Shown: piece by piece, positions 1 through 64,000 of the stretch
Position numbering within the stretch: the stretch's first letter is position 1
How the letters are laid out: each line of letters begins with the position of its first letter
From: an uncultured Defluviitaleaceae bacterium
Lineage (GTDB): Bacteria; Bacillota; Clostridia; Lachnospirales; WRBF01
Length of the DNA: 64,000 bases
Reading direction: 5' to 3'
NCBI GenBank assembly: GCA_964533945.1
Contig: CAZHPA010000002.1
Span: forward strand, 68,997-132,996
Program-made: the position numbers and the translations under genes
Notes under the pieces: model-generated
The model's input: the letters and a program-made list of their open reading frames with translations, nothing else
Database searches by the model: none
What the model was told of the DNA's origin: nothing

Positions 1-1146
1 CCTGAAAGCACAGTTCAAGGCTGTTTGGAAGTTATGAAGCTTACGGAAAATTACCTTTGCGAAATAACAGGCATGGATAATTTCACGTTTCAGCCTTCAG
101 CAGGAGCGCACGGGGAATACGCAGGGCTTTTGCTAATTAAGGCATATCATAATTACAAAGGCGATATAAAAAGAACACAAATTATAGTTCCAGATTCTGC
201 ACATGGAACTAATCCGGCTTCTGCAAATATGGCAGGGTTTGAAGTTGTTGCGGTTTCCTCAAGAGAAGATGGTTGCGTTGACATCGAAGCGCTAAAAGCC
301 GTTGTAAGCGATAAAACGGCAGGTTTAATGCTAACAAACCCAAATACGCTTGGGCTTTTTGAGAAGAATATATTAGAAATTACAAAAATTATACATGATG
401 TAGGCGGTTTAGTATATTACGATGGGGCAAATTTAAATGCAATTATGGGAATAGCAAAACCTGGCGATATGGGATTTGATGTAATACACTTAAACCTTCA
501 CAAAACATTTAGTACGCCTCATGGCGGAGGAGGGCCGGGAAGTGGTCCTGTGGGTTGCAAAAGCATATTAGCCCCATTTTTGCCTATACCTTACGTTAAA
601 CAAGATGGCGATATACTTTCATTTGATGAAAATAAACCCGAAACTATAGGGCGTGTTAAAGGATTTTATGGGAATTTTCTTGTTGTTGTTCGTGCTTTAA
701 CATATATTTTAAGCTGTGGCGGCGATGGGTTAAAGCAAGCTTCTGAAAATGCCGTTTTAAATGCAAATTACTTAATGAATAAAATTTCAGATTTATACGA
801 AGTGGCATATAAAGGAACTTGTATGCATGAGTTTGTTGTAAGTGTTGAAAATTTAAAACATGACAAAAATGTAAGTGCTGTTGACATTGCAAAAGCTTTA
901 ATAGACAACGGCATGCACCCTCCAACAATGTATTTTCCGCTTATAGTCCATGAAGCGCTAATGTTTGAACCAACTGAAACAGAATCTTTAGAAACACTTG
1001 ACGAAGCTGCCGAAGTTTTGCGTAGTATTTATAAAAAAGCTTTAAGCGAACCCGAAAGTTTAAAAGCTTGCCCAACTACAACGCCTGTTAAACGTGTTGA
1101 TGAAGTTAAAGCTGCAAGAAGTCTTAAAATTAAGTTTGAATTTTAA
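1..1146 (+). CDS. gcvPB: Glycine dehydrogenase (decarboxylating) subunit 2, glycine cleavage P-protein beta; 5' end outside the window
   Basis: Frame 1 is open from the window edge. Translation carries GcvPB-type motifs ([27 protein letters not shown]). Confidence 0.88.
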
Positions 1147-1157
1147 GGAGAATTTTT

Positions 1158-1709
1158 ATGACTGAAAAAGAAAAAATGCTTGCCGGACAATTATATATTT
1201 CTTCCGACAAGGAATTGGCTGAATTAAGATATAGTGCAAGAGTTTTAACAGAAAAGCTAAATAAAACTCCAATTATAAATTTGGAAGAAAGAACAACTTT
1301 AATTAAGCAACTGTTTGGTTCAACAGGAGAAAACGTTTATATAGAGCCTAACTTCCGCTGCGATTATGGCTTCAATATTCACGTTGGAGAAAATTTTTAT
1401 GCAAACTACGACTGTGTTATTTTAGACGACATGGAAATTAAAATTGGCAAAAATTGCTTTCTGGCACCTCAGGTTGGCATATATACTGCAACACACCCAC
1501 TAAATCCTGACGAAAGAAACAGCGGCTTGGAATATTCAAAACCAATTACAATAGGCGATAACTGTTGGATTGGCGGACATGCAACAATTAATCCCGGTGT
1601 TACTTTAGGTAACAATGTTGTTGTTGCTTCGGGGGCTGTTGTTACTAAAAGTTTTGGTGACAACGTTGTTATAGGCGGAAATCCTGCTAAAATTATTAAG
1701 ATTATCTAA
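1158..1709 (+). CDS. maa: Maltose/galactoside O-acetyltransferase (hexapeptide-repeat family)
   Basis: 183 aa. The N-terminal Mac-type segment is followed by left-handed beta-helix hexapeptide repeats ([31 protein letters not shown]). AAGGAG lies 7 nt upstream of the ATG. Confidence 0.75.
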
Positions 1710-1758
1710 TAGTTTCAAGCTTTCCTAGTGTTTTAATATGCTAATGCCAATAAGTGTA

Positions 1759-1787
1759 TTGTAAATTCATATGTCTTCTGTTATAAT
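1759..1787 (+). promoter_or_regulatory. Sigma-A type promoter upstream of carB
   Basis: TTGTAA (1759-1764), 17-nt spacer, TATAAT (1782-1787), with TGn immediately upstream giving an extended -10. Confidence 0.5.
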
Positions 1788-1822
1788 AGGCAAAAATTAT
1801 ACAAAATTTATTGGAGGTCTAT

Positions 1823-4800
1823 ATGCCAAAGAGAGAAGACATTAAAAAAGTTTTAATAATCGGTTCAGGTCCAATTATCATAGGGCAAGCTTGCGAATTT
1901 GACTATTCAGGAACGCAAGCGTGCAAAGCATTACGCAAACTAGGCTATGAAATTGTGCTTGTTAATTCAAACCCTGCAACAATAATGACAGATAAAGAAA
2001 CTGCAGACAGAACATATATTGAGCCGCTAAACGTCGATAGAATAGAAAAAATTATTGATGTTGAACGTCCGGACGCACTGCTTCCAAATTTAGGCGGTCA
2101 ATCCGGGCTTAATCTTTGTTCAGAACTTCATAAAGCAGGAGTTTTAGACAAATACAACGTTAAAGTAATTGGTGTTCAAGTTGACGCTATAGAGCGTGGG
2201 GAAGACAGAATTGCTTTTAAAAATGAAATGGACAAGCTAGGTATTGAAATGGCACGCTCAAAGCCAGCATATTCTCTTGAAGAAGCAAAGCAAATTGCAG
2301 ATGAACTTGGCTACCCTGTTGTTGTTCGCCCTGCATATACTATGGGTGGCGCAGGCGGAGGATTTGTTCATAATGAAGAAGAACTTTTGGCTGTTTCAGA
2401 GCGTGGGCTTGCAGCTAGTTTAGTTGGACAAATTTTAGTTGAAGAATCTGTTTTAGGTTGGGAAGAATTAGAACTTGAAGTAGTTAGAGATAGCACAGGA
2501 AAGAAAATTACGGTTTGCTTTATTGAAAATATTGACCCAATGGGCGTTCATACAGGCGACTCGTTTTGTGCTGCCCCAATGTTAACTATAAGCAAAGAAT
2601 TACAGCAACGCTTGCAAGAAGCAGCATATAAAATTGTTGATGCTATAGAAGTTATTGGTGGAACAAACGTTCAGTTTGCCCACGACCCAATAACAGATAG
2701 AATTGTTGTAATAGAAATTAACCCAAGAACTTCAAGGTCTTCTGCCCTTGCTTCAAAAGCAACAGGTTTTCCAATTGCTTCTGTTTCAACGCTTCTTGCT
2801 GCTGGTTTAACGCTTTCTGAAATAGAATGCGGAAAATATGGAACACTTGATAAATATGTTCCTGATGGAGAATATGTTGTTATTAAATTTGCACGCTGGG
2901 CTTTTGAGAAGTTTAAAAATTCAAAAGATGCATTAGGTACTCAAATGAAAGCCGTCGGCGAAGTTATGAGTATAGGTAGAAATTATAAGGAAGCATTCCA
3001 AAAAGCTATAAGAAGCCTTGAAATTGGACGTTACGGTTTAGGATTTATAAAAAACTTAACAGATAAATCATTGGAACAACTTTTAGATATGCTTAAATTT
3101 GCAACAAGCGAAAGACAATTTATTATGTATGAAGCATTGAAAAAAGGCGCAACAATAGAACAGCTTTATAATTTAACTAAAATTAAACATTATTTTATAG
3201 AGCAAATGAAAGAGCTTGTTGATGTGGAAAATAAGCTTATTAATGCTTCAGGCAACTTAGATGCCGAACTTTTAAAGCAAGCTAAATTGGATGGATTTTC
3301 AGATAAATATATTTCTTTACTGACTGGACTTTTAGAAAGCACTATACGCCAAATGAGAAAGGATGCAAAAATTGTTCAGTCGTATGAAAAAATTCATGTT
3401 AGCGGAACAAAAGATGCTGCATATTATTATTCAACATATAACACTCAAAGTTTGCACAATGTTTCCTCAAACAAAAACAAAGTGTTAATTTTAGGAGGCG
3501 GGCCTAACAGAATTGGACAAGGAATAGAATTTGACTATTGTTGTGTTCATGCGGCGTTTACTCTTAAAAAACTAGGCATTGAAACAATTATGGTAAACTG
3601 CAACCCCGAAACAGTTTCAACAGATTACGATACTTCAGACAAGCTTTACTTTGAACCTTTAACTTTAGAAGATGTTTTAAGTATATACGATTTAGAAAAG
3701 CCGCTTGGTGTTATAAGTCAATTCGGTGGACAAACACCTTTAAATCTTGCAACAACATTGCAAAAAGCAGGCGTTACAGTGCTTGGAACATCACCTTCTT
3801 CAATTGATACAGCAGAAGATAGAGATAAATTTAGAGCTATTATGGAAGATTTAAAAATTCCAATGCCTCCTTCTGAAATGGCTTCAACAACATCAGAAGC
3901 GCTTGAAGCTGCAAAAAAACTAGGTTATCCGCTTATGGTTCGCCCTTCGTTTGTGCTTGGTGGGCGTGGAATGGAAGTTGTTTATAATTCAGAAAACCTT
4001 ATTAAATATATGGAAGCAGCAATAGGCGTAACGCCTGAAAGCCCAATATTAATTGATAGGTTTTTAGATAATGCACTAGAATGCGAAGCAGATGCAATTT
4101 CGGATGGGGAGAATGTTTTTGTTCCGGCTATTATGGAACACATTGAACTTGCAGGTGTTCATTCAGGAGATTCGGCTTGTGCTTTGCCTTCTTTAAATAT
4201 ATCTAAAGAACATATTGAAACAATAAATAACTATACAGAACGTATTGCAAAGGCACTTAATGTTAAAGGGCTAATGAATATGCAGTATGCAATATCCGAC
4301 GGAGTTGTATATGTGCTTGAAGCAAACCCAAGAGCTTCCCGAACAGTTCCTTTGGTTTCTAAAGTTTGTGATATTAATATGGTTCCAATTGCTGTTTCGG
4401 TTATAATGTCTGAAACAACAGGCGAACCTTCACCAATTCCAAGCTTAACGCATAAGCATATTCCATATTATGGAGTTAAAGAAGCAGTTTTTCCGTTTAA
4501 TATGTTTCCAGAAGTAGACCCTGTTTTAGGGCCTGAAATGCGTTCGACAGGAGAAGTTTTAGGCTTGGCGCATTCTTTCGGACAAGCGTTTTGCAAAGCT
4601 CAAGAATCCGTTAAAATGACTTTGCCAACAAGCGGAACAATATTTATTAGCGTAAGTAATCCAGACAAGGCACAATGTGCAGAAGTTGCCAAAAGATTTT
4701 CGGCATTAGGCTTTAATATTTTAACAACAGAAGGAACAGGCGAATTTTTAACTAAAAACGGCATAAAAAATACAATAATTAAAAAGCTTAAAGAAGGCGA

Positions 4801-5038
4801 ACCAAACCTTTTGAACTATATTGCCAAAAAAGAAATTGCTTTAATTATAAACTCTCCTTCAGGGCATGAAAGTACAGCGCAAGGAAGTTATATTAGAAAA
4901 GCAGCAATTAAAGAAAGGTTACCATATATGACAACGATGTCGGCGGCACTTGCAGCTGTTAAAGGCATTGAAGAAATTGTTAAAAACCCTGAAACTTCAG
5001 TATTTGCATTGCAAGATTATCATTTAGAAATTAAGTAA
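1823..5038 (+). CDS. carB: Carbamoyl-phosphate synthase large subunit
   Basis: Two ATP-grasp halves plus an MGS-like C-terminus; N-terminus MPKREDIKKVLIIGSGPIIIGQACEFDYSGTQA. ATG at 1823 is preferred over the track start 1811 because GGAGG sits at 1813-1817. Confidence 0.93.
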   Translation: MPKREDIKKVLIIGSGPIIIGQACEFDYSGTQACKALRKLGYEIVLVNSNPATIMTDKETADRTYIEPLNVDRIEKIIDVERPDALLPNLGGQSGLNLCSELHKAGVLDKYNVKVIGVQVDAIERGEDRIAFKNEMDKLGIEMARSKPAYSLEEAKQIADELGYPVVVRPAYTMGGAGGGFVHNEEELLAVSERGLAASLVGQILVEESVLGWEELELEVVRDSTGKKITVCFIENIDPMGVHTGDSFCAAPMLTISKELQQRLQEAAYKIVDAIEVIGGTNVQFAHDPITDRIVVIEINPRTSRSSALASKATGFPIASVSTLLAAGLTLSEIECGKYGTLDKYVPDGEYVVIKFARWAFEKFKNSKDALGTQMKAVGEVMSIGRNYKEAFQKAIRSLEIGRYGLGFIKNLTDKSLEQLLDMLKFATSERQFIMYEALKKGATIEQLYNLTKIKHYFIEQMKELVDVENKLINASGNLDAELLKQAKLDGFSDKYISLLTGLLESTIRQMRKDAKIVQSYEKIHVSGTKDAAYYYSTYNTQSLHNVSSNKNKVLILGGGPNRIGQGIEFDYCCVHAAFTLKKLGIETIMVNCNPETVSTDYDTSDKLYFEPLTLEDVLSIYDLEKPLGVISQFGGQTPLNLATTLQKAGVTVLGTSPSSIDTAEDRDKFRAIMEDLKIPMPPSEMASTTSEALEAAKKLGYPLMVRPSFVLGGRGMEVVYNSENLIKYMEAAIGVTPESPILIDRFLDNALECEADAISDGENVFVPAIMEHIELAGVHSGDSACALPSLNISKEHIETINNYTERIAKALNVKGLMNMQYAISDGVVYVLEANPRASRTVPLVSKVCDINMVPIAVSVIMSETTGEPSPIPSLTHKHIPYYGVKEAVFPFNMFPEVDPVLGPEMRSTGEVLGLAHSFGQAFCKAQESVKMTLPTSGTIFISVSNPDKAQCAEVAKRFSALGFNILTTEGTGEFLTKNGIKNTIIKKLKEGEPNLLNYIAKKEIALIINSPSGHESTAQGSYIRKAAIKERLPYMTTMSAALAAVKGIEEIVKNPETSVFALQDYHLEIK

Positions 5039-5042
5039 CAGT

Positions 5043-5072
5043 AAAAAAAGGGGGGCTTAAAGCTCCCTTTTT
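5043..5072 (+). terminator. Intrinsic terminator after carB
   Basis: GGGGGCT/AGCTCCC stem with one G-T pair, 3-nt loop, followed by TTTTT. Confidence 0.5.
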
Positions 5073-5093
5073 AACTCCTAAATAGGTGATTTT

Positions 5094-5723
5094 ATGAAAT
5101 TAATTTTAACAAATGCAAAAATAAGACGTATTGCCATTGTTGTTTTAATAACTGTTTTGGCAGTTGGCATTCCATTTGGTTACTATGTCTTTAGTACAAG
5201 ATATATAAAGTTATTCGGAATTACTCTAACACCGTCTCGTGATTTTCCGGTAGCTGACATAACTTACTATTTACAAAACGATCCTCTTTGGTCTTCTGAT
5301 AAAATTGGCAGCACATCGTCAACGTTGGGTAAAGAAGGTTGCCTTATAACATGCGTTGCTGTTTCTTTAAACAACCTTGGTATAGAAATAACACCTAAGA
5401 AATTAAACCAATCTTTGTCTGACGCAAACGGATACCAAGGTGCAGATTTAATTTGGTATAAAATCAATGAGGTATTGCCTTCGGCAGATTACAGCTATGA
5501 GAGAATATTTTCTTCTGAAACAATTGAAAAAGATTTAGAAGATGGGAAGTTGCCAATTGTAAATATACGGCTAAACGGCATTGTTACACATTGGGTTATT
5601 ATAATTGGCGCAGAGAATGGAGAATTTCTTATTTTTGACCCAGCCAATAAAGATAAAATGCCTATTCCATTGCAAACGCACGAAAAAGTTTATGCTTATC
5701 GAGTACTGCAAAAAGATAGTTAA
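5094..5723 (+). CDS. Membrane-anchored papain-like (C39-like) cysteine peptidase domain protein, tentative
   Basis: 209 aa with an N-terminal TM helix. Has YYLQNDPLWS...GKEGCLITCVAVSL (candidate Cys) and a later THWVIIIG (candidate His). Confidence 0.4.
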   Translation: MKLILTNAKIRRIAIVVLITVLAVGIPFGYYVFSTRYIKLFGITLTPSRDFPVADITYYLQNDPLWSSDKIGSTSSTLGKEGCLITCVAVSLNNLGIEITPKKLNQSLSDANGYQGADLIWYKINEVLPSADYSYERIFSSETIEKDLEDGKLPIVNIRLNGIVTHWVIIIGAENGEFLIFDPANKDKMPIPLQTHEKVYAYRVLQKDS

Positions 5724-5961
5724 GCAGTTGAAATTTCAATAAACTATAGCTTTTATTGCTACAATTATCAAAGTAACCTCTATAAGTTCTTAGCGTAATA
5801 AACCCCCTATGATTTCATTTTACCATAAGGGGAATCTTTTTGTTGTTCGTTTTTTATAAAGTTGCTAAAGCACCTTCAAAACTTTTAATTTTGTTTTCCA
5901 TAAGTTGAATTTATCTTGCAGTATTTTAGAAAAACAGGGCTAAATATTTAAACTTTAGGTT

Positions 5962-6390
5962 TTATCTTTTTTCATCAACTAAAATTCCAGCAAGTTCCCA
6001 CATTTTGGCAACCGCATCAAGTTTCTTTTCAGGGGGAAATTCTTTAATTATTTCGTTTGTATCCGAGTTTATAATTTTAATCATAACATCTTTTGTAACT
6101 TTATGAATACTATAGCTTAAATAGCTTTGAGTTGGAGCAATTTTTTTATTCGCTTCTTGAATAGCTTTTTTTAACTTTTCTTCAGCAATTTTTTCGCTTG
6201 ATGGGTAGCTTTTTTGAGCTTCAACTAAACTTGAAGCTTCATTATTATTTGTTTGTTGCTCGTTTTTCCCTATGTTTATTCCTGAATTTGCTTTAGAAAC
6301 TTCTTCACCTTGTTTTTTTAAAGTATTTGCGGACGTTTGTGTTGTTTCGTTTTGTATGTTATTCATGCCAATATTATTATTAACTTCCAT
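5962..6390 (-). CDS. flaG: Flagellar protein FlaG
   Basis: 142 aa. The C-terminal half matches the FlaG pattern (SYSIHKVTKDVMIKIINSDTNEIIKEFPPEKKLD). Last gene of the fliD operon. Confidence 0.75.
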   Translation of the reverse strand: MEVNNNIGMNNIQNETTQTSANTLKKQGEEVSKANSGINIGKNEQQTNNNEASSLVEAQKSYPSSEKIAEEKLKKAIQEANKKIAPTQSYLSYSIHKVTKDVMIKIINSDTNEIIKEFPPEKKLDAVAKMWELAGILVDEKR

Positions 6391-6413
6391 GCTAAATTAA
6401 ACCTCCTTTAAAC

Positions 6414-6830
6414 CTAGTTGCGCTTGTCAAAGCTGCTAATATTGTCAAAATACAAATCGCCTTGGTATTTGCTTGTTACATCTTTTGTAACACTTGCTTT
6501 TTTCATATTGTCTTTTAAAAATGAATTGATTTTAGGAACAAATTTTGAAATTTCCTCATCAATGGCAATAATTTGCCCGACTGTGTTTTTAATTTCGCTT
6601 TCTAAAAATTGCGTTTTTTGATTTGAAACATTTTTATAGCATAGAAGATTAAGTCTGTTGTCGATAGCTTGAAGATTTTCTAAAACCTTCTCTCTTTCAT
6701 CAACCATGTTAATATAGTTTTGTGGGGCATCTTCTATGTTTTCAAAGCTTGCGCTTTTTGTTAAAACAAGCATATCAATTAAAAGCTGAAGCTTTTTGCC
6801 TAGCATATTAATTTTGTCATCAATTAGCAT
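6414..6830 (-). CDS. Helical flagellar chaperone-like protein (FlgN/FliT-like), tentative
   Basis: 138 aa, predicted all-helical. Starts 3 nt after the fliD stop. The C-terminal ...KYQGDLYFDNISSFDKRN resembles the Firmicute FlgN (YvyG) tail. It is not FliS-like. Confidence 0.35.
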   Translation of the reverse strand: MLIDDKINMLGKKLQLLIDMLVLTKSASFENIEDAPQNYINMVDEREKVLENLQAIDNRLNLLCYKNVSNQKTQFLESEIKNTVGQIIAIDEEISKFVPKINSFLKDNMKKASVTKDVTSKYQGDLYFDNISSFDKRN

Positions 6831-6833
6831 AGG

Positions 6834-9779
6834 CTACATTCCCATCTGTGCTTGCAAATATGACATTTGGTTGTCGCTTTTAATCATTGCCGATTCCATT
6901 CTTGAGAACATTTGGTAGTAATAATTTTCTTTGTCAATTAAATAAGACAATATGTTATTTAACTCTATTGCTTGCTTTTCAATTTCTTTATACATTGAGC
7001 AAGTTAATTCTGAGCTTGTACCTTTAATGCCTGCTTTTTCGTAAATTGACCCGCCTTGGTCTATTGCAGTTTTTATAATATCGTTTACTCTTTCCGCAAC
7101 GCCTTCTTCTTTGAGCCTTTGAGAAAGCTGGCCACTATTTTTAGGGCTATTAGAAAACCCAATGCTTGAGCCTTTTGTAAATAAAGTTTGAACATCTTCA
7201 TAGCGTTCGTCAAGAGCTTTTTTTAATTTCTTCTCATCTATAATAAGCTTGCCTTTGTCTTTATAGTTTCCTGTTGTAATTCCTATTTCATAAAGGCTTA
7301 TTTTTTTGCCATCGCCCAAATCAACAGGTTGGTATAGCATTGTACGCATTTCTCTTGTTATTTTTTCTATAATTGGGTCATTGTATAAAAGACCTTCTTT
7401 AGCTTTCGCTTCCCAAAGTTCAATGTCTTTGTCTTTCATTGCAGACTTTTCTTCATCTGTTAAAGGGTCGAAATATTTTCCTTTTGATTTCTTCCTTTTT
7501 TCGTCTGTTGACTTGTTGAGAGATTCTATCATTTCGTTGTAGCCGTCGATAAAGTTTTTAATAATATCAAAAGTTGAATCAACGTCTTTTTTAACAGTTA
7601 TTATAGCTTCCCCGTTTGTAACGCTTTCTAATTTAAGCGTCATTCCAATTTCGTCGACTTCTGTTGTGTTTGTTTCGGAATTAAATTCCTTGCCGTTTAT
7701 TAAAAATGTTGCATCTGCGCCCAATGTTTTTATATTTGTTAAGCCAAAATTTGTTGTCATAGCATCGTTTGCTAAAGTAATTGCGCTTTTAGAACCGGTT
7801 TTGTTAGATTCAAGATTAAATTTGCTAGTTTGCGAGTCGTAGCTTAATGTTACCCCCGCATCACTTTTATTAACCTTATCCATAAATTGCTTTAAGGTGT
7901 TGCTTTTGTTTCCGGTTATTCTAACGCCATTAATAGAAACTGTAAAATTTCCGTTGCTGTCTGTTCGCAATGCACTTCCAAAAATTTTGTCAAGAGTTTG
8001 CTGACCTGCTCCGGTACTCATTTTATCTGTAAGCCCAATTTCTGTAAGCATACTTTTTGCTTCGATTGTTATTGGGTTTGAACCTGCCGCAAAGCCTAAA
8101 TTTTTTAAATCGGGACCGGCTACATTGGAAATTTTTAAAGTTTTTTCAGAAGCAGTAGCAGTTTTTTCAAAAACAATTTTTCCATTATTGTTTTTAGCAA
8201 CAACATCATTTTCAAGCCCCTGGCCTGTTAAAGCTTGGTTAATTGCAGCAATAGTTTCTCTTGCTGTCCAACCATCCTGAGTGGTAAAACTAATTTGCTT
8301 TGATGTTCCATCTAAAGATATATTAAAATTATATGTTCTAGGAGAAACGCTAACAGAGAAATCGCTTGAAGAACCTATAGAAACAGGCTGAGCATTTAAG
8401 CTTAGTGTTGTTACTGCTCCAAAGCCTAATTTTTTTAAGCTATCGCTTGCGTTATTATCTGCTAAAGCTATAGTTTCATTACCTGCTTTCCCTGTTTTTT
8501 CAAAAATAACTTTACCACCAATGCTTTTTGCTACAACTTTATCTTTAAAGTCGGCATCTGCCTGTATTTGCCTATTGATTTCAGCAATAACACTCTCGAC
8601 TTTAGCGCCGCTTTGCGCTGTAAAATTAATGTTTAAAGTTTCGGTACCTGCAGTCATTGAAAAATCATATGTTGTTGCACTTGTTGGCGAAACAAACGCA
8701 TTAGTTGAAATTTGTGAAACAGCTTGTGGTTTAATATCAAAGCTGCTTGATGAAAAACCTAAGCGGGAAAGTGTTGAAGTTGCAACATTATTGCCGTTTC
8801 CGTCGGGCAATGTTCCGTTTTTAACATTAATTGTATTTGCTCCTGCTGATATTGATTTTTCAAAAGCAATTTTACCATTAACAACTTTTGCACTAATGGA
8901 GCCATTAAGTGACGTCAACGCAATTTCGTTGTTAATAGCGTTAACAGCATCTTGTGCTGAAGCACCTGATAGCAATTGAAACGAAATATTTTCGGTTGTA
9001 CCTGCCATTTCAAATGTAAGAGAATGTTTTTCAGGAGTTGCCCCAACAACATATAATGAATTAGCAGCTTGAGCGCTTTGAGGTCTTGTTGTGCCTTGAT
9101 AAACTGTTAATGTGCTTCCGGAACTTGCTGCATCAAGAGTTAATTTGCCGTCAGATGTTAAGCCAGCTTGAACTCTTTGAGTTGCCCCATCTTTGCCAAA
9201 AGCTGTTGTTAATTTATCGTTTAACAATTTAACGTATTCTTGTCTTTTTAGTGCAGTTGTTGATAAACCGTTGATTTGGTCAATATCATCTTGAGAAAAA
9301 GAAATTGTTCTTGAAGAACTATTGTATGATACATAAAAGCTATTAGGTTCAAGCTTGCTAACGTCAATAGGTTTACTTCCTTCGATTTTACCGGAAATAG
9401 AAATGGAGTTTTGGCTTTCTACAAGCTCTTTTGTTGCTAAATTTAAAACTTCAACTGCATATGTTCCGTTTTTAGCTTTATCAGAAGAAACGATTTTAAC
9501 TGCATTCGTGTCTTGACCATTTATTTTCACAGAATTGCTTTGCTTTGCAAAAGAAGACTCAAGTCTAATACCGCCTGCTTTTGTTAGGCTTAAAAAATCG
9601 GTTTGAAAAGTTGAAAGCTTAGTAGCAATTCCTCTGTATGCTTCTTGCTTCCAACCTAGCGAAATACTTTTTCTGTATAATTTGTCATATTTTAGGCTTT
9701 CTGCTTTCATAAGCTGCTTTATCATGCTTTCGGTATCCATACCCGAAAAGCCTGTTAAACGCATTCTATTAGAGTACAC
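6834..9779 (-). CDS. fliD: Flagellar filament cap protein FliD (hook-associated protein 2), unusually long at 981 aa
   Basis: N-terminus (MRLTGFSGMDTESMIKQLMKAESLKYDKL) and C-terminus (...YYQMFSRMESAMIKSDNQMSYLQAQMG) are typical of FliD. GTG start lies 9 nt after AGGAGG. Confidence 0.85.
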   Translation of the reverse strand: MYSNRMRLTGFSGMDTESMIKQLMKAESLKYDKLYRKSISLGWKQEAYRGIATKLSTFQTDFLSLTKAGGIRLESSFAKQSNSVKINGQDTNAVKIVSSDKAKNGTYAVEVLNLATKELVESQNSISISGKIEGSKPIDVSKLEPNSFYVSYNSSSRTISFSQDDIDQINGLSTTALKRQEYVKLLNDKLTTAFGKDGATQRVQAGLTSDGKLTLDAASSGSTLTVYQGTTRPQSAQAANSLYVVGATPEKHSLTFEMAGTTENISFQLLSGASAQDAVNAINNEIALTSLNGSISAKVVNGKIAFEKSISAGANTINVKNGTLPDGNGNNVATSTLSRLGFSSSSFDIKPQAVSQISTNAFVSPTSATTYDFSMTAGTETLNINFTAQSGAKVESVIAEINRQIQADADFKDKVVAKSIGGKVIFEKTGKAGNETIALADNNASDSLKKLGFGAVTTLSLNAQPVSIGSSSDFSVSVSPRTYNFNISLDGTSKQISFTTQDGWTARETIAAINQALTGQGLENDVVAKNNNGKIVFEKTATASEKTLKISNVAGPDLKNLGFAAGSNPITIEAKSMLTEIGLTDKMSTGAGQQTLDKIFGSALRTDSNGNFTVSINGVRITGNKSNTLKQFMDKVNKSDAGVTLSYDSQTSKFNLESNKTGSKSAITLANDAMTTNFGLTNIKTLGADATFLINGKEFNSETNTTEVDEIGMTLKLESVTNGEAIITVKKDVDSTFDIIKNFIDGYNEMIESLNKSTDEKRKKSKGKYFDPLTDEEKSAMKDKDIELWEAKAKEGLLYNDPIIEKITREMRTMLYQPVDLGDGKKISLYEIGITTGNYKDKGKLIIDEKKLKKALDERYEDVQTLFTKGSSIGFSNSPKNSGQLSQRLKEEGVAERVNDIIKTAIDQGGSIYEKAGIKGTSSELTCSMYKEIEKQAIELNNILSYLIDKENYYYQMFSRMESAMIKSDNQMSYLQAQMGM
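8052..9026 (-). repeat. Three tandem ~95-105-aa coding repeats inside fliD; a possible fourth degenerate copy lies upstream to ~9341
   Basis: Each unit has ...F(T/Q)..(S/D)G....(V/I).AIN..I.....(V/I)(V/S)AK...GK(I/V).FEK.......(L/I).......L..LGF... Confidence 0.6.
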
Positions 9780-9815
9780 TAAACATTACCTCCTTTAATT
9801 TGCCCTCTATTATGT

Positions 9816-9842
9816 ATATCGGAAGATAGTGTAATAATTTTA
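9816..9842 (-). promoter_or_regulatory. Sigma-D/sigma-28 (FliA-type) promoter for the fliD operon
   Basis: The minus strand reads TAAA-N15-TCCGATAT, against the B. subtilis sigma-D consensus TAAA-N15-GCCGATAT. It lies ~37 nt upstream of the fliD start. Confidence 0.6.
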
Positions 9843-9990
9843 ATAGTTTATTTTTGATTTAATTATGGTATTAAACGAAACAACTTTAAACAACGCTATT
9901 GGAACAATTAATTTTATTCCAACATTCCCATTTTGACGTTGACAGTGTAATTAATGTAATGTACAATATTGGAAAAAGGGAGGGATTAAA

Positions 9991-10686
9991 ATGAAAAAAC
10001 GGTTTATATTTATTTCTCTTTGCGTTATTATGACATTATGTTTTTCATTGCAAACGTTGGTTTTTGCTCAAGACAATAAGCTAAATATTGCTTTTGATCC
10101 AGAGGACTTGAGTGAAGTTTATAAGAGCAACAAGAAGATTGTTGTAATTAGGCATACCAACAAAGGCGAAAAGGTGGCGTGGTTAGTTTTTAACCCATTT
10201 AAGAATAATGTTGTGACTTTTGACGACCAAGTAACTTTATACGAATCTAATTCGAAAACAGAACCAGGTTCCATAATTAAACCCCTTATAAGCACACCTG
10301 CTAATTCAGAAAAAAAATATATATTCAAAAATGATAGCTTTACTGATGAAAATGACAGCGGCATACACGAACGTTCATATTATGTGAAAAATATGATGTC
10401 TGAATCTGAATCTAATAAACTAACTTTTGGGTTGGGAGCATTTGCAACCATAAACGGTAAACGAACTCGTTTTTTGCCTATAAATGCCGAAGAAATTTCC
10501 CAGGGGGGAGCAGAAGAATTTTCTGCATATGACACTTTAACGGTTTATATGGAAGATAATGTTCAGCAATCCTCAGTAATAGTTAATACAGAAGTTAATG
10601 CAATTAAAGTGTCTTTTGACGAATCTAATAAAGAAATTACAATAAAATATAATAGTATAACTGGCGGGTTTTATTTTGCAGAATAA
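9991..10686 (+). CDS. Secreted hypothetical protein
   Basis: 231 aa with a clear signal peptide (MKKRFIFISLCVIMTLCFSLQTLVFAQ) and a GGGAGGG RBS. I recognise no family. Confidence 0.55.
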   Translation: MKKRFIFISLCVIMTLCFSLQTLVFAQDNKLNIAFDPEDLSEVYKSNKKIVVIRHTNKGEKVAWLVFNPFKNNVVTFDDQVTLYESNSKTEPGSIIKPLISTPANSEKKYIFKNDSFTDENDSGIHERSYYVKNMMSESESNKLTFGLGAFATINGKRTRFLPINAEEISQGGAEEFSAYDTLTVYMEDNVQQSSVIVNTEVNAIKVSFDESNKEITIKYNSITGGFYFAE

Positions 10687-10725
10687 TAAAACGACTTCAT
10701 AAAAAGATGGCATTAACTAAAGAAT

Positions 10726-10764
10726 AAAAAGGGGCATCCTGATAATATATCGGCTGCCCCTTTT
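10726..10764. terminator. Bidirectional intrinsic terminator between the convergent secreted-protein gene and fliC
   Basis: GGGGCAtCC...GGcTGCCCC stem flanked by an A-run and a T-run. Confidence 0.55.
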
Positions 10765-10802
10765 GGGATTTATTATTTGAGATTGTTTGAGAATATTTGA
10801 GA

Positions 10803-13196
10803 TTATCTGAGAAGTTGTAAAATGTTTTGTGGAGCCATATTTGCTTGAGCCAAAACGCTTGTTGCTGCTTGAGATAAAACGTTAGCTTTAGTTAAGTTCA
10901 TCATTTCTTTAGCCATATCAGCGTCACGTATACGTGATTCGGAAGCAGAAAGGTTTTCAGAGGCAGTATCTAAGTTTTTAATTGTGTGTTCCAAACGGTT
11001 TTGGTATGCACCCAACTTAGCACGTTGTGAAGAAACAGCTTCAATAGCCGAATCTAACGTATCTGTTAATTGAGAAATTGCTTGTCCTCTTGAAGGGCCG
11101 GGAACTGCCGATGCTTTAACTGTTGTTGTTTTTAGAGTTGCAGGGGCACTTGTTGATTGAAGCGTTGCCGATGCGCCGTTTAAAGTTGTTTGTGCATCAT
11201 CAACAAGGAAGGAAATTTCTGTTGTTCCAGAACCTCCAAACATAGTAATCATTTCAGTTAATGTATATGAAGTGCCGGAAACAACATTAACAGTAGTACC
11301 ATCTGTTTTTGCAACTTTTGAACTTGGTGCTAGTGTGAATGTGAAGCCTGTTGCGGTATTCAAATTACCGTTTGCACCGTCTAATGCAACTGTTAACGTA
11401 TCAGCGTTTGCAAACGTAACCGCTGCTGATGTATCTGTTACTATAACGTCACCTACATCAAGGTCGACAGTAGCACCACCTGCACCGTCAAGAGTTGGTG
11501 TAACACCTGTGAATGTTACAGTTTTTTCGTCTAAGCCAACGCTTAAAGTTGAGCCGTTTGCAAATGTTATTGTTTTGTTTGCTAAATCTTTAAATGTGTT
11601 AACTTCCCCATTTCTATAAGGCGCAACACCATTTAAAACTACCCCGCCTTCACTTGAAATTTGGAATGTTTGACCCCCACCCACATTATATATACCCATG
11701 TTTGCTTGAAGGTTTAATAAATTCGAGGCATCAAAACTATTTGAACCGTTAAATATATTGCTTCCACCAATGCTTTTAACAGGTGTATTTGGTTTGGAAA
11801 CGTCTGTTGATGTAGCTATTGTTGGTGGGTTAATTCCCCCTCCTGGATTAACAGAAGTTCCTGGGTTTACAATGTTACCTGCTACTGGTGCTTTAACTGT
11901 TGGTATTTTTGGAGTTGCTGGCACACTTGTTGATTGAAGCGTTGCCGTTGTACCATCTAAAGTGGTTTGTGCCCCATCAACAAGGAAAGAAATTTCTGTT
12001 GTGCCGGAACCGCCAAACATAGTAGTCATTTGAGCTAATGTGTATGCGTTACCGGAAACAATATTAACAAGAGTACCGTCTGTTTTTGCAACTTTTGAAC
12101 CTGCTGCCAATGTGAAGGTGAAGCTTGTTGCATTACTTAAATCTCCTACTGTGCCGTCTAATGCAACTGCTAACGTATCAGCATTTGCAAACGTAACTGT
12201 TGCTGATGCATCTGCTGCTGCAACGTCACCTGCACCAAGGTCGGCAGCAGCGCCGCCTGCGCCGTCAACAGTTGGTGCAACGCCTGTATATGTTACAGTT
12301 TTTCCATCTGCGCCAACGTTTAAAGTTGCACCGCTTGTAAATGTTATTGTTGTGTTTGCCAAATCTGCAAATTTGTTAACTTCACCATTATTATAGCCGG
12401 TAACACCATTTAAAACTATTCCGCCTTCGCTTGCAATTTGGAATGTTTCGCCTCCGCCCATATTATATATACCCATGTTTGCTTGAAGGTCTGTTAAATT
12501 CGAGGCATCAAAACTGTTTGAACCGTTAAATATATTGCTTCCGCCAATGTTTACAATAGGTGTATTTGGTCTAGAAACGTCCGTTGTTGTACCCGTTGCT
12601 GCTGGTGGGTTAGTTGTGCCTCCTGAACCAATAGAGCTTCTTGGGCTAACAACGTTGCCTATATCTGTTTTTGTAACACCAAGAGCTGCTGAATCCATTT
12701 TATCTATAGTAAATGATAACCCTTGAAGCGCATTAGCACCTGTTTGTAAATACAAAGGGTTTACTTCCCAACTACCATCAATTAATTTCTTTTTATTAAA
12801 TTCTGTTTTTTCTGCTGTTGCATCTATTTCATCTGAAAGTTCATTTAATTCGAGTGCAATTTTATCTCTGTCTGTATCTTCTAATGTGTCGTTTGCCGCT
12901 TGAACAATAAGTTCACGCATACGTTGAAGCATATCTTCTGTTTCTTGTAATGCACCTTCGGCAGTTTGAATTAAGCTAATGCCGTCTTGTGCATTTCTTG
13001 AAGCTTGGTTTAAGCCTCTAATTTGGCTTCTCATTTTTTCTGAAATTGCAAGCCCTGCAGCATCGTCTGCCGCTCTGTTAATTCTTAAACCGCTTGCAAG
13101 GCGTTCAGATGCTTTTGCAATAGTGTTGCCAACGCTTTTTAATGCTCTATGGCTGTTTAATGCCAAAATATTTGTATTAATAACCATATTACTCAT
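10803..13196 (-). CDS. fliC: Flagellin, 797 aa, with an enlarged and internally duplicated variable region
   Basis: Canonical D0/D1 N-terminus (MVINTNILALNSHRAL...RINRAADDAAGLAISEKMRSQIRGLNQASRNAQDGISLIQTAEGAL) and C-terminus (LGAYQNRLEHTIKNLD...NILQLLR). AGGAGG lies 7 nt upstream of the ATG. Confidence 0.9.
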   Translation of the reverse strand: MSNMVINTNILALNSHRALKSVGNTIAKASERLASGLRINRAADDAAGLAISEKMRSQIRGLNQASRNAQDGISLIQTAEGALQETEDMLQRMRELIVQAANDTLEDTDRDKIALELNELSDEIDATAEKTEFNKKKLIDGSWEVNPLYLQTGANALQGLSFTIDKMDSAALGVTKTDIGNVVSPRSSIGSGGTTNPPAATGTTTDVSRPNTPIVNIGGSNIFNGSNSFDASNLTDLQANMGIYNMGGGETFQIASEGGIVLNGVTGYNNGEVNKFADLANTTITFTSGATLNVGADGKTVTYTGVAPTVDGAGGAAADLGAGDVAAADASATVTFANADTLAVALDGTVGDLSNATSFTFTLAAGSKVAKTDGTLVNIVSGNAYTLAQMTTMFGGSGTTEISFLVDGAQTTLDGTTATLQSTSVPATPKIPTVKAPVAGNIVNPGTSVNPGGGINPPTIATSTDVSKPNTPVKSIGGSNIFNGSNSFDASNLLNLQANMGIYNVGGGQTFQISSEGGVVLNGVAPYRNGEVNTFKDLANKTITFANGSTLSVGLDEKTVTFTGVTPTLDGAGGATVDLDVGDVIVTDTSAAVTFANADTLTVALDGANGNLNTATGFTFTLAPSSKVAKTDGTTVNVVSGTSYTLTEMITMFGGSGTTEISFLVDDAQTTLNGASATLQSTSAPATLKTTTVKASAVPGPSRGQAISQLTDTLDSAIEAVSSQRAKLGAYQNRLEHTIKNLDTASENLSASESRIRDADMAKEMMNLTKANVLSQAATSVLAQANMAPQNILQLLR
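11130..12611 (-). repeat. Tandem duplication of a ~235-aa module within the flagellin variable region
   Basis: Copy 1 is ~11907-12611 and copy 2 ~11130-11831, with a period of 777 nt (for example TTTGCTTGAAGG at 11701 and 12478). Roughly three quarters of residues are identical by eye. Confidence 0.85.
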
Positions 13197-13344
13197 AACT
13201 TTTTCCTCCTTGTAGTCGTTTGCTTCCGTGCTTTAAACACTTGCAAAATTTTTTTACAGGCTTATTATGAGCAATTGGTTTATAAGTTATACTATGGTAT
13301 TAGTTGGGAAGCCTAGCAACAGTTTCAAATTGAGCTATATTATG

Positions 13345-15312
13345 TTATTGATTAGGAAGCTTAACAATAGCTTCAAACGGTTTTAAATCTTTTCCTTCAA
13401 AATTAACGTTACAAGCATTATGGTTAATTACAAACGAGATTGTTTTACCATTAACAACTTTTTTGCAAACTTCAACGCCGTTTTCGGTTATAGTTGTTTC
13501 AATTTGACTATCTTTAATAATTCTATCTGCAATTAACAGCATATTTTCGTCATCAAGCCCTGTTCCGATATAGTAAACTTTCCCATCCTCAAAGTTATTA
13601 ACAGTTACAGCAGAAAATTCTGAAAAAAAGCTGTCATCATAATGCATTAAAGTTTTTGCGGTTGTTGTTTTAACAATGTCTCTAAAAACCGTTCCTGTTC
13701 CGCTTGTGCCGCCTTCTTTTGAATATTCTAAAGATGATTTTAAAAGCGCTTGCTGCCCTGTGTTAAGGGGTTCTGCTTCTTCAACATAGCCTCCTATAAA
13801 ATCCGTTGAGTATAATGGCAGCTTTTGTCCTAAAACAAGATTGTTAAATTCGTCTTTAAGTGCGCTTCTAAAAGACATTAAAACTGTTTTGCCGCTTTTT
13901 GCAAATTGTTTTAATCTGTTAAAAACATCTTCTTTATAAATCGTCATAGCCGGAACAAGCACAACTTTGTATTTCGAAAAATCTTTATCTGCTGATATAA
14001 CGTCGATTGAAACATTGCGCTTGTAAAAAGGCTTATATAGTCTGCATATTTCAGTTCCGTTATCAAATGCGCCGCTTTGTCTTTGACCTCTAAAGCTTGC
14101 AAGGCTATCGTAATCATAAATTAACGCAACATCCGCCGAAACTTCACTTTCCATAATTTCGGGGTTTTCGTTCATATGTTTAAAAAAGTCTTTAACTTCA
14201 TAAAATTTGCGTCTTTTTTCGTTGTCGCTGTCAATTACTCCATAACAAAATTGTTCTGCACCTTTTGTTGCTTGCCTGTATCTAAAATATATAAGCGATG
14301 AACAGCCATGCGCAACAGCTTGATACGACCACATTTTAGCTTCATTAGGGCGTGGCAAATATCCTATTGCATCATGTCCTTGTGCGCCCATAATGGCTTC
14401 GGTTATCCAAAAGTTTTGGCGCTTTAAGCCACGCATACAATCAAGATAGCACGCTATTTTATATGGAGGAATAGGGTTTGCTTGTCCGCCCCAAACGGGG
14501 TAATTATTATATGCAACTACGTCCATATATTCGGCAACTTTTGAATAGTTAATGCTTTTTTCAAAAACCCCTCCAGCAAAATCATGTAGAAGTATTTTGT
14601 CTTTTGGTAATATTTCTTTTAAAATGTCATATTGCATTTTGCCGTATTTTTCAACAGAAGCGCTTCTAAATCTTTCCCAATCTAATTTTAACGCCGGGTT
14701 GTGTGCCGCCACTGTTTTTTGGGGAATTGGTATTTCGTTGAAGTTGTTGTAAGTTTGTGACCAAAATATAGTTCCCCAAATTTCATTAAGGTTTTGTATT
14801 GTTTCATATTTTGCTTCTAAAAACTTTCTAAATTCTGTTTTGCAGTTGTTACAATAACAAACGTCACTGTCTTCATGCCCAAACTCATTGTCCATTTGCC
14901 AAGCTACAATTGCTACTTCATCTTTGTAATGATGCGCCAGCGCTTTTGTAATTTTTTTGGTTAGTTCTATATACTTGCTGCTGTTAAAGCAATATGTTCT
15001 TCTTCCGCCAAACGAACGCTTAGTTCCATCTTCAAATTCGGAAACGCATTCTGGATAATTTTTGTTAACCCAGGCAGGCATAGTTGCTGTTGGAGTGCCA
15101 AATATTATTTTAAGCCCTTTTTCTCTTGCCTTTTTAATTATATTGTCAAAAAAGCTAAAGTCATAATTACCTTCCGTTTTCTCCATTAAGTGCCATGCAA
15201 ACTCGCCTATTCTTATAACATTTGCGCCTAATTCAACAATGTTTTCCAAATCTGCTTCAATTAGATTACTATCCCATTGTTCGGGGTAATAATCAACTCC
15301 CAAGTAATTCAT
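13345..15312 (-). CDS. GH42 beta-galactosidase
   Basis: 655 aa. N-terminus MNYLGVDYYPEQWD...NVIRIGEFAWHLMEKTEGNYDF and MDNEFGH are typical of family 42. Confidence 0.85.
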   Translation of the reverse strand: MNYLGVDYYPEQWDSNLIEADLENIVELGANVIRIGEFAWHLMEKTEGNYDFSFFDNIIKKAREKGLKIIFGTPTATMPAWVNKNYPECVSEFEDGTKRSFGGRRTYCFNSSKYIELTKKITKALAHHYKDEVAIVAWQMDNEFGHEDSDVCYCNNCKTEFRKFLEAKYETIQNLNEIWGTIFWSQTYNNFNEIPIPQKTVAAHNPALKLDWERFRSASVEKYGKMQYDILKEILPKDKILLHDFAGGVFEKSINYSKVAEYMDVVAYNNYPVWGGQANPIPPYKIACYLDCMRGLKRQNFWITEAIMGAQGHDAIGYLPRPNEAKMWSYQAVAHGCSSLIYFRYRQATKGAEQFCYGVIDSDNEKRRKFYEVKDFFKHMNENPEIMESEVSADVALIYDYDSLASFRGQRQSGAFDNGTEICRLYKPFYKRNVSIDVISADKDFSKYKVVLVPAMTIYKEDVFNRLKQFAKSGKTVLMSFRSALKDEFNNLVLGQKLPLYSTDFIGGYVEEAEPLNTGQQALLKSSLEYSKEGGTSGTGTVFRDIVKTTTAKTLMHYDDSFFSEFSAVTVNNFEDGKVYYIGTGLDDENMLLIADRIIKDSQIETTITENGVEVCKKVVNGKTISFVINHNACNVNFEGKDLKPFEAIVKLPNQ

Positions 15313-15498
15313 AAGTACACCTCATTATAATTTTATATTGATTTAACTAATTTTACTGCTATGAAAAATTTTCCTTTAAATTTTTTATCATCTATATTAT
15401 ACCGCTATATAACGAAATTGTACATCTATTATTGTAACACTACTGTTTGGATGTTATAATTATGTAGTATAAAAATATTTCAAAGGGGGTTTTATAAC

Positions 15499-17244
15499 AT
15501 GAAGCGAATTAAACCGTTGTTTGCTTTTAGCTTAATGCTGGCAATGTTAAAAACAGTAACTGCATTTGCTGCTAATAGTGGCATAATAGTAGAAGTAGAT
15601 AAAAAGCAAGTAACATTTAGTGACCAGCAACCTATTATTAAAGATTCGAGAACTTTAATTCCAATAAGAGGCGTATTTGAACAATTAGGCTATAACATAG
15701 ACTGGAATGTTACAACAAAAACAGCAACACTTTCAAACAATATTAATACCGTTGTTATTACACAAGACGAATCTACATTTAAAGCTAACAATGCAACTTT
15801 TAATTTGGAAGTTCCAGCGCAAATAATTAACGATAGAATAATGTTGCCTTTTAGAGCAATACTTGAAAGCATAGGATACAGTGTTGCTTGGGACGAAGAA
15901 AAAAATACAATTATCGTTACTTCTAAACCACGTACCGAAAATGTAATAGAAAACACAACAGAAGAAGCAACAGAAGAAATAACAGAAAAAATTTCTGAAA
16001 CATATGAAGAATACCCTAAAATTCCCGATATTGGAATATATGCCAGCCCTAATATTAAATTTAACAAAAAAACAAATGAAACTGATGGCATAACATATTG
16101 GTATAAAAATATAAGCGATGCAACTACTTCGCTTTACGTTAGCGAATTAATTAAATTAGGATATATCAAAGATACTATTAGTTCAAAACCGCAATACTAT
16201 GTTTATACAAAAGACGATTTAAACATTATTATAGACACAGCAAGCTATAAAAACGAAAGCTATACTTTAATTGCAATTAAAAAAATAGATAACACTTTAG
16301 AAAAGTACTACAAGCAATTTCCGTCGATTCCTAGTATTAACGCTAAGTATCACAGCTTTATTACAACAACAGATGGGCTTGGGTATACTTATCGTTATTT
16401 AAGTCTTGGAAGCTCTGTAATTAAAGAATATACAAAAACTTTAGAAAACCTCGGGTTTTCAGTTACTAACAATTCAACGTACTATACGTGCAGAAAAGAT
16501 AATATAACTATTACCATTAACTCTGATTCTGTTACGATTAAAAGTACAACAAAAAAAGATGAAACAACAAAATATTATAAAGAATTTAAAACTGTGCCTC
16601 AATTTGAAGGCGATATTATAAAAACCGAAAAGCTAAGTGGTTCGCTTAGGTATAGATATTACTATGAATTTTTTGAAAGTTCGGAAATTGAAAAATACGC
16701 AAAAGATTTGCAAAAGCTTGGCTTTAATATTGAGGAAAAGGAAAGTTCCGGTTATTTTTGCATACTTAGAAAAAATGATATAAAAGTTACTATTCTTACT
16801 AACTGCATTGACGTTGAAAGAATATCGAAAGATAGCGAAGAATATTTTAAAGACTTTCCGCTTATTCCTGATTTTATTTATGCTTTAAAAAATTATTACA
16901 AGCTTGAAGGCTCTCAATATGTTCCTGATGACTTTATTTTTGTTGTTATGATTGACCCAACAAACCCTAATAAAGAAAATCCAATATTTGTGACAGATAG
17001 GCAAAACGGATTAATGCTCTATAGATTTTACTATCACAAAAGCAACGAAAGCCCAACTAACACTAGTGTATTAGATATATACGAAGACAGGCTAATAGAA
17101 GATGACTTTATTAAAACTGATAGCACTGATAAATACAGAGTTTTTGAAAAGGATAATATTAAAATTAAAATTGAACGCTTTGAAACAATGGTTTATGGAG
17201 AGAGAAAATATCTTTATGTAATAAGCACTAACCAAAGCTATTAG
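15499..17244 (+). CDS. Secreted protein with a copper-amine-oxidase N-terminal-like (stalk) domain plus four ~85-95-aa repeats of unknown function
   Basis: Signal peptide, then DSRTLIPIRGVFEQLGYNIDW...NDRIMLPFRAILESIGYSVAWD. Four modules follow, each opening with Y(Y/F)K.F(P/K).(I/V)P and containing ...L..LG(F/Y). Confidence 0.55.
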   Translation: MKRIKPLFAFSLMLAMLKTVTAFAANSGIIVEVDKKQVTFSDQQPIIKDSRTLIPIRGVFEQLGYNIDWNVTTKTATLSNNINTVVITQDESTFKANNATFNLEVPAQIINDRIMLPFRAILESIGYSVAWDEEKNTIIVTSKPRTENVIENTTEEATEEITEKISETYEEYPKIPDIGIYASPNIKFNKKTNETDGITYWYKNISDATTSLYVSELIKLGYIKDTISSKPQYYVYTKDDLNIIIDTASYKNESYTLIAIKKIDNTLEKYYKQFPSIPSINAKYHSFITTTDGLGYTYRYLSLGSSVIKEYTKTLENLGFSVTNNSTYYTCRKDNITITINSDSVTIKSTTKKDETTKYYKEFKTVPQFEGDIIKTEKLSGSLRYRYYYEFFESSEIEKYAKDLQKLGFNIEEKESSGYFCILRKNDIKVTILTNCIDVERISKDSEEYFKDFPLIPDFIYALKNYYKLEGSQYVPDDFIFVVMIDPTNPNKENPIFVTDRQNGLMLYRFYYHKSNESPTNTSVLDIYEDRLIEDDFIKTDSTDKYRVFEKDNIKIKIERFETMVYGERKYLYVISTNQSY

Positions 17245-17255
17245 AAATATAAAAT

Positions 17256-17292
17256 AAAAAAGGTATTCGGGCATGTTCTGAATGCCTTTTTT
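17256..17292 (+). terminator. Intrinsic terminator
   Basis: GGCAT-GTTCTGA-ATGCC hairpin (extendable) followed by TTTTTT. Confidence 0.55.
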
Positions 17293-17308
17293 GTATTTCC
17301 GATTCGTT

Positions 17309-17427
17309 AATTCCTTTTATAGCACATAACATCTATCTTTTGAAAGTATAAAATTTTTGAGTGATTTTTTGCATATTTATCCCACCAATTCCTTTTATAG
17401 CACATAACATTCACCTTTTGAAAGTAT
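17309..17427 (+). repeat. Two 41-nt direct repeats spaced 78 nt apart, upstream of dpaA
   Basis: AATTCCTTTTATAGCACATAACATCTATCTTTTGAAAGTAT (17309-17349) against AATTCCTTTTATAGCACATAACATTCACCTTTTGAAAGTAT (17387-17427). About 37 of 41 positions are identical. Confidence 0.8.
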
Positions 17428-17493
17428 GTACATATTATGAAATTAAAGAAGGCTTAAAGAAAAAAGAAACCTTAAAGGCTGGAGGGATTAAGT

Positions 17494-18351
17494 TTGGAAG
17501 CTAAAAAATTTGCTATAATAGGCGGAGATAAAAGAAATATTTATTTAACTAAGGAATTAAAAGCCGATGGGCATTTTGTTAAAACATATGGCTTTTCAAA
17601 ATATGAAGATAAAGATATTGATAAATCGAGCAGTTTACAAGAAGTTGTTGATGGAGTTGACCTTTGTATTGGCGGAACGCCAATAACAACAGATGGAAAA
17701 TGTTTTAATGCCCCTTATGCAGACTCTGCAATATATATTGAAGATGTGTTTAAAGCAATTGGGGAAAATCAAGTCTTTTTGGCAGGATATATTAAAAAAG
17801 AAGTATTAGAAACAGCAGCAAAATATAGTAAGCTTAAAATTTACGACATTTTAAAAATAGAAGAACTTTCAATTCTAAATGCAATACCAACTGCAGAAGG
17901 CGCTGTTCAAATCGCTATTGAAAAAACAGATATAACACTTCACGATAGCAACATAATGATAATCGGCTATGGAAGAATAGGAAAAATACTTTCAAATATG
18001 CTTAGAGCTATGGGCGCAAAAGTAGTTGTAGTTGTTAATAGCTGTGATAAAAAAGCTTTAGCCAAAAGCTACGGGCTTGATGCAATTCATGTTGAAAACA
18101 TAGCAGACAAGTTATGCGAAACAGATATTATTTTTAATACCGTTCCTAAAATTATTTTAGATGAAACAAATATGGGGCTTATAAATAAGCAATGTCTTGT
18201 AATAGACTTAGCTTCTCCGCCTTTTGGCGTTGATTTTGAAGCAAGTAAAAAGTTTGGATTAAATGTTATATATACAGGCTCGCTTCCGGGCGTTGTTGCC
18301 CCAAGAACTGTTGCCGCCTATATTAAAGAAGCAATTTATAATATTTTATAA
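17494..18351 (+). CDS. dpaA: Dipicolinate synthase subunit A
   Basis: 285 aa. Has AIIGGDKR, NAIPTAEGA, IGYGRIGK and SLPG..AP.T motifs. TTG start follows GGAGGG. Confidence 0.85.
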   Translation: MEAKKFAIIGGDKRNIYLTKELKADGHFVKTYGFSKYEDKDIDKSSSLQEVVDGVDLCIGGTPITTDGKCFNAPYADSAIYIEDVFKAIGENQVFLAGYIKKEVLETAAKYSKLKIYDILKIEELSILNAIPTAEGAVQIAIEKTDITLHDSNIMIIGYGRIGKILSNMLRAMGAKVVVVVNSCDKKALAKSYGLDAIHVENIADKLCETDIIFNTVPKIILDETNMGLINKQCLVIDLASPPFGVDFEASKKFGLNVIYTGSLPGVVAPRTVAAYIKEAIYNIL

Positions 18352-18363
18352 GGAGGGAAAACC

Positions 18364-18948
18364 GTGAAGCTCGAAAATGTTAAAATAGGCTTTTGCATGA
18401 CCGGCTCTTTTTGCACATTTGAAAAAGTTTTTAAGGAAATAGAAGTTTTGGTTGCAGAAGGTGCTAACGTTGTTCCTATTATTTCACAAATTGTTGACAC
18501 TTGCGACAATAGATTTTTTTCAGCAGAACAAACTAAAGGCTTACTGAAGAAAATTACAGGAAATGAAGTTATAAGTTCTGTATATGCAGCAGAACCTATA
18601 GGCCCTAAAAAACTATTAGACATAGTAGTTGTTGCGCCCTGCACAGGAAACACTTTGGCAAAACTTGCAAACGGCATAACAGATACTGCTGTAACTATGG
18701 CTGTTAAAGCACATTTAAGAAATAATCGCCCTGTTGTTTTAGGAGTTTCAACTAATGATGGATTAGGAGCAGCAGCGAAAAACATTGGAGAATTACTAAA
18801 TGCTAAAAACTATTATTTTATTCCGTTTTGTCAAGATGACCCAATAAATAAAGAAAAATCTCTTGTGTTTAAAGAAGAATTTATTATTGAAACAGTTTGT
18901 GAAGCCCTTTTGGGAAAGCAACTTCAGCCAATATTAAAAAGTTCTTAA
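18364..18948 (+). CDS. dpaB: Dipicolinate synthase subunit B (flavoprotein family)
   Basis: 194 aa. Has GFCMTGSFCTF and VAPCTGNTLAKLANGITD. GTG start lies 6 nt after GGAGGG. Confidence 0.88.
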   Translation: MKLENVKIGFCMTGSFCTFEKVFKEIEVLVAEGANVVPIISQIVDTCDNRFFSAEQTKGLLKKITGNEVISSVYAAEPIGPKKLLDIVVVAPCTGNTLAKLANGITDTAVTMAVKAHLRNNRPVVLGVSTNDGLGAAAKNIGELLNAKNYYFIPFCQDDPINKEKSLVFKEEFIIETVCEALLGKQLQPILKSS

Positions 18949-19035
18949 CTTGTATTTGAAGAACAATTTATTATTGAAACAATTTGCAAAGCTCTTCCAG
19001 AAAGCAGTTTTAACCTATACCAAAAAGCTCTTGAG
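18949..19035 (+). repeat. Degenerate tandem copy of the last 87 nt of dpaB, non-coding remnant
   Basis: 18949-19035 aligns colinearly with 18862-18948. CTTGTATTTGAAGAACAATTTATTATTGAAACAATTTG... matches CTTGTGTTTAAAGAAGAATTTATTATTGAAACAGTTTG..., about 85 percent identical over the first ~48 nt and lower afterwards. The copy runs into the tRNA-Thr 3' end. Confidence 0.7.
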
Positions 19036-19098
19036 CGGATTTGAACCGCCGACCTTTACCTTACCAAGGTAACGCTCTACCTACTGAGCTACAAGAGC
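19026..19098 (-). tRNA. tRNA-Thr (anticodon GGT)
   Basis: Hand-folded cloverleaf GCTCTTG-TA-GCTC..GAGC-G-TTACC-TTGGTAA-GGTAA-AGGTC-GGCGG-TTCAAAT-CCGCT-CAAGAGC-T. Confidence 0.85.
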
Positions 19099-19107
19099 TT
19101 AAATCGA

Positions 19108-19764
19108 CTACATTTTAACATGGCTTTTTTCTGTTGTCAAGTTTTTGTTTATGTTTTTATTAACTAATATTTTTAAAACTTTGCGGCGCACTCTTTGAAG
19201 TGCGTTGTCAATAGATTTTTCATCTTTTCTAATTCGTTTTGCAATTTCAGCATAACTTATGCCTTGCAAATACAATAAAAGTACACGCCGTTCAAGTTCG
19301 CTTAAAGATTTGCCTATATAGGATTCAATATAGCTTTTTTCTTCGCGGTTAATAAAGAGTTCTTCAGGGTTTGTAATTTTTCTTTCAGCTAAAACGTCCA
19401 AAAATGTATTACCAACTTCATCATCAAAAAAAGGTTTATTTAGCGAAACATAAGAATTAAGGGGTATGTGTTTTTGGCGTGTTGCGGCTTTTATAGCAGT
19501 TATAATTTGACGTGTTATACAAAGTTCGGCGAAAACGCCAAACGAAACAAGCTTATCGGGCTTATAGTCACGAATGGCTTTAAACAGCCCAATCATGCCC
19601 TCTTGAACAATGTCTTCTTTGTCTGCTCCAATAATGAAATATGGACGTGCTTTTACTTTAACTAAATCTTTATATTTGTTAATTATGTAGTCTTGTGCAA
19701 GTTTATCATTTGAATTAATTAGTTTTAAAACATCTTCATCGGATAGAGTTAAATATTTGCACAT
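19108..19764 (-). CDS. sigH: RNA polymerase sigma factor SigH (Spo0H)
   Basis: Has DYIINKYKDLVKVKARPYFIIGADKEDIVQEGMIGLFKAIRDY and sits in the conserved position after yacP. ATG at 19764 is preferred over the track GTG at 19773, which overlaps the GGGGTG Shine-Dalgarno. Confidence 0.85.
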   Translation of the reverse strand: MCKYLTLSDEDVLKLINSNDKLAQDYIINKYKDLVKVKARPYFIIGADKEDIVQEGMIGLFKAIRDYKPDKLVSFGVFAELCITRQIITAIKAATRQKHIPLNSYVSLNKPFFDDEVGNTFLDVLAERKITNPEELFINREEKSYIESYIGKSLSELERRVLLLYLQGISYAEIAKRIRKDEKSIDNALQRVRRKVLKILVNKNINKNLTTEKSHVKM

Positions 19765-19787
19765 AAAAGTCACCCCATTTTTTTATT

Positions 19788-20312
19788 TCAAATTTTGCCT
19801 GTTCTCATACGCTCAAGCAGTTCGGCTGTTTTTTTATCAACATTATTAATTAGGAGATTGTTTTTGCATGGCTTGTTTTCTATGTATTTCTCCCTTAGCT
19901 GCTTTTTAGTAGCATCAACACGAATTGCAAGCTCCCTTGCTGAAATTCTATATGCCCCTTTGCTTAAAATTATAAGTTGTTCCAAACAATCAGATGTTGC
20001 AACTTCAACAATATTAGTTTTTGCAAGATTAAAAGACGCACGCTCAATGTAATTGTCCGCCGTTTCAGCCTCTTTTGTATATACAATTTTTAATTTGCCA
20101 TAGCTTTCAACTTTGCCTATGCTGCCTTTAACTTTATGTGCATCAAAAACAACAACAACTTCTAAACCCGTTGAACCTTGATAATCGGATAGTATTTGCA
20201 AGAATTTAACTCTTGCATCTTCCAAATTGTCTTCGGCAATAGCTTTTAGCTTGTCCCATGCGAATATTATGTTGTATCCATCAACAAGCAAATATTCCTT
20301 CCGTCTACCCAA
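19788..20312 (-). CDS. NYN-domain ribonuclease YacP/Rae1 family
   Basis: 174 aa. Has EYLLVDGYNIIFAW and conserved synteny between rlmB and sigH. Confidence 0.8.
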   Translation of the reverse strand: MGRRKEYLLVDGYNIIFAWDKLKAIAEDNLEDARVKFLQILSDYQGSTGLEVVVVFDAHKVKGSIGKVESYGKLKIVYTKEAETADNYIERASFNLAKTNIVEVATSDCLEQLIILSKGAYRISARELAIRVDATKKQLREKYIENKPCKNNLLINNVDKKTAELLERMRTGKI

Positions 20313-20363
20313 AGCTAATCACCATATTTCTCTAAACAAAGCTTTTTTTATTTTATTTTTATA

Positions 20364-21086
20364 CTAAGATTTATTTTTAGTTATTTGGTACATTAAAATT
20401 CCGGCAGCAACAGAAACATTAAGCGAAGATATTTTGCCAAACATAGGAATGCTCACTATAAAATCGCTTTTTTCTTTAACAAGTCTTGAAACTCCAAAGC
20501 CTTCGTTACCAAGCACTAATGCCAATGCGCAATTAAGGCTTGCACTATAAACGGCTTCGCCAGAAGCATCTGCACAGGCAATCCATAAGCCTTGTTTTTT
20601 TAAATAGTCGATTGTAGTTGAAATATTTGTTACTTTTGCAACCAAAACGTGTTCGGTTGCGCCGGCAGATGTTTTAATAACGGTTTCTGTTAAAGAAGCC
20701 GAACGCCTTTTAGAAATTATAATTCCATGAACCGAAAAGGCTTCCGCCGTTCTAATTATTGCGCCTAAATTGTGGGGGTCCATTATTTCGTCTAATATTA
20801 AAATAAATGGTTGCTCCCCTTTTTCTTTTGCACTTTGCAAAATATCTTCAACTTCAACGTACTTAGAAGCAGGGCAAATAGCAATTACTCCTTGATGATT
20901 TAGTCCTTCGGCTAAAAGCTCTAACTTTTGTTTTGCCGTTTTTTGAACAACGATTCCTTGCTCTTTTGCTTTTGCAACTATAACTTTAAGTGTTCCTTCT
21001 ATTTCATCTGTTTTAATTAACAGCTTGTCTATTTCTTTGTTGTTATTTAAAGCTTCTAAAACGGCTTTTCGTCCGATTATATACAT
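20364..21086 (-). CDS. rlmB: 23S rRNA (guanosine-2'-O-)-methyltransferase RlmB (SpoU/TrmH family)
   Basis: 240 aa. Has DEIMDPHNLGAIIRTAEAF, LVLGNEGFGV and SLNVSVAAGI. Confidence 0.85.
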   Translation of the reverse strand: MYIIGRKAVLEALNNNKEIDKLLIKTDEIEGTLKVIVAKAKEQGIVVQKTAKQKLELLAEGLNHQGVIAICPASKYVEVEDILQSAKEKGEQPFILILDEIMDPHNLGAIIRTAEAFSVHGIIISKRRSASLTETVIKTSAGATEHVLVAKVTNISTTIDYLKKQGLWIACADASGEAVYSASLNCALALVLGNEGFGVSRLVKEKSDFIVSIPMFGKISSLNVSVAAGILMYQITKNKS

Positions 21087-21126
21087 AAATTTTCCCTTTC
21101 AATTTAAGGTCAAGTTTAGTTCAAAT

Positions 21127-21543
21127 TTAATTCAAGTTTTTCAGATTTAGGCAAATATCAAAAAGTTCCAAAATGCGCTCGTTTTTGCCTTTTAAAAACA
21201 AATATCCAAACAATGCCTCAAGCCCCGTTGCGTGCCTGTAATCTAAGACAGAGGCATTTTTTGAAGATGTATATGACTTTGCATTTCTTCCCCACTTTAA
21301 AATTGCAGTTTCTTCATCACTTAAATAGTCAAGCAGCTTAAAATACATTTTAGCTTGAGCAGCGGCGTTAACTATAGATTTTGAATTTTTGTGCATATTA
21401 TTTACTGATGTTTTGCCTTTATTTAAAACATATGTTCTAACTAAAAGTTCAAAAACAGCATCACCCAAATATGCTAAACCAAGTGGGGAATAATCAGTAT
21501 CTTTAGTTATACTATTCTTTAATGCATTTAAAAATTCATTCAT
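21127..21543 (-). CDS. mrnC: Mini-ribonuclease 3
   Basis: 138 aa. Has LAYLGDAVFELLVR. Overlaps the cysS stop by 4 nt. Confidence 0.85.
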   Translation of the reverse strand: MNEFLNALKNSITKDTDYSPLGLAYLGDAVFELLVRTYVLNKGKTSVNNMHKNSKSIVNAAAQAKMYFKLLDYLSDEETAILKWGRNAKSYTSSKNASVLDYRHATGLEALFGYLFLKGKNERILELFDICLNLKNLN

Positions 21544-22949
21544 TTAACTACTTTCCACCTAACGCCGCTTCTTGTATCTTCCAAAACAACGTTTAATGCA
21601 CTTAATTTTTCTCTAATTTGGTCGGCGGTTTTATAGTCTTTGTTTTCCTTAGCAATCTTCCTTTGCTCAATTAAAGCTTCAACTTCTGCTTCAAAGTTTG
21701 ATTCAATTGTATTTTCTGCTTTTAAAGCAATCCCTAAAATATCGCAAAGAGCAACAATTTTATCATGTATTGCTTTAACAAAAGGAATAGATGAACTTTG
21801 CGTTGCGTTAATATTAGCAAATTTAACAAATTCAAAAATTGCTGTAACAGCATCGGCAGTGTTAAAGTCGTCATCCATGCTTTGTTCAAATTGAGTTTTA
21901 AATTTATCACATTCATTTAAAAGTATTGTTTCTGAACTGTGAATATTTTGCTCTTTTAAATTATCCATTAGAAACTGTAAATCAAAAATGCAATTTTTAA
22001 TACGATTAAGGCTATTTTCAGCAGACTGCATTAATTCTTCGCTAAAATTAAGAGGGTTTCTGTAGTGAGCTGAAAGCATAAAAAATCTAATAACGCTATG
22101 GTCAAATTTTTCGGCAATTTCACGCAATGTAAAAAAGTTTCCTGTAGATTTAGACATTTTTTTATTGTCAACATTTATAAATCCGTTATGAAGCCAATAT
22201 TTAGCAAATGGTTTACCATTTGCAGCTTCGCTTTGTGCAATTTCATTTTCATGATGAGGAAAAATTAAATCTTCTCCACCAGCATGAATATCTATTGAAT
22301 CGCCTAAATATTTTTTTGCCATAGCAGAGCATTCAATATGCCAGCCGGGTCTTCCTTCTCCCCAAGGAGAACTCCATTTAGGCTCATTTTGTTTTGCAGG
22401 CTTCCAAAGTACAAAATCCATTGGGTTTTGCTTTTCAGAATCAACGGCAATTCTAATGCCAACTTCCAGTTCATCTATATTTTTTTTGGAAAGTTTGCCG
22501 TAATGTTCAAATTTTTCTGTATTAAAATATACTGTTCCATTTTTTTCATAGGCAAAGCCTTTATCTATTAATATTTTAACCATATTAATAATTTCATCTA
22601 TTTCTTCCGTAACACGAGGGTTTTTTGTTGCTTCCTTAATGTTTAAATTTTTTGCATCAAGCTTAGTTTCTTCTATATATTTGTTCGCTATTGCTTCCAT
22701 AGTTGAATTTTCTTCATTTGCACGTTTAATTATTTTGTCATCAACATCTGTGAAATTTTGAACATAATTAACATTGTAACCTTTATATTCTAAATATCTT
22801 CTTATTGTATCAAAAATAATATATGGACGTGCATTTCCTATGTGAATATAATTATAGACCGTTGGGCCACATACATACATAGTAACGTTATTTTCAACTA
22901 ACGGAACAAATTGCTCTTTTTTTCTTGAAAGTGTATTGTATAATTTCAT
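21540..22949 (-). CDS. cysS: Cysteine--tRNA ligase
   Basis: 469 aa. HIGN and KMSKS motifs present ([21 protein letters not shown]). Confidence 0.93.
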
Positions 22950-23578
22950 TTTTTGGCTCCTTCAATTTTTCTTTCCAATTCTTCTATTTTTACTCTAAGT
23001 TTGCATATTTCCATACTTACAGGGTCTGGAAAACGAACTTGGTCTAAAATATCTGGGGAATTTTCATTAGCTATTTTCCTAGCAACAATTCTGCCGGGTA
23101 TACCAACGACTGTTGAATTTTCAGGCACGCTTTGCAAAACAACAGAACCTGCACCAATACGGCAATTATCGCCTATTTCTAAAGGGCCTAAAACTTTAAC
23201 CCCGGAACCAATCATAACATTATTTCCAATTGTCGGGTGACGTTTACCTTGGTCTTTGCCCGTTCCACCTAATGTTACCCCTTGGTATATTAAAACATCA
23301 TCTCCCAATTCAGCGGTTTCCCCTATAACAACGCCCATTCCGTGGTCTATAAACAGCCTTTTCCCTATTTTGGCTCCGGGGTGTATTTCTATTCCTGTTA
23401 TTAAACGTGAAAACTGAGAAATTAGTCTTGATAGAAAGAATAACTTGTTTTCATATAAAAAATGAGCTGCTTTATGCAAAGAAACAGCCCAAAACGAAGG
23501 ATATAATATTACTTCAAGGCTGCTTTTAATTGCCGGGTCGCGCCGCTTAATTGTTTCTATAGTTTCTTTAAAAAACAT
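22946..23578 (-). CDS. cysE: Serine O-acetyltransferase
   Basis: 210 aa. Has [41 protein letters not shown]. Confidence 0.88.
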
Positions 23579-23610
23579 TTTTGCTACCTTCCAATCTTTA
23601 TGCTTTACAT

Positions 23611-24099
23611 TTACGTATTTTTTTCAAGCAGACAAACCGCTTTTGCCGAAATGCCAAGTTCAGAACCTGTAAACCCCAAACCTTCTTCTGTTGTTGCTTT
23701 AACACTTACGCAATCATTAGGCACATTAAGACAACTTGCTATGTTTTCTGCCATCATATTAATATATGGTGCAAGCTTAGGTTTTTGTGCAACAATTACA
23801 GAATCAACGTTAACAACAGAATATCCATTTTCATCTAAAACAACTTTAACTTTTTTAAGAAGCTTTAAGCTGCTAATATCTTTAAACTGTTCGCTTGTGT
23901 CAGGAAAAAGCTTTCCAATATCGCCTTTTGCCATAGCTCCTAACAAAGCGTCCATAATTGCATGAATTAAAACATCGGCATCAGAATGACCTAAAAGCCC
24001 TTTTTCAAAAGGAATTAAAACTCCACCTAAAGTTAATTTGCGGTTTTCAACTAATTTGTGTACATCGTATCCTATTCCAATTCTTTGAATATTAAACAC
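23611..24099 (-). CDS. ispF: 2-C-methyl-D-erythritol 2,4-cyclodiphosphate synthase
   Basis: Has [11 protein letters not shown]...[19 protein letters not shown]. The exact start is uncertain because the track GTG directly abuts the G-rich Shine-Dalgarno. Confidence 0.88.
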
Positions 24100-24148
24100 C
24101 CCCTGTTTAACTGCTTGCTAAATATAAGGCAAATTAATTATGAAATAG

Positions 24149-24195
24149 AAAAAACTGCTATATAATCTTTTATAAAGACTACACGGCAGTTTTTT
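24149..24195 (-). terminator. Hairpin terminator downstream of the tRNA-Pro/tRNA-Met pair
   Basis: AAAAACTGC...GCAGTTTTT outer stem with an imperfect inner stem, T-run on the minus strand. Confidence 0.4.
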
Positions 24196-24221
24196 GCCAA
24201 GTTGCTCTTATTAAGCGATAA

Positions 24222-24295
24222 TAGCGGCGGACGGACTTGAACCGCCGACCGTTCGGGTATGAACCGAATGCTCTAGCCAACTGAGCTACGCCGCC
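24222..24295 (-). tRNA. tRNA-Met (anticodon CAT), elongator-like; Ile2 identity not excluded
   Basis: Folded by hand as GGCGGCG-TA-GCTC..GAGC-A-TTCGG-TTCATAC-CCGAA... It lacks the initiator-type C1-A72 mismatch and the three G-C pairs in the anticodon stem. Confidence 0.8.
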
Positions 24296-24335
24296 TTATT
24301 GAAAAGTATTTTAAAACATTTTATATAACGTTAAA

Positions 24336-24409
24336 TCTGGGTGACAAGATTTGAACTTGCGACCTCTAGACCCCCAGTCTAGCGCGCTACCAAGCTACGC
24401 CACACCCAG
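24336..24409 (-). tRNA. tRNA-Pro (anticodon GGG)
   Basis: Folded by hand with anticodon arm CTAGA-CTGGGGG-TCTAG and G37. Confidence 0.85.
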
Positions 24410-24465
24410 ACACTAAGAGTCATGTTAAGTGTTTAAAACTATAAGCTAAACTTGCCATGTATTGC

Positions 24466-24494
24466 ATTTTAGCAGAAACGTAATTGCTTGTCAA
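24466..24494 (-). promoter_or_regulatory. Sigma-A promoter for the tRNA-Pro/tRNA-Met transcription unit
   Basis: The minus strand reads TTGACA, 17 nt, TAAAAT, about 55 nt upstream of tRNA-Pro. Confidence 0.55.
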
Positions 24495-24682
24495 TAGTTT
24501 TTTTGAAATAAATTTTAAATTTTAGCGTTGTTTTGTTTAGTTTTAACATAAGGGTGCTATTAAGTTAGGCCTAAGTTAATAATTGTAATTAAGTGGGTTT
24601 TATAGTATTTTAGGGAAAATATTATTATTTTACATTTTAATGTATTATCCAAAATAGAAATTTATATAATTGGAAGTAACTT

Positions 24683-25048
24683 ATGATTACAAGGATACAA
24701 ACAAATTGTGGTGATGACACTTGTTCATCTTGCGTTATTGCTGGTGACTTTATCTTTTTGGCACATCACGGTGGTGGGCACGACAAAAAAGAGATTGTTC
24801 ACCAAGTAAGAGCTACGTTTGAAAGTATGAAGAAAACACTAGAAAACGTTGGTGCGACACTTGACGATGTAGTGCAACTAAATTTTTATATTAAAAATGT
24901 TGAAGATTTCCGCAAAGGTGCAGATGCATTTAGTGAGTATTTCAAGAGCGGTGCTCCTGCGAGAATGACAGTTGTGACAGAATTTATAGGAGAAAACTGT
25001 TTATGCCAAATGAACGCAATTGCATATAAGCCTAACCACACCAGTTGA
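24683..25048 (+). CDS. RidA/YjgF/L-PSP family protein
   Basis: 121 aa with a family-like C-terminal pattern (VQLNFYIKNVEDF...PARMTVVTEFI....C.MNAIAYK). Confidence 0.65.
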   Translation: MITRIQTNCGDDTCSSCVIAGDFIFLAHHGGGHDKKEIVHQVRATFESMKKTLENVGATLDDVVQLNFYIKNVEDFRKGADAFSEYFKSGAPARMTVVTEFIGENCLCQMNAIAYKPNHTS

Positions 25049-25171
25049 GTATAACATTTGTATTGAACTAAGTAATTATAATATAATAAATAAAACAATC
25101 ACGAAAAACAGCCCCCTTGAAAATCTTGGTGGCTGTTCTTGCTGAAAAATGTCTTTAGTCCCGACTTGATA

Positions 25172-25200
25172 TTGACAGTATAATGATAAAAATGTATAAT
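25172..25200 (+). promoter_or_regulatory. Consensus sigma-A promoter upstream of the dockerin/cohesin gene pair
   Basis: Exact TTGACA (25172-25177), 17 nt, TATAAT (25195-25200). This implies a leader of ~145 nt before the ATG at 25354. Confidence 0.6.
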
Positions 25201-25353
25201 AATTTTTAAAGCATACATGCGTTTATATTATTTGTTAATAACTAAATTTGCAATCTAAGTTTTTTTAGGGGGGCGAAATCAAACAGATTAAAAACTTTAG
25301 CTTTCATTTTTTTGTGCATGAAAAGTATTAAAAATAAAGGAAGGTGCTAATTA

Positions 25354-25896
25354 ATGTTAAAATCAATTAAAGCAATGTTTTCTTTAGCAGTTATTACAGC
25401 TGTAACTTTTTCAAGCTCTGTTGTTTCTTTTGGTTTAGAAATTAATTCTGTAGAAGCGGTTGGCGGTCAACAAGCTTCTGGTGATAAAATTAGCTCCAGC
25501 GTATATACTACTGAAGAAGGCTATATTATTACACAGCCAAAACTAACGGTTCAACAATTTTTGCAAAATGTTACTCCAAGTGGAAGAGTTACAGTTTATA
25601 AAGGCACAACACAACAAACAAATCAAACAACTATTGCAACTTCAATGGAAGCTAGGCTTTATGATGGCTCGAATGTTATTGACACTTTAACACTGGCTGT
25701 TTTAGGCGACACTAGCGGAAGCGGCACAGTTTCTTCTGGTGATGCATTAAGGGTTTTGCAACATACAACCAAAAAAATAACCTTAACACCAGTGCAACAA
25801 AAAGCAGCCGATGTTACAGGCAAAGACGGCGTTAGTTCATTCGATGCTCTCAATATATTGCAGTTTTCATCAGGAAGAATAACAGAATTTAAATAA
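25354..25896 (+). CDS. Small secreted protein with a C-terminal dockerin-like module
   Basis: 180 aa. Signal peptide, a ~90-aa N-terminal domain, then two dockerin-like segments (GDTSGSGTVSSGDALRVLQ and ADVTGKDGVSSFDALNILQ). The second loop departs from the canonical DxNxDGxxxxxD. Confidence 0.55.
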   Translation: MLKSIKAMFSLAVITAVTFSSSVVSFGLEINSVEAVGGQQASGDKISSSVYTTEEGYIITQPKLTVQQFLQNVTPSGRVTVYKGTTQQTNQTTIATSMEARLYDGSNVIDTLTLAVLGDTSGSGTVSSGDALRVLQHTTKKITLTPVQQKAADVTGKDGVSSFDALNILQFSSGRITEFK

Positions 25897-25913
25897 TTTA
25901 CAGAGGTGATAAG

Positions 25914-28900
25914 ATGACGAAATTTGTCAAAAAAATTATTGCGCTAACAATGATTTTGGCATTAACCGTTTGCAATTTAGTTATTGCTAATGCTGCCGGG
26001 GAATTAATTGCATACTATACAGTTTCAACCGTTTCCGGCAAACCGGGAGATACAGTCAAAGTTACCGTTACAATGAACACAACTGCAAAAGTTGCTGCTT
26101 GTGATTACGAGATGCTGTTTGATAATACAGAGCTTGAAATTATTTCAGCAACAACTCCTTATGAAGGTTTCGTTCAATTAAACCCTAATCAAGGAGAAGG
26201 GTATGTTAGGTTAGGTAGAGTAAATAACAACCCAGGAGATACAGGACAACACACTGTTATGGAAATAAATTTTAAAATTCTTAAAACAGGCGGGGAACCA
26301 TTTCTTCAATTTTCTGCAACAGGCGCAAGAGATATTACCAATAACGCATATGGTGACCCCGTTCAAACACAAGTTACACAAGGAAAAATTAATATAATTC
26401 AAGATGCTGCAACATACACAGTTTCAACTTCTGCAGGACTTCCAAATTCTACTGTTAACGTTAAAGTTAGCTTAGATACAAAAAGAAAAATTAAAACAGC
26501 TGATTATGAGTTTAAATATAATCCAGCAGAACTTGAACTTCTTGAACAACCAACTACTGATTTAACAGCTGGAATGTACACCATAACTGTTGACGAAGAA
26601 AACCTTGGAACAATTACAATGTCAACAGACAACTCAAATGGCGATACAGGAAAAATTGATATTTTAAAATTTAAATTTAAAGTATTAAAAGATTCAGGAG
26701 AATCTCCACTGCAATTTAAAGTAATTGATTGTGTTGATACATGGGTTCCGGTAGGAAATAAAATTCCAACATATGTAAACCCAGGCAAAGTAATTGTTTC
26801 TTCAAAAACACCAACAGCAGTAACTGTTACAAAACCTTCTAATATAATTTATGGTGAAACACTTGAAGACCCTGCTGCAACAGCAGCAATAACCGGTGCA
26901 GGAAACACATTCACTTATGCATATTCCGGAACAGCATTAGATGGAACACAATATACCGGAACAGATAAGCCAACTAAAGCAGGAACATATACAGTTACAG
27001 CAACATTGGTCAGTAATAGCCATGTTGGACAAGGTACCAAAACATTTTCAATCTCTCCAAAACTTGTTACATTAACAAAAGGAACTGTTGTTGTTGATTC
27101 TAAAGTTTATGATGGTAATGTTCAAGCTACAACAAGCGGTGAACTTGGAATTTCGGGCTTATTGGCAGAAGATACAGAAGTTAAAGCAGTAGCTACTTCG
27201 ATTGAATTTGCAAGCAAAAATGCCGGAACAGCAATTAATATGATTGCCAAAGGTTATTCCTTAACAGGAAATGGAAGCAAAAATTACACAGTTTCATCAG
27301 GCAACATTTCAAATTTAACAGGCGAAATTTCACCAAAAGCCGTAACATTAACAAAGGGAACTGTTGTTGTTTCTCCTAAAGTTTATGACGGTACTATTAC
27401 GGCTACAAAAACTGGCGAATTTGGAATTTCTGGCTTATTAGCACAAGACACAAAAGTTAGGGCTCAAGCTCTAGTTGAATTTGTAAGCAAAGATGCCGGA
27501 ACGGCAGTTAGTGTAATTGCTAAAAATTATTCATTAACTGGAGAAAACTACCAAAACTACACAATTGAATCAAACAACGTTTCAGGGTTAACAGGTGTAA
27601 TTTCTCAAAAACCTGTTACTTTATCAAAAGGAACTGTTGTTGTTGATTCTAAAGTTTATGATGGTAACGTTCAAGCTACAACAAGCGGCGAACTTGGAAT
27701 TTCAGGCTTATTGGCACAAGATACAGAAGTTAAAGCAGAAGCTTCTTCAATTGAGTTCGTAAGCAAAAATGCCGGTGCAACAATTAGCATGATTGCTAAA
27801 GACTATGCATTAACGGGAGTTGGCAGCCAAAACTACAAGCTTTCATCAGGCTCTATTTCAGGCTTAACAGGTGCTATTACCAAAAGACCAATCGAAGTAA
27901 AAATTGATGATGCTACAAAAGAATACGGCGAACCAAACCCAAGCTTTACATTTGCATTAACCGACCCAACACAATTGGTTGAAGGCGAAACAGTTCAAGG
28001 TCTTTTAATTAGATTAAGTTCTTTAGCAACTCCAGCATCGCCTGTTGGCTCAGAACATGCAATAACCGGTGCTTCTTCTAACTTAAACTACAACGTAACA
28101 TTTATAAATGGGTTATTGAAAGTAGTAAGCGCAACTAAAAAATATAGCGTTACTTTAACATCCGATAATGGAGGAAGAGCAGCCATAACAAGCAATGCAA
28201 CACAATATTATTATGGAGATACCGTTACAATAAAAGCAACTCCTAATGCGGGATATTACTTCTATAATTGGACAGTTACTTCAGGCAGTGTTACTATTGA
28301 TAAGCCTTCAAGCGCTGAAACTTCATTCAAAATGCCTGCAGGCAACGTTACAATTAAAGCTAACTTTAGACTATATAGCGAAAGCAGTAGTTCAAGTAGC
28401 AGCTCGAGCAGTAGTTCAAGCAGCAGTAGTTCATCAACACCATATATTCCGCCAACTTCTTCAGAACAAAAAACAACTCCTGCAGTTGTAAGTTCTAAAA
28501 CATCTGCAACGGTTAGCATTAAACCTACGGTTCAATTTGAAGGTATTGTTTCTGGCAAAGTTGACACTGCTTCCGTAAACAAACTTATAGAAGACGTTAA
28601 AAAGGCAGAAAAAGAAGGTACAGAAAAAACAATAGAAATTAAAGTTGAAAAATTACAAAATGTTAAATCATATACTACCGAAATGGCAAGCAGCGATTTT
28701 AAACGCATTGCAGAAAGCACAAAAGCAAGCGTTAAAATTGATACCGAACTTGCATATGTTGCATTAAATTCACATGCTGTTAGCAATGTTAGCAATTCAG
28801 CTAAAAGCGGAAATGTTGCCGTAACAATTGAAAAAGCTTTAGAAACTTATATTTCAGGAGCAGCAAAAGATGCTGTAGATAACAGACCTGTTATTAACAT

Positions 28901-29678
28901 TGTTCTTAAAGCAGGAGAAAATGGCATTTCAAATCTTGGTAAAAACGGAAAAGCCGAAATCGCTATTCCATATAAGCCAGCAGCAGGAGAAAATCTTAAT
29001 GCAATAGTTGTTTACCAAATTAATTCAAAAGGCGAAGCGCAAGTTATTAAAAATGCTAAATATAATTCGAAAATAGGTTGTGTAACATTTACCGTACCTC
29101 ATTTGTCAAAATTTGCTATAGGATATAATCCTATTGAATTTACAGATGTTTCAAAAGATTCAGGATATTATGATGCTGTTTCATTTGCAGCAGCAAGAGG
29201 CATAACTTCTGGAACTTCAGCTGAAACATTTAGCCCAATGCAAACATTAACAAGAGCCCAATTTGTTGTTCTTCTTATGAATGCATATAATATTGCGCCG
29301 GATGTTAGTCCTGAAAATAACTTTGAAGATGCAGGCGACGATTATTATACAGGCTATTTGTCAGCTGCAAAACGTTTAGGTATTTCGGCAGGTGTTGGCG
29401 ATAACATGTTTGCACCTAACAAAGAATTAACTAACCAAGAAATGTACACATTGTTATATAATGCGTTGAAAGCAATTAATGAGCTTCCAAAAGTAAAAGG
29501 CTCAAGAACGTTTGAATCGTACAAAGATGCAAGCGAAGTTGCCGATTGGGCAAAAACTGCAATTAGCACATTAGTTGAAACAAGAGTTGTTGGTATTGGT
29601 ATGGATACTATTAATCCAACAGGTGCAGCAACAAGGGCAAGAATGGTTCAAACTTTACACACTTTGCTTAATCTATAA
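25914..29678 (+). CDS. SLH-anchored cell-surface scaffoldin-like protein with two cohesin-like modules
   Basis: 1254 aa. Signal peptide, then cohesin-like modules at ~26001-26399 and ~26406-26798 (GKPGDTVKVTVTM...AACDYEMLFDNTELEI; GLPNSTVNVKVSL...ADYEFKYNPAELEL). YDG/MBG-like repeats occupy ~26811-28133, an InlB-B-repeat-like module ~28137-28370, and a poly-Ser tract 28377-28433. An unassigned segment follows, then three SLH motifs at ~29135-29675. Confidence 0.8.
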   Translation: MTKFVKKIIALTMILALTVCNLVIANAAGELIAYYTVSTVSGKPGDTVKVTVTMNTTAKVAACDYEMLFDNTELEIISATTPYEGFVQLNPNQGEGYVRLGRVNNNPGDTGQHTVMEINFKILKTGGEPFLQFSATGARDITNNAYGDPVQTQVTQGKINIIQDAATYTVSTSAGLPNSTVNVKVSLDTKRKIKTADYEFKYNPAELELLEQPTTDLTAGMYTITVDEENLGTITMSTDNSNGDTGKIDILKFKFKVLKDSGESPLQFKVIDCVDTWVPVGNKIPTYVNPGKVIVSSKTPTAVTVTKPSNIIYGETLEDPAATAAITGAGNTFTYAYSGTALDGTQYTGTDKPTKAGTYTVTATLVSNSHVGQGTKTFSISPKLVTLTKGTVVVDSKVYDGNVQATTSGELGISGLLAEDTEVKAVATSIEFASKNAGTAINMIAKGYSLTGNGSKNYTVSSGNISNLTGEISPKAVTLTKGTVVVSPKVYDGTITATKTGEFGISGLLAQDTKVRAQALVEFVSKDAGTAVSVIAKNYSLTGENYQNYTIESNNVSGLTGVISQKPVTLSKGTVVVDSKVYDGNVQATTSGELGISGLLAQDTEVKAEASSIEFVSKNAGATISMIAKDYALTGVGSQNYKLSSGSISGLTGAITKRPIEVKIDDATKEYGEPNPSFTFALTDPTQLVEGETVQGLLIRLSSLATPASPVGSEHAITGASSNLNYNVTFINGLLKVVSATKKYSVTLTSDNGGRAAITSNATQYYYGDTVTIKATPNAGYYFYNWTVTSGSVTIDKPSSAETSFKMPAGNVTIKANFRLYSESSSSSSSSSSSSSSSSSSTPYIPPTSSEQKTTPAVVSSKTSATVSIKPTVQFEGIVSGKVDTASVNKLIEDVKKAEKEGTEKTIEIKVEKLQNVKSYTTEMASSDFKRIAESTKASVKIDTELAYVALNSHAVSNVSNSAKSGNVAVTIEKALETYISGAAKDAVDNRPVINIVLKAGENGISNLGKNGKAEIAIPYKPAAGENLNAIVVYQINSKGEAQVIKNAKYNSKIGCVTFTVPHLSKFAIGYNPIEFTDVSKDSGYYDAVSFAAARGITSGTSAETFSPMQTLTRAQFVVLLMNAYNIAPDVSPENNFEDAGDDYYTGYLSAAKRLGISAGVGDNMFAPNKELTNQEMYTLLYNALKAINELPKVKGSRTFESYKDASEVADWAKTAISTLVETRVVGIGMDTINPTGAATRARMVQTLHTLLNL

Positions 29679-29684
29679 ACAAAT

Positions 29685-29720
29685 AAAAACAGTGCAGAAT
29701 AATTTTCTGCACTGTTTTTT
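29685..29720. terminator. Bidirectional intrinsic terminator
   Basis: Perfect 11-bp stem ACAGTGCAGAA/TTCTGCACTGT flanked by an A-run and a T-run, between convergent genes. Confidence 0.7.
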
Positions 29721-37801: not shown

Positions 37802-40183
37802 TTGGTAAAAGAGCTTGATTATACAAAATTAAAGCAATTTATAAAAATTGAAGATTTAAACTTCAGAACAACAAAGGAGCTAGAAAGCTACACAGACATA
37901 ATAGGGCAAGAGCGGGCTAAAAAAGCTTTAGAATTTGGACTTAGCGTTAAAATGAAAGGCTATAACATTTACGTTTCGGGGCTTCCTGGAACAGGCAGAA
38001 CAACTTTTTCTGAACAATTTGCAAGAAAAATTGCCAAAACCGAAAAAACACCTCCCGATTTATGCTATGTATATAATTTTAAAAATCCAAAATGCCCCAA
38101 AATGTTAATGCTTCCTCCAGGAACAGGTAAGATAATTAAGGAAGAACTTGACGACCTTATTAACCGCCTTACAAATGAACTCCCCAAGGTTTTTAGTGAT
38201 AAAGATTTTGAAAACAGCAAGGCTGAAATAGTTAAAAGCTATCATGATAAGCGAGAAGAAATAATTAAAGTTGTTACAGAAGAAGCAAGAGAGCAAATGT
38301 TTGGAGTTAAAACTACAAACACAGGAATTTATTTTATGCCTATCGTTGATGGAGAAATCATTTCAGAGGAACAATTTGATGCACTACCTCAAGATAAAAA
38401 AGACGAAATATCTAAAAATTCTGAAGCAATCCAAAAAAGAGCACAAGAGGCAATGCGTGAAATAAAAGACTATGAAAAATTAATTAGAAAAGATGTTGAT
38501 GATTTTGAATATAGCATTGCCCTTCTTGCTGTTGGTCATCAATTAAGCCCTTTGCTTGAAAAATATAGTAATAATGATGATGTTGTTAAATATCTTTTGG
38601 AAATTAAGGAAGACATTTTAGAAAATGTTGCCGATTTTTTAGAACAGGAAACAAGTGAAGAAGCTGTGTTTCCTTGGTATCCTAAAAAAGCACCAGAAGA
38701 TAACTTTTCAAAATATAAAGTAAATTTATTAACAGACAACTCAAATCAAACAGGAGCGCCGGTTATTGTAGATTTTAACCCAACATATTCTAATTTAATC
38801 GGTGAAATAGAATATGATAATGAGTATGGAAATTTAATAACCGATTTTATGAAAATTAAGCCGGGCTTAATTCATAAAGCAAACGGTGGCTATTTAATAT
38901 TGCAAGCATATGATTTATTTTCTAATTATCACGCTTGGGAAGCTTTAAGGCGTGTTCTTTTAACAAAAGAAGTTGTAACAGAATGCTTGCGCGAATATTC
39001 AACAGGAGCGCTAGTTTCAGGAATTAAACCTGAGCCTGTGCCAATTGATTTAAAAGTTATTATAGTTGGAACAGATTTCTTCTATAACTTGCTTTATGAA
39101 TATGATGATGAATTTTCAAAATTGTTTAAAATATATGCCGATTTCGATTATGAAATGAACCATACAAAAGATATTATAGAGCAAATATCACGCTATGTTA
39201 AAGCATTTGTTGAAAAAGAAAAAACGCTTGAATTTAGCGCATTAGCAGTTGCTGCTGTAATTGAACATAGCGTAAGGCTTGCTGAACGGCAAGGCAAATT
39301 AACAACACGTTTTAACCGCATTTGTGAGGTTCTTGCCGAAGCATATACATGGGCAAAGCTTGAAGATGCTTCAATTATAACTGAAAAGCACGTTAAAAAA
39401 GCTATTTCAGAGCATGAATTTCGCTTTAACATGTATGAAGAAAAGCTTTCTGAATTAATTGAACAAGAAATAATTATGATTGATACGCATGGCTTTAAAG
39501 TTGGGCAAATTAACGGTCTTGCCGTATTTGATGCCGGCGACTATGCTTTTGCAAAGCCAAGCAAAATTACAGCAACAACATATGTTGGAAAAGCCGGAAT
39601 AATTAATATAGAAAAAGAAGCAGAAATGAGCGGCTCTATTCACGATAAAGGAGTTCAAGTTTTAAGCGGATTTTTAGGGCAAACATATGCGCAAGAATTT
39701 CCTTTATCATTGTCATGCAGGCTTTGTTTTGAACAAACATATAGTGGTGTTGATGGTGATAGTGCTTCAAGCACAGAACTTTACGCAGTTTTATCAAGCC
39801 TTGCAGATGTTCCAATTAATCAGGAAATAGCCGTTACAGGAAGTATAAATCAGCGTGGAGAAATACAAGCTATTGGAGGAGTTACTTATAAAATTGAGGG
39901 CTTTTTCGATTTATGCAACAAAAGAGGGTTAACCGGCAAGCAAGGAGTAGTTATTCCGTATCAAAATGTTAAAGATTTAGTTTTAAAAGATGAAGTAATT
40001 GAAGCAGTTAAAAACGGCATTTTCCATATATACCCTATAAGCCATGTTGATGAAGGCATTGAAATATTAACAGGCATTAAAGCCGGAATTAAAAACGAAA
40101 AAGGCAAATATTCGCCCGGAACAATACATGGAAGAATATTTAAGAAATTAAAAGATTTTTACAAAAAATCAATTAATGAATAA
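37802..40183 (+). CDS. Lon-like ATP-dependent protease (AAA+ module plus S16 protease domain, COG1067-type)
   Basis: 793 aa. Walker A is GLPGTGRTT. The C-terminal Lon protease motifs are DGDSASSTELYAVLS and IGGVTYKIEGFF. TTG start lies 8 nt after AGGGGG. Confidence 0.8.
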   Translation: MVKELDYTKLKQFIKIEDLNFRTTKELESYTDIIGQERAKKALEFGLSVKMKGYNIYVSGLPGTGRTTFSEQFARKIAKTEKTPPDLCYVYNFKNPKCPKMLMLPPGTGKIIKEELDDLINRLTNELPKVFSDKDFENSKAEIVKSYHDKREEIIKVVTEEAREQMFGVKTTNTGIYFMPIVDGEIISEEQFDALPQDKKDEISKNSEAIQKRAQEAMREIKDYEKLIRKDVDDFEYSIALLAVGHQLSPLLEKYSNNDDVVKYLLEIKEDILENVADFLEQETSEEAVFPWYPKKAPEDNFSKYKVNLLTDNSNQTGAPVIVDFNPTYSNLIGEIEYDNEYGNLITDFMKIKPGLIHKANGGYLILQAYDLFSNYHAWEALRRVLLTKEVVTECLREYSTGALVSGIKPEPVPIDLKVIIVGTDFFYNLLYEYDDEFSKLFKIYADFDYEMNHTKDIIEQISRYVKAFVEKEKTLEFSALAVAAVIEHSVRLAERQGKLTTRFNRICEVLAEAYTWAKLEDASIITEKHVKKAISEHEFRFNMYEEKLSELIEQEIIMIDTHGFKVGQINGLAVFDAGDYAFAKPSKITATTYVGKAGIINIEKEAEMSGSIHDKGVQVLSGFLGQTYAQEFPLSLSCRLCFEQTYSGVDGDSASSTELYAVLSSLADVPINQEIAVTGSINQRGEIQAIGGVTYKIEGFFDLCNKRGLTGKQGVVIPYQNVKDLVLKDEVIEAVKNGIFHIYPISHVDEGIEILTGIKAGIKNEKGKYSPGTIHGRIFKKLKDFYKKSINE

Positions 40184-40234
40184 GTATTTTAAAAACCTTC
40201 TTGCAAATAATAATTTAGCAAGGAGGTGTTTTTT

Positions 40235-40924
40235 ATGAAAGTGGCAACCTTATTAATAATTTGTTGTATTTGCATGGTAGGCTGCAACGGAAAATCACAA
40301 AACATGGCAAATGCAGTTATAAATGCAGTTCCTCCTGATTTTGGAGGTTTGGCAAGCTCTGAAAGTTCCGAAACTATTGGGGAATATACAACCAAATTCG
40401 ACTCTCAAAAATCAGCACGAGGCAAAAATATTATGCGTGCTTCAAAAGCTATAGATGAAATAATAGTTAATCCGGGCCAAGAGTTTTCGTTCAACAATGC
40501 TGTTGGCCCAACAACAAAAAGTAATGGATTTGAATTAGCCCGTATTTTTATAAAAGGCGAGGAGAAAAAAGGATATGGTGGAGGCGTTTGCCAAGTTAGC
40601 AGCACGCTATATAACGCCGTTTTGCAAGCAGGGCTTGAAGTTACAGAACGCCATGTTCATTCAAAAGAAGTTTTTTATGTTCCAAAAGATAAAGACGCAG
40701 CAACCTCACATGGAGGAATAGATTTTAAATTTGTTAATAACAAAGATTTCCCTATTAAAATACAAAGCTATACAGTAGACAATAAAGTTACAACAGCCAT
40801 AATGATTTCCCCCTCTGCAATAAATGAGGGGGAAAACTTAATTAAATTCAACAACAGTAACTCCGGCATCTCCTTCCCCAAATTTTCCCAGCCTGTAGCT
40901 TTTAACGTGGGTGTGGCGTTTTAA
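40235..40924 (+). CDS. VanW-domain lipoprotein
   Basis: Lipobox ICMVGC. The VanW core is GQEFSFNNAVGP...GYGGGVCQVSSTLYNAVLQAGLEVTERHVHS. ATG at 40235 follows AGGAGG. Confidence 0.75.
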   Translation: MKVATLLIICCICMVGCNGKSQNMANAVINAVPPDFGGLASSESSETIGEYTTKFDSQKSARGKNIMRASKAIDEIIVNPGQEFSFNNAVGPTTKSNGFELARIFIKGEEKKGYGGGVCQVSSTLYNAVLQAGLEVTERHVHSKEVFYVPKDKDAATSHGGIDFKFVNNKDFPIKIQSYTVDNKVTTAIMISPSAINEGENLIKFNNSNSGISFPKFSQPVAFNVGVAF

Positions 40925-43198
40925 GTGTTCATGTATTGCCGCCCTTAAAACTCCTGTTCCTTTTCCGTGTATAATTGTAACTTGGGAAATTCCTGAAAGA
41001 TATGCATCATCAAGGTATTTATCTGTCTTTTCAATTCCTTCCGAAACTAAATAGCCTCTTAAATCAAGTTCTGGCGAAACAGTTAAGCTTTTTTGAAGCT
41101 TAACGCTATGAGAAACTGCTTTATTGTTAAATTTAATTGTTTGTTCGCTTTCATCATGTGATAAGTCTTTAATTTTAACTTTTATTTTCATTATTCCGGC
41201 CAAAACGGTTACTTCCTTGTCCGAATCAATTGAAGTTATAATTCCGCTTTGATTTAGCGTTCTAACAAAAACTTTGTCGCCTTTACTTAATTTTTTAGTA
41301 ATGGGCTTGTAGTTTACTTTATGCTCTGTTGACTTTTCAAGCTGCGAAAGTTTTTCGCTAATTTTTTGCCTAGCTTCTGAAATTGATTTTTGAGAGCTAT
41401 TTTCTTTAAGCTGCTTTTGAAAATCTTTAAAAAGAACATCTGCTTCTTCTTTTGCTTTTTGCATTAACTCTCTTGCTTCTTCTTTTGCTTTTTGAAGTAG
41501 TTTTTCACGTTGACTGTTTAGTTTTTGCTTTTGAATTTCCGCTTCTTTATGCAGCTTTTCCGCTTCTTGTCTAAATGCTTCTGCTCTTTCTTTTTCAATA
41601 GATAACTGCTTACGGCTTATTTCAAGGTCTGTTATAACATCTTCAAGGCGAACGTTTTCATTGCTTAATGTTTCTTTTGCAGCCGAAATAATATAATCTG
41701 GAAGCCCTAATTTTTGAGAAATTGCAAATGCATTACTTTTGCCCGGAACTCCAATTAAAAGCTTATATGTTGGGCGCAGAGTTTGAACATCAAATTCACA
41801 GCAAGCATTTTCTAAGCCTTTTGTTGAAAGCGCATACACCTTTAATTCACTGTAGTGGGTTGTAACAATTGTTCTAACTTTTAGCCCATGAAGAAATTGC
41901 AAAATTGCAATAGCCAATGCCGCTCCTTCTGTTGGGTCTGTTCCTGCTCCTAATTCGTCAAGCAAAACAAGCGAATTGCAAGTTACTTCATCAAGTATTT
42001 TAACTATGTTGCACATATGAGAAGAAAACGTGCTAAGGCTTTGTTCAATGCTTTGCTCGTCGCCTATATCTGCAAAAATGTTGTCGAAAACGCTAAGTTC
42101 GGAATTGTCATTGGCGGCAATATGCAAACCGGCTTGTCCCATTAATGTAAAAAGCCCTACGGTTTTTAAAGAAACAGTTTTACCACCTGTGTTTGGCCCT
42201 GTAATTAAAAGTGTTGTAAAGTCTTTGCCGATGTAAATATCTGTTGGAACTACTGTAGTTTTATTTAAAAGAGGGTGTCTTCCTTTTCTAATGTTAATGT
42301 ACCCGTTATCGTTAAAAACAGGTTGGCTTCCATTCATTGCAAGAGAAAGCTCACCTTTTGCAAAAACAAAGTCGATATATGTTAGCGTTTGCGAATTTAA
42401 AAGCAACAGTTCACTACTTTCTGCAACCATAGAAGATAGCTTAATTAAAATCTTTTCAATTTCTTTTTTCTCATCTGCATCAAGTTCTCTAATTTTATTG
42501 TTTAGCTGCACAACACTAATTGGTTCTATGAAAACCGTTGCTCCTGTTGAAGATTGGTCGTGAATCATGCCGTTAAACGAATTTTTATATTCCTGCTTTA
42601 TAGGAACACAAAAGCGCCCGTTTCGCATAGTTATAACCGAATCTTGAAGCATTGTTTTGTATGTTTGGGAATGTATTACGCTATTTAATTGCTCTCTAAT
42701 TTTATCATTTTGTATTTTAATATTTCGGCGTATAGTTAATAGCGCTTGGCTTGCATCATCCGCTATTTCGGTGCTGTTGATAATACAACGGTTTATTTCA
42801 CGCTCAAGCTGCGGAACCGTTTGTATTGCCGAAAAATACGGAAAAAGAATTGGGAAAACGTCATTTTTATTTTCTGCCTTTGAATAGTTAACGGTTTTTT
42901 TGCAAACATATAAAAATTCCCCAACATGCAAAAGCTCCTCTATTGATAAAACGCCACCAATTGCTGTACGCTTAATTGATTCCTCAACATCATGTATACC
43001 GCCTAACGGCAAAGAACCCTTTTTTAATATCATGCTTACAGCTTCTGTTGTTTCTTTTTGCCATGCTTCAATTTCTTCTCTATCGCAAGAAGGCAATAAT
43101 TCAAAACACATCTGCTTGCCCATTTTTGATATTGCTTTTGATTTAAGCATATCTATTATTTTGTTAAATTCCAATGTTGTTATCGCTTTTTGGTTCAA
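40838..43198 (-). CDS. mutS2: Endonuclease MutS2 (MutS domains plus C-terminal Smr)
   Basis: 786 aa. Has ITGPNTGGKT, a coiled-coil linker and a Smr tail ending ...GEGDAGVTVVEFN. TTG start. Confidence 0.9.
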   Translation of the reverse strand: MNQKAITTLEFNKIIDMLKSKAISKMGKQMCFELLPSCDREEIEAWQKETTEAVSMILKKGSLPLGGIHDVEESIKRTAIGGVLSIEELLHVGEFLYVCKKTVNYSKAENKNDVFPILFPYFSAIQTVPQLEREINRCIINSTEIADDASQALLTIRRNIKIQNDKIREQLNSVIHSQTYKTMLQDSVITMRNGRFCVPIKQEYKNSFNGMIHDQSSTGATVFIEPISVVQLNNKIRELDADEKKEIEKILIKLSSMVAESSELLLLNSQTLTYIDFVFAKGELSLAMNGSQPVFNDNGYINIRKGRHPLLNKTTVVPTDIYIGKDFTTLLITGPNTGGKTVSLKTVGLFTLMGQAGLHIAANDNSELSVFDNIFADIGDEQSIEQSLSTFSSHMCNIVKILDEVTCNSLVLLDELGAGTDPTEGAALAIAILQFLHGLKVRTIVTTHYSELKVYALSTKGLENACCEFDVQTLRPTYKLLIGVPGKSNAFAISQKLGLPDYIISAAKETLSNENVRLEDVITDLEISRKQLSIEKERAEAFRQEAEKLHKEAEIQKQKLNSQREKLLQKAKEEARELMQKAKEEADVLFKDFQKQLKENSSQKSISEARQKISEKLSQLEKSTEHKVNYKPITKKLSKGDKVFVRTLNQSGIITSIDSDKEVTVLAGIMKIKVKIKDLSHDESEQTIKFNNKAVSHSVKLQKSLTVSPELDLRGYLVSEGIEKTDKYLDDAYLSGISQVTIIHGKGTGVLRAAIHEHLKRHTHVKSYRLGKFGEGDAGVTVVEFN

Positions 43199-43276
43199 AA
43201 GTTATCAATCCAATCTAAAAATCTTAAAAAATATATAGACAATTAAATTAAACTATGCTATAATATATAGTAATGA

Positions 43277-43350
43277 GTATTTGTAGCTCAGTTGGATAGA
43301 GCAATCGCCTCCTAAGCGATAGGTCGCAGGTTCAAATCCTGTCAAGTACA
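43277..43350 (+). tRNA. tRNA-Arg (anticodon CCT)
   Basis: Folded by hand as GTATTTG-TA-GCTC..GAGC-A-ATCGC-CTCCTAA-GCGAT-AGGTC-GCAGG-TTCAAAT-CCTGT-CAAGTAC-A. Confidence 0.85.
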
Positions 43351-43351
43351 C

Positions 43352-43951
43352 TTAATCTGCCTCTTTGCTTAAAGCAAGGAGGCTTATTATTTCCCAAAGT
43401 TCCTCTTTGCCGGCTTTAGTTTCGCTTGAAAACGGAATTAAAATTTCTTCCTTTTCCATTTCCAAACCTTTTCTTATTATACTAATATGTTTGCTTAATT
43501 GGCTTCTTTTTATTTTATCGGCTTTTGTTGCAGCAATAACTATTTTGTAATTATAGTGTTTAAGCCAATCGTACATTAGCTTGTCATTTTTTGAAGGCTC
43601 ATGTCTTATATCTATAAGTAAAATAATAAGCTTTAGAGAATGCCGCTTTAATAAATACCCTTCAACCATTTCGCCCCACTTTAAAGATTCAGAGCGTGAA
43701 ATTTTTGCATAGCCATAGCCGGGTAAATCTACAAAGTACAATAAATTTTCAACATTATAGAAATTAATTGTTCGTGTTTTGCCAGGGTTTTGGCTTGTTC
43801 GTGCAAGTGCTTTACGGTTTATCATTGTATTAATTAAAGACGATTTGCCAACATTTGACTTTCCAGCAAATGCAACTTCTGGCTTTCCATCGGATGGAAA
43901 CTGTGAAAGTTTAACTCCCACAGCTTCCAATACTACATTAACAACATTCAT
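43352..43951 (-). CDS. engB: Ribosome biogenesis GTP-binding protein EngB/YsxC
   Basis: 199 aa. Has GKSNVGKSSLIN, DLPGYGYA and TKADK. Confidence 0.88.
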   Translation of the reverse strand: MNVVNVVLEAVGVKLSQFPSDGKPEVAFAGKSNVGKSSLINTMINRKALARTSQNPGKTRTINFYNVENLLYFVDLPGYGYAKISRSESLKWGEMVEGYLLKRHSLKLIILLIDIRHEPSKNDKLMYDWLKHYNYKIVIAATKADKIKRSQLSKHISIIRKGLEMEKEEILIPFSSETKAGKEELWEIISLLALSKEAD

Positions 43952-43996
43952 TTAATTACCTTCCTTAAACCTTCCCTTTATTAAGAAATTGCCTTT

Positions 43997-46906
43997 TTAA
44001 CTGCAGCCTGTAGTTGAACCACATTCGGCGCAAACTTTACAAGTTCCATTTTTAACCATTTTAGAGCTTTTGCAAGTTGGACAAATAACGCCATCGTGCG
44101 TATAATCGCTGGCACAATAAATTTTGGAAAGTGCATTATGCGTTTCACCTTCATATAATACACCGTCGGGTTTAACTTGACAATACTTATAATTTCCTAA
44201 TTCTATATCAATTATTTTGCTAATTAAATCCGATATTGAATCAACATGTTTAATGTATGGGTGTCCTGAAACAAAGCCGCTTGGCTCATACTTTTGCCCA
44301 CGATACATTTTGGCAATGTCTTGCGAAGGCACGCCATATTGAAGCATTTCGGAAATTGTTGTTGATAAACTATCTAAAAGCCCTTTTGTTAAAGAACCTT
44401 GCCTTCCCGAAGAAACATAAAGTTCGCCTAAGCTTCCGTCTGAATAAAATGAAGTTGTAATATATAGCTTTAAACCGTTAATTGCAGCTTCATGAACATG
44501 GGCTTTGCGTATTCCAAAAGGTTTAGAACGTATTGGCTTGTGAATAACTTTTTTAGACTTTGCATATTCAAGCAATTCGCTGTATGTGTAATCTGAAATT
44601 GGGCGTTCTGTTTTATTTTGCTTTGTGCTGCTTAAAGGCTGACAGCTTTTGCAACCATCTCTATACAAGGCAATTGCTTTAACGCCAAGTTCCCAAGACA
44701 TTTTGTATATATTTAAAATATCTTCAACAGTAGCTTCATTAGGAAGGTTTACAGTTTTGCTAATAGCTCCTGTTACATGGGGAGTTAAGGCCGCCATCAT
44801 TTTAACATGCCCTTGTGGAGAAATATAACGCTTTCCTGTTCCGCATTTGCTTGCTGTGTCGAATATTTCATAGTGTTCTTTTAAAAGCCCCGGTGCACCT
44901 TCAATTTTTCCGTCTAAAACGTTTCCGTATTCATCTTTTGCCATAACATATTCAATAATAGCTTTAATTTGAGCTTTTGTATAGCTCAATTTTTCAAGTG
45001 CAGCTTCAATAGTAGGGTTTAATATTTGCATAAATCCGCCGCCCACAAGCTTCTTAAACGCAACATGGCTAAAAAACGGTTCTGAAGATGTTGTTGCGCA
45101 ATCCATTGCAAACGCTATTGTTCCTGTTGGCGCTAAAACCGAAACTTGTGCATTTCTAAATCCAAATTTGTTTCCTTTTTCAATTGTTTTTGCCCATACC
45201 GTTTTAACATAGCTTGAAATATACGAAAGCCCCATTTCATCAAGCACTTTATGATTAATTGCAACAGGAGTATATGAAAGCCCTTCAAATTTTGTACCTT
45301 CTAAATTACTTAAGGCAGCAGCAGCGTGATTTCTAATAACTCTGTTCATATGCTGCTTGTTTACTTCATAGCACGCAAACGCTCCTATTTCTTGTGCAAT
45401 TAAGGCAGAACAATAATATGAATAGCCTGTTAAAATACTTGTTAATGCTGCAGCAACGTTTCTTGCTTTTTCGGAATCATATGGAATTGCCATTAACATG
45501 AAAAGCGTTCCTAAGTTTGTTAGCCCAAGTCCTGTTGTTCTAAATAAATATGATTTTCTGGCTATATCTTTTGTTGGAAATTGACCCCAATGTATTGTTG
45601 CTTCCAAAACAAGATGAATCATTTTTATGCAGTGAGCATAACTTTCTAAATCAAATTTGCCCGATTTTACATCGTAAAATTTAGCTATATTTATGCTTGC
45701 AAGGTTACAAGCGGTATCGTCTAAAAACATATATTCAGAGCATGGATTAGAAGCATTAATTCTGTTGTGTTTTGCGTTAAACTTTCCATCTTCTCCGCAA
45801 GGGCAAGTGTGCCATGAGTTAATAGTATCATCAAATTGAATGCCGGGGTCGCCACAACGCCATGCCGATTGACCAATTTTGCTCCAAATTTCTGAAATCG
45901 AAACAGACTTGTCCAGGTTTTTGTCAATTCGTCCTTTAGTTTGCCATTGAGCGTTTGGGGTATTTAGTTTTTTCATAAAGCGGTCGGGTACTCTAACCGA
46001 ATTATTAGCATTTTGCCCCGAAACTGTTTCATATGCTTCCCCTTCAATTGATGTGTCGTAGCCCATTTTTCCAAGAGCTAAAACTTTATCTTCTTCTTTA
46101 GATTTCCATGTTATGTAGTCTAGTATTTCAGGGTGGTCTAAATCGAGAATATTCATTTTTGCAGCACGTCTTGTTGTTCCTCCGGATTTTATTGCGCCGG
46201 CATTTCTATCCGAAACTTTTAAAAAGCTTAAAAGCCCAGAAGACTTGCCACCCCCAGAAAGAAGTTCATTTTTTGCACGAATATTAGACCAATTAGTCCC
46301 AACGCCCGAACCGTATTTGAAAAGCAGTGTTTCTGTTGTAACTTGGTCTGTTAAAGAACGTTCGCCTAAAAGGGCATCAACTACAGAAATTATAAAACAC
46401 GCCGAACCTTGAGTTTTTGTATAGGCATCTTTCGATAAGGCAACATCTTGTATTTCTTCATCATAATAATAGTGTCCTTGAGGCTCACCTTTAATATTAT
46501 ATGCAATATTTAATCCTGTATTAAACCATTGGGGGCTGTTTGGCGCCCACATTTGAGATAATAACATATATGCAAGTTCATCATAAATAATTTGTTTTTG
46601 ATTTTCATTAATTATATGTTCATCTAAAAGCGCTTCTGCCCAAAAAAGGCACATTCTATGTGCAAGTTGGCGCATTGAATGCTCCCCTGAATCACCCACG
46701 CCTTTTTTTCTGAAATATTTTGAAGCAATGATGTCGCAGGCACTTTGTGAGTAGTGTTCGGGAAATTCCAAATTTGCCATATCTGTTATTATTTCCCCTG
46801 ATGAATAGTTTTTAAGCCTAACGTCCACTTTTTTCCATTTAAACAAGTCGTAAACCGTTTTTGCGGAATTTTGAAGCTCACTTGTAAAATGCCTTGTAAC
46901 GTCCAT
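43997..46906 (-). CDS. nrdJ: Adenosylcobalamin-dependent (class II) ribonucleotide reductase
   Basis: 969 aa. The active-site region is NPCSEYMFLDDTACNLASIN and the C-terminal Cys-rich tail is CPTCKSSKMVKNGTCKVCAECGSTTGCS. Confidence 0.88.
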   Translation of the reverse strand: MDVTRHFTSELQNSAKTVYDLFKWKKVDVRLKNYSSGEIITDMANLEFPEHYSQSACDIIASKYFRKKGVGDSGEHSMRQLAHRMCLFWAEALLDEHIINENQKQIIYDELAYMLLSQMWAPNSPQWFNTGLNIAYNIKGEPQGHYYYDEEIQDVALSKDAYTKTQGSACFIISVVDALLGERSLTDQVTTETLLFKYGSGVGTNWSNIRAKNELLSGGGKSSGLLSFLKVSDRNAGAIKSGGTTRRAAKMNILDLDHPEILDYITWKSKEEDKVLALGKMGYDTSIEGEAYETVSGQNANNSVRVPDRFMKKLNTPNAQWQTKGRIDKNLDKSVSISEIWSKIGQSAWRCGDPGIQFDDTINSWHTCPCGEDGKFNAKHNRINASNPCSEYMFLDDTACNLASINIAKFYDVKSGKFDLESYAHCIKMIHLVLEATIHWGQFPTKDIARKSYLFRTTGLGLTNLGTLFMLMAIPYDSEKARNVAAALTSILTGYSYYCSALIAQEIGAFACYEVNKQHMNRVIRNHAAAALSNLEGTKFEGLSYTPVAINHKVLDEMGLSYISSYVKTVWAKTIEKGNKFGFRNAQVSVLAPTGTIAFAMDCATTSSEPFFSHVAFKKLVGGGFMQILNPTIEAALEKLSYTKAQIKAIIEYVMAKDEYGNVLDGKIEGAPGLLKEHYEIFDTASKCGTGKRYISPQGHVKMMAALTPHVTGAISKTVNLPNEATVEDILNIYKMSWELGVKAIALYRDGCKSCQPLSSTKQNKTERPISDYTYSELLEYAKSKKVIHKPIRSKPFGIRKAHVHEAAINGLKLYITTSFYSDGSLGELYVSSGRQGSLTKGLLDSLSTTISEMLQYGVPSQDIAKMYRGQKYEPSGFVSGHPYIKHVDSISDLISKIIDIELGNYKYCQVKPDGVLYEGETHNALSKIYCASDYTHDGVICPTCKSSKMVKNGTCKVCAECGSTTGCS

Positions 46907-47097
46907 TTTTTATTCCCCTTTCTTTCGTTAGAGATTAATTCTACAGTAATAAGTTATTTTTGGCAAACGCTAAAGTTAGTCGGTATGAAACATGACATAG
47001 TAAAATTATAATCTTATCTTCCTCTAGCGCTATTTTAAGAACAGATTTAGCAATGAATGGCATACTAAGCCGTGTTCTAAGCTTTGACAATAACAGA

Positions 47098-47126
47098 TTG
47101 ACTATTTTTGGACAATATGCTATAAT
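47098..47126 (+). promoter_or_regulatory. Sigma-A promoter with extended -10 upstream of the ABC substrate-binding protein gene
   Basis: TTGACT (47098-47103), 17 nt, TGcTATAAT (47118-47126). AGGAGG lies 8 nt before the ATG at 47156. Confidence 0.6.
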
Positions 47127-47155
47127 TTTTAAAAATATTTTAGGAGGAATTACCA

Positions 47156-48232
47156 ATGAAAAAAATTATATTATTAATGCTAACGCTGTTATTAAGCTTA
47201 ACATTAGCAGCTTGCACAACAACATCTAACGTTGCGGCACCACCTGCAACACCAACACCAGTTCCAGCAGAACAGCCTACAGAGCAACCAACAGAACAAC
47301 CAACAGAACAACCAACAGAACAACCTGAATTAGAACCAGCTTCAAAGGAAGTTCTTAATATAGCAGCATTAAAAGGTTCAACAGGGCTTGGGCTATTAAA
47401 GCTTATGGAAGATGATGAACAAGGTACATGTGAAAATGATTACAACTTTAACATAGCTGGGGCTGCAGACGAAATTGTTACGCAAATTGCCAAAGGCGAA
47501 GTTGATATTGCTGCCGTTCCTTCCAATTTAGGTTCTGTTTTGTTTAATAAAACAGAAGGCAAAATTAAAGCACTTGCATTAAATACCCTTGGCGTGCTTT
47601 ATGTTGTTGAAAACGGCAATGAAATTAATTCGATTGAAGACTTAAAAGGCAAAACAATTGATGCAACCGGCAAAGGAACAGTTACCGAATACACATTAAA
47701 CTATATTTTAAGCAAAAACAACATAGACCCTGAAAAAGATGTTGAAGTTTCGTTTAAAACAGAAGCAACAGAGCTTGCAAGTTTGTTAGCAAGCGGTCAG
47801 TCTAAAGTTGCAATGCTCCCTGAGCCATATGTTACAACAGTTTTATCTAAAAACGAAAATTTACGCATTGCCCTTAACTTAACAGAAGAATGGGCAAAAA
47901 TTAACGGCGAAAATATAATAACAGGAATCGCTATAGTACGCGAAGAAGTACTTGAAACTAAAAAAGAAGCTGTTGATAAGTTTTTAGAAGAATATAAGCT
48001 TTCAATTGAATATGCCAATTCAAACGTTAAAGAAACAGCAGCTCTTTCAGAAAAATTTGGAATTGTTCCTGCTGAAATTGCAGAGCAAGCAATTCCACGT
48101 TGCAACATAGTTTTTGATGAAGGCGAAAGTATGGCAGCAAACATTCAAAACTATTTATCTATTTTGTTTGAATCAAACCCTGCATCTGTAGGTGGAAAAC
48201 TTCCAGACGAAACATTCTATTATAAAAAGTAG
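47156..48232 (+). CDS. ABC transporter substrate-binding lipoprotein (NMT1/SsuA/ThiY-like family)
   Basis: Lipobox LTLAAC and a Pro/Thr/Glu-rich linker with (EQPT)x5. The periplasmic-binding fold resembles the aliphatic sulfonate/HMP-precursor binders. Ligand unknown. Confidence 0.7.
   Translation: MKKIILLMLTLLLSLTLAACTTTSNVAAPPATPTPVPAEQPTEQPTEQPTEQPTEQPELEPASKEVLNIAALKGSTGLGLLKLMEDDEQGTCENDYNFNIAGAADEIVTQIAKGEVDIAAVPSNLGSVLFNKTEGKIKALALNTLGVLYVVENGNEINSIEDLKGKTIDATGKGTVTEYTLNYILSKNNIDPEKDVEVSFKTEATELASLLASGQSKVAMLPEPYVTTVLSKNENLRIALNLTEEWAKINGENIITGIAIVREEVLETKKEAVDKFLEEYKLSIEYANSNVKETAALSEKFGIVPAEIAEQAIPRCNIVFDEGESMAANIQNYLSILFESNPASVGGKLPDETFYYKK
47270..47329 (+). repeat. Five tandem 12-nt in-frame units encoding (EQPT)5
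   Basis: GAACAGCCTACA GAGCAACCAACA GAACAACCAACA GAACAACCAACA GAACAACCTGAA. Confidence 0.9.
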
Positions 48233-48260
48233 GTTTTAATTTTTTAAATATTTTTAACGA

Positions 48261-48325
48261 GGGGAGTGTGGGGGAATCGCAACCCCCCCATTTCTTTATT
48301 TCTTTCTTTTTTAAAGAAAGAAAGG
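48261..48325 (+). repeat. Double-hairpin intergenic repeat element, copy A (terminator-like)
   Basis: A G5/C7 hairpin (GTGGGGGAATCGCAACCCCCCCA) is followed by a T-rich tract and a second hairpin, CTTTCTTT-TTTAA-AGAAAGAAAG. Begins 29 nt after the SBP stop. Confidence 0.7.
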
Positions 48326-48453
48326 TCTTCCCTTTTTCTTTGTCAAAAGAAAAATATTTACTTTTTCTTTATTAAAAAAAGTCTTTGTTCTTGAGCCCAA
48401 AAAAATAAAAATTAAATAAAAGGTTTTTAAATAAACCTAAAGGAAGTTTAAAA

Positions 48454-49185
48454 ATGCATATTCCCAAACTCAAATTAATTAGAAAAGCTGCAATTGCTTT
48501 TATATGGATTATGGCTTGGCACTTCTTAAGCGCTTATGTTTCAGAGCCTGTGCTTTTGCCTTCTCCCCTTCTTGTTTTTAAAAGCTTAGTTAAGTTAGCC
48601 GCCTTGCCAAGCTTTTGGCTAATAATTGGAAACTCACTTTCTAAAATTTTGTTTGGTTTTTTGCTTTCGATTATAGTAGGCGTTGCCCTAGCTTCAATAT
48701 GCTATGCTTGGCAAATACTTTATGAATTTTTAAACCCTCTAATGTCTGTTATTAAAGCAATTCCAATTGCATCTTTTACAATATTAACGCTTGTTTGGGT
48801 TAAAAGCATCTATTTATCAACTGTTATATCATTTCTAATGGTTTTGCCCATAGTTTATTTTAACATACATAATGGGCTAAAAAATGTCAAAAAAATGCCA
48901 TATTTCGACATGGCAAAAGTTTTTAAAGTTCCATTTTTGCGCCAAGTTAAATGTTTATATATCCCGCTTTTAATGCCATATTTTTCGTCAACAATAAGCG
49001 TTGGGCTTGGGCTTGCGTTAAAGTCGGGGGTTGCTGCCGAAGTAATAGGTTTGCCAAATAATTCTATTGGAATTAATATATACAATTCTAAAATATATCT
49101 TGAAATTTCAGACTTATTTGCATGGACAATTGTAATAATTTTGCTTGGGGCTTTAATTGAAGCTGTAATAAAAAAGCGCCCGTAA
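48454..49185 (+). CDS. ABC transporter permease (SsuC/TauC/ThiX-like, BPD_transp_1)
   Basis: 243 aa with about six hydrophobic helices and family-like loops (SVIKAIPIASF, GVAAEVIG). Confidence 0.8.
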   Translation: MHIPKLKLIRKAAIAFIWIMAWHFLSAYVSEPVLLPSPLLVFKSLVKLAALPSFWLIIGNSLSKILFGFLLSIIVGVALASICYAWQILYEFLNPLMSVIKAIPIASFTILTLVWVKSIYLSTVISFLMVLPIVYFNIHNGLKNVKKMPYFDMAKVFKVPFLRQVKCLYIPLLMPYFSSTISVGLGLALKSGVAAEVIGLPNNSIGINIYNSKIYLEISDLFAWTIVIILLGALIEAVIKKRP

Positions 49186-49220
49186 AAATTATGTGCCGCA
49201 AAGTGTTAAAAAAGCATTTA

Positions 49221-49287
49221 GGGAATGTGGGGGGGATTGCAACCCCCCCACATTTCTTTATTTCTTTCTTTTCTAAAGAAATAAAGG
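49221..49287 (+). repeat. Double-hairpin intergenic repeat element, copy B
   Basis: Perfect 11-bp stem ATGTGGGGGGG-ATTGCAA-CCCCCCCACAT, then TTTCTTTATTTCTTTCTTTTCTAAAGAAATAAAGG. Colinear with copy A and begins 36 nt after the permease stop. Confidence 0.7.
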
Positions 49288-49344
49288 TGTTAATAAAAAA
49301 AGAAGAATTAAAATTTATCTAAAACTTATCTCAAATTCCATAAC

Positions 49345-49374
49345 AAAAAAGCCCCCTAAAAAGGGAGCTTTTTT
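49345..49374 (-). terminator. Intrinsic terminator of the giant gene
   Basis: The minus strand reads AGCTCCC-TTTTTA-GGGGGCT followed by TTTTTT, 13 nt after the stop. Confidence 0.6.
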
Positions 49375-49386
49375 ATGAAGCAAATA

Positions 49387-52300
49387 CTAAATAATTTCTT
49401 TTGCCACAGCTTCTTCCGAAACAATTTCTTCAACAGTTTCTTCTGTTTCAGTTTCTTCTGCTGCAGCTTCTTCTAAAGAATCTTCTTCTGTTGAAGTTTC
49501 TGTTTCTTCTTCTGTTACATTGTCTTCTGAAGCATCTTCTTCAACAACATCTTCTTCTGTTGCATTGTCTTCTGGAGCGCCTTCTTCAACAACATCTTCT
49601 GTTACATCTTCTTCAACAACTTCTTCAACAACTGCTTGTGCAGGAGCTAAAGGAGCAAAAGCTTCTAATAAAAATGCAGTTGTAAGTTCTTGGCCAGGTA
49701 TAGCAAATGTTCCTGTACCTGTTGCTTTTCCATAAATTTGAAATTCCCATATTGAAACAGTAGCCCAAGGAATTCCTACCCCTGTAGCATCTTCTAATTG
49801 GAAGTTATCTATAACCAATTTAACATATCTTCCTCTAGCAGAAGTATATAACAATATTTCCTCTTTGTGTGTTTGTGAAGGTTTTGTTCCAACAAAAACA
49901 GGTGTTCCAAAATCGCCTGGGTCGTTTGAAACATAAAGTTTATAGTCTGTTGCATTACATCTTTCCCAAATAATAGCAACTTCGCTAATAGATACTTCTT
50001 CGCCTAAGTCAACTTGAAGCCATTTTTGGTTAATTCCGTTTGTGCTTGCCCATCTCGATTGACCAGAGGTACCGCCATCGAAGGCTTTGTCGGCTGCAAA
50101 GTGGCTGGCTTCTTCTCCGTTTGAAGAAGCTGTTTGATTTAAAGCTAAATTAACTTTTTTGCTTCCATAAACTTCAAATTCATGTACAGAAACTGTTGGA
50201 TAATTAACATTGTCGCAGTTTGAAATAAAGTTGTTTATATAAAGCCTTACATATCTTGCAGAAACTGGTGTTTCTAAAGCTATAGTTTCTTTAAATTCTG
50301 TTGGGAAATCTGTTTGTGCATAAACTTCTGTCCAATCAGTTCCATTGCTTGAAACTTCAATTTTATAGTCGTCTGCGTTTCTTCTTTCCCAGTCAATAAC
50401 AAAATTTGTAATTAAACTTTCTTCTTGCAAATCAACTTGAAGCCATTTTGGGTTAATTCCATATGAACTTCCCCATCTTGTTCCACTGTCGCCATCAAAA
50501 GCTTTTTCGACTGCAATGTGACTACCTTCATCTCCGTTTGCAGAAGCAGGCTTGTTTAAAGCTAAATTGCCACTTACAACGTCAACTTCAATTTCAGTAG
50601 TAGGTATAGCAATTGTTTTTGTATCTTTTTGAGAAGCGCTGTTTTCATCAACATAGTCAAATTTAACTTCAAATGACCAGCCGTTTCTAGTTATTTGTGG
50701 TGAAAGCTTAGTTTTATCAATTACAACGCCATATGCAACATATTCTTCGGAACCAGCGTCCCATTTGCCTATAACGTAAACACCTTTTTGAACATAAGCT
50801 ATTTCATATTCAGTGCCATCTATTGCAAAGCTTGCAAAATCAGCTGGGTCAGGTTTATCACCAATAATAGTAGCGTCTGAGTCAACATAATAGTCGATGC
50901 TGTAGCCTGTAATTCCAGTATCTACAGAAGTAGAATCTTTAATAAATTTTGCACTAGTAAGTACATCTAAAGAGTCTTCAGCGCCATTTGTTAATAAGAA
51001 GCCAATAAAATCTACATCTGTTTCGCTTTCACTAGCGCTACTGCCGTTAAATGTTAACGAATATGTGCCTGTAATAATTTCTGAAGTTATATCGCTTGTA
51101 ACTTCTGATTGAACTGCTTCAACTTCAAAAGTTTTTTGAATTTCAGCTTTTTTAGGTGTAACAGTTGAATTATTTTCATATCCAGCAGTTACATTATATT
51201 CAGCTTTGTTTGCGTAATAAATTGCAACATCATAAGTGCCAACTGCAAGTGCCGAAGTAGGAATAGTAAATGTGCTGCCGCTAGCTTCGGTAAAGCTAAC
51301 TTCTGTTTCGATTCCGTCTTCTAATTTATAGGAAACAGTTGCGCCAGAATTAACTATATCTTCAGGTACGTTAACTACAGCATGTGCGCTTCCAAACGAA
51401 GTATTGTTTACAACAAGCGTACCTATATTTGTTGGGTTAACATACAATATTCTAATAGCTTCTGCTTCAGTAATGCCTGCAACAGCAGCTGCTTTAGCTT
51501 TGATTATATAGTAACCAACTTTTGTACGGCTTAATGTGCCTCCAGAAATATCAACATTTGATAATGAGTCGGAAGCATTATTGCCAACAAACTCAACGGT
51601 GTATGCTAACGTTCCTGCGTTAACCCCTGCAAATGTTTCGCTCAGTGAAGCTGATACTCCAGCTTGAATGCCACTGAATTGATAAGCAGTTGAAGAAACT
51701 GGAGTTGCAATAGAAAGTGAATTTAAATTAACGCTTTGAGTTAATGTTTTTGGAGTTCCAGATATAATGCCAGCAGTTGCAATTGCAGCTGAACCAACAC
51801 TTACAGTTACTTGACCAGCTGTTGTTGCTGCTGTGTTAAGTAAAACTTTTATTTTTGTATCTGAAATACGTTCAACGTTAGCAACAGTTGCTGAAGCACC
51901 TGTTGTACCTGCTGTTAAAGAAATAGCGCTTGTGCTTACGCTTGAAGCAAAAGTTCCGGTTGTTGTTAATTCAATTACGTTGCTTCCTACTTCAAGGTTA
52001 ACATTAACTGTTGCTGCACCAGTAACGCCATCAAAAGTACCTATTGTTGTTTTAACTGCTCCGTTTGTGTCATAAATTACTTCAAATGACCAGCCGTTGC
52101 CGCTTACCCCAAGTTCTGTAAGCTTTTCTTTGCTAAATACAACGCCGTATGATGCATATCCTCCAAAATCTCCTAAGTTTTCGTCCCATTCCCAACCGAT
52201 AAGGTAAATACCTTTTTCGACATAAGCTATTTCGTAGTCATTAGCATCTGTAGAACCATTAGTTCCAGATATTTCAAAGCTTACAAAATTAACAGGGTTA

Positions 52301-55300
52301 GGGTTAGCTAATGGATTATTATCGCCACCGCCAACATAGCAATCAGGTTGATAAGCTTTAACATCTAATGTTTTTGCAGCAGTGCCGTTTTTAATAACTT
52401 TTACTTGGTTAATTCTTTGTATTTCAGCACTGTTGGCATTTGATAACAAGAAACCTACAAAATCTTTATCTGTTTCGCTCTTGCTAGCATCAGCACCATT
52501 GAATGTTAATGTATATTTGCCTTGAAGCAATTTTTTGCTTAACAAATCAGTTGGGGCATTAAATATTGCTGTTAATACAAGTTCTTTTGCAGTTCCGCCA
52601 GAGTTTGCAAACCCTTCAACCCAATATGGGTTTTCGTAGAATAATGTACCCTCGTATGCTATACCGGGTTTAACTCCTCCTGCAATAGCGCTGCTGTTAA
52701 ATGAGTCTGCTGTAGTTGTAACTGCAGCTTTAGACACTATTGTCATGTCGTTTTCTTTAAGGGCATAATACATTTTTGCACCTTCCATTAATAATGGAAC
52801 TGCAAATTTAATCGCTGTTAAATCTTCAGTGCTTTCCACTTCAAAGTCAAATGGATTGTTTGAAGGAATTTGCGGATTAACGTATAACACTCTATTTTTT
52901 GTTACAGCTGCTATAGCGCCAATTGCGTTTGCTGCGTATTCTGCTCTGTAGTAGCCAATTTTTGAACGGGATAAAGCGCCAGTTCCTGTAACTTCTTCTT
53001 CTGTATCTGTAGTTTTATGATACAAAGTAGGTGCTGAAGCATTTTCTATAACTTCCCCATCAACTTTTACTTGTGCAGGTATAACAAAGGTAGCGTATGG
53101 TAATGTATTAGTTGAGTATGCTAAAATAAAAGGATTCATAGCACTAGAATCAGTAAATTCAATAGTTTGAACTGCTGTTAATGCAGTTGCAGTTGTTTCA
53201 GTTACTGGTGCTGTGTCATCTGTATATGCTTCGTCTTTAATAGTTAAAGTTGCTGTTCCTGCTGTAGCTGCTGCAGTTGTAAATGCAACTAAAGCTTTTT
53301 TGCCACTATCATAAACTTTTACGCCTGCTATTGTTAAACTTGCGCCTGCAAGTGTTAAGTTGCCAGCAGATAAATTAGAATCGAATGTTTTTCCGTCTTC
53401 TGTAATTTCTAATTTAATTGCGTTGTTGCCTGCTGCTATATCAACTTCTTGACCTGTTGTTGATGCTTCTTCAACTATAACTGTAGCAACATCAGAAGTT
53501 ACGCTAGTTGCATCTGTTGCAGAAACTACACAATAGTAGTAGTAAGTGTCTGCTGCATCAGTTGGAACTGAATAAGTTGCGTTAGTTTCGTCTGCAATTA
53601 TAGTTCCGTCTACGTTGCTGTCTGTTGTATTTGAATACCATTGATATTCTAAAGTTGCACCTTCTGTAACTGTTGCTGTAACTGATAAAGTAGCAGTGCC
53701 ACCAACTGTTACTGTTGTGTCTTGAGGTTGAGCAGTAATAGTTATAACTGGAGTTGCTATTACTTCTTCTTCAACTATAACTGTAGCAACATCAGAAGTT
53801 ACGCTAGTTGCATCTGTTGCAGAAACTACACAATAGTAGTAGTAAGTGTCTGCTGCATCAGTTGGAACTGAATAAGTTGCGTTAGTTTCGTCTGCAATTA
53901 TAGTTCCGTCTACGTTGCTGTCTGTTGTATTTGAATACCATTGATATTCTAAAGTTGCACCTTCTGTAACTGTTGCTGTAACTGATAAAGTAGCAGTGTC
54001 ACCAACTGTTACTGTTGTGTCTTGAGGTTGAGCAGTGATAGTTATAACTGGAGTTGCCGGTGCTGGGTTAACTACAACTGTAGCAATAGCAGAATTTTTG
54101 CTAGCTGCACCTGTTGCAGAAACTACACAATAGTAGTAAGTAGTAGCTGCTGTTGTAGTTGGAACTGTGTAAGTTGCACTAGTTGCACCTGTAACTGCAG
54201 TTGCGCCTGTTATGCTGTTTGTTGTGTTTGAATACCATTGATATTCTAAAGTTGCACCTTCTGTAACTGTTGCTGTAACTGATAAATTAGCAGTTCCGCC
54301 AACTGTTGTTGTTACGCCTAAAGGTTGAGCAGTAATAGTTATAACCGGAGCTACTGCTAAATTCCCTTGCAATAAGTCTGCTTTAACAATCCATTCATAT
54401 GTGCTGTTTACCAATTTTACGAAGCCAACAGGAGTTGATGGGTCAAAACTTGTTATAGTGTTATTGCTATTAGCAACAACGCCTATTGCGCCACTTCCTA
54501 TTTCATAGTTCAAGTTTCCATTACCATCATCAACAAGAAGAACTGCGCCATCCTTTTGTAATGTTACGCCTGCGTCATTGCCAGGTGTATCGTTACCAAT
54601 TACAAGGTTTCCAAGTACTTTTAATACAAAAGTTCCATCTGCTGCTGTAGCAGAACTAGTTGGAGCAAGCAGTGTTAAAACACCGCTTGCAACTATAAGA
54701 TTTTGTCCTTCATTAACAACAAATGCTTTTCCGCTTCTTTGCTTTAAGCTTGTGCCGCCATTTAATACTATATCAAATGGAGAAGGAGTTGTGCTAAATA
54801 ATGTAACGCCTGAACCTTTGAATGTCATGCTTGCGCCGTTATCAAGTGAAAACCAAGCATCATCTTCTTTAGCATCACCTGCAGGGCAAACAATTAAATC
54901 ATCTGCTCCACCAGTTCCGTAAAGATAACCGCCACCATTAACTGTTAATTCTAAGCCTGCAGTATTAGTTCCGCCAAAGCCATCATAATCAAAGTTAGTA
55001 GCTGTTGCGCCGCTTGCAATTTCAATTTTAACTTCACTGTTAGCAATATCAAAACCATCAGGGAAAACAAGGTTAACGCCTACAGGTACAGTAATTATAA
55101 CTTCGCCTACATCTGCTATTGATTCTGGAAGTTTAACTTCTTTAGGGTCTGCTGCGTCAGCGCCAACTGGAGTTTGTATAGTAATTGTTATTGGAGTGCC
55201 GGGTACTGGTGTTATTGCTTCAAATGCTGCATCAAGAGTTTCTGTATTTTTAACAATAATTTCATCAGAACCTGCGCCTACTGTTAAATCTTCTAATGAA

Positions 55301-58300
55301 TCATAGCTAATCATTATTTCAATTTCTGTTGCGCTTACGCTAGTAATTTTGTAACCTGCTGCGCCTGAAAGTGAAGAAGAAGAATCTAATTTAACAAGGC
55401 TATCAAATGAGCCAAAACCAGCGCCAGTTTGCCAATCAGTAGTATTAAATTCATAACCAGCTTCAGCGGTTACTTTAATTTTCCCAATATATTGCGAACC
55501 TGCTGCAAAAAGTTCTCCGCCGCCTGCTCCTGTTGTTTCATCTGTCCACCAGCCTTCGCTTGATGCTGTTGCATAAGTATCTGCAATTGTTATTTCTTTT
55601 TGCCCTGTTGCATCTTTACCAACAAGAAGCCCTGGTGCTTTAATTGTTAAACTTTCTATTGCAGTTGCTGCCGCAGGAATTGAAATTGTTGATTCAAGTG
55701 AACCTGTGCAGTTTGCAGCTGTTACTATAACTTTAATTGTTTTGCCTAAATCACCAGTAACTAAAGTATAAGTTGAAGCTGTTTCGCCAGCAATTGCTGT
55801 GTAGTTTGTGCCATCGCTAGAGCTTAACCATTCATATGTTAAAGTTCCATGATATGTTGGAGTAGCTCCTGATACAGCTGCTGTTAATGTTTGGCCATCT
55901 GCTGCAGTACCTGTAATTGCTACTGTTCCGCCTAATGTTGCTTTAGTAACTGTTAATGTAAATGTAATGTCTGTATTTTGGTTGCCGCTAGCATCTTTAA
56001 TTGTGCCTGCTGCAACTTTAAATGTAAACGTACCTGCTGCACCAATAAGTTCGTTTCCTGCTGCAGGTGTAATTGTTGCAGTAGTGCCGCTTAAAGTAAA
56101 TGTGCCGTAATGTACATCGCCTGTTATTCCAGTACCTGAAATTGTAATATTTCCGCTTGTACCTGTAACAAAGTCTGCAGCTTCACTTAATGTTGCTGTA
56201 ATAGTTCCACTAACTGATTGACCAACAAAGCCTGTTAAGTCTGTAGCATGAGTTTGTTGTGTTCCACCAATTGTTGCTGTTACAGATTCAAGAGTAGGAG
56301 CTGTTGTGTCTGGTGTTGTTCCTGCTATAACTTTAACGGTTGCTCTATTTGATGTTACAGTAGTTGTGCCTGATGTAATTACGCAATAAACTTCATATTC
56401 AACTGGTGTATTGCCTGTAGTCCATGTTAAAGTATCTGTGTATAATATCTCACCTGCAAACTTAGATACAACGCCTGCATCAACTCTGTACCATTCATAA
56501 ATTACTGGCAAACCAAAAGAATTAATTGTTGCTTCAACTGTTAAAGAAGCTTCTGTGTTAACTTCTACTTCTATATCTGCAGGGTGTGTAGTTATAGTAA
56601 TTGTAGGTGTAGGTGTTGTTCCTGAACCAACTACAACTTTAGCAAATCTTGAAGGAGCTGTAGGTAAGCTGTTGTCGTCTACAGAAACTACACAGAAATA
56701 GTACATAGTGCCTTCTGCGTTAGTTGGAACTGTAAAAGTAGGGTTAGTTTCGCCACCGATTGCTTGCGAATCAGCAAATGCGCCTGTTGGTGTCTTAACC
56801 CATTGATATTGTAATGTTTTGCCTACTGGAACAGTAACTGCTGCAACTGTTAAAGTAGCAGTGTCGTTAACATTTAATTTTAAATCTTGAGGTTGAGCAG
56901 TTATTTTAATTCCATTCGTTGCATCTTTAACGTTAAATGAAACCCAATCAGCCTCGCCGTCTACTGTGCTAATTTCTGAAGAGCCTTTTTTGTATGCATT
57001 TAGGAAGTAGTAGTGTTTTCCGTAAAGGATAATTGTATATTCAGATTCATCTGGGTTAAATTTTGTACGTTGAATCGTTCCTATTGGTGTGCTGCCTGCT
57101 TTAAGTACTATAGCGTTGTCATCAGCAGGAATTTCTGCGTATATTGATATAAATGATGGTGCTGCATACGCTGCTCCTCTTGGTCTAGGATTGAAAGTAT
57201 TCATATATGAAAGTTCAATTCCTCCAAGACTTGTTCCGCCTGTTGTTTTAACATAAACAGGTTTGTATGCTTCGATAGCGCCACTTCCATCAAGGCCATC
57301 TATTACTATAGAAACTTTTGTTGGGTCTTTAATACATTTTGATGGTTGTGTTGATTCATAAACGTCTTCGCTTATGTTTTCTGCTTTATCACGAGCTGTT
57401 ATTTGGATTGCAAGTGTTTCACCATCAACTTTTGTGCAACCTGTCCATACTTTATCTGGAGCTGTTAACTTAGCTGTGTATGTGTAAGGTGCTACAGTTG
57501 AAGTAGTTGTAATTTCTTCAACAGCAATGCCATGAGAGAATACTTTTTCTGCTGTTACTTCATCTATGAGCATTTCACCAACTAAAAATTCATTTAAATC
57601 AAGCGCTTCATCAATTATTCTTTCTGGGTCAAAAAGTAATTCGTCAGATTCAAATGTTATTGTTAATGCGCTTCCTATAACTGCATTGTTGTCTGTTCTG
57701 TCTGTTTTAATTACAACATTGTCAATTACAGGTGCTGTGTTATCATAAAGAACTTGATAATCAACATTTGCTGCATCTGTTGCTGCATCTGTATTTAAAA
57801 TTGTAGCAGCTGGGAAACCATCTTCGTTATAAGGTTCTATAGAATATGTGATATTGCCATCAAAATCAACTTCAACAGCTGTAACTTCATTAGCATTTAA
57901 ATCTAATGTTGCCGTGTAAGTGTAAGGTGTTGCTATATCAGCTGTTATTGGTGTAACTTTAATACCTGCTATTTTAACAACTGTCTTAGCGCCTAATTTT
58001 TCAACAGATTCAAATGTTAATGTAACTGTTCTTAATTTATTAGCTAAATTTGTATATTTGTCATTTGAAACAAAGCTTTTTACGCTAACTTCAAAGTGGT
58101 TGTTATAAGTAACTTGTGGTTTATTAGAATCACCTGTACCAACAGTTTCTGGACCTTTACATCCGAATAAATCTGCAGGTATTACACTATATGGTATTTC
58201 TTTGCCTTCTTCAATAGTAGTAATAACATATACAAGGTTGCCGTCAACGTCTACCACTAAGTTGCCGTCTGCATCTACTTCTTGTATAGTAAGAATATCT

Positions 58301-61300
58301 GCAACTTTAACTGTTAACTCGTAAGCGTATGTGAAGCTTGGCGATGTTCCTGTTTTTCCTGTTAATTTTAATGTGCCTAAACCTTCTGCATTAACATTAA
58401 TTCCACCGATTACTACTTGTGTTGTTGCAGTGCTTAATTCAACAGTTGTAGTGAATTTTAAAGTTACGCTATCTTGGTGTCTTGCAACGTTTGTTATAGG
58501 ATTGTTATTCACGTCTTTAATGTCGTTGTCTGACATAAAGCTTGTAATTGTTGTGTTGTATGTTGCAGCATGCGCTGGGTGATATTGAATACCGCTTGCA
58601 AGATTTCTTCTATGAGCTGTTTGTTGTTCATTTTCACCCCAAGCTATAAATTCAGCAGCAAGTTCATCTTTATGAGGACCATCTGCGAATATTGCAGGAT
58701 TTGTACCGAACTGATAACCTAAATCTACTCCATTAATAGTTCTGTATTTTTCTATTGTTGCTCTGTAGTAGAAATATCCAGGAGTTTTTATAATGCTTCC
58801 AGTTGCGTCTGTTGCTTCGCTAATTCCTGTAACATTTTTGCCAGCGTCTAAAGTAACACCAACTCTTGTTAAACCTTCAAGTTTATACGCAGCTTCCTTA
58901 TCAGCTGTTATGCCTTCAGGCAAGCCTAAATATACGCTATATGGTCGAGTAACATCAAGTGCTTTACTTGACTTGAAGTATAAGTCAATTTTATCTCCGT
59001 CGATAGAATATTTTATTGTTCCAGCATGCCCTGCAACTGTTATTGGAGCATGAGGATTGCTTGTTTTTGAAAACTGTTCTTCTAATGTTACAACAGGAGG
59101 AAGAACGTCTGTTTTTAATGTAACGTTATCATTTATTTTGTCTTCTCCAAGATAGTAAGCTACATTGTTAGGAGCTGCTCCTTTGTTTCCTGCCAAGTCT
59201 TCAACGTCTATCCAAAGTTTTATTATTTCTTCGGTATTTTGGTTGAATTCTCTTTCAAATGTATGTTTTGCCCAATAAGTGTTTGTATTACCTATTTGCG
59301 CAAAGTTAAGCACGTATTTTGTTCCAACATTATCATAGATATAAGCTATATTTGTCTTTTTGCTGCTAAAATCTAAAGCGCTGTCTGATGTTATTTCAAC
59401 ATATACTGTATCTGCTAAACCAACAAAAACTTCTGAACCAGATAACACTTCATCTTTTTCAATTGTCATTGCTGCATCTTTAAACACTTTAACTTTAACA
59501 GAATCAATAACAGGAGCAGTTGTATCTATAATGACATTTGTAATTTCGTTTGCTTCTTGTTTTGCAGTAAAGGTTGATTCGTCATCTTTGCCATAAAGTG
59601 AATGCACAAATTCTAACTTTTCAGGGGAAACAGGGTGTGCCATGCCTGCAGGTACTGTTACTGTTGCTGTATATGTCTTAGGTTGCCCGTTAACTTTTGC
59701 AAATGTTGCAGTTAAGCCACCAATTGTTCCAGTAGTGCGAACAGGTGTTTTGTCGAGGTCAAGTTCATTGTTAGTTGTGAAAGTTGCAATTATTTTATTG
59801 CCTTCTTTTGCCCAATAGAAATTGCCATCTGCACTTATTTGTTCGCCTTTTGCATTGTCTGTTTTGTAATCAATAGTAATGATTCTTGCAGGTGCTGGGT
59901 CAACTTTAACAGAAACTTTGCCGTTAACGCCTACAACGTCAAATGCAGTTTTAACTTCATATCCAGCAATAATTGTAGTATTATCTACGCTATTAACAGG
60001 GTTTGGTTTTCCTGCTGCTATAGTTATTTTATTAGCTTCATATAATCCCAATGGGAATGTACTTGCAAGTGTTCCGTCTGCGTTTCCTGTATATGAAACA
60101 GCATATAAAACTTCGCCATCAACTGTAACTTCAGTACAAGCGCCTGTTGCAGTTAATGTAATTGAAGGCTGGCTTGCATGTTCTAAAACTATAGTTGAAC
60201 CGCTAAAGTTTGTAATTGGTCTTGCAAAATAAGCTATTGCTTCAATTGCGTTAGTTGTATCATCGCTAATAGTTATATTCTTTCCTTCGGCAGTTACTGT
60301 TGTAGAAGTTCCTGCTTTATTTGTTAATACAATGTCAACGATTTCAACAGGGTTAACGTTTAAGCCGGAAACTTCGCCTGAAATTATAGTTTTTGTGCTT
60401 CCTATAGCAAGTTCAGGTGCTGTAGCAACAACGCTAAATGTTCCGTCTTCTCTCGCAAATTTACTGCTGTCAGTAACATTACTATCTACATCTTTTTCGT
60501 AAACGATTTCTAAGCTGTAACCTTTAAAGTCTGCAACTGAATGTCCACCAACGTAGTCAGCTTTAACTGTAAATAATGCTTTAATTTCGTCTGTGTTAAT
60601 GTTATCACTTACGTAAATATCAGCTGGCAATGTTGTGTTTGCTTTTTGAGTTAAAGTTAATTTTTCGATTGGTGCTTCGTTAATTATTAACTCTAAAGGA
60701 GTTATTACGCCGTTAACTCTAAAGCTTTTATTGCCTTGCATTACAGGATTTCCATTAACTAATACGTAAGTATTGTCAAGAATATAAACAGGTGTATTTC
60801 CAATTACAGGAGTTTGACCATTTTTAATTTGAGTTGCAACATATTTTCCTGGTTTAGCAGTTGCGCTAATGTCGCCTTTGTATTTTAAAGTAGAAGAAAC
60901 TTGTTTGTTGCCTGCATCTAAAGCAGCTTCAGGGTTAACAAATTCAACACCACCGTTTGTACCACGTCTACCAACTATAATTTGGCTAGCTGGGTCATCT
61001 ACATGAGTAAAAATTATTTCATTATCTTGGCTTAATCCGTTTGGATAAACTGGCTTTGTAAATGTAACGTCAACGCTAAATCCTTTTTGTCCTGTATTAG
61101 CTGTAACTTCTCCTGATACTAATGTAGTTGAATTTATTGTAGCTTTTTCAACAGTAACTGGGTAAACATCAAGTTCTGCAGTAGTTCTATCAACTGTATA
61201 GTTTTTAGGGTCTATTATTACCCCAACTTTTCCGCTATGCAATACAACATAATTTTTGCCATCAGCCATTTTAGCAAATCCAACAGTATCAGGTACTGCA

Positions 61301-64000: not shown

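Follow-up and report, generated by a model that had tools for sequence, protein, structure and literature searches.

How is a protein of more than 5000 residues kept at the surface of the cell that exports it, if it is kept there at all? Giant modular surface proteins are common in Clostridia-like bacteria. The one considered here is encoded at the edge of the window (the whole 64,000-nucleotide stretch of DNA that was analysed), and the analysis leads to two outcomes: the giant protein either stays on the cell through weak contacts of its N-terminal part or is just released. Is the gene intact? What is the protein made of? Is there an anchor anywhere in it? And which end, if any, faces the cell?

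An intact giant gene

On the minus strand a stop-free frame of 4870 codons runs from 63999 to 49390, the sole such stretch over the region, and it leaves the window at position 64000. Its parts within the window are:

49390..63999, minus strand: window part of the giant open reading frame, fragment residues 1-4870, corresponding to residues 363-5232 of the full-length protein (P0001)
49387..49389, minus strand: TAG stop codon of the giant gene
49342..49369, minus strand: intrinsic terminator, AGCTCCC-TTTTTA-GGGGGCT then a T-run (GC-stem plus T-run, 20-45 nt past the stop)

The preliminary description had seen one unbroken 14.6-kb frame continuing past the window edge, and this is what we find, with a strong coding signal. 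At this base composition, 4870 stop-free codons would arise by chance with a probability of ~10^-154. GC content by codon position is 0.49/0.45/0.17 (GC3 0.17), the coding signal is even along the whole length, and the frame contains 0 stops against 16-64 per 1.5 kb in every other frame. Synonymous codon usage agrees with that of eight housekeeping genes in the window (r = 0.94). That description gave no strand; the gene lies on the minus strand. Its count of at least 4870 codons holds for the window part, and the full-length protein has 5232 aa. P0001 was recovered by exhaustive sequence search: the window translation reproduces its last 4870 residues exactly, and the first 362, signal peptide included, are encoded beyond window position 64000.

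Because the terminator follows directly past the stop, the C-terminus is the true gene end and there is no space for a hidden sorting signal. A frameshifted sorting signal concealed 3' of the stop was considered and rejected, as the terminator comes at once. Tandem 300-nt repeats (97% and 80% identity) occupy 53448-54344, the only place where the assembly could plausibly have miscounted modules. The giant gene, of 5232 codons, is intact; it follows native codon usage and ends with a terminator of its own.

Organisation of the protein

P0001 has a mass of 548 kDa, is highly acidic (pI 4.4) and is built from ~40 small beta-rich modules. The composition of the window fragment (T 13.8%, A 10.6%, V 9.7%, G 8.0%) and the internal repeats match the T/V/A/G-rich repetitive protein first described. 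In order along the chain (residues are those of the fragment), the window encodes:

63400..63975, minus strand: B-type module B0 (9-110), then an unclassified ~100-aa module (101-200); self-profile
63106..63390, minus strand: Ig_3-type module 1 (204-298); self-BLAST, Pfam, self-profile
59893..63120, minus strand: five A modules (105-160 aa) alternating with four B modules (~95 aa) (294-1369); self-BLAST, alignments
56917..59892, minus strand: ~990-aa block of divergent modules (1370-2361); motif scan
56323..56916, minus strand: two Ig_3-type modules (2362-2459 and 2465-2559); self-BLAST, Pfam, self-profile
55720..55923, minus strand: AIR9-A9-like Ig module (2693-2760); PF23197, E = 1.5e-4, 22 bits, below the cut-off of 27.5
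54355..55299, minus strand: possible beta-solenoid/beta-helix block (2901-3215); AF2 and Foldseek, a hint only
53467..54348, minus strand: three tandem Ig_3-type 'YQWY…YYC' modules (3218-3511); Pfam Ig_3/Ig_7, self-profile, DNA repeats
50590..53466, minus strand: duplicated ~480-aa supermodule, C1 (3512-3995) and C2 (3996-4470); self-BLAST
50164..50568, minus strand: F5/8 type C (discoidin, CBM32-like) module 1 (4478-4612); Pfam, PDB 4zy9/2rv9 at E ~1e-17
49729..50151, minus strand: F5/8 type C (discoidin, CBM32-like) module 2 (4617-4757); Pfam PF00754/PF22633
49390..49647, minus strand: acidic C-terminal tail of low complexity, 86 aa, among them 31 Glu and 7 Asp; sequence

The A and B modules are recognised by their self-profiles at E = 1e-26 to 1e-45, and the divergent block that follows them carries 'TAPVID' and 'DxAGN/DKAEN' motifs. 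Several Ig-like YQWY...YYC modules had been noticed before, and Pfam now counts six of the Ig_3/Ig_7 kind in the protein; the last two of the tandem three share 92% of their amino acids and 97% of their nucleotides. The supermodule copies C1 and C2 share 35-48% identity by self-BLAST, and by eye each appears to contain four sub-modules. Was the fibre rightly called a chain of beta-sandwich modules? This stands for the Ig_3 and discoidin modules, which per-domain HMM searches place. For the unclassified ones there are only low-confidence, mostly beta-strand models (pLDDT 39.6 and 45 for the regions modelled), and residues 2901-3215 look more solenoid-like, at a non-significant level.

The two discoidin modules seen near the C-terminus at the outset both belong to the F5/8 type C family (PF00754/PF22633), the Pfam match covering two stretches at E = 6e-38 (130 bits, gathering cut-off 28.2). 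They are internal duplicates (47-55% identity). Among solved structures they come closest to the discoidin domains with which a Paenibacillus glucanase binds chitosan (E ~1e-17 and 1e-14), and we regard the pair as putative sugar-binding modules. The 86-aa tail contains no hydrophobic segment, the chain ends …AVAKEII, and no such acidic tail was found in other window ORFs.

Modules with few relatives

More than 80% of P0001 matches no Pfam, NCBIfam or PDB sequence. The strongest of these negatives concerns residues 300-1400, for which an exhaustive search of 1.84 billion representatives returned the protein itself only; the A and B module profiles found no match in the PDB. Residues 1370-2361 have no Pfam or NCBIfam match, and residues 1381-2100 gave no homologues at E<=1e-5 in a word-index search. 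The supermodules C1/C2 likewise have no Pfam, NCBIfam or PDB match, nor did residues 3510-4480 find homologues by word index. Such searches (1381-2100, 3510-4480 and P0001 33-362) are weaker than the exhaustive one: two of the three are weak negatives, covering 8000 candidates each, and the index apparently lacks the protein itself.

Scans of genome and metagenome contigs found module-level matches only, in Bacteroidota, Synergistota and other phyla; the unclassified module at residues 101-200, for example, is 36% identical to one module of a Bacteroidota giant protein. With tblastn against plasmids, the N-terminal half had no match and the C-terminal half matched only through its discoidin and Ig_3 modules. 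Within the window, phmmer and BLAST of the giant protein, N-terminus and tail included, found no match among the other proteins. Housekeeping proteins of the same genome are also singletons at 90% identity, and the orphan status of the giant protein therefore reflects in part poor sampling.

Search for an anchor

Which of the known ways of staying on a Gram-positive cell could apply? The motif and hydrophobicity scans covered the 4870 window residues, and the N-terminal 362 were covered by family scans and by reading of the sequence. In the window residues there is no LP.T[GAS] motif, and PF00746 has no match at E<=1; GW, YSIRK and a dockerin loop pair are absent by motif scan. Matches to the dockerin-like pattern 'DSNVDGTIIADE' were rejected, being unpaired and inside duplicated Ig_3 modules. 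Kyte-Doolittle averages over 19 residues peak at 1.76 mid-chain, at fragment residue 2961, inside a beta-rich module; the top hydrophobic 19-mers are all far from the C-terminus, and therefore no terminal TM helix is seen.

Family scans agree. SLH (PF00395) has no match at E<=1 in any segment, the recovered N-terminus included, and Dockerin_1 (PF00404) has none anywhere in P0001. The list of non-covalent wall-binding families was taken from Table 1 and the text of PMC5817068, and of those listed there LysM, WXL, SH3 types 3/5/6/7/8 including GW, SPOR, CW-7, CWB1, CWB2 and ChW gave nothing at E<=1 over the whole protein. The Pfam scan was run at E<=1, with HMMER filters that discard most matches weaker than ~E = 0.1; as a positive control, SLH, cohesin and dockerin are all picked up with this library in genes nearby. 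An NCBIfam scan of the whole protein found no anchor family. A lipobox is excluded by the lack of Cys in P0001 residues 1-250. With no HemolysinCabind or other RTX match and a Sec signal peptide present, the protein does not qualify as a T1SS giant adhesin of the LapA/SiiE/MpIBP type.

The absence of LPXTG, SLH, dockerin and terminal TM helix at the C-terminus, noted in the preliminary description, is thus upheld by Pfam, motifs and hydrophobicity. What of the N-terminus, then beyond the edge? P0001 residues 1-34 read as a Sec-type signal peptide: a positive n-region leads into a hydrophobic core of 14 residues, and the cleavage site (SNITFA|AAS) is of the A-x-A type. In the N-terminal 362 residues, family scans and reading found no YSIRK, lipobox, SLH or dockerin, nor any other catalogued wall-binding domain. 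As the recovered N-terminus has no catalogued anchor, the lack of one applies to the whole protein and not to the C-terminus only: judged by its sequence, P0001 has no known Gram-positive anchor anywhere.

Behind the signal peptide lies a distinct, non-repeat region of ~340 residues, and here alone the chain is not net acidic: the N-terminal 250 aa carry a net charge of +3, every other 250-aa block is negative, and the last 232 aa reach -44. This region has no family match, its single-sequence AF2 model is too poor to use (pLDDT 39.6), and P0001 residues 33-362 found no homologues in a word-index search whose index did not return P0001 itself either.

Neighbouring genes

The gene context is that of an endospore-forming Firmicute. 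An ORF at 25914-29678 carries SLH (Pfam), a 180-aa protein has a dockerin match, and cohesin is found in neighbouring genes (Pfam). A secreted GH29 fucosidase nearby combines an internal F5/8C module with a C-terminal dockerin (two loops), and its signal-peptide c-region is nearly the same as that of P0001. A GH42 beta-galactosidase is also encoded in the neighbourhood, and these genes target fucosylated and galactosylated glycans. A Logan contig (SRR10912418), reached via MutS2, is 100% identical to window positions 30838-43312 and stops short of the giant gene.

How might the fibre be held?

Can a chain of this size stay on the cell without a catalogued anchor? The reading we favour, with somewhat less than even confidence, is that of a Sec-exported, highly acidic, fibrous multi-module protein, predicted to bind carbohydrate near its C-terminus and, if retained, held via an N-proximal contact. 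The signal peptide would be cleaved, and the mostly-beta modules would form an extended stalk, possibly broken by the beta-solenoid block. The tandem discoidins may act as a distal glycan-binding tip, and the Glu-rich tail would be a disordered, strongly negative extension. Any cell retention would be non-covalent and N-proximal, through the orphan 340-residue region, so that the fibre would point N-in/C-out, as has been suggested for HycP of Ruminiclostridium cellulolyticum. A wall-binding role for the N-terminal region is what we infer from this polarity and from charge. The likely role of the fibre is that of a tether between a glycan substrate and the cell or the cell's surroundings; the HycP knockout had no adhesion phenotype (PMC3723904), so that a layout of the HycP type is no guarantee of an adhesin role.

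Is the protein perhaps not retained at all? After signal-peptide cleavage it could leave the cell and act as a glycan-binding cross-linker or agglutinin in the medium or biofilm matrix. We hold this for a serious possibility, if on the unlikely side. The AXA-type signal peptide and the lack of any catalogued anchor fit it, the acidity throughout disfavours non-specific sticking to an anionic wall, and anchorless extracellular giants are known in Clostridia, such as the RCC1-type of Oscillospiraceae (bioRxiv 10.1101/2023.11.21.568195). However, this organism spends on explicit anchoring (SLH, cohesin-dockerin) for neighbouring exoproteins, letting go of a 548-kDa protein is costly, and the N-terminal 340 residues, non-acidic and non-repeat, could be a retention module.

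That the protein is held on the cell by an undescribed wall- or S-layer-binding means, be it the orphan N-terminal region, the discoidins bound to glycans of that same cell or the poly-Glu tail via cations, seems to us improbable. Could the polarity be reversed, with the C-terminal end near the cell and the N-terminal region distal? Contact with the cell would then be made by the discoidins, binding glycan of the organism's wall or S-layer, or by the poly-Glu tail, bridging to wall polymers via divalent cations. According to PMC5817068, non-covalent wall-binding modules in monoderms are commonly C-terminal and carbohydrate-directed, and it is at the C-terminus that two tandem lectin-type modules and an unusual tail are found. 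Yet F5/8 type C is not among the wall-binding domains catalogued there, and the solved modules nearest to these bind substrate for a glycanase. Moreover, the nearby fucosidase has an internal F5/8C and still needs a dockerin, and, without intervening cations, wall polymers, themselves anionic, should repel an anionic tail. We consider a reversed fibre quite unlikely.

An uncleaved N-terminal hydrophobic segment, tethering the fibre in the cytoplasmic membrane and letting it thread through the wall, is more doubtful still. The hydrophobic stretch V13-A34 is long enough to span a membrane, and the same ambiguity has been reported for HycP (PMC3723904), but no more than 14 residues form the strongly hydrophobic core, and behind them comes a canonical small-x-small site (TFA|A or AAA|S), with a c-region like that of other secreted window proteins.

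Might the giant instead be a carbohydrate-active enzyme, with block 2901-3215 as a divergent polysaccharide lyase or hydrolase on a stalk with CBM32 targeting? CBM32 modules usually accompany glycoside hydrolases. An AF2 model of residues 2780-3215 (pLDDT 45 overall, up to 73 locally; pTM 0.40) shows a run of short regular strands, and its weak Foldseek matches are nearly all right-handed beta-helix proteins, mostly pectate/alginate lyases and phage depolymerase tailspikes. None of these matches is significant, however (best E = 0.12, TM <= 0.22), the same list holds non-catalytic adhesins (Ag43, SRRP binding region), and no Pfam or NCBIfam catalytic family appears even at E<=1, which makes an enzyme very improbable. 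A mis-assembled repeat region or never-expressed dead gene is the least credible proposal. Near-identical 300-nt tandem repeats do exist and P0001, from the same NCBI contig, is no independent confirmation, but the long frame, even codon-position bias, native codon usage, signal peptide at the start and terminator after the stop all speak for a real gene, in which the in-frame repeats could change only the number of Ig modules.

Comparison with known systems

The giant protein is a well-verified but unexceptional lineage-specific giant exoprotein. Why, then, does its attachment matter? An anaerobe that uses SLH and cohesin-dockerin and forages for fucose and galactose also encodes a half-megadalton fibre with lectin-type modules outside both anchoring systems, which is relevant to the way bacteria of this kind fasten onto glycan substrates. 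If the fibre is retained on the cell, it would point to an uncatalogued anchoring module in Clostridia, and its ~30 beta-rich modules without database relatives would be useful structure targets. Were undescribed retention true, it would add a new class to monoderm surface-display domains, in a user of both SLH and cohesin-dockerin.

LPXTG- or SLH-anchored giant Gram-positive proteins share with it a Sec signal peptide, long Ig-like arrays and a T/V/A/G-rich acidic composition; they differ in their defining anchors, absent here although SLH is present in a neighbouring window protein. A survey of 'giant genes' describes, for Clostridia, very long, repeat-built predicted extracellular proteins, some without transmembrane anchors, for which adhesion is proposed (bioRxiv 10.1101/2023.11.21.568195). 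Those giants are of 10,000-30,000+ aa and carry RCC1, Listeria-Bacteroides or YG repeats or dockerins, none of which match here.

Closer in layout is HycP (Ccel_1491) of Ruminiclostridium (Clostridium) cellulolyticum, a 250-kDa protein with 23 HYR repeats and a cellulose-binding CBM3b, arranged as an N-terminal SP/TM segment, an unclassified ~250-aa region, Ig-like repeats and a C-terminal CBM (PMC3723904). Both proteins are large and exported by a cohesin/dockerin-using Clostridium-type host, and both begin with a hydrophobic signal/anchor segment and an unclassified region of ~250-340 aa with only a very weak bacterial-Ig match. In each, a long row of Ig-fold repeats comes next and a carbohydrate-binding module lies at the C-terminus; SLH, dockerin and LPXTG are absent from both, and each is confined to a single lineage. 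The protein described here is larger (548 kDa), has no HYR or CBM3 match, and is made of heterogeneous orphan modules, six Ig_3 and two CBM32-like modules and an acidic tail. As the two lack sequence homology, they are analogous and not one family.

For the discoidin pair there is a direct counterpart: it aligns over its full length to the tandem C-terminal DD1/DD2 of the Paenibacillus glucanase/chitosanase (4zy9, 2rv9, 2rva, 4zz5). In that enzyme, of normal size, DD1/DD2 follow the catalytic domain, whereas here the pair ends a 5000-residue non-catalytic chain and is followed by the Glu-rich tail.

The gene and its full-length product

Is the giant reading frame real? The repetitive ORF of the preliminary description is borne out by six-frame analysis, which leaves one frame free of stops across it: on the minus strand, from 63999 to 49390 (4870 codons), closed by a TAG at 49387-49389 (minus) and open at the window edge. 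Base composition puts the chance of such a frame at P ~10^-154. The coding signal is even over the whole length, GC at codon positions 1/2/3 is 0.49/0.45/0.17, and both alternative frames are broken by 16-64 stops per 1.5 kb. Its synonymous codon choice follows that of eight housekeeping genes of the window (r = 0.94), which marks the gene as native. Immediately 3' of the stop lie a GC-rich hairpin and a T-run, and a convergent gene for an ABC transporter has its end 200 nt beyond them; thus the C-terminus is the genuine gene end. A frameshifted sorting signal downstream was considered and rejected, because the hairpin and T-run adjoin the stop and leave no room. Among the DNA repeats, only three tandem 300-nt units at 53448-54344 (97% and 80% identity) have the length and similarity to put the assembly at risk; they encode Ig_3 modules 4-6 in frame. 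Short reads could have miscounted them, and copy-number changes probably concentrate at this site. That the ORF is an artefact or a gene without expression is barely credible beside this frame and codon usage. A 94-codon plus-strand 'ORF' at 49401-49685, opposite the Glu-rich tail, only mirrors the GAA-rich coding strand and is no gene.

What lies beyond the window edge? An exhaustive HMMER search of 1.84 billion representatives with residues 300-1400 of the fragment (the fragment being the window part of the protein) returned one match, 100% identical: P0001, the full-length protein of 5232 aa, whose residues 363-5232 are the window translation and which forms a singleton cluster. Recovery of the N-terminus, proposed earlier as a check for a signal peptide, YSIRK motif or SLH anchor, thus yielded a Sec-type signal peptide with neither of the other two. 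The 362 residues outside the window start MSKRHDRSAIKSVALLLAFILTLGSFSNITFA|AAS: the n-region is basic, the hydrophobic core 14 residues long and the cleavage site of the small-x-small type. The c-region almost matches the one in the secreted fucosidase encoded nearby (…SNITYA|QNS). Residues 1-250 contain no Cys and therefore no lipobox. Pfam (E<=1) found nothing in residues 1-562 except a sub-threshold Big_4 fragment, NCBIfam and PDB sequences gave no match to the N-terminal region, and a word-index homolog search with residues 33-362 had no hit.

Modular anatomy

The mature protein is ~548 kDa with a pI of 4.4. Its first 250 residues (+3) are the only net-positive part; the last 232 carry -44. 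Pfam confirmed the Ig-like modules (Ig_3/Ig_7) and the two C-terminal F5/8 type C (discoidin) modules that had been read by eye; module borders come from self-comparison and self-profiles. More than 4/5 of the residues fall outside any above-threshold Pfam or NCBIfam match.

Modules of the giant protein (fragment residues; fragment 1-4870 = P0001 363-5232)
9-110: B-type module B0 (self-comparison/self-profiles)
101-200: unclassified module
204-298, 2362-2459, 2465-2559, 3218-3312, 3317-3411, 3417-3511: six Ig_3 'YQWY…YYC' modules
294-1369: five A and four B modules, alternating
1370-2361: block with 'TAPVID'/'DxAGN' motifs
2693-2760: AIR9-like Ig module, sub-threshold
2901-3215: possible beta-solenoid block
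3512-3995 and 3996-4470: ~480-aa supermodule, duplicated
4478-4612 and 4617-4757: discoidin modules 1 and 2
4785-4870: C-terminal tail, 86 residues, 36% Glu

The full length of discoidin module 1 can be aligned with the discoidin domains that stand in tandem in a Paenibacillus glucanase/chitosanase (4zy9, 2rv9; E about 1e-17), and module 2 is its internal duplicate (47-55% identity). For block 2901-3215, single-sequence AF2 gave a pLDDT of 45, locally up to 73, with short, regularly spaced strands. Foldseek found no significant match; its weak matches were almost all right-handed beta-helices (tailspikes, pectate/alginate lyases, Ag43, the SRRP binding region), a mere hint of a beta-solenoid-like fold. 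That a cryptic beta-helix enzyme sits here has only a slim chance.

Anchoring and proposed arrangement

How could such a protein be held on the cell? It was checked against the attachment types catalogued for monoderm envelopes (PMC5817068). Motif, hydrophobicity and family scans found no LPXTG motif and no terminal hydrophobic segment; Pfam scans, recovered N-terminus included, found no SLH, CWB1, CWB2, LysM, GW/SH3b, WXL, ChW or dockerin domain, and the N-terminal sequence shows no lipobox. These negatives are meaningful because the same scans detected SLH, cohesin and dockerin in neighbouring ORFs, and the giant protein therefore stands outside both systems (SLH and cohesin-dockerin) that the organism demonstrably uses. 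The proposal of a surface adhesin or fibril with unknown anchoring stands in part: the lack of a recognisable anchor holds and now extends to the N-terminus; adhesin or fibril is a candidate role.

The protein has an export signal, a modular chain, a lectin-type pair near the C-terminal end, an acidic tail and no known anchor. We propose that the signal peptide would be cleaved, the chain would form a long acidic stalk, and the discoidin pair would be its distal glycan-binding tip. Outright release into the medium fits an anchorless chain with a cleavage site and is possible, if on the unlikely side. Any retention would be non-covalent and N-proximal, near the only net-positive part; that the protein is retained by a new mechanism is improbable. 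The polarity could also run the other way, the discoidin pair or the tail gripping the wall of the cell itself; this is very improbable. An uncleaved signal anchor, for which the hydrophobic stretch V13-A34 could serve and which the short core, cleavage site and fucosidase-like c-region speak against, is less probable still.

Neighbouring genes and sampling of the lineage

The window also encodes other exoproteins. The ORF at 25914-29678 (+; 1254 aa) has a signal peptide, two N-terminal cohesins, MBG/YDG and InlB-B-repeat-like modules and C-terminal SLH domains, and resembles an SLH-anchored cohesin 'anchoring scaffoldin' whose middle part is of an unusual, adhesin-like type. Immediately upstream, 25354-25896 (+) encodes a small secreted protein of 180 aa with a Dockerin_1 match (E = 2e-6), and the two may be cognate partners. 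A GH29 alpha-L-fucosidase at 30757-34500 (+) combines F5/8 type C, Calx-beta and Ig_3 modules with a clear two-loop C-terminal dockerin (DINSDGTVDVKD and DINKNGIIEISE); in this organism the cohesin-dockerin system is used by enzymes acting on non-cellulosic, fucosylated glycans. A secreted protein of 581 aa at 15499-17244 (+) has an N-terminal copper-amine-oxidase-N1 domain and is otherwise unmatched.

Gene content (cysE-cysS-rlmB-yacP-sigH order, dpaA/dpaB, flagellar genes, SLH and cohesin-dockerin proteins) is in keeping with a low-GC bacterium of Clostridia type that forms endospores and carries flagella. Flagellin (10803-13196, -; 797 aa) and the FliD cap (6834-9779, -; 981 aa) are unusually large, their central ~570 residues each being without a Pfam match. 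RNR, MutS2 and flagellin each form a cluster of their own at 90% identity among 15 billion proteins; since housekeeping proteins are singletons too, the lineage is poorly sampled and the orphan status of a fast-evolving exoprotein is less remarkable. One Logan contig (run SRR10912418; locus L015) is 100% identical to window 30838-43312 (12.5 kb). Species-representative genomes and metagenome contigs gave only module-level matches to the giant protein. By tblastn against plasmid records, its N-terminal half had no match and its C-terminal half only discoidin and Ig_3 modules. A 1094-aa protein of a Synergistaceae MAG (locus L001, 8597-11881) has an Ig_3 region 49% identical to the giant protein's over 347 aligned residues; its tail (GGGGKGGC…LVLRKKIRNS), rich in Gly, hydrophobic and basic, resembles a C-terminal sorting signal. 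Modules of the Ig_3 type thus occur in more than one phylum.

Comparison with known systems

The significance of the giant protein would rise only if a new retention mechanism were demonstrated. The N-in/C-out layout proposed here resembles the one proposed for HycP of R. cellulolyticum, in which an N-terminus that may be SP or TM is followed by an unknown region of ~250 aa, 23 HYR repeats and a C-terminal CBM3 (PMC3723904). The HycP knockout has no adhesion phenotype (PMC3723904), which calls for caution in assigning an adhesin role by layout. Giant repeat-built exoproteins with Ig-like and carbohydrate-binding modules are already known in Clostridia, and this protein is a new lineage-specific member, with no overall homology to any described family.
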